In this document: piece after piece, positions 1-64,000 of the stretch
How positions within the stretch are numbered: position 1 is the stretch's first letter
How the letters are laid out: each line of letters starts with the position of its first letter
Assembly: GCA_046757025.1 (NCBI GenBank)
Contig: JBHHXN010000002.1
Coordinates: 53,000-116,999, forward strand
From: a bacterium
GTDB lineage: Bacteria; Zhuqueibacterota; Zhuqueibacteria; Oceanimicrobiales; Oceanimicrobiaceae
DNA: 64,000 nucleotides
Direction of reading: 5' to 3'
Made by a program: the position numbers and the translations under genes
The notes under the pieces: generated by a model
The model's database searches: none
Told to the model about the DNA's origin: nothing
What the model saw: only the letters and a program-made list of their open reading frames with translations

Positions 1-116
1 CCATAGAGGAAGCGCTTAAACTGGTTATTTCTGGTGGCGCCATCGTGCCCATTGAATCAAAAAACCTCAAAACGACCGTGCAGTCAAAAGAAGAAGCATC
101 CAAAATATCGCAGTAA
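1..116 (+). CDS. 3' end of a probable DUF502-family membrane protein (truncated by window start)
   Basis: Frame from nt 3 reads IEEALKLVISGGAIVP...SQ* (TAA 114-116). EEALKLVISGG resembles the conserved DUF502 C-terminal motif. Not in ORF track. Confidence 0.6.
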   Translation, partial: IEEALKLVISGGAIVPIESKNLKTTVQSKEEASKISQ

Positions 117-117
117 G

Positions 118-2031
118 TTGAATGAGTTAATTCAATTTAAGATACTGAGTTGCAGCAACTCACGTAAAATTTTATGCACTTTTTTGATATTATCTTTCGC
201 ACCCGAATTAGCATTAAATCAAATCAGGCAACCTGAGCAATTTGAGCCTAATTCATTAAATTACTCCAATCTCAGCTTTAGTCAGGATCTAAATATTTAT
301 TCTTGGGTATATTCTTTTTATTGTCACAATACTTTGGGAAACAGTTTAGAGTATTACATAAAAGAAGATTTTCGGTCAACCTTGCAAAGCATCGCAGCAA
401 AAGATCATTGGAAGGACAAACAAGATTTTGTTTTAAACCTGACAAAATCATTTAAGAACAATCTCTCACTGACCGCGGATTTTAATTCACATATTTTATC
501 CGACCCCTTGGCGGGTTTTGACAATGATGTGATACATCACTCCGTTTCTGCGTCGATGAAATATCAGCCGAATCAAAAAATCACGATTGCACCTCTGGTT
601 ACGAGTAAATGGCAGACACAACGGGAACAAAGTGACTACGGGTTGGGTTACGGTGTAAATGCAGAGTTGTATGATCTGAACTATCATGGCTACCAAAATA
701 ACCTAACGTTTTACACCGCAAGAGACTTTTTCCCAAAAAGGAAAAACGCAGATATCAAGCTAAGGTACCAAATTAAACGTCAGTTTTACGACGCCACCAT
801 TGACACATTTATCATATATCACGACAAAATCCGCAGAGATACGTTTGATGCGGACACGAACGGGGTGTTTATTCGAAATCTTACTCAAACTTTTAGTGGA
901 ATTGAAAATCACCTAAGTTACAACCTGGCCCCAAACATCATCCTTTATTTAAAAAATTCTATCGCTACCACTTCATTTGAAGTCAGTAAACTCAAATCCC
1001 CAGCGAAAGAAATCAGCAAAGATGACCGAGGCTTTGAATCCAAACACACCGTTAGGCTATCATGGCAAAAACCCAGATGGTATGGAAGTTTTGGTTGGAA
1101 TTTTCGTTCACGCGCTAAGGATGATCGGCGCCCGCAGAAGACCGATCTCGATCCCTTTGGAAACCGCCATCCTTCCTTGGGCTTTGATACCGATGAAGTT
1201 TTAGTCAAATTATTTACTCGCGGTGGTTGGGCTTTTTCAAACAAAGATTCCATTGGGTTTGTGGCATCTGTTTCAAAATTTCAATTTGATACTTCAGACA
1301 CCACCAACCCCAACAATCACGACCAACTTCGATGGCAATTTACAGTTAATTATGCCCATGCATTTGGTTCAGGGTTAAAAATTGAATGGAAGGGTGGAGC
1401 GTTTTTAAACCATTTCGTTTATATTTCAAGCAAGTTCAGCAGTGATAACAACTGGGAACGCGTATTACAATTAACCCCGGTGGTGATTTACCGGCCCCAT
1501 AGCCGTTTTGCATTTCGACAAAGTTTTACCGTTCGCGCAAAATACCAAACCTATGATTTTAATGATAATGCAAACAACACAAGGGATTCCGCGAACAGAC
1601 AATTTATTTTTACCAACAGTACTCGTTATGGCTTCAACTCCGACACCTGGGTGGAGCTGGGATTACACCTGGAATTAGCTGAACAAGGTAGATTGTTTTA
1701 CCGTTTGTGGCGGCAGAGATTAGCGCTCTCCTGGCGAAATCAAGAGCTGCAATTGCTCATCAAACATAAATTGGGGTGGAATTTCTTAATAGCTTTGGGG
1801 GGCAGTTTTTTTCATCAAGTGCGCTGGAATCACAATATCGATTCCCAGGGCAACTTAATAAAAACCGTGCGCGCAAAACACACCAATCTTGGACCGGCAC
1901 TCGAATTATCGTTTAAACCAAATCGTTCATTAGAATTTGTTTTTTGGGGCGACATTCAATTTGTATTGGCGTCACGAAAAAAAACCGAGCAAATCAATAA
2001 TTTTGACGTCAAATTGAATTGGCTCTTTTAA
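118..2031 (+). CDS. Hypothetical outer-membrane beta-barrel protein
   Basis: ORF 34..2031. A more plausible start is the in-frame TTG at 118, right after the upstream stop. Hydrophobic N-terminal stretch, alternating amphipathic beta-strands, C-terminal ...VKLNWLF with terminal Phe (BAM-signal-like). Confidence 0.6.
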   Translation: MNELIQFKILSCSNSRKILCTFLILSFAPELALNQIRQPEQFEPNSLNYSNLSFSQDLNIYSWVYSFYCHNTLGNSLEYYIKEDFRSTLQSIAAKDHWKDKQDFVLNLTKSFKNNLSLTADFNSHILSDPLAGFDNDVIHHSVSASMKYQPNQKITIAPLVTSKWQTQREQSDYGLGYGVNAELYDLNYHGYQNNLTFYTARDFFPKRKNADIKLRYQIKRQFYDATIDTFIIYHDKIRRDTFDADTNGVFIRNLTQTFSGIENHLSYNLAPNIILYLKNSIATTSFEVSKLKSPAKEISKDDRGFESKHTVRLSWQKPRWYGSFGWNFRSRAKDDRRPQKTDLDPFGNRHPSLGFDTDEVLVKLFTRGGWAFSNKDSIGFVASVSKFQFDTSDTTNPNNHDQLRWQFTVNYAHAFGSGLKIEWKGGAFLNHFVYISSKFSSDNNWERVLQLTPVVIYRPHSRFAFRQSFTVRAKYQTYDFNDNANNTRDSANRQFIFTNSTRYGFNSDTWVELGLHLELAEQGRLFYRLWRQRLALSWRNQELQLLIKHKLGWNFLIALGGSFFHQVRWNHNIDSQGNLIKTVRAKHTNLGPALELSFKPNRSLEFVFWGDIQFVLASRKKTEQINNFDVKLNWLF

Positions 2032-2038
2032 GAAAGGA

Positions 2039-2467
2039 ATGACCGTGGGCGGAAAAAAATCAAAGCAATTAACCATGACCATCCTGAGTAGATTGGAAGA
2101 GATCGAGCAGGTTGAAAGACTTGCTGAAAAAGCCGCCGATAAAATGCAATTTGATGAAGAAGAAAAAGACAGCCTGGCAATTGCAGTTACCGAAGCTGTC
2201 AATAATGCCATCATTCATGGTAACAAACAAAATAAAAAAAAGAAAGTCCATATTAAATTTACCTTCCAAAAGAAAAAATTGATCGTAACCATCAAAGATG
2301 AAGGCGAGGGATTCAATCCAGAAAAACTCAGCGATCCCCTGGCACCAGAAAACTTGTTAAAGGAAAGCGGGCGCGGAATTTTTATTTTATCGACTTTAAT
2401 GGATGATGTCAAATTCAAATTTAACAAAGACGGTACAGAAATCAGCATGTTTAAAGAAAAAAAATAA
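2039..2467 (+). CDS. RsbW/SpoIIAB-like anti-sigma factor / Ser kinase (HATPase_c_2)
   Basis: AVTEAVNNAIIHGN (N-box), IKDEGEGF (G1), ESGRGIFIL (G2); AAGGA RBS. Confidence 0.9.
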   Translation: MTVGGKKSKQLTMTILSRLEEIEQVERLAEKAADKMQFDEEEKDSLAIAVTEAVNNAIIHGNKQNKKKKVHIKFTFQKKKLIVTIKDEGEGFNPEKLSDPLAPENLLKESGRGIFILSTLMDDVKFKFNKDGTEISMFKEKK

Positions 2468-2498
2468 CCGGTCTAAAAAATTTTTTAATGTGAGCTCG

Positions 2499-2584
2499 AA
2501 GTCGTAGGGGCGCTGATTTTTTCAATCGGCTGAGACCGGTCCCTTTGAACCTGATCCAGGTAATTCTGGCGTAGGAAATGGCTT
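2499..2584 (+). ncRNA. TPP (THI-box) riboswitch aptamer
   Basis: GGGG...GGCTGAGA...CCCTTTGAACCTGATCCAGGTAATTCTGGCGTAGGAA core; P1 AAGTCGT/ATGGCTT; lies directly upstream of thiC. Confidence 0.95.
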
Positions 2585-2608
2585 AAATTAAAGATGTCAA
2601 TTAATTAT

Positions 2609-2660
2609 AAACCGTATTCATGTTCTCGGAAGCTCGAGCCAGAAGACGGTTTTTTATTTT
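2609..2660 (+). terminator. Riboswitch-controlled intrinsic terminator (expression platform)
   Basis: AAACCGT...ACGGTTT stem enclosing CTCG/CGAG, followed by a T-tract, between the aptamer and the thiC RBS (GGAGG). Confidence 0.75.
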
Positions 2661-2677
2661 AATCATGGAGGTTTTAA

Positions 2678-4093
<1,416 letters not shown>

Positions 4094-4129
4094 CCGGTAC
4101 TCTGCAACAAGACTCACAACAAGTCAGCA

Positions 4130-5161
4130 TCAGGGCCAAGCTGATAAAGGGCTGGAGGTGTTGTTAGGAGGATTTGTTTGCGCGTTTGAAATTTCCGAAT
4201 CCTGCGAGCTAAGCCTGGGAATTTTCAGCTTCTGACCAGGAAATATCAGATTCGGGTTCTTTAATATATCACGATTTGCCTTGAATATTTCACCATATTT
4301 AAGAGCGTCGCCATAATACGCCTTGGCAATCTTAGATAACCAATCGCCCTTTTTTACGGTATAATATTCATAAGCGATATCTTTCGTTTTTGTGGACGAG
4401 GACTCTTTGATTCTTGGCGTACGTTCAATACGCCGGGGGGTAGCTATTTGTTCGTTTAATTTTTTTAACCTGTTTACATCATTCTGAGTTTTACCCGATC
4501 CGGTAGTTAAATCAAAATGATTTTTAACATCCGTCACATCTGGTACAAAAGCGCTGAGATCCGATTCAGGTTTTTCACTTTGAACGTCGTCAGCCTGATT
4601 CTTAAAGAAGGGTTCAGGTTTGGGGGTGGGAATTTCTAGAAATTGAGAGTGACTCACCGGCAATTCGATGGTGGTAAAGGATTTCAGCAATGAAATCGAT
4701 TCGTGCTGTGAATCCGAGCTTTGGTAAGATACATAGCGACCAACGATAAGCGCCTTATAGTTCCCCACTTGCAAATTACTCATCTCAATATTTACTAGCT
4801 CGGTTTCACCTGGAAAAATATGTATCCGGTCACCTTCAAATCTGGTAATGTATTTTCCTGACAGGTCATACAATTCAGCCCACACCAGCGGCCGTTGAAT
4901 AATTTCACCTGCGTTTTTTAGTTTTATTTGTAAAATACTTTTTGAATCTGTAATTTGGAGATTTGAACTTAAAAATTTCACAAAACCCACTCTTCCTCTG
5001 GAATGGGTGGGGTTCTTGATATTCTCAGAAACGCCTTTAGAAAAATTGAATACCTTTTTTTGACTTTTTACCGATTGGCCCGAACTGAATCTGGTTTGCG
5101 TATTCATCCCTAAAAAAAATATCGCAACAATAACCAAAATTGATAAATTATTATTTTTCAT
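4130..5161 (-). CDS. Exported protein with N-terminal Ig-like beta-sandwich, low-complexity linker and C-terminal LysM domain
   Basis: Likely start MKNNNLSILVIVAIFFLG (ATG 5161; the ORF-track start 5311 overlaps the promoter). LysM: YTVKKGDWLSKIAKAYYGD...NPNLIFPGQKLKIP. Confidence 0.8.
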   Translation of the reverse strand: MKNNNLSILVIVAIFFLGMNTQTRFSSGQSVKSQKKVFNFSKGVSENIKNPTHSRGRVGFVKFLSSNLQITDSKSILQIKLKNAGEIIQRPLVWAELYDLSGKYITRFEGDRIHIFPGETELVNIEMSNLQVGNYKALIVGRYVSYQSSDSQHESISLLKSFTTIELPVSHSQFLEIPTPKPEPFFKNQADDVQSEKPESDLSAFVPDVTDVKNHFDLTTGSGKTQNDVNRLKKLNEQIATPRRIERTPRIKESSSTKTKDIAYEYYTVKKGDWLSKIAKAYYGDALKYGEIFKANRDILKNPNLIFPGQKLKIPRLSSQDSEISNAQTNPPNNTSSPLSAWP

Positions 5162-5259
5162 GAAGATATTTAAAATAAAATTCGTCCGGTTTTGCGACAA
5201 ATGCTTTTGAGGAAATCGATGTGTTTCCATCCTGTCAATTTCATGCAACAACCTTAATT

Positions 5260-5276
5260 TGCAATTTACATGCCAA
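5260..5276 (-). promoter_or_regulatory. Sigma-54 (-24/-12) promoter for the LysM gene
   Basis: Minus strand TTGGCATGTAAATTGCA has exact GG-N10-GC spacing, about 100 nt upstream of the ATG. Confidence 0.75.
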
Positions 5277-5360
5277 GGAACGCAATACTTCAATTTGAAC
5301 CAATCAGGCATGTTTTGGGTTTGTAAATTCCAGCTCTTGCCTTCTTTTATTCAAGTAAAC

Positions 5361-5396
5361 TGGTCAAATATTGACCATCTGTTTATAATTTGAACA
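5361..5396. promoter_or_regulatory. Tandem 17-bp palindromes, putative enhancer-binding-protein sites (UAS)
   Basis: TGGTCAAATATTGACCA (5361-5377) and TGTTTATAATTTGAACA (5380-5396), about 85-120 bp upstream of the -24 element. Confidence 0.6.
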
Positions 5397-5786
5397 GATC
5401 CTAATCCTGCTTAAATAATCGGAACATATTCACTGCACTTGAATTGAGGCTGTTGCAGAAAGTCAATTTTCTCCACCAAAACTGAAGGGCAGATTATGAT
5501 TCCGCAGACAAAAGGCTTCTCGAAAAACGCTGAGCGGTTCCATCCTCCAAAAATATTTATTCCGTAATTTTAATCTAAAGGATGAGAAAATTAAAAAAAA
5601 CAGGGCCTGTTACTGGTTGGAATTAAATGAAGAAGTAAATGCATACACCCCCAAATTAACCCGCTGAATGAAAGTGCCGCCTAGTCGATTTTGTGGGAAA
5701 AAGGAATGCCGATCAATTCACATGCAAGCACGAATTAAGAAAATCGACCATCCTCAATGTGTTCTTATCTGCAATGGCTTATTATC

Positions 5787-8051
5787 TTATTTTGCAAACT
5801 CTCTCATAAAATTTAACATTTCATCGATACGGGTTGTAGGAGCTTTACAGGCATAATTCTGACAAACATAGGCCGTGGCTTTGCCGTTTTGAGTACTTTG
5901 ATTTTCCGTAAACGGCGCTATTTCGACGATTGGTGGTTTGTTAACTTCCACCGGTCGAAAAAGAGTCACCTTATTGGGCACGTAAATTTGTTGCAAAGCT
6001 TTTATCATCGCAATACTGTCTTTTTTGTTGGACTTTCCCGCGATCACCACTTCAATCGAAGGGCCAATGGCAAAATCTAAAGCCGTTAAATACTGTGTGT
6101 ATCCGCTCGCAACGCGCGTTATTTGGTTCGAAAAGCACTTTCCGATGGCAGCTGCTTTTGTTTCAAATTCAGGATTTCCGGTAAATCGGCTGATACGCAG
6201 TAAATTGAGTGCCGCAACTGAATTTCCAGAAGGCAGGGCGCCATCATAAATTTCTTTGTTTCGTATGAGCAGCTCTTCTGCGTTCTCAGCCGTGAAAAAC
6301 AATCCGCCCTTTTCATCGTCCCAAAACAGATTCAACATGTTTTCATTCAACAGAGTTGCCCGCCGAAGAAATTTCACCTCGTAAGTAGCTTCATAAAGCT
6401 CCAACAAACCCCACACAAAAAAAGCGTAATCATCAACGTGTGCTTGAAGCCCGGATTCACCCTGTCGATGCCTTTTCATTAAAAGACCCTCTTCATCTCG
6501 TAATTGCTCCCAAATGAAGTCCGCAGCCCGGCTGGCTGCTTGTGCATATTGGGGTTCATCCAGCACGGCTGCTCCCTTTGCCAAAGCCGCTATCATCAGG
6601 CCATTCCAATCGGTTAAAATTTTATCGTCTTTCAACGGATGAATTCGCTTTTCTCTAAATTTGAAAAGCTTCTGTCGAACATCCTTCCAAATTGCATGCA
6701 ACTCATCATATTGGAAGCCCGCTTGCTCTGCCAACACAGTCAAAGGCTGCTCAAGGTGCAAAATGTTTTTGCCGGTTTTTTGACCGCTGGCCTGATCCAG
6801 AAAATTGCCTGCGTCCTCCACATTAAAAAGTTTGATGATTAAACTACCTTTTTCCTCTCCTACAATGTCTTTTATTTCTTGTGGACTCCACAAGTAAAAC
6901 AATCCTTCTTCACCTTCACTGTCCGCATCTTCCGCGGAATAAAAACCCCCTTCAGGAGCCGTCATGTCTCTAAGAACATAAGTAAATATTTCCCGAGCGG
7001 TTTCGGCGTATTCATTCTTCCGCGTTACTTGAAAGGTTTCTAAATAGGCGATAGCCATCATGGCTTGATCATAAAGCATTTTTTCGAAATGCGGAAGCAT
7101 CCATTGAACATCGGTAGAATAGCGATGAAAACCGAATCCAACATGGTCAAAAATTCCACCAAGCCGCAACCGCTGCAACGTTTTCTCGACCATTTTAATT
7201 GCTTGATCATTTCCCGTGCGGTGGAAGTAACGCAGTAAAAAAGTGAAATTGTGTGGCGAAGGAAATTTGGGTGCAGAACCAAATCCTCCATGCTTTTCGT
7301 CAAATTTGTTGAGCAATTGATTAAATGCGCTGTGTAAAACATCTTCAGAAAGTTCTTCCCCTGGTTGCACGGAGATAGATTTTTGAAGATAGTCCACGAT
7401 TTGCGTTGAGCTTTCAATGATTTTTTCACGTTGCGTTTTCCACAGCTCTGAGATTTTGGGCACGAGATCCATCATGCCAATTTGCTGGTAGCGGCTAATT
7501 TTGGGGAAATACGTGCCAGCAAAAAAGGGCCGCTTCTCTGGCGTCATGATAATCGTCAACGGCCAACCCCCTCTTTGTGTCAAGGCCTGGCAAACCGCCA
7601 TGTAAATTTGATCGATATCGGGTCGCTCCTCCCTGTCAACCTTAATACATACAAACGCCTCATTCATCACTCGCGCCACCGCCGTGTCTTGAAACGATTC
7701 GTGTTCCATGACGTGGCACCAATGACAGGTTGAATAACCAATGGAGAGAAAAATAGGCTTGTCTTCTTTCCGCGCTTTTGCAAAAGCCTCTTCACCCCAG
7801 GGATACCAATTCACCGGATTGCCAGCGTGTTGAAGTAAATAGGGGCTTTTTTCGAAAATCAAGCGATTATAGTCCGGGCCACCGTCAGCGGGCAGCTTTT
7901 TAATTTCTTCCTGAGAGGGTAACGGTTTACGCCCGGCCGATTCCTCTGCACCCTCACTAGACTGCCTCAATTTATCTGAAAATTGCATAATAAGCATCAC
8001 CAGTAAAATTAAAAAAATCAAATAGGTCGCAGAATTTTTATTTACTTTCAT
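5787..8051 (-). CDS. YyaL/SPATA20-like thioredoxin-domain (DUF255) plus alpha/alpha-barrel protein, with N-terminal membrane anchor
   Basis: [57 protein letters not shown]. Likely start MKVNKNS at 8051. Confidence 0.9.
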
Positions 8052-8296
8052 TATTTGTACTTCTTTCTGAAAACAACTAATAAATAATGGACGATAGTAA
8101 TTTAGCGCATGGAGGTTGGTTTGTGAATACGTTTCCGCGCCTTTCACTAAACATTGTTTTATTAATTAATATGCCAACTATTTCAATTTTTTTTGGAGGA
8201 ACAGGAGAACAGTTGGAAAAATGCACTATCGCCTTTTAGATTTGTCAGCGGAAAAAATAACCGGGACTTTAATTCGATGCTGAAAAGCTCTGGTTA

Positions 8297-9361
8297 TTAT
8301 ATACGGTAATTTTTAAATCCCCAGAGGAGCTCTTTCGCAGTGACTTTTATGATACTGGCGGTTGGCACAGCCAGCAACATTCCAAAAATTCCCAACAATT
8401 GGCCACCTATTAAAATTGCAATGATAATCGTCAGCGGATGCAATTCCACGCTTTTAGAAACGATGACTGGGGAAACAAAAATGTTCTCAAATAATTGAAT
8501 TCCCGCAAAAGCCACGATAACCACGACCACAGCACCGAAAGAGCCGGTATCGATTAAGGCTATGACGATTGCCGGAACAGCCCCCACTATCGGGCCAAAA
8601 TACGGTATCATATTCGCCAGGCCGGCGATGGAGCCGATAAAGAAAAAGTAACGAATATTTAACAGGTAAAGGGCCAGAATACTCAAGGTGCCCACAATTG
8701 CTGCAACCAGTAATTGCCCGCGGATATAGCGACCCAGTTGCGTACTCGTTTTGTGCAAGATGAGTAACGTCATTTCAAAATATCGATTCGGTACCCAGCT
8801 CACCAGGGTCTTTTTCATGCGACGGCCATCTTTCAAAAAGAAAAAGGTGATAAAAGCCAACATGATGAGCGAGATTATTGTTGAAAATACACCGATTACA
8901 ATATTAAATCCTTTTTTCATCAAAGAATCGACTATGGATTGCAGCTCCTTTTGAATCATGGGGCTTTTTAACACCGGAAGTTTATCCCCCAATTTTTCCT
9001 TTAGTTGCTGAATCACCTGTCCGGGGGATTGCTCTCTCAAGCCAGAGCTAATTTGATGAACCTCATTCATCACGATTGGAGCAAGAAACTCAATGACCAG
9101 GAGCGTCATTAACACAATAATTCCGAAAACGATAATGACCGCCACCAAACGATCCAAGCCTTGATTTTCAATAAAATTTACTACCGGGTCAAAAAGAAAT
9201 GCCAAAAACAGGGCGATAATTACGATGGTGACGACCGATTTTATGAGAGGAAGTATGGCCAAAAAGGCAAGCACTGCTATTAAGGCAAAGCCCCATTTTG
9301 CCATTTTTTTGAGCACTTGCTTGTTGACACTTACGGATAGAATTTCAGGAGAGGAAGGCAT
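8297..9361 (-). CDS. AI-2E family transporter (PerM/TqsA-like)
   Basis: FLFDPVVNFIE, YIRGQLL, IPYFGP, LHPLTIIIAILIGG..GIFGMLLAVP; multiple TM helices. Confidence 0.92.
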   Translation of the reverse strand: MPSSPEILSVSVNKQVLKKMAKWGFALIAVLAFLAILPLIKSVVTIVIIALFLAFLFDPVVNFIENQGLDRLVAVIIVFGIIVLMTLLVIEFLAPIVMNEVHQISSGLREQSPGQVIQQLKEKLGDKLPVLKSPMIQKELQSIVDSLMKKGFNIVIGVFSTIISLIMLAFITFFFLKDGRRMKKTLVSWVPNRYFEMTLLILHKTSTQLGRYIRGQLLVAAIVGTLSILALYLLNIRYFFFIGSIAGLANMIPYFGPIVGAVPAIVIALIDTGSFGAVVVVIVAFAGIQLFENIFVSPVIVSKSVELHPLTIIIAILIGGQLLGIFGMLLAVPTASIIKVTAKELLWGFKNYRI

Positions 9362-9364
9362 GGT

Positions 9365-9940
9365 TCAGGTGATCATTTTAGAGTTTTCAACTTTCGCCCA
9401 CAGTGCTTGCAGTTCTTCGTTGGTGTGTTTTAATCTTTCACCGATCGTCCGAGCAAGTTGAAACAGAAATTTATTGCCCAAGCGGGGCTTGCGATCGATC
9501 AGTCCCATGAGGTCGGGACGAAAGAGGCCGAGAATTTTGGTTTCTTCCAGTGCTATGGCAGTGGCAGACCGAGGCGATTCATCCAGCAAAGCGAGCTCGC
9601 CAAAAAACTCCCCCCGCTTTAGTTTAGCCAATTCTTCTTTTTCCTGTTCATTCACATTTTTAAAGATGGCAACAGAACCATCCTCCACAATATACATACC
9701 CACTCCGGGCTCACTCTCCCAAAAAATGGTTTCATTTTCTTTGAATTTTCTTCGATGAATAATTTTCACAAACTCTTTTAAATTTGCCTTGCTTGTGCCG
9801 TGGAAAAGAGGCACCTGACGGAGGATAGCGATTACGGTCTCTTGACGACTTTTATCATTTTTAAAAATGTTGCGCCAAAGCGCATCCCCGACTTGAAACT
9901 TTGATACAGACGACGGTTTTTTCTTATTTTTCACATTCAT
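9365..9940 (-). CDS. Stand-alone cyclic-nucleotide-binding domain protein (no HTH)
   Basis: LRQVPLF, GMYIVEDGSV, GEFFGELALLDESPRSATA phosphate-binding cassette. Confidence 0.9.
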   Translation of the reverse strand: MNVKNKKKPSSVSKFQVGDALWRNIFKNDKSRQETVIAILRQVPLFHGTSKANLKEFVKIIHRRKFKENETIFWESEPGVGMYIVEDGSVAIFKNVNEQEKEELAKLKRGEFFGELALLDESPRSATAIALEETKILGLFRPDLMGLIDRKPRLGNKFLFQLARTIGERLKHTNEELQALWAKVENSKMIT

Positions 9941-9972
9941 TTTAAGTTCAATATCTTAATTTTATATTCTAA

Positions 9973-10114
9973 TATGAATGCCCAGTTGAAAATCTGTTTT
10001 AAATGATAATGATAAAGTCATCATGGTTTTCCGAATTTACTTCGGGCTCACCATGAAAACAGACGCATCCGTTTGATCAGAGTAGAAGTTTATTTTTTCA
10101 ACGGCTTATTCATA
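9973..10114. repeat. ~140-bp inverted-repeat-bounded element (MITE/REP-like) with nested stems
   Basis: Ends TATGAATGCCCAGTTGAAAA / TTTTCAACGGCTTATTCATA (16/20 complementary); inner TCTGTTTT/AAAACAGA and TCATGGT..CCGAA-TTTAC-TTCGG..ACCATGA stems. Confidence 0.5.
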
Positions 10115-10119
10115 ATTCT

Positions 10120-10148
10120 AAGATAATTAAATGCCGATCAGAAATCAA
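10120..10148 (-). promoter_or_regulatory. Putative sigma-70 promoter for the cNMP/AI-2E operon
   Basis: Minus strand TTGATT-17nt-TATCTT. Confidence 0.45.
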
Positions 10149-10206
10149 GTCAGAGTCTGTTCATCTTAAGAAAATTGTTTGAAACGGGCATTGTTAAAAA
10201 TATCGC

Positions 10207-11466
10207 TCATTCATTTGAATTGTTTAGAGTTCGTTTTCTTTCAATCTGAGTTAATTCGAAAATATTCCGAAATAACCTTTCGTAATTACGACTCATTTCT
10301 ATTTTACGTCTGGACATCACTCTTTTCGCGGTAACCAGACTTTTTTCTAAATGGTGCTCTGTGAGGCTTTCAGGACCGCCCCAGGCGAACGAGGGAATAA
10401 ATTTTGGCTGAAAGCTGCCCCCAAATATATTGCTCATTACCCCAACCACTGTGCCGGTATTAAACATCGTGTTAATTCCCGCTTTTGAATGATCGCCCAT
10501 AAACAATCCCACAAACATGGAGCCGCTGTCGATCATTTCTCCATTCATATAGATTTTTACATTGCCATAATTGTTCTTCAAATCGCTGTTATTCGTATCG
10601 GCGCCCAGATTGACCCACTGCCCGAGGTAGGCGTGCCCCAGAAAGCCATCGTGTTGCTTGTTGCTGTAAGAATGAATGATGGATTCTTCCACTTCACCGC
10701 CCACTTTGCACACTTCTCCTATAGAGGTTCCTTCATAAATTTTGGCGCCGATTTTAATTGAAGAATTGTCCCCAACAAAAACCGGGCCCTCGATAACGGC
10801 ATTCGCCATTATCTTCACATTGCGGCCGATGTAAATAGGTCCGTTTTCAGCATCTATTACGACCCCCGGCTTAATCTGGGTGTTTTCCCCGATAAAAATG
10901 TTTTTTTTGTTCAAAAGGGTCGCTCCCTCGCAAATGCGACCACTTATGTTTCCATCCATCTGAATGGCGCTAAAATCGCTCTCAATTTCTGAAGCATTGT
11001 GATGGATTAATTCCCAAATATAATTAATTAATTTTATCTCGATTTCACGTTTTTCGATTTCCTGAAAAAGGCTTAAATCAAACGACTTTTCACATACCTT
11101 GCGCATTTTGTGGGTGTTTTCCCCTATTAAAAACGCCGCAACGAGCTGATCTTGGTGAAAATAAAGTTGCTCATTCTGATCTGACAAAACCGCATTCAAT
11201 TTTGAATCTGCGAGAACACGGCCATTAACAAATAAGCAGCTATCAGCAATTACTTGATTTACCTGCATGCCTTCATTTTGTTCTGCAACCAGATCTTGCA
11301 AATAGTCCCGGCAAAGCAGGCGAACAATCTTTGGTTTTACTTGTCTGCATATTTTCTCTTTCAACGTCATCATTCCACACCTCAAATCAAATACCGGCCG
11401 CGATAAGGCTAAAGGATAAAAATGAGAATAACGGTTGTCCTCAAAAACACACAGATTTTCAATCAT
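10207..11466 (-). CDS. GlmU-related sugar nucleotidyl/acetyltransferase (alternative Bacteroidota-type GlmU family)
   Basis: PLALSRPVFDLRCG N-terminus; hexapeptide repeats; SNKQHDGFLGHAYLGQWVNLGADTNNSDLKNNY. Confidence 0.85.
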   Translation of the reverse strand: MIENLCVFEDNRYSHFYPLALSRPVFDLRCGMMTLKEKICRQVKPKIVRLLCRDYLQDLVAEQNEGMQVNQVIADSCLFVNGRVLADSKLNAVLSDQNEQLYFHQDQLVAAFLIGENTHKMRKVCEKSFDLSLFQEIEKREIEIKLINYIWELIHHNASEIESDFSAIQMDGNISGRICEGATLLNKKNIFIGENTQIKPGVVIDAENGPIYIGRNVKIMANAVIEGPVFVGDNSSIKIGAKIYEGTSIGEVCKVGGEVEESIIHSYSNKQHDGFLGHAYLGQWVNLGADTNNSDLKNNYGNVKIYMNGEMIDSGSMFVGLFMGDHSKAGINTMFNTGTVVGVMSNIFGGSFQPKFIPSFAWGGPESLTEHHLEKSLVTAKRVMSRRKIEMSRNYERLFRNIFELTQIERKRTLNNSNE

Positions 11467-12068
11467 GAGATCCTCCGATTAACAGGATATCCTAATTTTA
11501 AAAGTTTAAGATAAACCACAGAACAGAAAATTGCTTTAAGAACATCACCAGGTATAAATATCAAAAAATAACTAACAACCAACTTTGAAAATGAGATGGG
11601 TTTGTGAACGAGGTATTTTAAATTGAAAAAGAGCACAATTCCACCCACAAGTAGAATAAAGAAGACTCCTATAAATCCATATACACAAACGTGAACAAAA
11701 GTGGTTTTCTTTACCTTAATTGATTGATTTCTTTTTTGTACGAGCACGCCCACGATATACGCGGCGACCGGATATCCTAGAAGGTAACCAAAAGTGGGTT
11801 GCAAAATATAACCGGGGCCGCCGCCGTAAGCAAATATTGGCGCACCCATTAAACCTGCTGCGAGGTAAATCACTTGACTCAATGTGCCAAAGTACGGCCC
11901 CAAAAAGGCACCGCCCAAAATGACAAAAAATGTTTGCAGGGTAATTGGAACATAAGGTAATGGTATCTTGATATAAGCACCAACAGCCGTTAAGGATGCA
12001 AATAAACTTGATAACAGGTAAAAATGAAGTTTAGAGACGGGTGGTAGCTCTGTTTTCTCTTTAGACAA
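11463..12068 (-). CDS. bioY: Biotin transporter BioY
   Basis: VPITLQTF, GAPIFAYGGG, PTFGYLLGY, FIPGDVLK. Confidence 0.93.
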   Translation of the reverse strand: MSKEKTELPPVSKLHFYLLSSLFASLTAVGAYIKIPLPYVPITLQTFFVILGGAFLGPYFGTLSQVIYLAAGLMGAPIFAYGGGPGYILQPTFGYLLGYPVAAYIVGVLVQKRNQSIKVKKTTFVHVCVYGFIGVFFILLVGGIVLFFNLKYLVHKPISFSKLVVSYFLIFIPGDVLKAIFCSVVYLKLLKLGYPVNRRIS

Positions 12069-12121
12069 CTTCCTGTTGCGATTTATCTTAAAAATTCCTG
12101 TTTAAATAGCTTGCTTTTTTG

Positions 12122-13009
12122 TCAATCTTTGAATGTGTATTTCTCATCGTGTGTAGGAATTGATTCCTTTATGGGAGCACCCAGGTTATGTAATTGCGTT
12201 GTCGGTTGCACGAAAGGCAGGGAAAAGTTATCGTGGTAACCGACTAACAAATATCGATTCAATGCGCATTCAACTTCTTCAAGCGTCCAGTGCTCTTTTT
12301 TCTGTTCATCTTGGATAAATCCATTTGAAAAGTCCAGCAATTCTCTTTCAGCAAGCATCCCCCGAACGGTGTTGAAATGAACAGTTGCTTGTTTTTCACC
12401 GGTAACGGAGTCTACAAATTCCAAAAGCAATTCTAGGTCCTTCAAAAACGCCGACACCGGCGTGCTTTTATACACGTCTCGTTCGACACGATTTAATAAT
12501 AATCGCAGTAACTCTTTTGAAATAATTTTCTCATCGACGCACTTTAATGCCCGCGCGGCTTTTCGAATAAACGCCCGCTTCTCACCGTAACCACGTATTA
12601 TGACCAAAATATCTTCTTTTGCTTTTGGACTAGAGGTAAAAAAAATGGTTTCAAGAATTGACTGTTTTGGTCGAACTAATGTTTCGAACTGAAATTTGAT
12701 TGCAAAATTACAAAGGTGGTAAATTTCTTTATTTGTAAAAACGGTTTCGGAAATCAACCAATCCTGTAGAGTGCTTAATTTTTCTTCGGCGGTGCCGTTT
12801 ATTAAAGAATATCGCTGATTTGTTTCTAATCGAATCGGGTTTTCTGATTTGAGTAATTTACGAGCAAAGTTCGTTGTATGAGCACTAAAAATCACTGGCG
12901 GTGAAATTTCTCTAATGTCACTCATGGAGACGGTATCCTTGCCAGCGGCGAGGCGTTCAAAAAAAATATCAACTAATCGGCGTTTTTCATTTTCCCAAAG
13001 GTTTTGCAT
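12122..13009 (-). CDS. Hypothetical alpha-helical soluble protein downstream of gyrA
   Basis: 295-aa ORF in operon orientation, 31 nt after the gyrA stop; no recognisable motif. Confidence 0.7.
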   Translation of the reverse strand: MQNLWENEKRRLVDIFFERLAAGKDTVSMSDIREISPPVIFSAHTTNFARKLLKSENPIRLETNQRYSLINGTAEEKLSTLQDWLISETVFTNKEIYHLCNFAIKFQFETLVRPKQSILETIFFTSSPKAKEDILVIIRGYGEKRAFIRKAARALKCVDEKIISKELLRLLLNRVERDVYKSTPVSAFLKDLELLLEFVDSVTGEKQATVHFNTVRGMLAERELLDFSNGFIQDEQKKEHWTLEEVECALNRYLLVGYHDNFSLPFVQPTTQLHNLGAPIKESIPTHDEKYTFKD

Positions 13010-13040
13010 CAGGTTATTCCATGAATACGGTATTCCGTTC

Positions 13041-15476
13041 CTATTCTGTTTGCTCCTTTATCACTCTGGCCACTGCCGCGACTATATCTTCCGGATCCAG
13101 TTTGATTAAGCGTAATCCTTGTGTGGCCCGGCCCTGAACCGTGATGGTTTTTACACTTTGTCGAATGATGATACCGTTGGTGGTGATGATCATGAGGTCA
13201 TCATCATTCATCACTTCTTTTAAAGTCACCATATCCCCAACTTTGTCTGTGACCTTGATGGTGAAGATGCCTTTTCCGGCTCGGTGGCTCACGCGATACT
13301 GATTCAATTCTGTTCGTTTACCATAGCCTTTTTCAGTCACAACCAACACCGTCCCTTCTCTTTTAATGACCACCATTCCCACGACATAATCATCTTTTTT
13401 GAGATTGATACCCTTTACACCGGAGGCAGTACGTCCCATTTCTCTGACTTCTTTTTCCGGGAACCGTATAGACATCCCTTTATGGGTTCCAAGCAAAATA
13501 TCGTGCCTGCCGTTTGACAGTTTCGCTTCGATCAGATCATCACCCTCACGAATGGTAATGGCGTTAATGCCTCCTTTTCGTGGATTTTTATAAGCAGACA
13601 GAGATGTTTTCTTTATGAGCCCTTGCTTCGTGGCCATAACTAAAAATTGGTCATGGTTAAATTCTTTCACATTGACAAAGGCAGCAATTCTTTCGTGCTT
13701 AGAAATTTGCAGTAGATTGACAATCGCACGACCTTTAGTCGCTCTGCCAGCTTGAGGAATTTCGTGGACTTTCAACCAATGACAACGCCCTTTATTTGTA
13801 AAGAAAAGTATGTAGTTGTGGGTAGAAGCGATAAAAAGGTGTTCAATGAAATCCTCTTCTTTTGTAGATGCCCCAGTTGAACCTCTTCCTCCACGCAGTT
13901 GTCTTCTATAGGTTGTAACGGGTATTCTTTTTATAAAACCGGAATGAGAAATGGTGATCACCATATCTTCTTCCGCAATCATGTCCTCTATTGTGAATTC
14001 TTCTGTTTCAGAAATAATTTCGGTTCTGCGCTCATCCCCGTATTTTTCTTTCAACTCTAAAAGTTCATCTTTAATAAGCTGCATTCTTTTGGGTTTATTT
14101 TCCAAAAGCGAGCGCAATTTTTCAATCAATTTGATCAGAGCCAGGTACTCGTCCTCAATTTTTTTTCTCTCCAGGCCCGTGAGTCTCTGCAAACGCATGT
14201 CCAAAATCGCCTGCGCTTGTATTTCAGAAAGTTTAAATCGTTTGATCAATGAGGTTTTCGCGGTTTCGGGATTGCGCGATTTCTTGATAATGTTGACAAT
14301 TTCATCGATATTATCCAGACAGATTTTGAGCCCTTCGAGAATGTGGGCGCGCTTTTCAGCTTTATTGAGCTCGAATTTGGTACGACGAACCACCACATCA
14401 TGCCGAAAATCGATGAAGTGCTCTAATGCTTCTTTGAGGTTTAACACTTGTGGAGCGCCGTTCACCAACGCCAACAGAATCACACCGAATGTGGATTGCA
14501 TTTGTGTGTGTTTATACAACTGGTTGAGAATCACTTCCGCAGCTTGCACATCGCGTTTCAACTCAATGACAATGCGCATGCCATCCCGATCAGATTCGTC
14601 TCGAACGTCTGAGATGCCTTCGATTTTTCTGTCGCGAACTAATTCAGCAATTTTTTCGATCAACTTCGCTTTGTTTACCTGGTAAGGTAATTCGCTAACG
14701 ATGATATTTTCCCTTCCGGATTTAACCGTTTCGATATTTGCACGCGCGCGAATCACAACTCGACCCCGACCAGAGCGGTAGGCCTCATCAATACCGAGAT
14801 CACCATAGATGATGGCGCCCGTCGGAAAGTCGGGTCCTGTAATATATTTCATCAACGATTCTATGGTCAAATTGGGTCGTGCAATCAAAGCCACAATTGC
14901 ATCGACCACCTCGCATAAATTATGGGGAGGAATGTTTGTCGCCATACCGACGGCAATTCCAGATGCGCCGTTCACTAAAAGATTGGGAAGAACTGACGGC
15001 AGCACCGTCGGTTCTTTCAAGGATTCATCAAAATTGGGAACAAAATCAACTGTGTCTTTATCTAAGTCACGTAGAATTTCTTCGGCAATTCTGGCTAATC
15101 TGGCTTCCGTATATCTCATGGCCGCGGGCGAATCGCCATCAACCGACCCAAAATTTCCCTGTCCGTCCACCAGCGGATAGCGCAAGGAAAAATCCTGAAC
15201 CATGCGAACCATGGTATCATAAACTGCTGAATCTCCGTGTGGGTGATACTTACCTAACACTTCTCCCACAATTCGGGCGCTCTTTTTATAAGCCGCGTTA
15301 GGTCTTAATCCTAAATCAATCATTCCATATAGAACTCGTCTGTGTACGGGTTTCAAACCGTCTCGTACATCAGGTAATGCCCTTGAAACGATGACGGACA
15401 TCGAATAATCGATATAAGAATCCTTCATCTCGGATTCGATAAAAACTGGAATTACACGATCGCGTTGATTTTGCAT
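13041..15476 (-). CDS. gyrA: DNA gyrase subunit A
   Basis: [25 protein letters not shown], GyrA-box QLRGGRG, beta-pinwheel repeats. Confidence 0.99.
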
Positions 15477-15496
15477 GAAAATATTTACCTCATCAA

Positions 15497-17719
<2,223 letters not shown>

Positions 17720-17739
<20 letters not shown>

Positions 17740-18862
17740 GTTCTTCAACTAACCCATCTTTAATAAAAAAAACCGAAACATCGTGCGGTTGGTATTTATC
17801 AAGTCCTGGGAATTTCAAAACCTGTTCGTTAGGCGAGGTAAAGAACATTTGTCCCTGTCCCTCAAACGAAAGAAATATTTTCTGTTGTCTGACATCGTCC
17901 AATTCAGAGCCAAAATCGTCGAGCAAAAAGACAGGCGTTTCGGCTTTTTTTTGTTTTAAAAACTTATATTCTGCCAATTTTAAAGCTATGATGACAGATT
18001 TATGTTCACCTCTCGAACCGTATTTGCGTAAATTTTGATCATTAATTTTAAACTCCAAATCATCACGATGTGGTCCAACCACAGTGGAGCCCATCCATCG
18101 CTCCGTGGTTTCTTTTTTTTTCAAGTTATCAAGAAAATTATCTTCAATACTCTTTTTTTGCATAACTTCAAATGAGGGTACAAGCGATAAAGTTAGCTGA
18201 TCGTTCGCATCAACAAAACTCTTGTAAACTTCACTAAGTATTATCGCAAAATCAGAGATAAATCGAAACCTTTCTGCCATGAGTAAACTGCCAACCCTAA
18301 CCAAGCTTTGAGTCCAAGGTTCGATGGCCATAACAGTATAACTCCTACCTCCCTTGAAATCCTGTAAAATTTTGTTTCTCTGTTTCAATATTTTATGATA
18401 TTCTTGTAGATTTTGAAGGTAAGAAATACTGACTTGGGATAAAAGGAGATCTATAAATCTTCTACGTTCAGACGGACTACCAGTGGTAATTTTATAATCA
18501 TCGGGTGACAGTGCTACTATTGGAAATTTTCCAAAAAAATCTGAGTTTTTTGCAACTTTTTTGCGGTCAATGCTTATTTCTTTTTTGCCATTCTTTTTAT
18601 ATTGAATAATGACACGTTTACTTAGACTATTATCTTTTTTAATTTTCCCTTCGATAATAAAATAAGATTTATTTATTTTCAGCAATTCCTGGTTTTTCGC
18701 AAATCTAAAACTTCTACCTAAACATAGTAAATAAATGGCTTCCAGAATATTGGTTTTACCTTGCGCATTTAAACCTATTAAAAAGTTAATTTTTGAATTA
18801 AAATGGATAACGACATTTTCATAGTTTCTAAAATTAACTAGAATTAACTTACTCAACAGCAT
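17720..18862 (-). CDS. recF: DNA replication and repair protein RecF
   Basis: NFRNY, GLNAQGKTNILEAI, RRRFID, GPHRDDL, SRGEHK, LLDDFGSELD. Confidence 0.97.
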
Positions 18863-18865
18863 TCA

Positions 18866-19984
18866 TTAATCTTCATTTAATCGGATGGGCATCAGCAGCA
18901 TTAAGATTTTTTCATTTTTATTTTGGCTACCTGGATAAATAATACCTGCACTTATGGGATCTTTAACTTCGAGAATCACGTCCTCTGTTTCTAAATGCCG
19001 TAAAATGTCTAGGAAGTAGTTTGCATTGTAACCAATCTCCAACTCCTCGCCGGTAAATTCGGCGTCGATGCTTTCTTGAGCTTCTCCCCCAAACTCGATG
19101 TCCTCGGATTGAATGTTTATTTTGTTGTTTGAGATAGATAGTCTAATCTGATGTGTAATGGAGTTGGAAAAAATCGCTACCCTTCTAACTGAGGCGCTGA
19201 TCATTTCTCTGTTCAAAATAATTCTTTTATCGTTTTCCGTGGGAATAACGCGTTCATAATTTGGAAATTGGCCTTCTATACACTTGCTTAAAATCGTCGT
19301 ATTATCCAGCACAAATATAATGTGATCTTCGCTTAAATTAACTTTTACATCCCCGTTTGCTGGGATATTCTTCAAAAGCAGATTCAATGCTTTGGTTGGC
19401 ACGATGGATTCTGTTTGTATTTCCAGACCCTTTAAATTTTGATATTCAACTTTCACCAATCGATGCCCGTCTGTGGATACCATTCGTAGCTCATTTTCCA
19501 TAACTTTTAAATAAACCCCCATCAAGGTGGTTCTTAATTCATCTGTGGACACGGCAAAAATGGTTTTATTGATCATGCGGTTAAACTGATCCGCAGGGAT
19601 GGTAAAGGTTCCCAAAATATTTTCAATAGTTATTTTTGGGAAATCCTCTTTTGTCTCTCCAGAAAGTCTGTACAATCCTTTTTCTGTCCGCAAGGTAATT
19701 TTAAACTCTTCATCAGTAGCAAACTCAAGAGGAATATCCGGGAGCTCTCTCACAATTTCAAATAAAATTTTTGCGGGAACAGCAACGGCTCCGTCCTCGG
19801 TTCCCTGAACGTTTATTTTAGTCGAAATTGAAATCTCCAAATCTGTACCGGTTAAGGTCAATTCATTCTCTTCTAAAATAACCAACACATTACTGAGTAT
19901 GGGGATGGTGGTTTTAACCGGAACCACGCCGATAATATTTTGAATAGCTTGAAAAAAATCTTTTTGGTTAACTTTAAATTTCAT
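18866..19984 (-). CDS. dnaN: DNA polymerase III beta sliding clamp
   Basis: PILSNVL, TDLEI, STDGHRL, FPNYERVIP, LLMPIRL. Confidence 0.98.
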   Translation of the reverse strand: MKFKVNQKDFFQAIQNIIGVVPVKTTIPILSNVLVILEENELTLTGTDLEISISTKINVQGTEDGAVAVPAKILFEIVRELPDIPLEFATDEEFKITLRTEKGLYRLSGETKEDFPKITIENILGTFTIPADQFNRMINKTIFAVSTDELRTTLMGVYLKVMENELRMVSTDGHRLVKVEYQNLKGLEIQTESIVPTKALNLLLKNIPANGDVKVNLSEDHIIFVLDNTTILSKCIEGQFPNYERVIPTENDKRIILNREMISASVRRVAIFSNSITHQIRLSISNNKINIQSEDIEFGGEAQESIDAEFTGEELEIGYNANYFLDILRHLETEDVILEVKDPISAGIIYPGSQNKNEKILMLLMPIRLNED

Positions 19985-20301
19985 GAGTGCCTCAAAGCTA
20001 AATAAGTATTAATCGAAAAATCTACTAAATAAAATAATATTATTCAAGAAAATTCTTATTAGTATTAGTATAGCATGTTGATATGTGGATAAAGTCATTA
20101 CCAATTTACATTAAATTTAATAAAAATAAAATTTTATTATTTATTAAATTATTTTAAAAAATGTGGATTTAATATGGATAAAGTGTGATTAATTACTCAT
20201 TCTAAAATTCAAATTATTTTTTAAAAAAATTTTATTAAGTTATTAACATTCAATTCTATTCTTTTGATGAGTTATTAACAATCGGATGTGGACAAACCAG
20301 A
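19985..20301. other. oriC, dnaA-dnaN part: AT-rich unwinding region, DnaA-trios and DnaA boxes
   Basis: Trio-like TAT-TAG-TAT-TAG-TAT (20057-20071); tandem boxes TGTTGATA(T) 20076 and perfect TGTGGATAA 20084-20092; further boxes TGTGGATTT 20162, TATGGATAA 20173, TTATTAACA 20240 and 20272, TGTGGACAA 20287. Confidence 0.9.
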
Positions 20302-21651
20302 TTAGATGCTGGACATTTCAATTTTCTTTTGTAAAACAGTAACATCTTCAAAAACTTTTTTATCTTCTTTTGTGAGATTTTCGATAGTTTGAATTGCGTG
20401 AATTACTGTGCTGTGATCACGGCCACCAAAATGTAGTCCAATCGTTTTTAGAGAATTTTTAGTCATCTCTTTTGTTAAAAACATAGCGAGTTGTCGGACA
20501 TAGGCAATTTCTTTTTTTCGGGTTTTAGCTCGAAGCATATCATCTGGAATATTAAAATGTTCGCTTACGATTCTTTGAATTTCTTCTATCAATATTTTTT
20601 TCTTTTTTCCCAAACTCAAATTTTTTAATACATCTTTTGCCAGGTCTAAAGTAATATCTTTGCCATTTAAAGAAGAAAAAGCCAGTAGTCTGATCAAGGA
20701 GCCCTCTAATTCACGAATGTTGGAAGTGACATTGGTGGCGATGAATTCGATGATATTTCCAGAAATGGAGATACAATTTTCATCAGCCTTTTGTTGAAGG
20801 ATGGCAATTCTTGTTTCCAAATCCGGTGGTTGGATGTCTGCAACCAAGCCCCATTGAAATCTTGATATGAGTCGTTCTTCAACCCCGTCCAACTCCTTTG
20901 GAGGGCGATCTGATGACAGCACGATCTGTTTTCCGGAATTATAAAGAGCATTAAAAGTATGAAAGAATTCTTCCTGGGTGCGTTCTTTATTGATAAAAAA
21001 TTGTATATCATCCACCAATAAAATATCTACGTTTCTATATATTGAACTGAATTCAGTTGTCTTGTGATTCTGGATAGAATTAATAAATTCAATCGTAAAC
21101 TTCTCACTATCCACATATAAAACTCGATTAGCGGTTCCTTGAACTAACGTGAAATTTCCAATCGCTTGGATCAAATGCGTTTTTCCTAAACCCACACCTC
21201 CGTAGATTACAATTGGATTAAAGGTGGTTTTGCCGGGAGATTCGGCAACAGCCAATGAAGCCGCTCGAGCAAACTGATTATTGTGACCCTCAACAAAATT
21301 ATCGAACTGGTACCGTTCGTTCAAATTGCTTTTAATGTAAGGTTTGTTCATCGTATTGGACTTGTCCAGTGATGGCAGCATTTTAATTTCATCGTTTCCA
21401 TTCACTACGACGGAATAGGTCAATTTTGATTGATCACCTAAGACTTCTATCAAAGCTTGATTGATCAAGGTACTATAGTGACCCTCTAACCACTCATAGA
21501 AGAATTGACTTGGTACTTCAACAGTCAGGTTTTGATTCTCAAGCTTAACCGGGCTTATGGGCTTAAACCAAGTGGTAAAGCTTTGTGGATTGATGCTGTT
21601 TTTTATAATTGATAAACATGCGTCCCACGCTGTTATACTATTTAAAGACAT
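20302..21651 (-). CDS. dnaA: Chromosomal replication initiator DnaA
   Basis: GGVGLGKTHL, LLVDDIQF, QEEFFHTFN, RELEGSL, GGRDHSTV. Start at 21651 or 21666. Confidence 0.99.
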   Translation of the reverse strand: MSLNSITAWDACLSIIKNSINPQSFTTWFKPISPVKLENQNLTVEVPSQFFYEWLEGHYSTLINQALIEVLGDQSKLTYSVVVNGNDEIKMLPSLDKSNTMNKPYIKSNLNERYQFDNFVEGHNNQFARAASLAVAESPGKTTFNPIVIYGGVGLGKTHLIQAIGNFTLVQGTANRVLYVDSEKFTIEFINSIQNHKTTEFSSIYRNVDILLVDDIQFFINKERTQEEFFHTFNALYNSGKQIVLSSDRPPKELDGVEERLISRFQWGLVADIQPPDLETRIAILQQKADENCISISGNIIEFIATNVTSNIRELEGSLIRLLAFSSLNGKDITLDLAKDVLKNLSLGKKKKILIEEIQRIVSEHFNIPDDMLRAKTRKKEIAYVRQLAMFLTKEMTKNSLKTIGLHFGGRDHSTVIHAIQTIENLTKEDKKVFEDVTVLQKKIEMSSI

Positions 21652-21767
21652 TTTCCTAACCCTCATTTTAAATTGTGATGAAAAAGAAAGAAAGATGATT
21701 GAGGTTAAAAAAATGGGGTTGGGTCTCCATCCACCTCCAAACCATTTCTTTTAACCAACACACTAAG

Positions 21768-21932
21768 TTATCCACATATTATTCACAATTCAAAAACATG
21801 TATAACTTGAAAAAAAACATAAATTAAATATCTATATGGTTTCTGTAATTAACTTCATAAATTAAATATTTAAAAAATAAGACATAATTTAATAATTCCT
21901 TAATAAATGCTAAGTTTGTTAAGTTATCCACA
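21768..21932. promoter_or_regulatory. DnaA-box cluster upstream of dnaA (second part of a bipartite origin and/or autoregulation)
   Basis: TTATCCACA 21768-21776, TTATTCACA 21779-21787 and TTATCCACA 21924-21932 flanking an AT-rich tract. Confidence 0.85.
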
Positions 21933-21970
21933 AGTTTTTATGGTGAAAATCTACTGGCAGGGATGACTAA

Positions 21971-21998
21971 AATTTAAGAAAAAGGGGCTGAATGTCAA
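21971..21998 (-). promoter_or_regulatory. Putative sigma-70 promoter of dnaA
   Basis: Minus strand TTGACA-16nt-TAAATT, upstream of the DnaA boxes. Confidence 0.4.
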
Positions 21999-22109
21999 GC
22001 GAAAAATAGACTTTTTGGTTTGGTTCTACTTGCGGAATTGTGCAGAAAGGAAGTAGCAAAAACTTTGAGTTTCATATTACAGAGAGAGTTTTACCTTAAT
22101 AGAAATTAC

Positions 22110-22138
22110 TTGACTTTTAGACAAAAAATTAATATGTT
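22110..22138 (+). promoter_or_regulatory. Putative sigma-70 promoter of the rpmH operon
   Basis: TTGACT-17nt-TATGTT. Confidence 0.55.
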
Positions 22139-22186
22139 ATCCAGCTTTGATGCATTTGAAATCATTAAACTAAACGGGTAAAAAGA

Positions 22187-22330
22187 ATGAAAAGAACTCA
22201 CCAACCACATAACCGGAAAAAGTTGAACAAACACGGTTTCAGAGAAAGAATGAAAAGTAACGCTGGTAGAGCGGTTTTGAAAAACAGAAGAGCCAAAGGA
22301 AGGAAAAGTTTAACGGTAAGCGATAGATAA
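22187..22330 (+). CDS. rpmH: 50S ribosomal protein L34 (absent from ORF track)
   Basis: Manual translation [47 protein letters not shown]. Confidence 0.97.
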
Positions 22331-22344
22331 AAGATCGGCTGTTT

Positions 22345-22683
22345 GTGAAAAATTATCGGTTTGGGAAAAAAGTCTTCATAAAAAAGAAATCAGAATTTAA
22401 CGAAATATTTAATAGCGGAAAAAAAGTAAAATCAAATCATATCGTAGTGTTTATGCTACCATCGAGAGAATTAAAGATCGGATTTGCTGTGGCAAAAAGC
22501 ATTAAGGGTGCGGTTAAACGTAATAGAGCCAAAAGAAGACTAAAAGTATTAGTGAGATCCTATTTTCACAAATTTCCTCAAAGGAAAGCGATTGTCGTTG
22601 TCGCTCGACCAGGAATTTTAGATGAAAAATTCCAAGAATTAGATCAACAATTTGTTCATTTACTAAGTAACCTTTGCAAATAG
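22345..22683 (+). CDS. rnpA: Ribonuclease P protein component
   Basis: IGFAVAKSIKGAVKRNRAKRRLK; synteny. Confidence 0.95.
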   Translation: MKNYRFGKKVFIKKKSEFNEIFNSGKKVKSNHIVVFMLPSRELKIGFAVAKSIKGAVKRNRAKRRLKVLVRSYFHKFPQRKAIVVVARPGILDEKFQELDQQFVHLLSNLCK

Positions 22684-22687
22684 CTAC

Positions 22688-22897
22688 ATGAGATACCTTG
22701 GCATAGCAATTCTTAAAATATATCAACGCGTCGTTTCTCCGCTATTGCCTCCTTCTTGTCGATTTTATCCCTCTTGTTCAGAATACACGCTACAAGCCAT
22801 CTCGAAATACGGATTGATCGTCGGAATTTGGAAAGGAATGAATCGGCTAATTAAATGTCATCCTTTCAATCCCGGTGGTTACGACCCTCTAAATTAA
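22688..22897 (+). CDS. yidD: Membrane protein insertion efficiency factor YidD
   Basis: CRFYPSCSEY, KCHPFNPGGYDP. Confidence 0.96.
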   Translation: MRYLGIAILKIYQRVVSPLLPPSCRFYPSCSEYTLQAISKYGLIVGIWKGMNRLIKCHPFNPGGYDPLN

Positions 22898-22910
22898 AAA
22901 GAATAATACA

Positions 22911-24689
22911 ATGGAATTCGATAAAAAGACAATTTTAGCATTTTTGCTTATAGGATTAATTTTAATTGTCCTGAATACAGATTTTTACCAAAAGAACTTT
23001 TTACCCAAACCCCCACAAAAGTCCACGGAATCCAGTGAGCACCCGAAAGAATTACAAAAAGAGTCCGTGGTTCCACAAACGAAAAAGGCTGAGGCGACAC
23101 CTTCACCAGCTATTCAAGAATTAGAACCCGCCGAATCGTCGAAATTGTTTACTGAATTTACTGGCGAAGGTGATGAAATAATAGTTGAGACAAATCGTTA
23201 TCGAGCAAAATTTTCGACAAAGGGAGCGACTCTAATTTCCTGGGAATTCAAAAAGTACAAGTTGGTTCAGGGCCCGAATGTACAAATCATCGGGAACGAC
23301 GGACAAGGAAATTTAGCATTGCTTTTACCAATTGAAAACGACACCTTGGATACCAGCCACTTATTATTTAATGTAAACAAAAGGGAGGTTCTTCTATCAG
23401 AAAAACATCCGAGTGCGAATTTGGAATTCATCCTCGATCTAAAAAACAATCAAAAGATTAAAAAGACCTTCACGTTTTATCAGGATCGATATGATGTAAC
23501 CATGAAGATTGAACTTTTGAACATGGGAAATTTGGTGGATGGGTTTTCATACTTCTTGTCTTGGAAATCGGGTCTTCAATCAACCGAACCCGATTTTAAA
23601 CTGGACATGAGTAGTGCAAAAGCGTACGCTTACCAGGGGGATGCTGAAGTGTTTAATGTGGACGATGATTTTGATGCATCCGAATGGGATAATCCGACGG
23701 ATTGGGTGGCAATTCGTACTAAATATTTTATGGTTGCTGCCATTCCAAAGGATGTGAAAGCGCAGGGAGTTAAATTTACAGGGACTAAGGTTGAGATAGG
23801 GAAAAAAGAGCCGTGGAAAAAATACGGATTTTATCTGCAATTGCCCTTTGAAGGTCAAAAGAAGAAGGTTGACACATTTACAGTTTATACTGGTCCTATC
23901 GACTATGATATTTTGAAAAGTTACAATGTCAATTTAGAAAAAATGATGGATTTAGGTTGGGTGATTTTTAGACCGTTTGCCAAATTCATATTGTGGAGTT
24001 TTGTGGCTCTACATAAGATTATTCCGAACTATGGTGTGGTGATTATCATTTTTTCAATATTAATAAAGGTTTTGCTTTATCCCCTAACAAAAAAAAGCTA
24101 CCAATCGATGAAGGAAATGCAGTCTTTGCAGCCGCTCATGACAGAGATAAACGAGAAGTATAAAAATGATCCCCAGAAAAAGCAGCAAGAAATAATGAAG
24201 CTTTACAAGGAGCATGGCGTGAATCCCCTTGGGGGATGTATCCCCATGGTGCTCCAAATGCCGTTGCTCATTGCGCTGTTCAATGTTTTTCGCTCTACAA
24301 TCGAATTGCGCCAGGCAGAGTTTATTTGGTGGATTACGGATCTTTCAAGACCGGACACAATCGCGACACTGCCAAAAGCAATTCCGCTTTATGGAGATAC
24401 TGTGAACATACTTCCTATATTTATGGGTGTAACTATGTTCATCCAACAAAAATTAACGATGAAGGATCCGAAACAAAAGGCGATGATTTATTTTATGCCG
24501 ATCTTTTTTACTTTATTGTTTAACAGTTTTCCTTCTGGATTGAATCTTTATTATGCGTTATTTAATTTGTTTTCAATTTTTCAGGAAAAGTTGATTCCAC
24601 ATAAACCAAAACCGCAGGCAGAAGTAAAAAAACCCCAATCCAGAAAACGACGGATTAAGCACGATTATAAGAGAAGGTATTATAATTAG
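22911..24689 (+). CDS. yidC: Membrane protein insertase YidC
   Basis: Large periplasmic domain; NYGVVIII, VNPLGGCIP..LQMP, WITDLSRPD, PSGLNLYY. Confidence 0.97.
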   Translation: MEFDKKTILAFLLIGLILIVLNTDFYQKNFLPKPPQKSTESSEHPKELQKESVVPQTKKAEATPSPAIQELEPAESSKLFTEFTGEGDEIIVETNRYRAKFSTKGATLISWEFKKYKLVQGPNVQIIGNDGQGNLALLLPIENDTLDTSHLLFNVNKREVLLSEKHPSANLEFILDLKNNQKIKKTFTFYQDRYDVTMKIELLNMGNLVDGFSYFLSWKSGLQSTEPDFKLDMSSAKAYAYQGDAEVFNVDDDFDASEWDNPTDWVAIRTKYFMVAAIPKDVKAQGVKFTGTKVEIGKKEPWKKYGFYLQLPFEGQKKKVDTFTVYTGPIDYDILKSYNVNLEKMMDLGWVIFRPFAKFILWSFVALHKIIPNYGVVIIIFSILIKVLLYPLTKKSYQSMKEMQSLQPLMTEINEKYKNDPQKKQQEIMKLYKEHGVNPLGGCIPMVLQMPLLIALFNVFRSTIELRQAEFIWWITDLSRPDTIATLPKAIPLYGDTVNILPIFMGVTMFIQQKLTMKDPKQKAMIYFMPIFFTLLFNSFPSGLNLYYALFNLFSIFQEKLIPHKPKPQAEVKKPQSRKRRIKHDYKRRYYN

Positions 24690-24734
24690 ACCGTCAACCA
24701 GTTGTTAATAATTATCGGATGTAATCATAGCTAA

Positions 24735-24762
24735 GCCCTGCCAAACGAGTGGGGCTGTTTTA
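24735..24762 (+). terminator. Possible terminator after yidC
   Basis: AGCCCTGC...GTGGGGCT stem (two G-U pairs) followed by GTTTT. Confidence 0.4.
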
Positions 24763-24843
24763 ATTTAAGAGCTGCTCAATGAATAATAGTGTAAGTATTC
24801 CAAGATATTTTTTGGGCACAGAAAAATTTAATTTCGCGAACCG

Positions 24844-26295
24844 ATGAAAAAGCTGGAAGATACTATCGCCGCGATTTCAACCCCCGCCGGTTCCGGTGGA
24901 ATTGCAGTATTGAGACTAAGCGGACCTAGAGCAATAGAAATAGTCGCCCCTTTATTTAATGGCGCCGTTAAATTAATAGATGCCGAATCGCACAAGGCGT
25001 ATATAGGAAACATACCTGTCTTTGCACCAGAGGGACTTAAAAACAAATCTAACGAAAAAAATCATGAGAAGTATGCGTTATTCGACGAAGTGATTGTGAC
25101 CGTGTTTCGGGCGCCGAGGTCGTATACCCGAGAAGATGTTGTAGAAATTAGCTGTCATGGAGGTTATTTATTAAGTAGAAAAATTTTAGAAAAATTAATC
25201 GATCGGGGAGCGCGTCTGGCAGAACCCGGAGAGTTTACCAAGCGAGCTTTTTTAAACGGACGATTCGATTTGAATCAAGCGGAAGCCGTGGGCGATATTA
25301 TCCAAGCGGCCTCTGAAATGAGTTTAAAATCAGCGCTTTCGCAGTTTCAGGGGGCGTTATCAAATAAAATAAATAAGCTGCGAAAGGGCCTAATTGAGGC
25401 TTGTTCGCTCATTGAGCTTGAATTGGATTTTGCAGAAGAAGATTTGGTATTTCCTGAATTTAAAGAAATTGAGAACAAAATTTATGGCATCAAGAAGGAA
25501 ATTAAGAATCTGTTAGACTCTTATCTGCGTGGACGAATTTTGCGCGATGGAGCGAAGCTTGTGATTGTTGGCAAACCCAACGTGGGAAAGTCCAGCTTGT
25601 TAAATGCGCTTCTGAAAATCGATAGAGCAATTGTTACGGAAATTCCAGGCACCACGCGCGACGTTTTGGAAGAATCCCTCAACATTCGCGGTTTTCTTTT
25701 TAGAGCTGTGGACACAGCTGGCGTAAGAGAGACTCAGAACGTGGTTGAGAAAGAAGGTGTGAACCGAACCTTAAACCAAGTTGAAAACGCGGATATCGTT
25801 TTGGTGCTGTTTGATGCCAGTCAAAAGATCGATTCCCAGGACGTGCAATTCGTAGAGCGAATAGGCCGGTTAATTGATGATTCGCGACAATTTGGTCAGA
25901 ATGTCATTGCGGTGTTGAACAAAATCGATTTGCCGCAAAAAACATTTAAAAACGAAGTAATACGACGATTTGGATTTTCAGATACGTTGGAAATCTCAGC
26001 CAAAGAATTGCTTGGCTTCAATGAATTGGAACAGGCGTTGGTAAAAAAAGCATTTGGAAAAGAGAAGGTAGATTTAATAGATCCGTTGGTGTCGAACATT
26101 AGACAAAAACAAGCCTTGGAAAATGCAGCTCAAGCATTAATTTTAGCAACTCAAACACTGAAAAAGCGAATGTCTGCCGAGTTTGTTGCGGTCGATGTTA
26201 GAGATGCCATAAAGAAATTAGATGAAATTATTGGTGAAGTATCTACTGAAGAAATTCTAGGAAATATTTTTGAGAATTTTTGCATTGGAAAATAA
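24844..26295 (+). CDS. mnmE: tRNA modification GTPase MnmE
   Basis: DTIAAISTP, GEFTKRAFLNG, GKPNVGKSS, GTTRD, DTAG, NKID, FCIGK. Confidence 0.98.
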   Translation: MKKLEDTIAAISTPAGSGGIAVLRLSGPRAIEIVAPLFNGAVKLIDAESHKAYIGNIPVFAPEGLKNKSNEKNHEKYALFDEVIVTVFRAPRSYTREDVVEISCHGGYLLSRKILEKLIDRGARLAEPGEFTKRAFLNGRFDLNQAEAVGDIIQAASEMSLKSALSQFQGALSNKINKLRKGLIEACSLIELELDFAEEDLVFPEFKEIENKIYGIKKEIKNLLDSYLRGRILRDGAKLVIVGKPNVGKSSLLNALLKIDRAIVTEIPGTTRDVLEESLNIRGFLFRAVDTAGVRETQNVVEKEGVNRTLNQVENADIVLVLFDASQKIDSQDVQFVERIGRLIDDSRQFGQNVIAVLNKIDLPQKTFKNEVIRRFGFSDTLEISAKELLGFNELEQALVKKAFGKEKVDLIDPLVSNIRQKQALENAAQALILATQTLKKRMSAEFVAVDVRDAIKKLDEIIGEVSTEEILGNIFENFCIGK

Positions 26296-26300
26296 ATTAA

Positions 26301-26316
26301 TGTTTCACGTGAAACA
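26301..26316. promoter_or_regulatory. parS centromere site
   Basis: Perfect palindrome TGTTTCACGTGAAACA. Confidence 0.92.
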
Positions 26317-26339
26317 CAAAAAGATGAATTGGTAGCCAT

Positions 26340-28226
26340 TTGAGTTTTCATAATGAAGAAATATATGACGTGGTGGTAGTAGGGGGCGGCCACGCTGGAA
26401 CAGAAGCGGCACTGGCAGCTTCTCGCATGGGAGCAAAGACTTTACTGCTGACAATGAATATCTTTACCATTGGTCAGATGTCTTGCAATCCCGCCATCGG
26501 CGGGTTGGCAAAAGGACAACTGGTGAAAGAGATCGATGCATTGGGCGGAGAAATGGCTATGGCTACTGACGATGCAGGAATTCAATTTCGTATGCTCAAT
26601 AAATCCAAAGGGCCGGCAGTATGGTCGCCGCGAGCGCAATGCGACCGCACAGAATATGCTCAGAGAATCCGGCGCGCTTGTGAATTGCAAGATGAATTAG
26701 ATATTAGACAGGGGATGGGTGTACGACTGAAAGTGAAGAATACTAAGGTGATGGGTGTTTACACCGAAACAGGTAGTTTGATCAAGGCGAAAACGGTCAT
26801 TTTAACGGCGGGCACTTTTTTGAATGGAGTCATTCACATTGGGGAAGTTCAATATTCGGCCGGGCGTGCTGGCGAATTTTCTTCACAGGGAATTACCGAG
26901 TCTCTACTGGAATTGGGATTTAAAGCTGGGCGTTTAAAAACCGGCACCCCTCCGCGCATCGATGGCTCCACCATCGAATTTTCTAAAACAGAAATTCAAC
27001 CAGGTGATGAGGAACCGATTCCTTTTTCATTTCAACACGATTCGATCTCTGTGGAGCAGCTTCCATGCTATTTAACCTACACCAACCCCAAAACCCATGA
27101 CGCTTTGCGGAAAGGATTTGATCGCTCCCCAATGTTCACGGGTCGAATCAAAGGCGTTGGTCCGAGATACTGTCCATCCATTGAGGATAAGATCCACCGA
27201 TTTGCGGAAAAAGAACGGCACCAAATTTTTTTAGAACCCGAGGGAAGAAACACGTCAGAGTTTTATGTCAACGGCTTTTCCACAAGCCTTCCTGAAGAAA
27301 TCCAATTCGAAGCCCTTAGAACGGTTGCCGGTCTGGAGTGGGTTAAGATTACGCGCCTGGGTTATGCGGTTGAGTATGATTATTTTCCGCCGACACAACT
27401 GAATCCCAATATGGAAACGAAGCGAATAGAGAATTTATTTTTTGCGGGTCAAATAAATGGTACCACGGGCTACGAAGAAGCGGCTAGTCAAGGATTTATG
27501 GCTGGCGTAAACGCCGTGTTAAAATTGCGGGATCGCAAGCCCTTTGTCTTGCAGCGCTCTGAGGCTTACATTGGCGTCCTCATCGACGATCTGGTGACCA
27601 AGGGCACCATCGAACCATATCGCATGTTTACCTCCCGGGCTGAGCACCGCTTGTTGTTGCGCCAGGATAATGCCGATTTACGCCTAATGAAATATGGATA
27701 TGAATTGGGACTCATTTCGCCGGAGCAATTTGCACACGTTGAATTGAAAAAAACTCGAATTGGCGTTGCCATAAATGAATTAAAGGAATGCAGGGTTGCT
27801 CCGCAGACAATCAATCCAATATTAAATAAAATTAAATCATCAGAAATATCAGAAAAAGAATCCTTGTGTAATTTGTTAAAGCGTCCTGAAATTGCACTAA
27901 AAGATTTGGCAGAAATCGGCCAACTGGAGATTTTGAACAACTGGACAAGCAAGGAGTGGGACGCGGTCCGGGAACAAGTGGAAATTGAAATTAAATACGA
28001 AGGGTTTATTGATCGGCAAAACCGGCAAACTAAAAAGCTCATGAACCTGGAAACCGCGATCATCCCAGAGAATTTTGATTTTACAAAAATCAATGCGCTG
28101 TCTGCGGAGGCGCGAGAGAAATTAAATGAAATTCAACCCCAAAATGTCGGACAAGCCAGTCGTATATCCGGGGTGTCGCCGGCTGACATTTCGGTGCTTT
28201 TGATATATCTAAAAAAATCTCAATAA
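26340..28226 (+). CDS. mnmG: tRNA uridine-5-carboxymethylaminomethyl modification enzyme MnmG (GidA)
   Basis: VVGGGHAG, MSCNPAIGG, RLKTGTPPR, GPRYCPSIEDK, GQINGTTGYEEAA. Confidence 0.98.
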   Translation: MSFHNEEIYDVVVVGGGHAGTEAALAASRMGAKTLLLTMNIFTIGQMSCNPAIGGLAKGQLVKEIDALGGEMAMATDDAGIQFRMLNKSKGPAVWSPRAQCDRTEYAQRIRRACELQDELDIRQGMGVRLKVKNTKVMGVYTETGSLIKAKTVILTAGTFLNGVIHIGEVQYSAGRAGEFSSQGITESLLELGFKAGRLKTGTPPRIDGSTIEFSKTEIQPGDEEPIPFSFQHDSISVEQLPCYLTYTNPKTHDALRKGFDRSPMFTGRIKGVGPRYCPSIEDKIHRFAEKERHQIFLEPEGRNTSEFYVNGFSTSLPEEIQFEALRTVAGLEWVKITRLGYAVEYDYFPPTQLNPNMETKRIENLFFAGQINGTTGYEEAASQGFMAGVNAVLKLRDRKPFVLQRSEAYIGVLIDDLVTKGTIEPYRMFTSRAEHRLLLRQDNADLRLMKYGYELGLISPEQFAHVELKKTRIGVAINELKECRVAPQTINPILNKIKSSEISEKESLCNLLKRPEIALKDLAEIGQLEILNNWTSKEWDAVREQVEIEIKYEGFIDRQNRQTKKLMNLETAIIPENFDFTKINALSAEAREKLNEIQPQNVGQASRISGVSPADISVLLIYLKKSQ

Positions 28227-28230
28227 AAGC

Positions 28231-28932
28231 GTGTTTCACGTGAAACATGAAAAACAGGTGGTGACAAAAACCGCGTTAGATTTGACGTCGTTGAAGAATA
28301 AATTTGAGAATTGCGGCATTACACTCACTGACAAAATGTGTGAGCATTTCCAGATTTATTATAGCGAGCTCATCAAGTGGAATAAAAAAATAAACTTGAT
28401 TTCTAAAAATGATGAGGTGCGCATAATCGAGCGACATTTTTTGGAGTCGGCCGCACTCTCGTTGATTAATGAATTTAATCGTGAAGCAATCGTTTTAGAT
28501 CTGGGTACCGGGGCGGGATTTCCTGGAATTCCATTGAAGATTGTGAGCAAAAATATAACCCTGACTTTGTTAGAATCCAAACGAATGAAGGGGCTTTTTT
28601 TAAGGAGCGTGGTGGAAAAGTTGGGTTTCACAAAAATAAATGTGGTGTGTAAAAGAGCTGAATCGTTTGCAAAGAGTGCGGGATGCAAAAATAAGTTTGA
28701 TATGGTCGTCTGTAGAGCGGTAGCCGACCTGAAACAAACATTCAAATGGGCGTTGCCGTTTTTAAAAGTAAATGGTAAAATAATCACCATTAAAGGCAGT
28801 AATTTTCTTCGTGAGATAATAGACTTGAAATTAGTTCATCCCCAATTAGAAATTACCTTTTCTGTGTTACCGCTTGAAACGAAAATCGGTACCCAGACGC
28901 GTCAGATAGTAATCATTCATCAAAATTCATGA
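28231..28932 (+). CDS. rsmG: 16S rRNA m7G527 methyltransferase RsmG (GidB)
   Basis: WNKKINLIS, RHFLES, LDLGTGAGFPGIPL, CRAV. The N-terminal MFHVKH is the translated parS, so the true start may be GTG 28258/28261. Confidence 0.95.
   Translation: MFHVKHEKQVVTKTALDLTSLKNKFENCGITLTDKMCEHFQIYYSELIKWNKKINLISKNDEVRIIERHFLESAALSLINEFNREAIVLDLGTGAGFPGIPLKIVSKNITLTLLESKRMKGLFLRSVVEKLGFTKINVVCKRAESFAKSAGCKNKFDMVVCRAVADLKQTFKWALPFLKVNGKIITIKGSNFLREIIDLKLVHPQLEITFSVLPLETKIGTQTRQIVIIHQNS
28232..28247. promoter_or_regulatory. parS centromere site
   Basis: Second perfect TGTTTCACGTGAAACA, at the mnmG/rsmG junction. Confidence 0.92.
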
Positions 28933-31900
28933 ACGCAGCAGATAAAATATTTGATCTTTTCCAGAATGCGCCGCCTGTAAAGCGAATTAACGAACTGCTT
29001 TTGAAAAAACAAAGCGTGGGGGTCAAAGGTGCTTATGGGACGCAGAAAGCGCTGTTGCTGATAAATTTTTATAAAAAATTGTCGTCACAAATCGCCTTCA
29101 TTTGTTGTAATGCCCATGAAGCTGAAATGGTGAAAGAAGAGGTGGGGGCGCTTTTAGGCAGTACAGCGGTTTCTTACTTTACTACCGGTGTCAACCAAAG
29201 GTTTGGATTTGAGTATTCAAGTTATCTGGCAAAATCAGAATGTTTATATGCATTAGAACAACTTGCTGAAGGCAAGCCACACATAGTACTAATTCAGAGT
29301 AAAAGTTTGTTGCAGGAACTGCCCTCCAGATCGAGTTATGTTCAACAAAAAATAACTATAAATGAAAAAGACCAAATTGATTTTCAGGATTTAGTAAAAA
29401 AGCTGAACGATTTTGGTTACTTGCGAGAGTATCGAGTTGAACAGGCGGGGGAGATGAGTGTACGAGGCGGTATTGTGGACGTGTTTCCTTATTCAGCAGA
29501 CCATCCCATTCGAATTGAATTCTGGGGCGACCAGGTCGAATCCTTGCGGAAATTTGACCCGCTTTCTCAAAGGTCTTTGGATAAAGTGAAACATATAAAT
29601 CTATATCCACAAGAATTTTCCAGTGTGGACTCGAAGTCAAAGGCTTTGTCGCAAAAAAAAGTGAAGACGAATGTGCTGGATTTTCTAAAGCCGGACGCGC
29701 TGCTGGTTTTAGATGAGCCCGATTTAATCCGCAGGGAATTTGTGGATGTTGCATCCACTGAGATTGAGCTTGATGAAATCGATTCGCGAGCAACGAATAC
29801 CGAGGACGATCGTTGGAAAACAATTGAAAGCCGGATCAGTCATTTTCAACAAGTAAAATTGTTTTCCATTGGCGCGGGCGACTACAAAGTTGTCGACTTG
29901 AAATCGCGGCCACTGGATAATTTCAACGGCAACTTAAAATTATTAGACACCTACCTGAAAAAAATAAACCAAGAAAGTAGCGCATCGGGAAACAATTTAC
30001 CCATTATTTATTTTCTTTGTGAAAATCTCAACCATGCCAATCGTATGGAAGAAATATTCGAAGAAGAAGGGATTATGACACCGAATTTAAAAGTCGCGTC
30101 ATTGGGTTTACATAATGGCTTTGTATTTAATGCTGCCAATCTGGTTGTGATTACCTATCATCAATTTTATGGAAGATTAAAACGGCTCAGACTACCGCGT
30201 AAATCACACAAAGGATTGTCTCGTCGGCAGCTAAAATTTCTGAACCTGGACGACTACGTGGTGCACGTCGATTTTGGTATTGGGCGTTTTAAGGGCCTGA
30301 AGAAAATTAAAATCAGGGGCCACGAAAGAGAGTGTTTGCATCTTGAATACAGAGATGGCGACAATTTGTATGTCAATCTTGACAAAATGGATCGAGTTCA
30401 TAAATACTCCTCAAAAGAGGGGATGCAAGTCAAGCTCAATAAATTGGGAACAGCGGATTGGCAAAGACTTAAAAACAGAACCAAGAAGAAAATCAAAGAC
30501 ATTGCCCAGGAGCTTATTGAAATTTATGCAAGACGAAAATCTCAAGGAGGTTTGGCCTTTTCCCAGGACACACTGTGGCAAAAAGAATTAGAAGCGTCCT
30601 TTCCATTTGAAGACACCCCCGACCAAATTAAAGCATGTATCGACGTGAAGAAAGACATGGAAAGTAGTAAACCCATGGATCGTTTGGTTTGTGGGGATGT
30701 CGGATTCGGAAAAACCGAAGTCGCAGTTCGAGCGGCATTTAAAGCGGTCACCAACGGGAAGCAGGTCGGTATGCTGGTACCGACGACCATATTGGCCTAT
30801 CAGCATTTTAATACCTTTAAAAACCGGTTGGAAAAATATCCCATTGTGATTGAAATGCTTTCGAGGTTTCGAACAAAATCCGAACAAAAGAAAATCTTAG
30901 AGAATATTAAAAACGGCAAAGTAGATATTTTAATCGGTACTCACAGGATTTTATCAAAAGACGTTTTTTTTAAAGAATTGGGCCTTTTGATAATTGATGA
31001 GGAACAACGGTTCGGAGTCAGACAAAAAGAGCGATTGAAACAGCTAAAGGCCACGGTGGATGTACTTACGCTCACAGCCACCCCCATACCGCGCACGCTA
31101 TATCTTTCATTGATGGGGGCGAGAGATATTTCAAATATCAACACACCGCCACGGAACCGGCTGCCCATTGTCACAGAGATTATGCCGTTCAATAAAGCCT
31201 ATATCCGTGAAGTAATCTTAAATGAGCTGGAACGCGGTGGCCAGGTGTTTTTTGTCCATAATCGCATTCAAACCATCGATCGTATCGCTTCAATGTTGAG
31301 CGGTCTAATTCCCGAAGCCGATATCGTAGTCGCCCACGGGCAAATGCACGAAAAAGAACTGGAACAGGTGATGATCGAATTTATGGATAGAAAATATCAC
31401 ATTCTGGTTTCAACAATGATTATTGAAAATGGATTGGACATGCCAAACGTGAATACGATTATTGTCAATCGGGCAGACAAATTAGGATTGGCGCAACTGT
31501 ATCAATTACGCGGCAGAGTCGGGCGGTCTCACCACAGGGCGTTTGCTTATTTGCTCATTCCCCCCATTGAGACCCTCACCGATGAAGCCATGAAACGATT
31601 GCGCGCCATCGAGGAGTTCTCCGAAATAGGTTCTGGCAGTCAACTCGCCATGCGGGATTTGGAAATCAGAGGCGCCGGCAATTTGTTAGGAGCCGAACAA
31701 TCCGGGTTCATTGATGCCCTTGGATTTGATCTATATAATAAAATCTTGGATGAGGCAGTTAAAGAACTCAAATCGGAAAGCGCGGGTGAATCTTATGAAA
31801 GTCGCGAGCTGAAGACCCGGGTAGAGATCGACTCCGACGCCTTCATCCCGGATGATTATATTGAATCGAGCGCGGACCGGGTGGATGTTTATCGAAGATT

Positions 31901-32342
31901 AACCGAAAGTACAGGGCTCGAGGAAATAGAAAAAATGGCATCCGAACTCAACGATAGATTTGGCCGACCACCGGTGGCGGTGACAAATTTGCTCAATTTT
32001 GTGAAATTGAGAATCCTTGGAAGTAAGCTCGGCATTCAACAGATTCAAATCGATCAAAACCAAATGGTGGCAAAATTTTCACCCAAACTGTCTGAGCAAT
32101 CAGGGGAACCATTTAAAAACTGGCTGGGTTCAATGGTGGTAAACGCGTGTTATCCATTTGAATTTGTTCAGAGTGACGGCCTGGCAATTAGAGTGGTGTA
32201 TGCTGAATTTAACAAAGACCCTCTCTTGCTGAGTTGCGAATTTTTACAAAGTTTCAACACCGCACCCGTAAAAGAAGATCAGATTCCATACAACGATGCA
32301 GAGAATCAACTCATCGTTCAAAATCGCCGATTGATAAATTAA
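28929..32342 (+). CDS. mfd: Transcription-repair coupling factor Mfd
   Basis: RGGIVDVFP, CGDVGFGKTEVA, DEEQRFGV, QLRGRVGRS, DLEIRGAGNLLG. Confidence 0.98.
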   Translation: MNAADKIFDLFQNAPPVKRINELLLKKQSVGVKGAYGTQKALLLINFYKKLSSQIAFICCNAHEAEMVKEEVGALLGSTAVSYFTTGVNQRFGFEYSSYLAKSECLYALEQLAEGKPHIVLIQSKSLLQELPSRSSYVQQKITINEKDQIDFQDLVKKLNDFGYLREYRVEQAGEMSVRGGIVDVFPYSADHPIRIEFWGDQVESLRKFDPLSQRSLDKVKHINLYPQEFSSVDSKSKALSQKKVKTNVLDFLKPDALLVLDEPDLIRREFVDVASTEIELDEIDSRATNTEDDRWKTIESRISHFQQVKLFSIGAGDYKVVDLKSRPLDNFNGNLKLLDTYLKKINQESSASGNNLPIIYFLCENLNHANRMEEIFEEEGIMTPNLKVASLGLHNGFVFNAANLVVITYHQFYGRLKRLRLPRKSHKGLSRRQLKFLNLDDYVVHVDFGIGRFKGLKKIKIRGHERECLHLEYRDGDNLYVNLDKMDRVHKYSSKEGMQVKLNKLGTADWQRLKNRTKKKIKDIAQELIEIYARRKSQGGLAFSQDTLWQKELEASFPFEDTPDQIKACIDVKKDMESSKPMDRLVCGDVGFGKTEVAVRAAFKAVTNGKQVGMLVPTTILAYQHFNTFKNRLEKYPIVIEMLSRFRTKSEQKKILENIKNGKVDILIGTHRILSKDVFFKELGLLIIDEEQRFGVRQKERLKQLKATVDVLTLTATPIPRTLYLSLMGARDISNINTPPRNRLPIVTEIMPFNKAYIREVILNELERGGQVFFVHNRIQTIDRIASMLSGLIPEADIVVAHGQMHEKELEQVMIEFMDRKYHILVSTMIIENGLDMPNVNTIIVNRADKLGLAQLYQLRGRVGRSHHRAFAYLLIPPIETLTDEAMKRLRAIEEFSEIGSGSQLAMRDLEIRGAGNLLGAEQSGFIDALGFDLYNKILDEAVKELKSESAGESYESRELKTRVEIDSDAFIPDDYIESSADRVDVYRRLTESTGLEEIEKMASELNDRFGRPPVAVTNLLNFVKLRILGSKLGIQQIQIDQNQMVAKFSPKLSEQSGEPFKNWLGSMVVNACYPFEFVQSDGLAIRVVYAEFNKDPLLLSCEFLQSFNTAPVKEDQIPYNDAENQLIVQNRRLIN

Positions 32343-32450
32343 GAGTCCTTTTCACAAAATTCATTGACGGGGCTTTAGCATAAAACCGCGATTTACTAGA
32401 ATTGAAATGAAAATAGAAAGACCAGTACAGATGAGTCAAATAAAGAGGAA

Positions 32451-33350
32451 ATGATGATAAGTGAAATTAAAAATGCGGTAAATTTCAAAACGACATTATT
32501 GGTTTGGACCTGTTTGTTGATGATTCTTTTTGGGGGGTGCAAGCAACATCACAAAGAAGGACTGGTAATCGCTAAAGTTGGTAAAAAAAGCCTTATGCTT
32601 CACGACGTTCTGGAAGAAATTCCTCCACAATTTCGGAAGAATTTAACTTCATCAGAAATTAAAGAATATGCTCTGAGATGGGTCAACAACGAAGTTTTAT
32701 ACCAGGAAGCCATGAATCGCGAGTTGGATAAAAGTCAGAAGTTTCAGAAGGAGTTCGAGAATCTCAAGAAAGAACTCTTAATAAATGAATTAATTGAAGA
32801 ATCGATTAACAAGAAAATTAAAGTGACCGATCAGGAAATTCAGAAATACTACGAGGAAAATGGCGACAGCTATATTTTATCTGAAGACATCATACACGCG
32901 TATCATATACTTGTACAAACCAAAAAAGAAGCAAACGCCATCAGCAAACGATTAAGTAATAAAAAAGAAGCTTTTTTAGATATTGTGAAGGAGACTTACA
33001 AGGATTCTTTGACTTCCGTTGATTGGGATTTGGGTTACTTTTCAAAAAGTGAAATTATTCCTGAAATTGCAAAAGTAATTTTTAATTTGCCGGTAGGTTC
33101 GCATTCCTATCCTATCAAATCCGAGTTTGGTTATCACATCATAAAAGTCGTCGATAAGCAGAAAAAAGGCGAAAAGAAAAAACTCGCGCTGATCAAACAA
33201 GAAATAAAGTTGAAAATCGAAGAACTAAAAAAGCAGAGAATTTATCAACGATTTTTACTCCAAACAAAAAGTAATTTTGAGATCAATACCTACTTTCCGT
33301 TGTTAAATTCAGTCGTAATCGATTCATTATTTCGCAAAGGAGACGAATAA
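32451..33350 (+). CDS. PrsA/PpiC-type parvulin PPIase, probable lipoprotein
   Basis: Lipobox-like LFGGC; AYHILV, DLGYF, PIKSEFGYHIIKV. Confidence 0.85.
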   Translation: MMISEIKNAVNFKTTLLVWTCLLMILFGGCKQHHKEGLVIAKVGKKSLMLHDVLEEIPPQFRKNLTSSEIKEYALRWVNNEVLYQEAMNRELDKSQKFQKEFENLKKELLINELIEESINKKIKVTDQEIQKYYEENGDSYILSEDIIHAYHILVQTKKEANAISKRLSNKKEAFLDIVKETYKDSLTSVDWDLGYFSKSEIIPEIAKVIFNLPVGSHSYPIKSEFGYHIIKVVDKQKKGEKKKLALIKQEIKLKIEELKKQRIYQRFLLQTKSNFEINTYFPLLNSVVIDSLFRKGDE

Positions 33351-33352
33351 AA

Positions 33353-34639
33353 GTGTATTTCAAAAAAACGATTCTTTTCATCATTAGCAGCGTTATTTTT
33401 TGCAACACTCTTTTTTCACAGGAAGTGTTGGACAAAATCATTGCGATCGTTGGGGATAATATCATTCTCCAATCAGAACTATTTCAATATTCCTATACAC
33501 TGGCCATGCGAATGGGCATCGACCCTCAGAGCGAAGTTGATAAAATGGAAAGTTTACGCAAAGAGACCTTAAAGAATTTAATTGTACAAAAGGTCTTGTT
33601 GGTCAAAGCCAAGGAAGATAGCATCCTGGTCAGCGATAAACAAGTTGATATGTTGCTTGAAGACCAGATAAAACAAATGATTCAACAGGCCGGTTCCGAA
33701 GAACAAGTGGAAAAATATTTTGGCATGACTGTTAGACAAATCAGACGCGAATTCAGAAAAGAAGTAGAGGAACGATTATTGGTCGACAGGATCAAAGCTA
33801 AAAAAGATCAGGATGTGCACATTTCCAGAAGAGAGGTAGAGGCCTTTTACAAGGCCCATCGCGACAGTCTTCCAGAGCTAAAAGAGTCTGTCAAGATTCG
33901 CCACATTCTCATTCCCATCGAAGCCAGTCAATCTGCTGAAACGGCCGCTCGAGAAAAAATCGAAGCTATTCTGGAGAGATTAAAAAAGGGAGAGGACTTT
34001 CAGGAGCTGGCGCGACAGTTTTCTGAGGACCCCGGCTCGGCCGATAAAGGCGGAAATTTAGGCGTTATGGAACGTGGAGACCTGGTGAAAGAGTTTGAAG
34101 AAGTGGCTTTCGCTTTGGAGCCGGGCCAGATTTCAGATATTGTTAAAACGCGCTTTGGATTCCATATTATTCAATTGATCAAAAAAACGGGTGAAAAGAT
34201 AAATCCGCGACACATCTTGATTAGATTGGACACCTCGCCCGATGATGAAAGCGCCACCGTAAGTAGATTAAATAAAATTCGAGATCAGATTTTAGCCGGC
34301 GAGATCACTTTTTCTGAAGCTGCAAAACAGTATTCGAAAGATGAACCAACCGCCTCCCGCGGGGGCGATTTGGGGTGGTTCCAGATCGATCAATTTCAGA
34401 TTGAAACGTTCAAAAAGGCCATCGTCGGATTGAAAAAGGGAGACATCTCTCAACCTGTCAAAACCAAATTTGGATATCATTTAATTTGGGTCGAAGATCG
34501 AAAACCCGCTCGGCGTCTTGATATTAAGGAAGATTGGGAGCAAATTGAATCCTGGGCTTTGAATATGAAAAGACAAAGAGAATTTCAAAAGTGGGTTGAG
34601 GATATTAAAAAGGATATCTATATCGAAATCAAGATTTAG
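33353..34639 (+). CDS. surA: SurA-like periplasmic chaperone with two parvulin domains
   Basis: Signal peptide, LDKIIAIVGDNIILQSE, two HIL...S.D...GG.LG...FG.H.I units. Confidence 0.85.
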   Translation: MYFKKTILFIISSVIFCNTLFSQEVLDKIIAIVGDNIILQSELFQYSYTLAMRMGIDPQSEVDKMESLRKETLKNLIVQKVLLVKAKEDSILVSDKQVDMLLEDQIKQMIQQAGSEEQVEKYFGMTVRQIRREFRKEVEERLLVDRIKAKKDQDVHISRREVEAFYKAHRDSLPELKESVKIRHILIPIEASQSAETAAREKIEAILERLKKGEDFQELARQFSEDPGSADKGGNLGVMERGDLVKEFEEVAFALEPGQISDIVKTRFGFHIIQLIKKTGEKINPRHILIRLDTSPDDESATVSRLNKIRDQILAGEITFSEAAKQYSKDEPTASRGGDLGWFQIDQFQIETFKKAIVGLKKGDISQPVKTKFGYHLIWVEDRKPARRLDIKEDWEQIESWALNMKRQREFQKWVEDIKKDIYIEIKI

Positions 34640-34717
34640 CGTACGTCGTTTCCTCAATTTAATTAAAAGACCTGCTAAAAGAATCGAAAATCTGCAAACG
34701 AATTTATAAAGGCAAAG

Positions 34718-35227
34718 ATGATTATTTTAGAAATCCTGGGTTATATTTTGTTTTGGTTCATCATGATTGCGGGCATCATCATTATTCCGTTTGGAATACC
34801 TGGTACGTTTCTTATCGTGGCCAATGTGTTTGTGTTCGGCTGGCTCACGGATTTTACAGAAATAACCGGCGGGTTTATCGGGATTCTATTGACGATAGCC
34901 ATCGCTGTTGAAATTATCGAATTTTTACTGGGCGCAGCCACGGCCGGAAAATTTGGCGCTTCACGCAAGGGCATGTTTGGCGCCATTCTTGGGGGCTTTC
35001 TTGGCGCCATCTGGGCGACGCCATTGCTGCCATTGATTGGGACTTTAATCGGTGCTTTTGTGGGTGCTTTCGCTGGCGCCGCGCTGTTAGAATATCTTGG
35101 CTCATCTGATCTGAAAAAATCTCTGCGTGCAGGATTTGGTGCCTTCCTGGGTGCCGTGGGAGGTAAATTTACCAAAATTGCTGCCGCTGTGGCCATGGCG
35201 GTCATGGTGGGTTTTAGACTAATTTGA
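34718..35227 (+). CDS. DUF456 family membrane protein
   Basis: IIPFGIPG, KFGASRKG..GAILGG..G, Gly-rich TM helices. Confidence 0.8.
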   Translation: MIILEILGYILFWFIMIAGIIIIPFGIPGTFLIVANVFVFGWLTDFTEITGGFIGILLTIAIAVEIIEFLLGAATAGKFGASRKGMFGAILGGFLGAIWATPLLPLIGTLIGAFVGAFAGAALLEYLGSSDLKKSLRAGFGAFLGAVGGKFTKIAAAVAMAVMVGFRLI

Positions 35228-35910
35228 AGTTTTTTATGCGAATTGTTGTTCTATTTATTTTAACGATTAATTTTATCGTCGTCTCAAATATATCGGCGCA
35301 GTTAAAAACCCCACAGAGCGGGTTTGTACTGGCCAGATTAAAATATCACGGCGGCGGCGACTGGTATAATGACCCGTCTATAATTCCGAACCTTTTGAAT
35401 TTTATGTCCCAAAATACCAACATCAAAGTTGGTGAAAAAGAACAAACCGTTGAAATCGTGAACGAAGATCTTTTTTCGTTTCCAATCATATTTATGACCG
35501 GGCACGGCCGAATTTCTTTTTCAAAAGAGGAGGCGGCCAGACTGCGATTATATTTAACATCTGGTGGATTTCTATTTGCGGATGATGATTATGGTATGGA
35601 TAAATCTTTTCGCGAAGAAATCAAAAAAGTCTTTCCCGAGCAGCCACTGGTAGAAATTCCCTTTTCACATCCCATCTACCATTGTCATTTTGAATTTCCG
35701 AACGGTCTTCCAAAAACGCATGAACATGATGGGGGCCCTCCAAAGGGATATGGCATTTTTTATGATGGCAGGTTGGTGGTATTTTATGTTTTCAACAGCA
35801 ACATTTCAGACGGTTGGGCCGACCCCCAGGTACACGGCGACCCTCCGGAAGTGCGGCAAAGGGCGCTGGAAATGGGCACCAACATCGTGGTTTATGCTTT
35901 AACAAATTGA
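35224..35910 (+). CDS. DUF4159 domain exported protein
   Basis: Signal peptide; LKYHGGGDWY, MTGHG, YLTSGGFLFADDDY, HPIYH. Confidence 0.85.
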   Translation: MKFFMRIVVLFILTINFIVVSNISAQLKTPQSGFVLARLKYHGGGDWYNDPSIIPNLLNFMSQNTNIKVGEKEQTVEIVNEDLFSFPIIFMTGHGRISFSKEEAARLRLYLTSGGFLFADDDYGMDKSFREEIKKVFPEQPLVEIPFSHPIYHCHFEFPNGLPKTHEHDGGPPKGYGIFYDGRLVVFYVFNSNISDGWADPQVHGDPPEVRQRALEMGTNIVVYALTN

Positions 35911-35917
35911 GGTTCAA

Positions 35918-38900
35918 ATGGATGTTCACGATCACTATTTTAATAAACTCCTTAAAAAACTAAGCACGCTTCGCAGCAGATTAAAAAAAACAATCTTAGT
36001 TGAAAATGCGCTGCATTTTGGGGTATTAATGCTGATCACTGTTGTGATTGCTTTGCTGCTGGAATCGATTTTTTACTTTGAGCCCGGGACACGAATTTTA
36101 CTACTCTCGATCTCCGGTTTCATTTTGGTTGGTGGATTCAGTTATCTTGTATTGCGCCCTCTCTATTCGCTTTTTTTTCAAAAAAAGTCTCCGGATGATA
36201 TCACCCTGGCCTTGAAAGTTGGCGACCGTTTCCACCAGGTTCGAGATAAACTGGCGGATGCCTTACAAGTTTTTAAAAAGCACGAAAGCAACCCGGAGAG
36301 ATATTCCCTGGAATTGGTGGATGCTTCGTTAGCCATCACGTTCGAGGAAATCAAGCATTTTGATTTTGAGACCGTGGTCGAAAAGGCCGGCATAAAAAAA
36401 GCATTAAAAATTGGATTCATCAGCTTACTACTTACCGCTGGGATATTTATACTCTTTCCATCGGGTTTGTTCAACGCGTCTTTTCGATTATTTCACCCCA
36501 CCCAGTCGTTTGCAAAAAATACCGGCCTGGATTTCGAGGTGGCGCCGGGCAATCTTGAAGTCGTCAAAGGAGAAAGCGTTGAAATACAGGCGCGCATTTC
36601 AGGGGCGGAAATTTCACAATTGAATTTGGTGTTTAAAAAAGCGAATTCGAAAGATTTTGAGCGCAAAGAGTTGCGGGCTGTGGTTTTAAATCAATTCAAA
36701 TATACGCTTGAAAATTTGACGGATGATGTTGAGTATTACGTAGAGGTTGAAAACAAGCAGAGTCAACATTATTTGCTTTCCGTGGTAGAGTTGCCTTTTG
36801 TACGTAATCTACAGGTGAAATTAAGATATCCCAAATACACGGGCCTGGGTAGTCAGCTCTTAGATGAAAATGTTGGAGATCTGACCGCCCTGAAAGGTAC
36901 GACTGTGGAGCTGTATTTAAAAACGAATAAAACGGTCAACTCGGCAGAAATCAATTTTGAAGATACAAAGCGTATTCCTTTAACCATAAATGGCCCGGAG
37001 ATCACGGGTCGCTTTGTGCTGAAACGGAGTGGTCATTATCACTTTAGCCTAATCGATAAGAAAGGTCGGCAAAACCTGAATCCCATCGAATACCGAATGG
37101 AAATTACAGAAGATCAATTTCCGCTGGTGCAAATTACTTTTCCAGGTCAGGATGTGGATCTCGGGGAGGATATGTTGATACCTTTAACCGTTGAAGCTCA
37201 GGATGATTTCGGGCTGTCGAAATTGCGGTTGGGTTATAAAATATTAAGCGGCGGCGTTAACGAAAGCCCTCTGCAATACATAGATTTGCCCACCCCCAAA
37301 AAGAGTGAAGACAAGCTGCTGATAAATTACACCTGGCAACTTGCTGAGCTGGAGATCTTTCCGGAAGACGTGATCGCTTATTTTGCTGAAGCATTTGATA
37401 ACGATCGAATCTCGGCGCCCAAAAGCTCCAAAAGTATTACCTACCATGTTCGCTTCCCTTCCATTTACGAAATGTACGACGAAATCGCCCGAGGTCATGA
37501 AGAAACGATCGAGCAGTTGGATGAGATGTATGATAAGAGCGAATCTTTGAAAGAAGATTTGAAACAAATTGTCCAGGAAATGAAAAAAGAGCCGGAGCTA
37601 AATTGGGAGGAGAAACAGAAAGTTCAAGAAGCGGTGCAATCTCAGGAAAAAATGCAGCAGGAGCTGCAAGACATTCAGGAAAGATTAGACGAGATGGTCA
37701 ACCGCATGGAGCAGAATGATCTGCTTTCGATGGAAACCCTGCAAAAATACCAGGAGCTGCAAAAGCTCATGGAAGAAATGTTGACCCCGGAATTGCAGGA
37801 GGCGCTCAGGGAATTACAAAAATCTTTTGATGAAGTGGATCCGCAAAAACTCAAAGAGGCCATGGAAAAATTTGCGGCTTCGCAAGAGGATTTTTTGAAA
37901 AGCATCGAGCGTACCATGAATTTGTTAAAAAAGCTGCAAATAGAACAAAAACTCGATGAAGCGATTCGCAAAGCTCAGGATTTGCTCAAAAGACAGGAAG
38001 AACTAAATAAACAAGCCACGGATTCGCCACAAAAACAAAACAGCAGCAAGTATGCTCAGGAACAAAAAGGCCTCCGGAAAGATACCGGCAATCTCTCGGA
38101 AAATTTGGAAGAATTAAAAAAGCGCATGAGTGAGTTTCCCGGCATGCCAGAAAAGCGCATCGATGCGGCGCTAAATGAAATTAACAAGAACGGTTTGAAA
38201 TCTCAAATGCAGCAAGCCACGAATCAATTTCAACAAGGCGATTTTGATGGCGCTCAAAAAACCGGACAACAAATTTCACAAAATCTGCAAGAACTGTTAG
38301 AAACGCTGCAAACGGCGCAGCAGGAACTATCGGACCAGCAAAAGCAAGAAGTCGTGCGGGCTCTCAGTCAATCCACTTTTGATTTGCTGAATCTTTCCAA
38401 GCAGCAGGAAAACCTGATGAATTCTACACAGGGAATGGACCGCAATTCTCCCGGCATGAATGAAACGGCCGACCAGCAGCAAGACTTGCTATCGGGTCTC
38501 GCCAGAACCACCAATCAACTTTATGAGCTCTCACAAAAGACGTTTTTTGTGACGCCTGAAATTGGCAAGGCGCTGGGTAAATCCATGAGCGGTATGCGGC
38601 AGTCGTTACAATCTTTAGAAGCCAGAAAAAGCGGCACCTCTCTTCAGGGTCAGGGCGAAGCCATGGCGGGTTTGAACGAAGCGGTATCGCAATTGCGCAA
38701 TTCCATGAAAAAGTTGAACGGCGCGTCTTCGGCTATCGGTTTTCAAGAAATGATGCAGCGGCTCACTGGGATGTCTGAGCAACAACAGGGAATAAATCAG
38801 CGAACTTCGGAGATGGGACAGAAACCTGGTATGAGTATGGAGCAGCAAGCTGCCATGTCAAGATTAGCTGCGGAACAACGAGCGGTACAAAAATCGCTGG

Positions 38901-39298
38901 AACAGCTCCTGAAAGAAGTTGGCAATCGCGGGGAGCTGCTCGGTGATTTGAACAAAGTGAGCGAAGACATGGAAAAAGTGGTTCAGGAATTGCAAAAACA
39001 AAATGTCAACCGCTCTACCCTCGATCGACAAAAACGAATCCTGTCGAGATTACTCGACGCGCAACGTTCCATGCATAACAGGGATTACAGCAAAAAGCGA
39101 AGAGCTGAGACCGGCAAAGAATACCGTCCGTTAAGCCCGGAGGCATTGCCGGCAACGGTTCTTTCCAAAAAAGATCGATTGCGGGATGAATTGCTAAAAG
39201 CTATGAAAGAAGGCTACTCAAAGGATTTTAAAGAATTGATACGAAAATATTTTGAGGCGCTAAATCGCGAACAGATAGAGGAGTCGTTAAACAATTAA
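35918..39298 (+). CDS. DUF4175-like large membrane-anchored protein (3 TM, Ig-like domains, long Q/E-rich coiled coil)
   Basis: N-terminal TM helices, AQDDFGL, EAFDND, long coiled coil, C-terminal ELIRKYFEAL. Confidence 0.75.
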   Translation: MDVHDHYFNKLLKKLSTLRSRLKKTILVENALHFGVLMLITVVIALLLESIFYFEPGTRILLLSISGFILVGGFSYLVLRPLYSLFFQKKSPDDITLALKVGDRFHQVRDKLADALQVFKKHESNPERYSLELVDASLAITFEEIKHFDFETVVEKAGIKKALKIGFISLLLTAGIFILFPSGLFNASFRLFHPTQSFAKNTGLDFEVAPGNLEVVKGESVEIQARISGAEISQLNLVFKKANSKDFERKELRAVVLNQFKYTLENLTDDVEYYVEVENKQSQHYLLSVVELPFVRNLQVKLRYPKYTGLGSQLLDENVGDLTALKGTTVELYLKTNKTVNSAEINFEDTKRIPLTINGPEITGRFVLKRSGHYHFSLIDKKGRQNLNPIEYRMEITEDQFPLVQITFPGQDVDLGEDMLIPLTVEAQDDFGLSKLRLGYKILSGGVNESPLQYIDLPTPKKSEDKLLINYTWQLAELEIFPEDVIAYFAEAFDNDRISAPKSSKSITYHVRFPSIYEMYDEIARGHEETIEQLDEMYDKSESLKEDLKQIVQEMKKEPELNWEEKQKVQEAVQSQEKMQQELQDIQERLDEMVNRMEQNDLLSMETLQKYQELQKLMEEMLTPELQEALRELQKSFDEVDPQKLKEAMEKFAASQEDFLKSIERTMNLLKKLQIEQKLDEAIRKAQDLLKRQEELNKQATDSPQKQNSSKYAQEQKGLRKDTGNLSENLEELKKRMSEFPGMPEKRIDAALNEINKNGLKSQMQQATNQFQQGDFDGAQKTGQQISQNLQELLETLQTAQQELSDQQKQEVVRALSQSTFDLLNLSKQQENLMNSTQGMDRNSPGMNETADQQQDLLSGLARTTNQLYELSQKTFFVTPEIGKALGKSMSGMRQSLQSLEARKSGTSLQGQGEAMAGLNEAVSQLRNSMKKLNGASSAIGFQEMMQRLTGMSEQQQGINQRTSEMGQKPGMSMEQQAAMSRLAAEQRAVQKSLEQLLKEVGNRGELLGDLNKVSEDMEKVVQELQKQNVNRSTLDRQKRILSRLLDAQRSMHNRDYSKKRRAETGKEYRPLSPEALPATVLSKKDRLRDELLKAMKEGYSKDFKELIRKYFEALNREQIEESLNN

Positions 39299-39299
39299 T

Positions 39300-41168
39300 A
39301 TGTCTAATCTACCAAAGAAAGTATTTGCTAAATTTTTATGTTTTTTCATTTTCACGTTTTGCGCAGCAAGCATTCCACCGGAAAAGGCCTTCGCGCAATC
39401 CCAAAATCAGAACAGCAGCCGTATTCGCGTGGCCCAGGATTTTGAGCGCCGAGGCGATTTCAGTTCTGCCCTTAAAATATATCGCAGCTTGTTCGAGCTG
39501 GTTCCCCAAAATCAACTTTATTATGAAGGCGTCAAGCGCAATATGATACGCCTTAAATTGTACGATGAATTGATCGATTTGATCCGGTTTCGGATTGGTC
39601 TCAGAAACGATCCCCGATTTCATGCCGACCTCGGCAACGTTTATTACAAAAAAGGCGAGCAGGAGCAAGCATTACAGATTTGGAAGTTGCTGTTGCAAAG
39701 GTATCCAACGAATCGCTCGGTTTATCCGTATGTGGCCAGCGCCATGTTGGCTAACCGCCTTTACGACGAAGCCATCGAGGTTTATAAACAGGCCAGAGAA
39801 AATTTCCGCAATGAGGATTTATTTGTCTTCGAGTTGGCCAATATTTACGTTTTGCGTTTGAATTACAAAGCTGCCACGCTGGAATATCTGCGGTATTTGG
39901 AAAAAAATCCACAGCAATTTAATTATATTGAAGGCCGGATTGCCAGTTACACGAAAGAGCCCGAACAGGCAAGGGTCGTCGCGGAGATATTAAAAGCGAA
40001 CCTATCTTCTACCAAGCATGAATATTTGTTGCGCAAGCAACTGGCCGATCTTTATTTAAGAATTGAGGATTATGGCAATTCGTTGACCGAATTCAAATTG
40101 CTTGAAAATATTCCCAATCCATTGAACAATCAGAACAAAGCGGTTGGCCAGGAGATCTATTTCTTTGCTGAAAAGGCGCTCAATGCCGGAGAGTATGATT
40201 ATGCCCAGCAAGCCTTTGATTTAATTCTCACTAAATATAGAAACTCGCCGTACCGAATCCGAGCGCTTTTGGGCGTGGCGCTCGCCAAACAAAAACAAGG
40301 TCGTTCTGCCGAAGCCATCGAAAGTTTTCGGGCGCTGATCAAAGCCGCTTCCCGGAATCCATGGGCAGGAGAGGCGCAGTTTCAAATCGCTGAAATATAC
40401 TTCGATGATTTTTTTGATCTCGATCGAGCGTTGGCTTCTTATTATGCGTTACTCAAAAAATTCCCCAACGGTCGAAATTCCGTGGATGCCTATTTTAGAA
40501 TAGGAGATTGTTTTACAGCGAAGGGTGATTTACAGACGGCCATAACGTGGTACAAGAAACCCCTGGCTCGCAACGATGTGAAAAACGACATCAAGGATCG
40601 CTCGGTGTACAAAATAGCCTATGTCGATTTTCTGAACGGGCAGTTTGATGAAGCGCTGGAGAAACTCAATAAAATTACCACGAACCTCAGTAACAAACAG
40701 GAGGCCGAACAAAAGTATGTCAACGATGCACTTGAACTGAGCCTTTTGATTGAATCCAATAAAAAAGCCTCACCCGAGGCCCTGTCCGAGTATAGCCGGG
40801 CGCAGAAACTTAAATTTCAAAGAAAAACCGCCGAGGCCATTAAGACCTTACAAACCGTTGTTGCAAATTACCCGCAAGCAGAAATTCTGGATGAGACCCT
40901 GCTTGAGCTGGGAGAACTGGAGAAAATACGAGGCAACTTTCAGGCGGCTATCGATTACTTACAGACTTTGTTAGAAAACCAATCCGCCAGTGTGTATAAC
41001 GCGTTAGCCCAGAAGCGTATTGGTGAAATATATGAAGAGCATCTTGGTGATTTTCAGAATGCCGCCAGGGCCTACGAATTGGTACTGATAAATTATCCCC
41101 ACAGTCTTTATCTGGAAGAAGTCCGGCACAGAATCAGAGCCTTGCAAACCCGACAATTGAACAATTGA
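39300..41168 (+). CDS. Exported tetratricopeptide-repeat protein
   Basis: Signal peptide ending AFA; many TPRs with the A...Y..L...YP.S pattern. Confidence 0.85.
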   Translation: MSNLPKKVFAKFLCFFIFTFCAASIPPEKAFAQSQNQNSSRIRVAQDFERRGDFSSALKIYRSLFELVPQNQLYYEGVKRNMIRLKLYDELIDLIRFRIGLRNDPRFHADLGNVYYKKGEQEQALQIWKLLLQRYPTNRSVYPYVASAMLANRLYDEAIEVYKQARENFRNEDLFVFELANIYVLRLNYKAATLEYLRYLEKNPQQFNYIEGRIASYTKEPEQARVVAEILKANLSSTKHEYLLRKQLADLYLRIEDYGNSLTEFKLLENIPNPLNNQNKAVGQEIYFFAEKALNAGEYDYAQQAFDLILTKYRNSPYRIRALLGVALAKQKQGRSAEAIESFRALIKAASRNPWAGEAQFQIAEIYFDDFFDLDRALASYYALLKKFPNGRNSVDAYFRIGDCFTAKGDLQTAITWYKKPLARNDVKNDIKDRSVYKIAYVDFLNGQFDEALEKLNKITTNLSNKQEAEQKYVNDALELSLLIESNKKASPEALSEYSRAQKLKFQRKTAEAIKTLQTVVANYPQAEILDETLLELGELEKIRGNFQAAIDYLQTLLENQSASVYNALAQKRIGEIYEEHLGDFQNAARAYELVLINYPHSLYLEEVRHRIRALQTRQLNN

Positions 41169-41175
41169 GATTAAC

Positions 41176-42450
41176 ATGAAAATTTTTTTTCGATTTCTGA
41201 TTTTTGTCCTGCTTGCAGTGAATCTGTTTCCTTCCGTAAGCCGGGCGCAAAAAATTTTAGTTTATATGGATTTAAAGCAAACGGATCATCTGAAGGCCTA
41301 TGGTGTGGCTTACTGGGCGCTTGAAAGAAACATCAATGTGGAATGGCTGCTAAATTATCGCGGCGGCTCGTTTTTGCTGGATTATTTTCCCGCGGTGGAA
41401 CAGCAACTGCGCTTGCGCGGCGTGGCGTTCTCAAACGTCAGCGGTGTCGAAGCGGCGCAAATTTATGCTGACATCGAACAGAATAACATGGATGTCATCT
41501 TGTTAGAAAAAGCGCCGGAAATTGCCGTTTACACTCCACCCAATAAACAAGTCTGGGATGATGCTGTGACTTTAGCTCTGACTTACGCGGAAATACCTTA
41601 TGAAACTTTGTGGGATGAGGACGTCTTAAACGGAGCTCTGGAAAAATATGATTGGCTTCATCTTCACCACGAAGACTTTTCCGGTCAGTACGGAAAATTT
41701 TACGCCAACTTTCGAAACGCCCCCTGGTATATCGAGGAGGTCCTCAAAAACGAGAACATGGCCAAAACGTTTGGCTTTTCTAAAGTCTCTGACGAAAAAA
41801 AGGCCGTGGCTAAACTGATCAAGGATTACGTGCTAAAGGGCGGTTTTGTGTTCGCCATGTGCTCCGCCACCGATACCATCGATTTGGCGCTGGCGGCTGA
41901 AAATACCGACATCGTGCCGGCAGTATTTGATGGCGATCCGCCCGCACCCGACTGCCAGTCTTCCTTGGATTATTCCAAAACATTTGCTTTTGAAAATTTC
42001 ATCGTCGAGCTGAACCCGCTCGTTTACGAACATTCGAATATTGACATCCCACCCAGCAACATGCCGCGAGTGAGAAACGCCGAGGCAGACTATTTCACAC
42101 TGTTTGAGTTTTCAGCTAAATACGATCCCGTGCCCACCATGTTAACTCAAAACCATGTGTCGGTGGTGAAAGGATTCATGGGACAAACCACGGCTTATAA
42201 ACGCAGCTTGATCAAAAAAAGCGTGACCATTCTCGGCGAAGTGGAAGGCTCCGAAGAAGTGAAGTACATTCACGGCAATCTTGGCCGGGGGACGTTTACT
42301 TTTTACGGTGGCCACGACCCGGAAGATTATCAACATTTTGTTTATGATCCGCCGACTCAGCTTTCCCTCCACAAAAACTCGCCGGGCTATCGTTTGATTT
42401 TAAACAACATCTTATTTCCCGCAGCAAAAAAGAAAAAGAGAAAGACTTGA
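41176..42450 (+). CDS. Conserved exported protein with class-I glutamine-amidotransferase-like fold (family often labelled 'asparagine synthetase B' in Bacteroidota)
   Basis: HLKAYGVAYW, WLLNYRGGSF, DWLHLHHEDF, GGFVFAMCSATD, GGHDPEDY, SPGYRLILNNILFPAA. Confidence 0.7.
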   Translation: MKIFFRFLIFVLLAVNLFPSVSRAQKILVYMDLKQTDHLKAYGVAYWALERNINVEWLLNYRGGSFLLDYFPAVEQQLRLRGVAFSNVSGVEAAQIYADIEQNNMDVILLEKAPEIAVYTPPNKQVWDDAVTLALTYAEIPYETLWDEDVLNGALEKYDWLHLHHEDFSGQYGKFYANFRNAPWYIEEVLKNENMAKTFGFSKVSDEKKAVAKLIKDYVLKGGFVFAMCSATDTIDLALAAENTDIVPAVFDGDPPAPDCQSSLDYSKTFAFENFIVELNPLVYEHSNIDIPPSNMPRVRNAEADYFTLFEFSAKYDPVPTMLTQNHVSVVKGFMGQTTAYKRSLIKKSVTILGEVEGSEEVKYIHGNLGRGTFTFYGGHDPEDYQHFVYDPPTQLSLHKNSPGYRLILNNILFPAAKKKKRKT

Positions 42451-42520
42451 GTCATCGCGGACAAAAAATTAGTTAGACTTTATCCTACCGGTTTAAATCG
42501 TTCTTTTCCAGCCTTTTCGC

Positions 42521-42549
42521 TTGACATTTCAGGTATTTTAAATTATTTT
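42521..42549 (+). promoter_or_regulatory. Putative sigma-70 promoter for yjbQ-thiL-lut
   Basis: TTGACA-17nt-TATTTT, followed by GAGG RBS. Confidence 0.55.
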
Positions 42550-42577
42550 AGCACGGTTAAATGACAGAGGTTTTTCT

Positions 42578-42970
42578 ATGCTTGAAGAAATTACCGTCCG
42601 CACCCACGAGCGGGTTGCCTTCATTAAGATTACTCAAAATGTAAAGAAAATCGTAAACGACCAGGGAATTCAACAGGGCGTCGTGCATATTTATGTGCCG
42701 CATACCACGGCAGGTGTAACCATCAACGAGGGCGCCGACCCCGATGTGGTGCGCGACATGATCAAAGAATTCAACAAAATAGTCCCGTTTGAGGATGATT
42801 ATTTGCACAGGGAAGGCAACTCTGCCGCACACATCAAATCGAGTCTGATGGGATCCTCTGCGACTGTGTTTATTCAAAACCGCCAATTGGTTTTAGGTAC
42901 ATGGCAGGATATTTTCTTTTGTGAATTTGATGGCCCACGCTCCCGCCGGATAATGGTGCATGTTAGCTGA
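42578..42970 (+). CDS. yjbQ: YjbQ (UPF0047) secondary thiamine-phosphate synthase family
   Basis: PHTTAGVTINE, EGNSAAHIKS, LGTWQ..FFCEFDGPRSR. Confidence 0.92.
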   Translation: MLEEITVRTHERVAFIKITQNVKKIVNDQGIQQGVVHIYVPHTTAGVTINEGADPDVVRDMIKEFNKIVPFEDDYLHREGNSAAHIKSSLMGSSATVFIQNRQLVLGTWQDIFFCEFDGPRSRRIMVHVS

Positions 42971-42973
42971 CCC

Positions 42974-43990
42974 ATGAGCTTAAAAGATCTCGGGGAATTT
43001 GGTCTGATTGAAATGATAAAAAGCCGCGTCCACAAATCCGCCCCGGATTTGCTGGTGGGAATTGACGACGACGCCGCGGTATTTCGGTTATCAAAGGATC
43101 GAGTGGCTCTCCTCACCACCGACGCTTTTATCGAGGGTGTTCATTTTGATTTGGGCTACTTTACGTTTTATCAGCTGGGATGGCGTGCTTTGGCAGCGAA
43201 TCTCAGCGATATCGCAGCAATGGCTGGCTTGCCGAAATACGCGGTGGTAGCATTGGGCTTACCGGCGGGCACAAGTGAAAATTCCGTTATGGAGCTCTAT
43301 CGGGGCATGAGCGACATGGCTGATGAATTTCACGTACTCATCGTGGGGGGAGACACCATAAAATCACCGGCCCGAATTTACATTTCCGTCACCGTTCTGG
43401 GAGAAGTGGAGGCCGATAAAATGACCCGGCGTTCTACCGCCCGGGTGGGCGAGGGCATTTATGTCACGGGCAATTTAGGATGCGCCTGCGCGGGCCGGCG
43501 CGTGTTGAGCTCCCTTGAAGAGGCGCTGAAGCAGCAATTTGCGTCAACCGCTGAAAAGCATCTTTGTCCCATGCCCCGGGTTGAAGTTGCCCGCCATCTC
43601 GCTGAAAATTTTGCGATTCATTCCATGATAGACATAAGCGACGGATTGGCCTCAGAAATTAACCATCTCTGTCGGTTAAGTGAGGTCGGCGCAGTAATTA
43701 ATGAAACAGAACTGCCTCTGAATGAAGAAGTCAAGCAAATTGCCAAAACATTCGGGCAAAAGGCGTTGGATTATGGTTTGTATGGCGGAGAAGATTTTGA
43801 GCTGCTGTTCACCGCACCTCGGGAAGATCGTAATGAAATCCTGAATGCGTGCCAGCAAAAATTCGGGTTGGCGTGCTCGCTGATTGGCGAAGTGGTGGAG
43901 AAAACCAATGGAATAAAATTGAAGGACCGAAAAAATCAACTAACACCCATTCTGAGAGTCGGATTCGATCATTTTTCAAGCGATGTTTAG
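42974..43990 (+). CDS. thiL: Thiamine-monophosphate kinase
   Basis: GEFGLI, DDAA, NLSDIAAM, GGDT, DISDGL, GGEDFELLFT. Confidence 0.96.
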   Translation: MSLKDLGEFGLIEMIKSRVHKSAPDLLVGIDDDAAVFRLSKDRVALLTTDAFIEGVHFDLGYFTFYQLGWRALAANLSDIAAMAGLPKYAVVALGLPAGTSENSVMELYRGMSDMADEFHVLIVGGDTIKSPARIYISVTVLGEVEADKMTRRSTARVGEGIYVTGNLGCACAGRRVLSSLEEALKQQFASTAEKHLCPMPRVEVARHLAENFAIHSMIDISDGLASEINHLCRLSEVGAVINETELPLNEEVKQIAKTFGQKALDYGLYGGEDFELLFTAPREDRNEILNACQQKFGLACSLIGEVVEKTNGIKLKDRKNQLTPILRVGFDHFSSDV

Positions 43991-44010
43991 AATGTCAACG
44001 TGGATTCGAA

Positions 44011-44583
44011 ATGAACGAAAAGCGCAGGCAGATTTTTAAGCTGTTTAAGAAAAATTACGAATTGTTGGCAGGCAAGGTCTATCTTACAAATAATCCTGGG
44101 GAGGCCGTGGAAGTCTTGACAAGGATTTTATCTCAATCGAAAGCAACTAAAGCCGTTTTAGCGCCGGATTTGAAGGCTCTGCAAAAGGAGATTCAACCGA
44201 AACTGGAAGGGGATGTAGTGGAGCTGATGCAGTTGGAGAGGCCGGAGGTCGTTCAACGAATCGAATCGGCAGATATAGGCATCAGTCTGGTCGATTTTGC
44301 CATCGCTGAAACGGGCACCATTGCCGAAGTAACCACGGACGATGCGATTCGTTTAATTTCATCATTACCGGCCATTCACATTGCTTTTCTGTCCCTTTCT
44401 CAAATTGTTCTCTCACTGAATGAAGCGGCGGCTCGTTTGCGCAAGATTTATGAAAAGCACCCTGAAAATTGCAACGTTACCTTCATTTCGGGTCCCAGCC
44501 GCACGGCCGATATTGAAATGAAATTGTTCCTGGGAGTACACGGTCCGCAGGCATCGCATGTGATTGTTCGGGGGTGGAAATGA
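44011..44583 (+). CDS. lutC: LutC/YkgG (LUD domain) lactate utilization protein
   Basis: AIAETGT, ISSLPAIH, FISGPSRTADIE..LFLGVHGP. Start taken at ATG 44011 after thiL. Confidence 0.88.
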   Translation: MNEKRRQIFKLFKKNYELLAGKVYLTNNPGEAVEVLTRILSQSKATKAVLAPDLKALQKEIQPKLEGDVVELMQLERPEVVQRIESADIGISLVDFAIAETGTIAEVTTDDAIRLISSLPAIHIAFLSLSQIVLSLNEAAARLRKIYEKHPENCNVTFISGPSRTADIEMKLFLGVHGPQASHVIVRGWK

Positions 44584-46709
44584 GCCGGCAAAAAACGGTA
44601 GAGTTGAATAAGAAAATTCAGCAGGCATTGCAACAGAATGCCCAGCGCACAGCGCTTTTAACCGCGGTCAAACGCGGCCGTGACGCACGCGCGAAAGCGT
44701 TCAAAGAGTGGCCCGGCTCAGACGAATTGCGAGCTCAAGTTCGCGCGACCAAAGAAAAACATATTGCACAGTTAGAAGAATTGCTGACTCTTTTTACGGA
44801 GAAGGCTCGAAAGCGCGGCGCCCACGTTATTTTTATGAAAACCGGTCAGGATGCCTGTGACTATGTCTTAAAACTGGCGCGAGAAAAACAGGCCCAACTC
44901 ATCACCAAATCCAAATCTTTGACCACCGAAGAAATCGATTTGAATCGTCCATTGGAACAGGCCGGGCTTCAGGTTGTTGAGACGGATCTGGGAGAGCGGA
45001 TAATTCAAATGGCGGGGGAGGCACCGTATCATCTGGTTTTTCCAGCGGTGCATAAAACAACCCGGCAGGTGGCGGAGCTGTTCAGCCAGGCGACCGGAGA
45101 AAAGGTGAAAAGTCAGCTGGGCGATATCATGAGCCTGATGCGCCGTTCTTTGCGACCGCTGTTTATCAACGCGGATATCGGTGTCACCGGAGTGAACGTG
45201 GCCATTGCAGAAACCGGCGCCGTGCTGATTGAAACGAACGAGGGCAACGGTCGCCTGGTAAGCAGTTTACCGCCAGTACAGATCTGCATCATGGGCGTCG
45301 AGAAAATTGTGGAAACGTTCGAAGACGCCATGCAGATGATTTTGGCACACCCCATCAGTGCGGTGGGGCAACTGCTAACCACGTATGTTTCCTTTTTTGC
45401 CGGCCGATCACCGCTTGGGCAAAACAAAGAGCGCGAGCTGCACATCTTAATTCTCGACAACGGCCGTTCGGAAATGCGTGCCGATAGCAGGTTCCGGGAG
45501 GCATTGTACTGTATCCGCTGCGGCGCCTGTATGAATATTTGTCCCACCTATGGCGTACTTGGAGGACATGTGTTCGGTCACATTTACCCGGGTCCCATCG
45601 GTATCCCCTGGACCGCTCGAGTTCACGGATTGGACAAGGCTGCTGGATTCAGCGATTTATGCATTTCTTGTGGGTTGTGCAAAGAGATTTGCCCAGCGGA
45701 TATCGATCTACCGATGATGATCGCCCGAGTGAAGCAAGAAATTCTTAAAACCGAACCCCAATCGCTTGCAAACAGAGTTTTGATGGCGAATGAACGAATC
45801 GCGAAAATAGCTTGTGCCACCACGCCTTTTTCTAACTGGCTCCTGCAAAGTCCGGTAGTGAAAAAGTTCAGTGAAAAATTTCTGGGTTTGGATAAACGAA
45901 GAAACTTGCCACGGTTCACCCCCACGCCATTTAAAAAACAGTTTCAAAATATTGATAAGTTCGAAGATTCGGCGTCCGATGGCGAGCCGAGAGTGGCGTT
46001 ATTCGTGGACTATTTTGCGAACTATATTAAACCGGAAATCGCTGTTTGCGCGGCTAAAATTTTCAAAAAAGCCCGAGTTGAGTTGGTGCTCCCGAATCAA
46101 AAAGCCAGCGGCTATCCTTACATTTCTTACGGTGAAATTGGCAAAGCCCGCAAAAGCGCAGAATTTAATGTTAAAAATTTATTTCCGCTGGTTCGCCAAG
46201 GATTTGACGTGGTCACCACCGAGCCCACCGCCGCTTATGCACTAAAACAGGTTTATCCGAAATTACTCGATTATTCGGATGCGTCGCTGAGTGTTGCCAG
46301 CAAATCGTATTTGTTTTTTGAATATATCGCTAAATTACAAGAGGAAGGGGTGTTGCTATTTCCTCTGCAGATAACTGAAAATCGACAGTTTGGTTTGCAT
46401 GTGTCCTGTCATCAAAGATCCGGTGAGTCTGCACAATTCACTTTGCATTTTTTACACACGCTGGGATTTGAGGTTGTGGTGATCGAAAACGGCACGTGTT
46501 GTGGGATGGCTGGTACGTTTGGTTTTAAAAAAGGTCCACTCGGTTTCGAGTTGTCAGCCACGGTGGGGGAACCCCTGTTTGAATTGTTTAAAAGCAGCGG
46601 AGTCGATGCCATTTTAACCGAGAGTAGTGTTTGTAGAATGCAATTGTCCGATTTTGTTGGATTGGAGGTGTTGCATCCAATGGAATTATTGCTTCCGTTA
46701 AGCGTTTAA
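44580..46709 (+). CDS. lutB: LutB-like LUD plus 4Fe-4S protein fused to a CCG (LutA/GlpC-like) region
   Basis: KSKSLTTEEI, ETDLGE, NEGNGRL, CIRCGACMNICP, CISCGLCKEICP, C-terminal CCGMAGTFG; ATGA overlap with lutC. Confidence 0.85.
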   Translation: MSRQKTVELNKKIQQALQQNAQRTALLTAVKRGRDARAKAFKEWPGSDELRAQVRATKEKHIAQLEELLTLFTEKARKRGAHVIFMKTGQDACDYVLKLAREKQAQLITKSKSLTTEEIDLNRPLEQAGLQVVETDLGERIIQMAGEAPYHLVFPAVHKTTRQVAELFSQATGEKVKSQLGDIMSLMRRSLRPLFINADIGVTGVNVAIAETGAVLIETNEGNGRLVSSLPPVQICIMGVEKIVETFEDAMQMILAHPISAVGQLLTTYVSFFAGRSPLGQNKERELHILILDNGRSEMRADSRFREALYCIRCGACMNICPTYGVLGGHVFGHIYPGPIGIPWTARVHGLDKAAGFSDLCISCGLCKEICPADIDLPMMIARVKQEILKTEPQSLANRVLMANERIAKIACATTPFSNWLLQSPVVKKFSEKFLGLDKRRNLPRFTPTPFKKQFQNIDKFEDSASDGEPRVALFVDYFANYIKPEIAVCAAKIFKKARVELVLPNQKASGYPYISYGEIGKARKSAEFNVKNLFPLVRQGFDVVTTEPTAAYALKQVYPKLLDYSDASLSVASKSYLFFEYIAKLQEEGVLLFPLQITENRQFGLHVSCHQRSGESAQFTLHFLHTLGFEVVVIENGTCCGMAGTFGFKKGPLGFELSATVGEPLFELFKSSGVDAILTESSVCRMQLSDFVGLEVLHPMELLLPLSV

Positions 46710-46734
46710 AGTTAATCGAGTTTTGATATTTTTA

Positions 46735-46763
46735 TTGACTTCAAAATAGATTTTTGTTATTTT
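46735..46763 (+). promoter_or_regulatory. Putative sigma-70 promoter
   Basis: TTGACT-17nt-TATTTT with a TGn extended -10; AGGAGG RBS downstream. Confidence 0.5.
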
Positions 46764-46800
46764 CACTATCTTAAAAATCAACCAGATTGCAGGAGGAAAA

Positions 46801-48246
46801 ATGAACTCAATCAAAATGAAAAAAATGACCAAGTTTTGCACCTCGAAGATGACAAAGGCAGCCATTCGGCTCCTGTTTCTGAGTATTTTATTGAGTGGTA
46901 CAACAGCGCTTCTGGCAAAAGGTGGGGGTCCAAATGTTGCTGGCGCCAAACTCTATATTCAGCAAAATGAGTTGGAGAAAGCGCATGACGTTTTAATGAA
47001 AGAAATCAAGGAACGCAACGCCAACAATGAGGACGCGTGGTATCTTCTGGGTTATATTTATGCCAGGCAGAAGCAATATGATAAAATGTTAGAAGCCATG
47101 GATAAGGCCGCGAAACTAAAGCCCAAGTTTATTGATAAGGGGATAAAAATACGTAAGGATAAAGGAGCGATTTTAAGCTCGGGCGATGTGCTGGTTTCAA
47201 GCATGGGCATCGAAATGATGAAGCGAGCGGTCTGGCGGAATGCCTTTAACTCGGCCGTGAGCTTGTTCAATGCCGCTGGCAAAGCAGCCGATGATTCAAC
47301 CCGCTCTGCGAATTACATAAAAGCCTCAGAAAATTTTCAAGTGGCTGGAATCATTATTCCGGATAGCGTGCTTTCATTCAAATATTGCGCCTGGTCGCTG
47401 ATAAACCTCGGCCGAGAAGACGAAAGCGTTGAACCCCTCGAAACGGGACTGAAATATCACCCAGATAACGTTGAGCTTCGTTCCATTCTCGCACAAGTGT
47501 ATGCTACCACGGGCAAAGATAGTCTGGCTCTACCCATCCTGGAGGACCTATGGCATTCTGGTAACCACAGCGAGGAAATTGCCGAACATCTTTCAAGGTT
47601 GTATGTGAATTCAGGCAGAACCGTGGAGGCCAAGGCCATTTACAAAAGTGCGCTGGAAGATAGTCCCAATAATTTTAAATTCCGCTTAAATTATGGTGTG
47701 ATATTTTTACAGGCCAGTGAATTTGACAACGCTATAGAACAATTAAAAACAGCTTTAAGTCTGGATACACTTTCGTACGAAGTGAACTACTACCTTGGCG
47801 TGGCTTATTTGAATAAAGGGGTGGCCATTCGCGATCAGTTACCGGAGAATTCGGAGGATGAATCATACAAAGAGAATTTTAAACTCTCTCTACCCTATCT
47901 CGAAAAGGCCATCGCCATGAACCCGGATGACTCACAGACCTGGCTTACGCTTGGTCGAATTGCCGGCCAATTGAACAACAACACCCTGGCGGGTTACGCG
48001 TTTTCAAAAAGCGATTTAATTAGAACCGCTTTGGATAACAAAGTGGTGGTCGGTATGCAAAGCAGTTTGTTGAAAACCATTTTTGGTGAACCCGACCAAA
48101 TTACTCCAATCGATTCGAAGCAGTTCAGCCATGTGGAAGAATGGGTATACAAAGAACGAGCCAAAGCAAAAGGGAAAATAGCCATTTCAAAGCAGGTAAA
48201 TATCTACATAAATAAAGAGCGGGTTGAATCTATTTTTATTCCGTAG
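46801..48246 (+). CDS. Exported TPR protein with C-terminal SmpA/BamE-like small domain
   Basis: Signal peptide; TPRs (DAWYLLGYIY, NYYLGVAYLN); C-terminal VVGMQSSLLKTIFGEPDQI...EEWVY. Confidence 0.75.
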   Translation: MNSIKMKKMTKFCTSKMTKAAIRLLFLSILLSGTTALLAKGGGPNVAGAKLYIQQNELEKAHDVLMKEIKERNANNEDAWYLLGYIYARQKQYDKMLEAMDKAAKLKPKFIDKGIKIRKDKGAILSSGDVLVSSMGIEMMKRAVWRNAFNSAVSLFNAAGKAADDSTRSANYIKASENFQVAGIIIPDSVLSFKYCAWSLINLGREDESVEPLETGLKYHPDNVELRSILAQVYATTGKDSLALPILEDLWHSGNHSEEIAEHLSRLYVNSGRTVEAKAIYKSALEDSPNNFKFRLNYGVIFLQASEFDNAIEQLKTALSLDTLSYEVNYYLGVAYLNKGVAIRDQLPENSEDESYKENFKLSLPYLEKAIAMNPDDSQTWLTLGRIAGQLNNNTLAGYAFSKSDLIRTALDNKVVVGMQSSLLKTIFGEPDQITPIDSKQFSHVEEWVYKERAKAKGKIAISKQVNIYINKERVESIFIP

Positions 48247-48280
48247 CCGTTGATTCACCCTCTTCTGATACGAAATTGAG

Positions 48281-48324
48281 ATCAGGAAGCCATCCCTTGA
48301 CTTTGTGATGGATGGCTTTCTGAT
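48281..48324. terminator. Strong hairpin, probable terminator
   Basis: ATCAGGAAGCCATCC-14nt-GGATGGCTTTCTGAT, a 15-bp stem with one G-U pair. Confidence 0.6.
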
Positions 48325-48424
48325 ACTGTACAAAGCACCTGCGAAAAGCGGACAAAGTTATTTGTTTTCGCGCTACCTTCCTCATAATCGAGAGCTCATG
48401 TGCGCCTATCCTATTAAATAAAAA

Positions 48425-49264
48425 TTGAAAACATCTTCCAGAATACATCAATCAAAGAATTATCGTGAATTTTATGAAGCGGTAGGTGAACGATATCCAG
48501 AAGAACAGCTTGTTTACAAATCCCTGCGCGGGCTCCTTAGAAGAAAATTTGTTCTTGGGTTTATTCAAGAATCCCGCGGATGGTTTTTAGACCTGGGGTG
48601 TAATTGCGGCTATTACCTATCAAGTTATCATAACGGCCAGGCTGTGGGCGTGGACATCGCCCTGTCGGTTCTACAGATCGCCCACGAACGAAATCCTACC
48701 GCCTACATTTTACAGGGGGATGCTCAGAATTTAGGAATTTTTCGTAGCGATAGCTTTGATAGCATATTGTGTTCGGAAGTAATCGAACACGTTCCGGATC
48801 CGCAACAAGTCCTGTATGAGTGCCATCGAATTTTAAAGCGTGGTGGAAAAATATTGTTGACCACGCCAAATTATAAACAAAATAAACCAACCTGGATTCA
48901 GGTTGGCATCTTGAGTAAATATGGCGTGAAAGGGGTGGAAGATGATCGTTATTTTCACACGGCTTTTCGTCCCGAAGAATTAAAGAACATGGCAGAAAAA
49001 GCACAAATGGTAGTGGCATCATGGGGAACTTTCGAAAAAGAAGTCAAGTACGCCACAAGAATTCCCGTTTTATTTTATCACCTAATAAATTTACTCAACC
49101 AAGTCGTTTTTAAAAGTGAGTCGCTGGCGGATGTCAACAATAGATTTTTAGAGATAAGCAGTTTAATGATTTACAAGCTGTGTTGTACTTTGCGAATAAA
49201 CCAATTGCTAACTCGATTAGTTAAAGAAGGCGTTAGAACATTTGTAATCGCAGAAAAAGTTTAA
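48425..49264 (+). CDS. Class I SAM-dependent methyltransferase (Methyltransf_11-like)
   Basis: LDLGCNCG, GVDIA, FDSILCSEVIEHVPDP, ILKRGG.LLTTPN. Confidence 0.88.
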   Translation: MKTSSRIHQSKNYREFYEAVGERYPEEQLVYKSLRGLLRRKFVLGFIQESRGWFLDLGCNCGYYLSSYHNGQAVGVDIALSVLQIAHERNPTAYILQGDAQNLGIFRSDSFDSILCSEVIEHVPDPQQVLYECHRILKRGGKILLTTPNYKQNKPTWIQVGILSKYGVKGVEDDRYFHTAFRPEELKNMAEKAQMVVASWGTFEKEVKYATRIPVLFYHLINLLNQVVFKSESLADVNNRFLEISSLMIYKLCCTLRINQLLTRLVKEGVRTFVIAEKV

Positions 49265-49279
49265 TTTAAATCGCAGAAT

Positions 49280-50287
49280 ATGTGTGATCGACCGAAACTC
49301 GCCATTACCGTTGGAGATCCGAATGGCATTGGCCCCGAAGTCATCCTGAAGTCGCTTGCTAAAAAAGATGTTGCCAATATTTGCCGACCGATAATCATTG
49401 CTCCCATGCAGATAATTCGGCGGGAAATGCACCGGCTTCAAATACCATTCGATTTGATTGAGTTTGATGATGAAATGCCTTTGGAGCTACTGGAAGGGAA
49501 AGTGGGCGTGTTAAATTTTGAAATTGATTGCGCTGCTTTAAACGAAAACCAGATCGATTCAGTTTGGGGAGGCAAGGTGGCTGGCACCGCGTTGAATCTT
49601 GCCGTGAACGGAATTTACAAAGGCGTTTACCATGCGCTGGTAACCGCACCCATTTCAAAATCAGCCTTTAAATTAGCAGGCTTTGACTTCCCCGGACACA
49701 CCGAATTTTTAGCTTTCAAGTCCCATTGCCAGGATGTGGTGATGGTTTTGTTAAGCGATGCTTTCCGAGTGGGGCTGGTTACCACGCATTGCCCGCTTGC
49801 GGCTGTACCAAAATCTTTGAGTACGGAAATCATTCTACGCAAACTCCGCGTTCTGGATGCTGATTTGAATGAGCGGTTTAATATACCCAATCCTCGCATT
49901 GCGGTTTTGGCGCTAAATCCTCATGCAGGAGAAGGGGGCCTTTTGGGGAAAGAAGAAATAGAACTCATTGCACCAGCCATTGAACAAGCCAACGAATCGG
50001 GCATGCGCATAAGCGGACCGTTTCCCGCAGATTCGATTTTTACGAACCTGCAAAAAAATCGTTTCGACGCTTTTTTAGCCATGTATCACGATCAGGGGTT
50101 AATTCCGCTTAAGATGTCTTCATTTGGAAAAGCCGTAAATTACACCGCTGGTTTGCCTTTTATTCGCACATCCCCGGATCACGGAACGGCCTTTGATATC
50201 GCTGGCAAAGGCGTAGCAAACTCAGAAAGTATGGAGGCGGCGATTAAACTTGCGACTCGATTGGCGACAAAACAAAAAAACAGTTGA
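49280..50287 (+). CDS. pdxA: 4-hydroxythreonine-4-phosphate dehydrogenase PdxA
   Basis: GDPNGIGPE, FPGHTE, LNPHAGE, AMYHDQG, RTSPDHGTA. Confidence 0.96.
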   Translation: MCDRPKLAITVGDPNGIGPEVILKSLAKKDVANICRPIIIAPMQIIRREMHRLQIPFDLIEFDDEMPLELLEGKVGVLNFEIDCAALNENQIDSVWGGKVAGTALNLAVNGIYKGVYHALVTAPISKSAFKLAGFDFPGHTEFLAFKSHCQDVVMVLLSDAFRVGLVTTHCPLAAVPKSLSTEIILRKLRVLDADLNERFNIPNPRIAVLALNPHAGEGGLLGKEEIELIAPAIEQANESGMRISGPFPADSIFTNLQKNRFDAFLAMYHDQGLIPLKMSSFGKAVNYTAGLPFIRTSPDHGTAFDIAGKGVANSESMEAAIKLATRLATKQKNS

Positions 50288-51023
50288 ACCCTATTCACAA
50301 TTGGCCTTCATATATGATTTTATCATGCGTCATGTGGATTATCATCGCTGGGCTAATTATATCAATAGCCTATTGTTGAAGGCATCCTCGCCGACGAGCA
50401 AGATACTGGATATTGCCTGCGGCACGGGTAGTTTGCTTCTGAAACTGGCTGAATTAAATTACCGGGTAGCGGGTTTTGATGAGTCAGAAAATATGGTCAA
50501 AATCGCTCAAAAAAATGCACGAAAACAGCACAAGTCCGTGCCTTTCTGGCGGGGGTCGATGCTCGATTTCGCCGTCCACAATAAGTTCGGGGCCGTCGTA
50601 TGCACGTATGATAGCATGAATTATTGTCTGACTCCCTCTTGTATAAACTCCATATTTCTAAACACCTATGATGTTTTGCATCCAGGGGGATTATTTATTT
50701 TCGATATATGCACAGAAAAAAATTCTCGGAGAAATTTTTTAAAGTATTTCGAAAAGGATTCCACCGACGATTTTCGATACGTAAGGGAGTCGTATTACAT
50801 GCCGCGAAAGAGGTTTCAAATTAACGAGTTTGAGATTATCTGGAACCAGGACTCCAGCATCATTTACCATGAAATTCACAAGCAGAGAATTTATAAAATA
50901 GAAGAGATAAAAAATAAAATACCCCATGAGTTATTTTTATTAGAGGGGATTTATGAAGGATTTTCCATGCACAAAGGTACGGAAAAATCAGACCGTGTGC
51001 ATTTTGTTTTGAAAAAGAAATGA
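50250..51023 (+). CDS. Class I SAM-dependent methyltransferase
   Basis: LAFIYD, ILDIACGTG, CTYDSMNY, LHPGGLFIFD. Exact start uncertain (overlaps the pdxA end). Confidence 0.88.
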   Translation: MRLDWRQNKKTVEPYSQLAFIYDFIMRHVDYHRWANYINSLLLKASSPTSKILDIACGTGSLLLKLAELNYRVAGFDESENMVKIAQKNARKQHKSVPFWRGSMLDFAVHNKFGAVVCTYDSMNYCLTPSCINSIFLNTYDVLHPGGLFIFDICTEKNSRRNFLKYFEKDSTDDFRYVRESYYMPRKRFQINEFEIIWNQDSSIIYHEIHKQRIYKIEEIKNKIPHELFLLEGIYEGFSMHKGTEKSDRVHFVLKKK

Positions 51024-51043
51024 GATCGGACAGGTGAACGCGG

Positions 51044-51694
51044 ATGGTTAAATTACATAATTTGAAGATGCGGTATAAAAGCGGCGACGGACTAGATGGG
51101 GTTAATTTTGAAATTCAAAATGGAGAATTTGTCTTTTTGGTCGGGCCCACCGGTGCAGGTAAAAGTACGGTGCTAAAGATTATCTATATGGATGAATTTC
51201 CGGATGAGGGCTACATCGTGGTGGACAATTATAATTCTTTATATGTAACAGAAAATGACATTCCCTACTTGCGTCGCAAACTCGGCATCGTGTTTCAGGA
51301 CTTTAAATTATTGGAGGATCGCGATGTGTTTGAGAATGTAGCATTTGCACTCCGAGTAACCAACGCCCGTCAAAAAGATATTAAAAAGAAAACCTTTCGT
51401 GCTTTGGCAGATGTGGGCTTGAGTTTAAAAAGCAGAAAAATGCCATCTGAGCTTTCCGGGGGCGAACAACAAAGAGTGGCCATTGCCCGGGCCATTGTAA
51501 ATGAGCCGTTGATTTTATTAGCTGACGAGCCAACGGGAAATTTAGATCCCAAAACCACCGTGGAAATCATGCATATTCTTAACAAAGTCAACGCGCGAGG
51601 CACTGCCATTTTGATGGCCACGCATAATTATGAATTGGTAAACCGAACCGCCAAACGGGTGGTATCCATCAAAAATGGAAGGACCTTAAATTGA
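51044..51694 (+). CDS. ftsE: Cell division ATP-binding protein FtsE
   Basis: [41 protein letters not shown]. Confidence 0.95.
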
Positions 51695-52560
51695 TTCAAA
51701 GCCTGCTGTTTTCCTTGAAAGAGGGGTTTGGTGGATTAGTACGCTCCAAATTGACGGGATTCATTGCCACGGTCACCGTGGTCATTTCTCTGATTCTAGT
51801 GGGAATCTTTCTCATCGTGACGATCAACCTGGGACGTCTCGTGAATGATTTGCGTAGCCGAGTCGAATTGGAGGTCTTTTTAGATGATTCCATGGATGAA
51901 ACAAAAATTCAAGAATTAACCAGTAAAATCAATCGTTTTGAGGGTGTGGACAGTTTGCGGTACATATCAAAAGATATGGCGGCTGAGGAGTTTAAACAAC
52001 TCTTTAAAAATCAACAAGAAGATTATTTTGCCACCCTGGGTTATAATCCGTTGCCATCCTCCTTTCGAATTAAATTGACCAAAGATTATCAAACCGCCAG
52101 CGGTGCTGAAAAAGTGTTTCAATACCTGAACTCATTGGCCGAAATCAACGAAGAGGATATTGTTTACAGACGCGAGTACGTTGTTTTGTTGGAAAAATAT
52201 ATTAAAGTCGCCATCGTGGTGGATTTTGTCATTGGAATAATTATTTGTTTAAGCGCGTTGCTTCTGGTTTCAAACAATATTCGCTTGATTATCTCATCAA
52301 AAAATAAAATTATTGAAACTATGAAACTTGTAGGTGCGACACGTCATTTTATAAAAACACCGTTTTATATTCAAGGGATCGCGCAAGGTCTGTTGGGTGG
52401 AGTTTTTTCGGCACTATTTTTGCACGGCTTGGTGAAGCTTTTAGAATTCGAAATCTCTGGATACTTGTCTGTAGACGGGACAATTTACATAATACTGATA
52501 AATTTAGGTGTATTACTTGGTTTTACCGGTAGCTTTCTTGCCATTAGAAGATATTTATAA
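51691..52560 (+). CDS. ftsX: Cell division permease FtsX
   Basis: NPLPSSF, NNIRL, MKLVGAT..FIKTPF; follows ftsE. Confidence 0.93.
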   Translation: MIQSLLFSLKEGFGGLVRSKLTGFIATVTVVISLILVGIFLIVTINLGRLVNDLRSRVELEVFLDDSMDETKIQELTSKINRFEGVDSLRYISKDMAAEEFKQLFKNQQEDYFATLGYNPLPSSFRIKLTKDYQTASGAEKVFQYLNSLAEINEEDIVYRREYVVLLEKYIKVAIVVDFVIGIIICLSALLLVSNNIRLIISSKNKIIETMKLVGATRHFIKTPFYIQGIAQGLLGGVFSALFLHGLVKLLEFEISGYLSVDGTIYIILINLGVLLGFTGSFLAIRRYL

Positions 52561-52598
52561 ATCTTCGCTTTTTGCGGTTTGACAAATTATGTTTTTTC

Positions 52599-52627
52599 TT
52601 GACATACAATAGAAAAATTAGTATCTT
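52599..52627 (+). promoter_or_regulatory. Putative sigma-70 promoter of the hrcA operon
   Basis: TTGACA-17nt-TATCTT. Confidence 0.6.
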
Positions 52628-52698
52628 ACAATAATTTATATTGAAATACTGTCGATATTGGAATCATTAGATTTTAGTGTAAAGTTCATTGATGCGAT

Positions 52699-53739
52699 AT
52701 GTATTCTGATTTACTTTCCCAACGAGAATCAATCATTTTAAGAAGCGTCGTTGAATGTTACGTTCAAAACGCGGCCCCAGTGGGTTCTCGCCTTTTGGTT
52801 AAAAAATACGAATTAGGAGTGGGCCCTGCAACCATTAGAAATGTTATGAACGATTTGGAAGAAATGGGTTATTTGCAGCAGCCCCATGTTTCTGCGGGTC
52901 GAGTTCCCACTGATAAAGGATACCGTTTTTATGTGGATTCCATGATGACGGTTCCCTCTCTCGCTCAAAACGAGCGCAGAATTATATTGGATAATTTGAG
53001 GAAAGTTTCGGTGGATGTGTATGATTTGTTTGAAACGACCTCTCAAATTTTGGGTAAAATATCCAGTCAATTAGGGGTGGTATTGGAACCGAGATTTCAT
53101 CAAGGAGTCCTGCAAAAAATTGAATTGGTCTCTATTGCTGAAAATAAAATTTTAGCGGTGATTTCAATAAAGTCGGGATTTGTAAAAACTATTATGCTGG
53201 AAGTTGATATCACGCTCTCCCCGTCTCAACTTCAAAAAACCTCATGGTTTATCAACGAACGTTTGGCCGGCCTGACTTTGAAACAAATTAAAGATACCAT
53301 CGGAGTGCGACTTACTTCGAGTGCGGCCAATGTGAATCATAAACTGATACATTTAATTGTAAAGTCTTCTCACAAACTTTTCAGTTTTGACGATGAAAAA
53401 AATTTGCATCTCGGGGGAACGCACAATATTGTGTCGAACCCCGAATTTTCTGACCGAAACGAAACAGTGAAACTTTTAGAATTAATCGAAAGTAAACGAG
53501 GTATTTTGCATCAGTTTAATGAAACGCCGGAGGAAAAACTATCGATCACTATTGGCGGAGAGAATAAAGACGGTATGTTTAAAAATTGCAGCATTGTTTC
53601 TTCAAAATATTGTGTGGGCAATGTATCGGGAATTTTAGGGGTAGTGGGTCCAACGAGAATGCAATATGCTAAAATCATTTCTTTAGTAAATTATATGGGG
53701 AAAGTGTTAACTCGCGAATTGTATTCAAATTTGAGTTGA
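52699..53739 (+). CDS. hrcA: Heat-inducible transcription repressor HrcA
   Basis: PVGSR, ATIRNVM.DLEEMGYL.QPHVSAGRVPTDKGYRFYVD, GVVGPTRM.Y. Confidence 0.97.
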   Translation: MYSDLLSQRESIILRSVVECYVQNAAPVGSRLLVKKYELGVGPATIRNVMNDLEEMGYLQQPHVSAGRVPTDKGYRFYVDSMMTVPSLAQNERRIILDNLRKVSVDVYDLFETTSQILGKISSQLGVVLEPRFHQGVLQKIELVSIAENKILAVISIKSGFVKTIMLEVDITLSPSQLQKTSWFINERLAGLTLKQIKDTIGVRLTSSAANVNHKLIHLIVKSSHKLFSFDDEKNLHLGGTHNIVSNPEFSDRNETVKLLELIESKRGILHQFNETPEEKLSITIGGENKDGMFKNCSIVSSKYCVGNVSGILGVVGPTRMQYAKIISLVNYMGKVLTRELYSNLS

Positions 53740-53760
53740 TTAAAAAGGGATGTTGAAAAA

Positions 53761-54354
53761 ATGACTAAGGAAGTTTTGAATAAATCGAAATCAGAAACGA
53801 ATACTTTGAACAGAACCGGCGAAAACAACAACAACGAAAAAGTTCAAAATAAAGCCAAGCTAAATTCACAAAAAACCACGTCGGCGGTCAAGCTAAATAA
53901 ACTTAAAAAGAAATTACAAGAATCTGACAACGAGATTAATTCTTTAAAAGATCAATTGCTGAGAAAGGCGGCCGAATTTGAGAATTACAAAAAGAGGCGT
54001 GAAACCGAGTATATACAATTACTAAGAAACGCGAACGCCGAATTGATCACGGAGATTTTGCCGGTCCTGGACGATCTGGAACGTTCAATAAAAGCTTCTA
54101 AGGAAACCCAGGACTTCCAGGGGCTTTTCAAGGGTGTTGAATTAATATATAAAAATTTAGTTAAGATACTGGAAAATAGAGGTGTAAAACCGATAGAAGC
54201 GATCGGGCATGCTTTTGACCCTGAGCGGCACGACGCTTTAATGCAAGTCGAAAACGAGGAACATCCTTCTGGTGTGGTCGTGGAGGAACATTTAAAAGGA
54301 TATGTTATGAATGATCGGGTGTTGCGGCATTCACAGGTTCTGGTAAGTAAATAA
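53761..54354 (+). CDS. grpE: Nucleotide exchange factor GrpE
   Basis: AEFENYKKR, LPVLDDLER, FDPERHDA, GYVMNDRVLR. Confidence 0.97.
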   Translation: MTKEVLNKSKSETNTLNRTGENNNNEKVQNKAKLNSQKTTSAVKLNKLKKKLQESDNEINSLKDQLLRKAAEFENYKKRRETEYIQLLRNANAELITEILPVLDDLERSIKASKETQDFQGLFKGVELIYKNLVKILENRGVKPIEAIGHAFDPERHDALMQVENEEHPSGVVVEEHLKGYVMNDRVLRHSQVLVSK

Positions 54355-54383
54355 GACGTAAACCTTTGACTGAAAATTGAAGT

Positions 54384-55520
54384 ATGACCAAACGCGATTA
54401 TTATGAGATTTTGGGTGTGCAGCGAGATGCAACCGTTGATGAAATCAAAAAAGAGTATCGCAAATTAGCGATGAAATACCACCCAGATCGCAACCCCGGG
54501 GATAAAGAAGCAGAAGAAAAATTCAAAGAGGCGGCCGAGGCCTACGAGATTCTTAAAGATTCACAAAAAAGACAACGTTACGACCGGTTTGGTCATAGTG
54601 GTTTAAAAGGTGGTTTTGATACCTTTAGTGGATTTGACTTTGACCTTGGGGATGCTTTACGTACGTTTATGTCAGAGAGTTTTGGCTTTGGTGATATTTT
54701 TGGCATGGGCCGTCAAAGTGGGGTAAATCGAAAGAAGAGAGGTGGGGACCTGCAGTTAAGGTTAGCTTTAATCCTCGAAGAAATTGCAATGGGTGTACAA
54801 AAGAAGATAAAAATCAAAAAATGGATATTATGTCAGGAGTGTCGTGGCTCGGGTGTTGCGAAAGGTGCATCCCAAATAATCTGCCCTCAATGCCATGGGT
54901 CTGGCGAGCTCCGGCAGGTGTCGCAGTCGCTTTTTGGTCAGTTTGTCAATATCACGACTTGTTCGGTGTGTTTTGGGCAGGGTAGGGTTCCGGAAGAAAA
55001 GTGTCATCAATGTCGTGGAGAGGGGCGCGTACAGGGAGACGGGCTGATCACGGTCGATATCCCCGGTGGCGTATCTTCGGGAAATTATATCACTTTACGG
55101 GGCGAGGGAAATGTTGGGCCCAATAATGGGCCAGCAGGCGATGTAATTATTTTTATTGAAGAAAAAGAGCATGAATATTTTGAAAGACACGAAGACGACA
55201 TCCTGTATACATTGCCGCTGAGTTTTGCTCAGGTGGCGTTAGGTACGGAAGTGGAAATTCCCACCTTAAATGGGAAAGCGAAACTAAATATCCAACCCGG
55301 AACCCAAACGAACAAAATTTTGCGAATGCGAGGGAAGGGTATTCCGCGCTTACACGGTCATGGGAAAGGAGATCAACTGGTTAAGGTTGTGGTCTGGACG
55401 CCAACAAAATTGTCAGCACATGAAAAAAAGCTATTGGAAGAGTTGGCCAAAAGCGAACATTTTAAACCGCCAAAGAACGATCGCAGTTTTCTAAAAAAGG
55501 TAAAAGAAGCGATATTTTAA
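54384..55520 (+). CDS. dnaJ: Chaperone DnaJ
   Basis: J-domain with HPD, G/F region, four CxxCxGxG motifs. Confidence 0.98.
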
Positions 55521-55521
55521 T

Positions 55522-56049
55522 ATGCTTGGATTTACGCAGCAAGAGCTAAGAATTATCATATTTCTTGTTTTTGCTTTAATGCTGGGTGCGGCTGTAAAAT
55601 TTTATAAATTATACTTTGGTGAAATACTCATTCAGAAAATTGATACTGAATATTTTGATGAATTCAAAAAGCGCTCTGTGGAGATCGCGGAAGCGGATTC
55701 TCTTCGGCATCGTGTTAACAAAGAGGTTGTTTCCGAGGTGATGGGCGATGTCCATGGGCAACCATTTACTATAAGTGATTCGGAAATCACCTATGTAAAT
55801 CGCCCTGAAAATTATAAAATTGTTACGATACCAAGGGACAGCAGGTTTACGGAGTTTTTAGTTAACATAAATAAAGCCAGTCAGGAGGAGTTGCAAAGTT
55901 TACCCACAGTTGGCCCCGTGATTGCTAAAAAAATAATTACTTATCGTCAACAAAACGGAGAATTTCAAAGTATGGATGATTTATTAAATGTTAAAGGAAT
56001 TGGGAAAAAGACGTTAGAAAAAATAAAACCCTATGTTTCACTTAAATGA
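55522..56049 (+). CDS. comEA: ComEA-family helix-hairpin-helix DNA-binding protein with N-terminal TM anchor
   Basis: VNINKASQEELQSLPTVGPVIAKKII.YR...G.F...DDL..VKGIG.KT.EKI. Confidence 0.88.
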   Translation: MLGFTQQELRIIIFLVFALMLGAAVKFYKLYFGEILIQKIDTEYFDEFKKRSVEIAEADSLRHRVNKEVVSEVMGDVHGQPFTISDSEITYVNRPENYKIVTIPRDSRFTEFLVNINKASQEELQSLPTVGPVIAKKIITYRQQNGEFQSMDDLLNVKGIGKKTLEKIKPYVSLK

Positions 56050-56094
56050 ATTACATTTTGAATTAAAAAAATAATTTAATGAGAGGGAGGAGAA

Positions 56095-56988
56095 ATGGCA
56101 AGCGAAAAAGCAAGCGGATCGATTATTTATGAGTTTCTGATTGTGGTTCTGGCGGCTGTTTTAATTGCATCAATAATTTATCCAAAAAAAGTTACTGAAC
56201 AGGAGGAGTTCAATACGGAAGCGTGCAGAGCCAGAATGAGCAGCATTTTCGATGCGGAGCTTCAATATCAAAAATATAACGACGTTTATACGGATTCCCT
56301 ACCGAAGGTAATCAATTTTTTGAAAACCAATGAGCAATATGCAACTTATGTGGACTCGGTTATCAAAGGTGGACTGGATTCTATAGTAACGAAATTGGAT
56401 GAATTTGTTGAAAAGGAAAAAGTCATTGTGGCCATCATGCCTACGGAATTAGACACTGTCATGGCCGATTCGATCAATAATCTGCAACAAAGTATTAAAA
56501 TGGAAGCACGAAGGTTGGCCGGATTTGTTGAATACGTTCATGATAAAATGAAAAACTTGCCAAACACGCCAATCAATGACTTGAAGAGTGCTTTTTTGGT
56601 GGTGGATTCAAAAAAATTCACTCTGGATATGGACATTGTTAGAAATGCAATTGAAAATGAAGACCTTTTGAACGCGAAACGGGCCGCAGAAGATGCCTTG
56701 AAAAAAATCAGCTCAGTGAAAAGTATGTTTCAAGTGGTGCTTGACAACCTCTCAGAATATAAAGGTGAAAGCCTGGATTCTTTAAAATTATGTCCGAGCA
56801 TTTATCAGCCATATAAATTGGTCCATGTCGATACGTCGACGATTAAATACATAAATATCTATTGCCCCATCGACAGCAATCACATTCAGACCATTCAGAG
56901 CAATTTCTTAAAATCAAAAATTGGAGGACTCAAGCTCAAAAACCATGGCAAGATCGAACAGGGAGAAAAAAGTTGGGAATCGGGTTAA
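56095..56988 (+). CDS. Large non-canonical type IV pilin-like protein
   Basis: Leader MASEKASG|SIIYEFLIVVLAAVLIASIIYP gives G-1, E+5, P+22; helical segment ACRARMSSIFDAELQY..YNDVY; C-terminal Cys pair; strong GGAGG RBS. Confidence 0.6.
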   Translation: MASEKASGSIIYEFLIVVLAAVLIASIIYPKKVTEQEEFNTEACRARMSSIFDAELQYQKYNDVYTDSLPKVINFLKTNEQYATYVDSVIKGGLDSIVTKLDEFVEKEKVIVAIMPTELDTVMADSINNLQQSIKMEARRLAGFVEYVHDKMKNLPNTPINDLKSAFLVVDSKKFTLDMDIVRNAIENEDLLNAKRAAEDALKKISSVKSMFQVVLDNLSEYKGESLDSLKLCPSIYQPYKLVHVDTSTIKYINIYCPIDSNHIQTIQSNFLKSKIGGLKLKNHGKIEQGEKSWESG

Positions 56989-57013
56989 TTTAAGATTAAG
57001 GTGAGATATTATT

Positions 57014-57979
57014 ATGACCGAGGATGAAAATACAGGGATACTCGGAATAAGCCTAATTGACGATCAACTTAGAATAGTTGAGGGTCAAAAACATCTTAAT
57101 GAGTTTCAGATCACGCAAGTCGCACATGGAAGAGCACGGCAGTCATTTGGTTTTGAATCGTTTTCTGATTTGAGCATGGCTCGCAGATTCGCAGATGACA
57201 TTTCTCGTCTTTACAACACGCAAAACTTTCAGGTTAAGCAAGCGGCTTTTTCTATTGATTCTAGGATGGTTTTAATAAAGAAAATACCAATTGACAGCGC
57301 GTTAGATGAGAATCAAGTAGAAGATCAGTTAATTTGGGAGGTTCGTCAGTTTGCCATTTCGCCATTAAGCGAGTACATTGTTGATTTTGAACGCATCCAT
57401 TCGCCATCCACCAACGGTTTGCTGCACCACGTTCTTGTGGTAGTTGTTCGAAAGAAAATAATCGAATATTTGAAACAGATGTTCCAACACACCAATCTTT
57501 TCTTAAAAGTCATTGATGTCGATGTCTTTTCAGCGCAAAGGGCCCTACAATTGAATTATGATTATAATAGCAGCGATCGTATCGGCTTACTCGACATTGA
57601 AGAACACAAAATTCATTTCTCCATTTTGAGCGGACGCAATTATTTTTTATCTCAAGATATTGCCACAACCTTGAACGATAAAAAAGTGGCTCGGAACGAT
57701 GAATCTACGACTCGGTTGATTTCTAAAGAGATTCGCAGAATTATCCTGGACCAGCAATTAGGTCGTGGTGTGGAAGACCTCAATGAAATTTTTTTATATG
57801 GAGAGGGAGTGGAGGACATTGTTTTGGAGGGATTGCAAAATTACCACAACGTTCGAATAGATAGAGCCAATCCATTCAAAAAAGTAAAGCTTTCTACTCA
57901 TGCAAAAGAAATCATAAATAAAGCAAGAGCGGAAAGTTTCATGATTTCAGTGGGGGCAGCCCTACGCGGGATACAATAA
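57014..57979 (+). CDS. PilM-like (FtsA/actin-fold) protein
   Basis: ILGISL..DQLRIVE, WEVRQF....SEYIVDF, VIDVDVF, EIRR, EIFLYGEG, ANPF, SVGAALRG. Confidence 0.75.
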   Translation: MTEDENTGILGISLIDDQLRIVEGQKHLNEFQITQVAHGRARQSFGFESFSDLSMARRFADDISRLYNTQNFQVKQAAFSIDSRMVLIKKIPIDSALDENQVEDQLIWEVRQFAISPLSEYIVDFERIHSPSTNGLLHHVLVVVVRKKIIEYLKQMFQHTNLFLKVIDVDVFSAQRALQLNYDYNSSDRIGLLDIEEHKIHFSILSGRNYFLSQDIATTLNDKKVARNDESTTRLISKEIRRIILDQQLGRGVEDLNEIFLYGEGVEDIVLEGLQNYHNVRIDRANPFKKVKLSTHAKEIINKARAESFMISVGAALRGIQ

Positions 57980-58007
57980 ATACTCATTAAATATCGAGGA
58001 GTAAAAT

Positions 58008-59111
58008 ATGGTCGATATAAACTTAATCGGCGACGATAAATTGGGGGATGAAAAATCGGGTGAGGAAGAACGAGTGGACGAGTTCACTCAAACGTCCAGC
58101 ATGGATACCCAGGAATTGGCGTTTGAGGAACGAACCGAAACCTTCGATACCACCAAAACGGCGGGCCTGACTCAAAAAAGAAGTTATTCCTCCTTGATTT
58201 CGACCTTGATAATTATGAGTGTGATTATATTGTTAGGGTGGGCGATTTATTATTTCATGTTCCAAAGTACTGAGCTTGAAAATCCGGCTGAAATACCGCA
58301 AATTATACCTGAGTCGGCAACGGTGGAGGATAATCTAACTGATGAAACGGAGCCTTTTTCAATGGATACCGGCGACGAAAATGTCACTGATGAGGATCCA
58401 AATTTAGTTGAAAGAGAAACGCGGCCTCTACCGCCTGCAACAACCGAAGATGTGCCAGTGGCCAATCCACCTACTTCAACTGTTCGTGAGAGTAGTAATC
58501 CTTTGGCCAACCAGTTGGCTGCCAGCTCCAGTTTGGCCATTAAAACGGTTACAGATATTTTAACGGCCATCCCACCCACTCTCAACACGACTTTGTTATC
58601 CTATGCCGGCCGTCGGCTTCGTTTTGAGTTTGTAGCCGCTTCTACTCAACAAGCGAATGATTATACTCAACAACTAAATCAATACTTCGGCCGCAATAAT
58701 TTCTCAGTTTTATCTGAAAATCAAATAACTGGTAACGGTCAGGGATTTGAAAAAGTGCTGGTTTCGGCATCTGTTTCTGGCTCCGGTGATGCAGATGCGG
58801 GCGGGTTCGTGGACTTTGTGAACGTGAACCAATTTAATGACACAATCAAAAGTTTGGCAAGCCGGGCGGGTTTGCAGATTAGACAATTGAAATCTTTGCC
58901 AAGTAGATTGTCCGATGGATTCATGAAAGTGCCCATTCTCATGCGATTAAACGGAAGCAAAGCCGGGCTGCTTGACTTTTTCGCCGATCTTGAAGCGCAA
59001 AGTTTAAATATTGAATTGACAAAAGTGCTGATCGTGTCATCAGACAGAACAAACTTTAGTGATGAAAATCTGGTTTTGGTGATAAATTTGAACATTTACG
59101 AGCCTTCATAA
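58008..59111 (+). CDS. Bitopic PilN-PilO-like fusion protein
   Basis: N-terminal MVDINLIG (PilN INLLP-like), single TM, acidic P/T linker, then PilN-like (ILTAIPPTL...RFEFVAAS..) and PilO-like (AGLQI...VPILMRLNGS...DFFADLE) segments. Confidence 0.6.
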   Translation: MVDINLIGDDKLGDEKSGEEERVDEFTQTSSMDTQELAFEERTETFDTTKTAGLTQKRSYSSLISTLIIMSVIILLGWAIYYFMFQSTELENPAEIPQIIPESATVEDNLTDETEPFSMDTGDENVTDEDPNLVERETRPLPPATTEDVPVANPPTSTVRESSNPLANQLAASSSLAIKTVTDILTAIPPTLNTTLLSYAGRRLRFEFVAASTQQANDYTQQLNQYFGRNNFSVLSENQITGNGQGFEKVLVSASVSGSGDADAGGFVDFVNVNQFNDTIKSLASRAGLQIRQLKSLPSRLSDGFMKVPILMRLNGSKAGLLDFFADLEAQSLNIELTKVLIVSSDRTNFSDENLVLVINLNIYEPS

Positions 59112-59131
59112 TATTTCGCATTCAGTACGCC

Positions 59132-59683
59132 ATGCGGATAATTTCCGGCAGTAAAAAAGGGCTCAAATTAGCATCTGTAAAAAATAGCCCGATAAGACCA
59201 ACGACAGACCGTTTTAGAGAAGTCATTTTCAATGTTATTGACAACCGTTTTAGAAATAAACCGGTTTTAGATATATTTGCTGGGAGTGGCAGTTTAGGGA
59301 TTGAGGCCTTGAGCCGTGGCGCGGCCAGGGCTATTTTTATTGAAAACAATTCACGAGCCCTTTCAATTATAAAAAAAAATTTAACACTTAGCAATTTTGA
59401 GGAACGGGCGGAAATTGTCAAGGTTTCAGCCATTCGTGCGCTAAAAAAACTGACGTCCTCCAATGAGAAATTTTATCTGATTTTTGCGGATCCTCCTTAT
59501 GCAGAAACAATTTTGCAACAAACCATCCATATTGTAGATAAAAATGAGTTGCTTGCCGAAGAGGGCTGGTTAATTGTCGAGCATGCTTCGAAGTTGAACT
59601 TAAATACACAAATAGGATCCTTCATACTCAAAGTACGAAAACGACAGGGAGAATCGGAAGTTTCATTCTATCGATATGCCTGA
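59132..59683 (+). CDS. rsmD: 16S rRNA m2G966 methyltransferase RsmD
   Basis: MRIISG..KG, RPTTDR, DIFAGSGSLGIEALSRGA, ADPPY. Confidence 0.96.
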   Translation: MRIISGSKKGLKLASVKNSPIRPTTDRFREVIFNVIDNRFRNKPVLDIFAGSGSLGIEALSRGAARAIFIENNSRALSIIKKNLTLSNFEERAEIVKVSAIRALKKLTSSNEKFYLIFADPPYAETILQQTIHIVDKNELLAEEGWLIVEHASKLNLNTQIGSFILKVRKRQGESEVSFYRYA

Positions 59684-60170
59684 AAAGAAAAAAATTGCTA
59701 TTTATCCCGGCACCTTTGATCCCATAACAAATGGGCATCTGGATATTATCCAACGCGCAGTAAGTTTATTTGACAGGGTTATCGTTGCGGTTACAACCAA
59801 TCCTGCCAAGGTTCCTTTGTTTTCGGTAGAAGAACGGATCGATATGATAACTTTATCCACCACGCGTTTGGAAAATGTCTTAGTGGAGTCTTTTGACGGA
59901 CTTCTGATGGATTATGCTAGAAAAAAAAGTGCACATGTGATCGTGCGAGGATTGCGCGCAATTACGGATTTCGAATATGAATTTCAAATGGCGCTGGTCA
60001 ACCGAAAATTAGCTGATAGCATCGTGACGGTTTTTCTCATGCCAAATGAAAAATACACCTACCTGAATTCAACTATCGTTAAAGAGGTCGCGAAATTTCA
60101 GGGCGATGTGAGCTCTTTTGTACCTGAGTTGGTTCATAAAAGATTGGTGAGCAAGTACCAACTGTCATGA
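59676..60170 (+). CDS. coaD: Pantetheine-phosphate adenylyltransferase
   Basis: [26 protein letters not shown]. Confidence 0.98.
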
Positions 60171-61138
60171 GATTCACGGAGCAAATAAAACTAAAAGCTC
60201 AACGTGCTCAAAGGAAATTGGTGTTTCCCGAGGGAGACGAAAAGCGCGTCTTGCAAGCGGTAGAATTTTTAACTGCGAATCGTCTTCTTAAGTGCGTTGT
60301 GTTAGGAAGCGAAGAGAAAATCAAAAAAACCGCTGCTCAATATTCTATCGACGTCAACGGCGTCGAAATGGTGGATCCTTTCAATTCTCCCTTAGTTACT
60401 GAGTTTCGTGATATCTTTTATGAGCTGCGAAAGGAGAAAGGCCTTTCGCTAGAAAACAGCGAAGCAGTTATTCGTCAGCCGCTTTATTTCGGGGCAATGC
60501 TGGTGAGAGTGGGTATTTGTGATGGCAGTGTGGCAGGCAGTGTCAACACAACCGGAGACGTATTACGGGCAGCGATTCAGGCCATCGGTCTCACCAGCGG
60601 TGTTTCTTTGGTATCGAGCACGTTTGAAATGGAGTTGACGGACCGTCGCGTTCTGACTTATGCGGATTGTGCGGTGGTTCCACAACCCGACGTAAAGCAA
60701 TTAGCGGATATTGCCATATCTTCGGCGGGTACACATCGCCGTCTGACCGGTGAAGAGCCCCGTGTGGCTATGCTTTCGTTTTCAACGAAAGGGAGTGCAC
60801 AACATGAAATGGTGGAAAAGGTGCAGAAGGCCGTCGAAATGGCCCGCACGAAGAAACCAGATTTAATGATTGACGGTGAACTTCAGGTGGATGCCGCAAT
60901 AGTGGATTCCGTAGCCGCTTCCAAAGCGCCTGACAGTCCGGTCGCAGGTCAAGCCAATGTACTCATTTTTCCGGACCTCGATGCGGGAAATATTGCTTAC
61001 AAACTGACAGAAAGATTGGCCAAAGCCAAGGCCATTGGACCGATAATGCAAGGATTAGCCAAGCCAGCCAGCGACCTTTCCCGCGGATGCAGCTGGCAAG
61101 ACATCGTCGATGTCGCATGTATCACGGCCTTATTGTAA
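60167..61138 (+). CDS. pta: Phosphate acetyltransferase (short form)
   Basis: [46 protein letters not shown]. Confidence 0.95.
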
Positions 61139-61565
61139 GAATAGAGAGTGCCGTTGTCCATTACCATTGCGACGCCATTTATTTGAATGAGATCAGTTCC
61201 AAATGAACCAAACTGGAAAATCGAGTGAATCGCGGGAGCCAAAAAACACATTTTACTTTTTCATGCAATGCACAAAACATCTTTCCGATTATAAGATATT
61301 GATTGAAGAAAATTAAAGAAATAATAGTAGTTTACCGATAAATAAACTGATAGAAAATGCAATCCACGGACCGGATTTTTTGTTACTCCACCCTTTCAAT
61401 TTTTAGGAATTTTTTTCTGAAAATTCGCTGCCAGACTTTCCATTTTGTAATGTCCAAATCTGATTTAATCGTCTTGAAATTGAGTGAAGCACGGATAGCG
61501 GTTTTGTTAAAACTTTTTAAATAATTTAATGAAATGATCTTTGTAACATTTAAAAAGATTTAAAT

Positions 61566-61720
61566 ATTAATGATTCTGTTGATAAAGTCCATTTTGCCCT
61601 CAGCCCTCATGCTGAGCAAAGTCTAAGTATGACGGAAAAACAGCAAGTTACGACCTTTCCGGAACGCAAGTAGGGACTCAAGCTGAACGTTTCTTCGACT
61701 TTATCAACAACGTCATTAAT
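61566..61720. mobile_element. 155-bp MITE-like element with 24-bp terminal inverted repeats
   Basis: Left ATTAATGATTCTGTTGATAAAGTC (61566-61589) versus right GACTTTATCAACAACGTCATTAAT (61697-61720): 21/24 complementary; non-coding interior with a TCATGCTGAGC motif. Confidence 0.6.
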
Positions 61721-61772
61721 TTCATCATCAAAAAAATAACAGTATAATAATTAACACAGTGAGTACAGACCT

Positions 61773-62897
61773 ATGGAGAGCTTAGGATTAAACAACGATG
61801 TTTTGGTCGGGGATCGTAAATTTCATGTGCAGACCAATTATTCTGAATCGGAGAAAATAATTATCTCGAATGTATTCAATGAAGGCCAGGTAATCGAGTC
61901 CAGGGAAATTTACTCCGGCGATGGCACTTCCGAACAGGAAATTGAAAATAAGATGAACGAACTTCATCAGGAATTAATTACTGAAATGGAAGTTCTGTAT
62001 TACATTTATGAAAAAGTAAAAACGGTTCGGCACGCAAATTCATCCAACAAATTGGGGCTATTATTTTTAAGAAAAAATTTGTTAGACGAGGCCGTTGAGC
62101 AATTCAATCTGGCTTTGGAAATCGATCCAAATTTTTCAGAAGTGTATGCAAATTTAGGCAAGGCACTGATTATTTACGAATCACTGGACGAGGCTGTGAA
62201 TGTTCTTTGCAAAGGCGCCGATCAAGCCCCCAATTTTGCTGACATGCAAAATTATTTAGGAATCGCGTATTTGTATAAAGAGAAATTTTCGGAGGCCGTT
62301 GTGCATCTGCAAAAAGCCATCGAGTTAAATCGGAATTATATTGGGGCACACTATCATTTGGGGATGGCTATTCTGGCACAGGCCGCGGGTTCGGAAACCG
62401 AGGACGGAGTTGTGGACGCCGCGACCGAACAAACCGCTCTTGAGCATCTGACCATTGCCGCTGAGAAGATGATAGATCGGCACATTCCCAATTTTCAGAA
62501 GGTTATGAATCTTGTCAATCAAAAGTCATTCAAAGAAGCGATTGATGAATTTCTGTTGATCAGACCGCGCGACATATTAACCCATGTTTCTAACATTGAA
62601 AACGAGTTTTATTTGAAATTCATGTACGGCGGCAAAGGGAAGGATGATAGTTACATAACTGAATACGTTGAGAAGTTGCGGGAAATTATCGAACAAAATC
62701 CCAACTATGCGGACGCCCGTAACAATCTCGGCGTGGCCTATTTAATTCAATGTCGAAACCTGTTTTTAAAAGCGCTGGAGGAATTTAGAAAAGCCCTTAA
62801 AATAAATCAAAATTACAAGAAAGCAGATAAAAACCTGAAATTAGCGGAAAACGACGGCAAAGGATTTTTGATTCTTTTGCGGGCGATTCTCAAATAA
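61773..62897 (+). CDS. Cytoplasmic TPR protein with an uncharacterised N-terminal domain
   Basis: N-terminal GLNNDV..GDRKFHVQT; TPRs (PNFSEVYANLG, PNFADMQNYLG, PNYADARNNLG). Confidence 0.82.
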   Translation: MESLGLNNDVLVGDRKFHVQTNYSESEKIIISNVFNEGQVIESREIYSGDGTSEQEIENKMNELHQELITEMEVLYYIYEKVKTVRHANSSNKLGLLFLRKNLLDEAVEQFNLALEIDPNFSEVYANLGKALIIYESLDEAVNVLCKGADQAPNFADMQNYLGIAYLYKEKFSEAVVHLQKAIELNRNYIGAHYHLGMAILAQAAGSETEDGVVDAATEQTALEHLTIAAEKMIDRHIPNFQKVMNLVNQKSFKEAIDEFLLIRPRDILTHVSNIENEFYLKFMYGGKGKDDSYITEYVEKLREIIEQNPNYADARNNLGVAYLIQCRNLFLKALEEFRKALKINQNYKKADKNLKLAENDGKGFLILLRAILK

Positions 62898-62944
62898 ATT
62901 GAAACTGCAATCAGCACCAACTTAAAAAAATAATAATGATTTAG

Positions 62945-62960
62945 TGGTATAAAGTTTGCA
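62945..62960 (+). promoter_or_regulatory. Putative sigma-54 promoter for the downstream repeat protein
   Basis: TGGTATAAAGTTTGCA, exact GG-N10-GC spacing, 125 nt upstream of ATG 63086. Confidence 0.55.
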
Positions 62961-63085
62961 TTTTGATAAAATCCTTTTTAAATTAATCGTAATTTTTGTA
63001 AGAGTGTTCCGTTTTGAAACAATCTTGTTTTATTAAACAGGAGTAGTTTCGAATAATAAGTTGAAGGGAAGCGATTTCTTTTTAT

Positions 63086-64000
63086 ATGAAAGTTTCACCA
63101 CAAAAAAAATTTTTACTCATATCAATCATTTCTTTTTCATTCGTAGTTGTTGGATCAAGAACGCTTGGTGCAGGTTCAATTACAAACGCGGATTTTACGG
63201 CCGGAGCCACATCAAATTATACATTTAATTTCTCTTTAGCAGCTACAGACACTTTATTTCCAAGCGACAGCTTACTAATAATTTTTCCGGCAAGTTCTGG
63301 CTTTAATATTACAGGTGTAAACTCTGTATCTTCTACTACAATTGATGGATCTTTCACAGTTTCGGTTTCCAATGATACCATCACCATTAACAGAACGGTG
63401 GGCGGAGATACGGTAACCGTTTCAAATCCGGAAATTACATTTGGCATTGTCACCAATTCACAGACAAAGGGAAATTACACAATCAATCTCGTCGGGCCGA
63501 GAGGAATTTCAGATAATGCAGAAGTAACCATTTCAGCCGGTCCGATAGCGAGTTTCACATTGAGTGATCCGGGTGCGCAGACAGCAGGCGTGGGTTTTAG
63601 TCTTTCGGTTTCTGATGCACGTGATAGTTTTAATAACTTGGCCTCCGGTACGGTGACGGTGAGTTTTCAGGATGGGGGTACGCATCTGGCTCCGGATAGC
63701 ACACCGCCGACGTTGAATGCGATCACAGTGACAGGAGGCAGCGGCAGCGCGACGCAGACGTTGGTGTTGGCCGAGAGCGGGGTGATCTTGCGTGGAACGA
63801 GTGGTTCGGTAACGGATGACACGGCACCTTTTACGGTGAGTGCGTCGTCGATAGCGAGTTTTACGTTGAGCGATCCGGGTGCACAGACGGCGGGGGTGGG
63901 TTTCAGTTTGTCGGTTTCGAATGCGCAGGATAGTTTTCAGAATTCGGCCTCCGGTACGGTGACGGTGAGTTTTCAGGATGGGGGTACGCATCTGGCTCCG
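63086..64000 (+). CDS. 5' part of a large secreted protein with tandem ~102-aa Ig-like repeats (adhesin/surface-protein-like); truncated by window end, absent from ORF track
   Basis: Open frame MKVSPQKKFLLISIISFSFVVVGSRTLGAG... with no stop to 64000; S/T/G/V-rich; IASFTLSDPGAQTAGVGFSLSVS...SGTVTVSFQDGGTHLAP recurs. Confidence 0.85.
   Translation, partial: MKVSPQKKFLLISIISFSFVVVGSRTLGAGSITNADFTAGATSNYTFNFSLAATDTLFPSDSLLIIFPASSGFNITGVNSVSSTTIDGSFTVSVSNDTITINRTVGGDTVTVSNPEITFGIVTNSQTKGNYTINLVGPRGISDNAEVTISAGPIASFTLSDPGAQTAGVGFSLSVSDARDSFNNLASGTVTVSFQDGGTHLAPDSTPPTLNAITVTGGSGSATQTLVLAESGVILRGTSGSVTDDTAPFTVSASSIASFTLSDPGAQTAGVGFSLSVSNAQDSFQNSASGTVTVSFQDGGTHLAP
63543..64000 (+). repeat. Intragenic tandem repeat, 306-bp period
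   Basis: CGATAGCGAGTTT at 63543 and 63849; 55-bp exact duplicate 63640-63694 = 63946-64000. Confidence 0.9.

Follow-up and report, generated by a model that had tools for sequence, protein, structure and literature searches.

A conserved gene block downstream of dnaJ encodes ComEA-type, pilin-like, PilM-like and single-chain PilN/PilO-like proteins in an uncultured bacterial phylum

Four consecutive genes, here called A to D, follow dnaJ on the + strand of the 64-kb window, i.e. the whole stretch of DNA that was analysed. Judged by homology, domain layout, conserved order and tight spacing, A encodes a ComEA-type DNA-binding protein, B a pilin-like protein, C a homologue of PilM and D a PilN/PilO-like protein of a single chain. 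Together they probably belong to a filament machine for DNA uptake or secretion, with its motor encoded elsewhere. Our more specific reading, in which we place about even confidence, is that A-D supply a divergent type IV filament machine with both its DNA receptor and its inner-membrane part. As parts of a filament machine, the four genes would provide a candidate competence or secretion apparatus for an uncultured phylum. Three of the four are named hypothetical in nearly every one of the homologue source records listed.

Results

Gene arrangement and transcription signals

52599..52627, + strand: promoter-like site TTGACA-17-TATCTT (consensus scan, 10/12 matches, consensus likeness only)
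52699..55520, + strand: hrcA, grpE and dnaJ (Pfam HrcA, GrpE and DnaJ domains), upstream end of the conserved block
55522-56049, + strand: gene A, ORF of 175 aa, ComEA-type DNA-binding protein
56083..56092, + strand: Shine-Dalgarno sequence GAGGGAGGAG, read directly, ending two bases 5' of the gene B start codon
56095-56988, + strand: gene B, ORF of 297 aa, pilin-like
57014-57979, + strand: gene C, ORF of 321 aa, PilM-like
58008-59111, + strand: gene D, ORF of 367 aa, single-chain PilN/PilO-like
59132..61138, + strand: rsmD, coaD and pta (TIGR00095, 164 bits; Pfam CTP_transf_like and PTA_PTB), downstream end of the gene string

The stop codon of dnaJ (416 bits with TIGR02349) ends at 55520 and the ATG of gene A lies at 55522, leaving a gap of 1 nt. 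The gaps that follow measure 45 nt (A to B), 25 nt (B to C), 28 nt (C to D) and 20 nt (D to rsmD), after which rsmD overlaps coaD by 8 nt and coaD overlaps pta by 4 nt. Scanning positions 50900-62000 for terminators yielded 17 sites, against 10.2 +/- 3.8 in shuffled sequence; none on the + strand falls in an intergenic gap from dnaJ to rsmD, and the + strand sites at 58605 and 58755 are both within gene D. The ORF coordinates and the terminator scan therefore confirm the initial annotation, which had described four co-oriented genes with short gaps, the first only 1 nt after dnaJ, and no obvious terminator between them.

Genes B, C and D have strong ribosome-binding sites of their own, while a Shine-Dalgarno sequence is absent from most neighbouring genes. 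In 15/15 loci, the one preceding gene B has its core, AGGAGG or GGAGGG, in an identical position, and its strength suggests that the B protein is made in quantity.

The initial annotation had further inferred that A-D are co-expressed with hrcA-grpE-dnaJ, possibly linking stress to DNA uptake. Put specifically, the module would be controlled by HrcA as part of its heat-shock regulon, and stress would turn on DNA uptake. Spacing and conserved order are compatible with co-expression with hrcA-grpE-dnaJ: gene A begins 1 nt past dnaJ here and at -14 to +31 nt in other loci, no terminator-like site intervenes, and the nearest sizeable gaps on the + strand lie only before hrcA (138 nt) and after pta (634 nt). 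The promoter-like site before hrcA may be the start of a long transcription unit that would include A-D. However, no CIRCE-like inverted repeat was detected in the window at <=3 mismatches to the consensus. The separate ribosome-binding sites of B, C and D also speak against the proposal, as do the internal promoter-like sites, which are as common in the consensus scan as in shuffled sequence. Since rsmD, coaD and pta belong to the same string, it resembles a mixed housekeeping operon rather than a dedicated stress regulon. We consider a stress-induced uptake system very unlikely.

Conservation of the block

The synteny sample comprises 16 related loci, 15 of which include dnaJ and gene A; the remaining one (L012) starts inside B. 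The gene order is the same in all 16 of these KSB1-like loci, implying that the arrangement is not due to chance, and the block hrcA-grpE-dnaJ-A-B-C-D-rsmD-coaD is kept in 15/15 loci reaching upstream. Between dnaJ and rsmD the order A-B-C-D persists down to 28-30% identity of B, while the outer flanks differ. Gene A follows dnaJ in 15/15 loci reaching that far, despite its own divergence to 30-40% identity. The surrounding genes are housekeeping genes (ftsEX, chaperones, rsmD and coaD) across the lineage. However, the 16 loci represent one lineage with a syntenic block of at least 10 genes, and therefore the adjacency of the comEA-type gene may be inherited gene order and not a functional link.

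Gene A encodes a ComEA-type protein

ComEA is the DNA receptor of competence. Gene A encodes a predicted ComEA-type helix-hairpin-helix (HhH) DNA-binding domain, placed at residues about 110-172 behind an N-terminal hydrophobic anchor and a middle region that is lineage-specific and variable in length. The C-terminal region scores above the curated cut-offs of Pfam HHH_3 (83.7 bits, cut-off 27) and TIGR00426 (66.5 bits, cut-off 53.1), in accordance with the earlier naming of the gene as comEA. It differs from known ComEA proteins in staying below the cut-off of the full-length comE subfamily model TIGR01259 (92.6 bits against 152.35), to which only residues 105-174 match, and in its position after dnaJ, not comEC.

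Gene C encodes a PilM homologue

The gene C product is, by its sequence, a PilM homologue, i.e. a PilM-like cytoplasmic actin-fold protein. It scores 80.8 bits with Pfam PilM_2 (cut-off 27), and the four PDB sequences matched by its family profile (best E=1.6e-25) are exclusively PilM chains, among them the Thermus thermophilus 'competence protein PilM' 2ych; the PilM assignment of the initial annotation is thereby upheld. With the stricter model TIGR01175 it remains below the cut-off (83.4 bits against 133). The nucleotide-binding motifs of the actin fold are not intact: in HMMER alignments, Ser replaces the first Asp of both Myxococcus xanthus and Pseudomonas aeruginosa PilM, Glu replaces the Gly of the P. 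aeruginosa DIGAT motif, and Arg replaces the Lys of both PilMs. Judging from these altered motifs, the protein would have lost ATP binding.

Gene D encodes a single-chain PilN/PilO-like protein

58008..58037, + strand: N-terminal decapeptide MVDINLIGDD, candidate PilM-binding peptide
58188..58262, + strand: single transmembrane helix, residues 61-85, AlphaFold model
58500..58772, + strand: periplasmic domain 1, residues 165-255, alpha-beta-beta-alpha-beta-beta, pLDDT about 90
58824..59105, + strand: periplasmic domain 2, residues 273-366, PilO/GspM-like

The D protein has the PilN-type layout, in which a conserved cytoplasmic N-terminus is followed by one transmembrane helix. Nine of the 10 positions of the decapeptide are invariant in 29 aligned sequences and I7 is nearly so, and distant orthologues start with MNLL; we take this peptide to resemble the PilN N-terminal motif. 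The linker behind the helix is disordered, acidic and Pro-rich to about residue 160 (pLDDT <50 for most of 91-157), and its length varies among the aligned sequences.

A PilO/GspM-like character could be demonstrated for the second periplasmic domain only. Residues 271-332 match T2SSM_b with 35.8 bits (cut-off 21.7), and PilO is matched at E=0.007; D orthologues reach 28.4 bits with PilO (cut-off 22) and 27.5 bits with T2SSM_b. The family profile finds M. xanthus PilO among PDB sequences at 6.8e-4. The best Foldseek matches of the D model are P. aeruginosa PilO structures, 2rjz (E=1e-4, rmsd 1.7, 95 columns) and 5uvr (TM 0.79), which are assigned to domain 2 from the sequence matches, the Foldseek output itself giving no aligned region of D. 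Domain 1 alone has no Pfam match, PilN included, at E<=10, and neither domain 2 nor E. coli GspM, GspL or GspC resembles it at the profile level. Full-length D has no match to Pfam PilN at E<=1, and the orthologue at locus L012 matches PilN weakly (E=0.11). Of the fused PilN-PilO protein postulated by the initial annotation, the PilN-style N-terminus, the transmembrane helix and the tandem alpha-beta-beta x2 domains are thus supported, the second domain as PilO/GspM-like, whereas the first domain lacks a sequence match. Since D carries both domains, one chain would replace the usual PilN-PilO pair.

Gene B encodes a pilin-like protein

By the definition of PMC10191384, a pilin starts with a short leader of polar residues, the last of which is Gly or Ala, and 20-25 mainly hydrophobic residues follow. 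The B protein has such a leader, composed of eight polar residues ending in Gly8, and then a hydrophobic stretch of 21 residues, with Ser at +1, Glu at +5 (Glu13) and Pro at +22. In the predicted structure (pLDDT 89.3), a long first helix (residues 7-62) precedes a helical insertion (69-231) and a C-terminal module, small and conserved, that contains two Cys. Only three short strands are present, and the beta-sheet that in the pilin head fold packs against the C-terminal half of helix 1 is not seen in the model.

No Pfam or NCBIfam family includes B. At E<=1, the prepilin signature models (Pfam N_methyl and the NCBIfam prepilin-type domain) are not listed for it, the sole pilin model listed being GspG at E=0.11. 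Foldseek returned no PDB match for the model at E<=0.001, and the top matches are generic helical bundles. When the KSB1 alignment of B was compared with E. coli GspG by hhalign, the two aligned in register over 66 columns (71%, E=3.6e-5), and the short forms of the B family did so over 73 columns (92%, E=5e-7). Values for other pilins were 2.4-2.8% (PpdD) and <=1.1% (GspH, GspI, GspJ and GspK), and those for the negative controls, four bitopic proteins, were all <=0.6%. In comparison with E. coli K-12 GspG, B has Gly-1, Glu+5 and Pro+22 in register within an aligned N-terminal stretch of 66-73 residues, but it has Ser in place of Phe at +1, an insertion of ~160 residues and a distinct C-terminal module, and it falls short of a match to prepilin or GspG models and to a PDB fold.

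The close homologues of B number 81, of about 297 aa, and a family profile search extends them to 320 representatives of an unannotated family, in which common N- and C-terminal modules enclose a variable insertion. A pilin-like leader motif is fitted by 197/241 sequences, the search pattern itself having demanded Gly or Ala at -1, and the leader has 7-9 residues in 168 of them. Gly-1 is kept and Pro+22 is nearly invariant; Ser or Asn occupies +1, and +5 is Glu in 121/197 and Lys in 72/197 (37%). A Lys at this position accords poorly with the salt bridge that Glu5 forms in assembled filaments (PMC10191384). The N-termini of short members match models of ComGE (2.4e-6), GspG, ComGC and PilA weakly. 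An Atlas cluster resembling one short member carries the automatic name 'Type II secretion system protein', which we regard as a lead only.

The large pilin suggested by the initial annotation is hence only half sustained, namely by the N-terminal helix, which is in register with GspG, but not by the prepilin signature models, by a PDB fold at E<=0.001 or by the residue at +5, which is Lys in more than a third of the motif-bearing sequences.

Other machine components

The initial annotation had reported that pilB, pilC, pilD, pilQ and comEC are missing, and this holds for the 64-kb window. A Pfam search of its 44 other ORFs, four of which have no Pfam match even at E<=0.05, revealed no T2SSE, T2SSF, Peptidase_A24, Secretin or Competence domain. 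Genes for the ATPase, platform protein, prepilin peptidase, secretin and ComEC were likewise not found in the 25 flanking ORFs scanned, of 67, in related loci. No pilP was found nearby either.

Discussion

We propose that C serves as a PilM-like cytoplasmic scaffold, which would clamp the invariant N-terminus of D. The D protein would cross the membrane once, with its two PilN/PilO-type domains following each other on the periplasmic side. B, with its large helical insertion, could be a GspG-like (pseudo)pilin, whose processed subunits would be passed to the C-D platform and assembled into a filament. A, as a membrane-anchored ComEA, would be the periplasmic receptor to which incoming double-stranded DNA binds. 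The remaining components, namely ATPase, platform protein, prepilin peptidase, secretin and ComEC channel, would be encoded elsewhere. A precedent is available in Thermus, where the pilin and the ATPase PilF are both bound by PilMNO, which acts together with a membrane-anchored ComEA (PMC6325625).

The closest comparison is the PilM-PilN-PilO complex of type IVa pili and of the T. thermophilus DNA translocator. The likeness lies in the PilM homologue C and in D, with its conserved cytoplasmic N-terminus, one transmembrane helix and PilO-type periplasmic domain; as in the Thermus system (PMC6325625), a membrane-anchored ComEA and a protein resembling pilins are encoded next to them. D differs in being one chain, in which a disordered linker of ~75 residues follows the single transmembrane helix and both periplasmic domains lie behind that helix, instead of two bitopic proteins. 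C differs by the absence of the usual Asp and Gly from its nucleotide motifs, and pilP, pilQ, pilB and pilC are not near A-D.

GspL and GspM of type II secretion have an equal parts list, i.e. an actin-like cytoplasmic domain, a transmembrane helix and ferredoxin-like periplasmic domains, and D matches T2SSM_b. Fusion of neighbouring components also occurs in this superfamily, GspL being a PilM-PilN fusion (PMC10191384). The fusion point is different, however, as here the fusion unites the two periplasmic domains and leaves PilM a protein of its own.

This resemblance bears on whether B-C-D might be a type IV filament machine with a task other than DNA uptake, such as T2SS-like secretion or a surface pilus, with ComEA adjacent by inherited order. 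The T2SS major pseudopilin GspG is the only known pilin that resembles B, the best Pfam match of D is the T2SS-M model, and the Atlas cluster name described above could be a further lead. The region from hrcA to coaD is wholly syntenic in the lineage, so that adjacency alone carries little weight. In addition, the FCB group has a divergent secretion system that derives from T4aP and whose major pilin is itself very divergent (PMC6668835, PMC5553014). However, the spacing around A is as tight as that inside B-C-D, and A is retained in 15/15 loci even though its sequence diverges. Moreover, the Cytophaga GspG is recognized by BLAST and by the Pfam GspG model (PMC5553014), whereas B is not recognized by that model. 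We assign a modest, although not negligible, probability to such a machine.

The lack of further pilus genes nearby also recalls Helicobacter pylori, in which, according to PMC10823254, PilM, PilN and PilO homologues occur without a type IV pilus and form a cage around the flagellar motor. By analogy, C and D could be a PilMNO-type scaffold co-opted by another envelope machine or for an envelope housekeeping task, and B an uncleaved single-pass membrane protein that is no filament subunit. Consistent with this are the Lys at +5 and the Ser or Asn at +1 in the B family, which are odd for processed pilins, the altered nucleotide-binding motifs in C and the lineage-wide housekeeping neighbours. 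The H. pylori operon differs in that it lacks a pilin-like gene and comEA and encodes PilN and PilO separately. However, the register of B with the whole first helix of GspG, its Gly-1 and its near-invariant Pro+22 are hard to explain for an ordinary anchor, and the ComEA neighbour suits a filament-based uptake system. We regard co-option as unlikely; if the B proteins do not polymerise, the locus would add to H. pylori a second example of PilMNO parts reused outside a pilus.

For the filament machine that we favour, two additions to the type IV filament catalogue would follow: a PilN/PilO pair on one chain, and a large unannotated pilin-like family of 320 representative clusters. A bolder proposal, to which we accord a small chance, is that B founds an unrecognised class of type IV pilins in FCB-group phyla, characterized by Ser/Asn+1, Glu/Lys+5, Pro+22, a Cys-Pro C-terminal module and a size-variable insertion. 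Combined with an ATP-blind PilM and with PilN-PilO in a single chain, this class would then define a new subtype of type IV filament, which in KSB1 would be a constitutive DNA-uptake organelle wired into the chaperone operon. If the B proteins polymerise, the Glu/Lys switch at the presumed subunit-docking residue would provide a test of assembly models.

Gene organization between dnaJ and rsmD

Between dnaJ and rsmD lie four + strand genes, at the positions proposed in the initial annotation, which encode ComEA-type (A), pilin-like (B), PilM-like (C) and PilN/PilO-like (D) proteins.

Features of the dnaJ-rsmD interval
55522-56049, + strand: gene A, 175 aa
56083-56092, + strand: near-perfect Shine-Dalgarno sequence of gene B, also found in 15 of 15 related loci
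56095-56988, + strand: gene B, 297 aa
57014-57979, + strand: gene C, 321 aa
58008-59111, + strand: gene D, 367 aa

The dnaJ stop codon ends at 55520 and A begins at 55522, confirming the closeness reported initially, and the following distances are 45 (A-B), 25 (B-C), 28 (C-D) and 20 nt (D-rsmD), with overlaps at rsmD/coaD and coaD/pta. The only sizeable + strand gaps in the stretch are 138 nt before hrcA, which contains a promoter-like site, and 634 nt after pta. As stated previously, no obvious terminator separates the genes: + strand terminator-like sites are absent from every dnaJ-to-rsmD gap, and the two that were detected between dnaJ and rsmD both lie within D. Scanning 50-64 kb with Rfam and for tRNAs revealed no RNA genes.

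The initial annotation had read this arrangement as a reduced competence or secretion platform co-expressed with the hrcA-grpE-dnaJ heat-shock operon, possibly linking stress to DNA uptake. The gene spacing agrees with such a stress-competence regulon, but no CIRCE operator was matched in the window within 3 mismatches, and we regard this regulon as improbable.

The Shine-Dalgarno sequences of C and D are weaker than that of B, and none was seen for most neighbours (hrcA, grpE, dnaJ, A, rsmD and pta). A strong and conserved signal that is mostly missing nearby suggests that B may be an abundant protein.

Conservation of the gene order

A single scan with the B alignment across species-representative genomes yielded 16 loci, labelled KSB1 (5), plain "bacterium" (5), "uncultured Calditrichaceae" (2) and "uncultured Cytophagia" (4). 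The conserved synteny looked for in the initial annotation was found: the order hrcA-grpE-dnaJ-A-B-C-D-rsmD-coaD is retained in all 15 loci that reach upstream, L012 being left out of this count as it starts inside B. In two loci D gave no blastp match, yet it is present as an ORF of 286-296 aa. The outer flanks vary: pta follows coaD in 10 loci, ftsEX adjoins in 12 (L005 is cut within ftsX), and genes further out differ in distant loci.

Because all 16 loci represent one broadly syntenic lineage, the conserved adjacency argues only weakly that ComEA and B-C-D are functionally linked. It is possible, if rather unlikely, that B, C and D serve in secretion or as a pilus, with ComEA merely adjacent. 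In the accessible part of a Riemerella transformation screen, an HhH protein is listed and pilus-like genes are not.

ComEA-type and PilM-like proteins

A ComEA-type helix-hairpin-helix region makes up the C-terminal 60 residues of A (HHH_3, 83.7 bits). The protein exceeds the cut-off of TIGR00426 (66.5 against 53.1 bits) and scores under that of the full-length comE subfamily. Its middle part is divergent and variable in length, the orthologues spanning 134-177 aa, and the protein would be anchored in the membrane by a hydrophobic segment close to its N-terminus. The start of A (55522-55560) encodes a Gly-Phe-Thr..Glu string resembling a prepilin motif. We rejected A as a pilin, since its hydrophobic stretch comes only after polar and charged residues, and the Gly is replaced by Ile or Ala in distant orthologues; an ordinary signal anchor is more likely. 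A defence or phage origin was also rejected, as PADLOC gave no match and PHROGs only one weak match of unknown function, to A.

C is a PilM homologue (PilM_2, 80.8 bits). Its profile, built from 17 orthologues, retrieved only PilM chains among the PDB sequences, with E-values of 1.6e-25 (M. xanthus), 9e-19 (P. aeruginosa) and 9.6e-10 (T. thermophilus). C as FtsA was rejected, for FtsA models were absent at E<=1 and all PDB matches were PilM. In alignments, the C family carries Ser at the first Asp position of both PilMs and Glu at the position of the DIGAT Gly of P. aeruginosa PilM, replacements which suggest that ATP binding may have been lost. Function might survive such a loss, since a Thermus PilM mutant unable to bind ATP still bound and stimulated the motor ATPase (PMC6325625).

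A single-chain PilN/PilO-like protein

The AlphaFold model of D (pLDDT 73.9) comprises a disordered cytoplasmic part, one TM helix (61-85), a disordered linker of variable length and two well-predicted domains (165-255 and 273-366), each with an alpha-beta-beta-alpha-beta-beta topology. The second domain is PilO/GspM-like, scoring 35.8 bits against T2SSM_b (cut-off 21.7). The D family profile matches M. xanthus PilO at 6.8e-4, and D orthologues exceed PilO or T2SSM_b cut-offs. Among structures, Foldseek matched D best to P. aeruginosa PilO 2rjz (E=1e-4; 95 columns at rmsd 1.7) and to 5uvr, in an output that does not indicate which part of D aligned. The first domain shares the predicted topology, yet no relative was detected for it: hhalign gave nothing between the two domains, nor between either domain and E. 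coli GspM, GspL or GspC.

Residues 1-10 of D are invariant or nearly so among 29 aligned homologues, and distant orthologues start with MNLL. We take this N-terminus to resemble the conserved PilN N-terminus that is bound by PilM. Literature searches for the PilN motif string returned nothing.

A single-chain PilN plus PilO is the best reading of D. Of the fusion proposed initially, the PilO part is thus substantiated, whereas the first domain has no detectable relative, so that the reading is only half demonstrated. Nor is D a plain end-to-end fusion, because it has one TM helix rather than two. Cytoplasmic residues ~25-60 (58080-58190) are nearly constant among closer homologues and different in a distant clade; they may form a second binding site, for another partner.

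The pilin-like protein B and its family

Neither Pfam nor NCBIfam has a family for B. All 81 close homologues are ~297 aa long, and the few that are named are called hypothetical, save one JGI "PilE" label. At the N-terminus, a polar leader of 8 residues, the last being Gly, precedes a 21-residue hydrophobic stretch; counted from the putative prepilin cleavage site after Gly8, position +5 is Glu and +22 is Pro. In the model (pLDDT 89.3), the first helix spans 56 residues and is followed by a helical bundle (69-231), and the small C-terminal part has three short strands. No PDB structure was matched by Foldseek at E<=0.001, the hits being generic helical bundles.

A B profile searched against 1.84 billion representatives retrieved 320 relatives (145 at E<=1e-10, 30 at E<=1e-30), which also come as ~150 aa and ~560-690 aa forms. 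The N-terminal 90 and C-terminal 80 residues are common to these size forms, implying that the middle is a variable insertion. This helical insertion shortens stepwise by lineage, giving proteins of 297, then ~250 (251-253 aa in L013 and L015) and then ~150 aa (for example P0197), and expands in others to give ~600 aa, while the terminal modules are kept. The insertion appears to be a display or binding domain particular to each lineage. For 10 distant family members, a profile search and the Atlas yielded almost no names. As leads only, the Atlas places family members in Fidelibacterota (B itself) and Bacteroidota (short form).

In profile-profile comparison, the B family aligns with E. coli K-12 GspG over 66-73 columns, with Gly-1, Glu+5 and Pro+22 all in register. 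The match probability reaches 71% with the KSB1 alignment and 92% with the short forms, against <=0.6% for the bitopic controls GspM, GspC, GspB and GspL and <=2.8% for other pseudopilins and PpdD. Short-form N-termini also give weak, sub-cut-off matches to ComGE, GspG, ComGC and PilA models. The N-terminal motif is fitted by 197 of 241 family sequences, in which +1 is Ser (159) or Asn (29), +5 is Glu (121) or Lys (72) and almost nothing else, and +22 is Pro (195). The Glu/Lys alternation reverses the charge of a residue presumed to pair with the N-terminus of the neighbouring subunit. The GspG alignment and the motif counts indicate that B is pilin-like at its N-terminus, with unusual +1 and +5 residues and an unrecognized head.

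Alternatively, B might remain uncleaved and the PilMNO scaffold be reused, for which the H. pylori flagellar cage offers a parallel (PMC10823254); we regard this as quite unlikely.

A putative filament sub-assembly

The most economical interpretation, to which we give a roughly even chance, is that the locus encodes part of a type IV filament machine, its inner-membrane sub-assembly, beside a ComEA receptor. Such an assembly would combine the PilM-like clamp (C), the single-chain PilN/PilO (D) and the GspG-like subunit (B), with the ComEA receptor (A) as neighbour. Within this reading DNA uptake would be the favoured purpose. The Thermus DNA translocator is the closest working model. Genes for the motor, platform, peptidase, secretin and channel would lie elsewhere in the genome. 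Their reported absence from the window is upheld, with pilus ATPase, platform, peptidase, secretin or ComEC domains in 0 of the 44 other ORFs; in the related loci, none of the 25 flanking ORFs scanned, out of 67, has motor, platform, peptidase or secretin domains. Neither this locus nor the B family was described in the literature searched, and searches combining KSB1 with type IV pili, or candidate division KSB1 with competence, returned nothing on this locus or nothing at all, respectively.

Surroundings in the window

With dnaA, dnaN, recF, gyrB and gyrA, the window represents a chromosomal origin region; 4 of the 44 other ORFs lack any Pfam match. The - strand (8297-21666) carries dnaA, dnaN, recF, a DciA gene, gyrB and gyrA, and the + strand (22345-28932) rnpA, yidC, mnmE, mnmG and rsmG; the 680-nt gap between them (21666-22345) is likely oriC. 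DUF4159, DUF4175 and TPR protein genes occur in succession at 35224-41165, a layout that we presume to be that of aerotolerance (Bat-like) operons. An ORF at 63086-64000, which has no Pfam match and continues past the window end, contains a ~50-residue stretch twice, nearly identical and ~95 residues apart. Its counterpart in related loci is a giant protein of up to 1640 aa, in some cases with Big_1 matches; the ORF probably encodes a repetitive surface protein.
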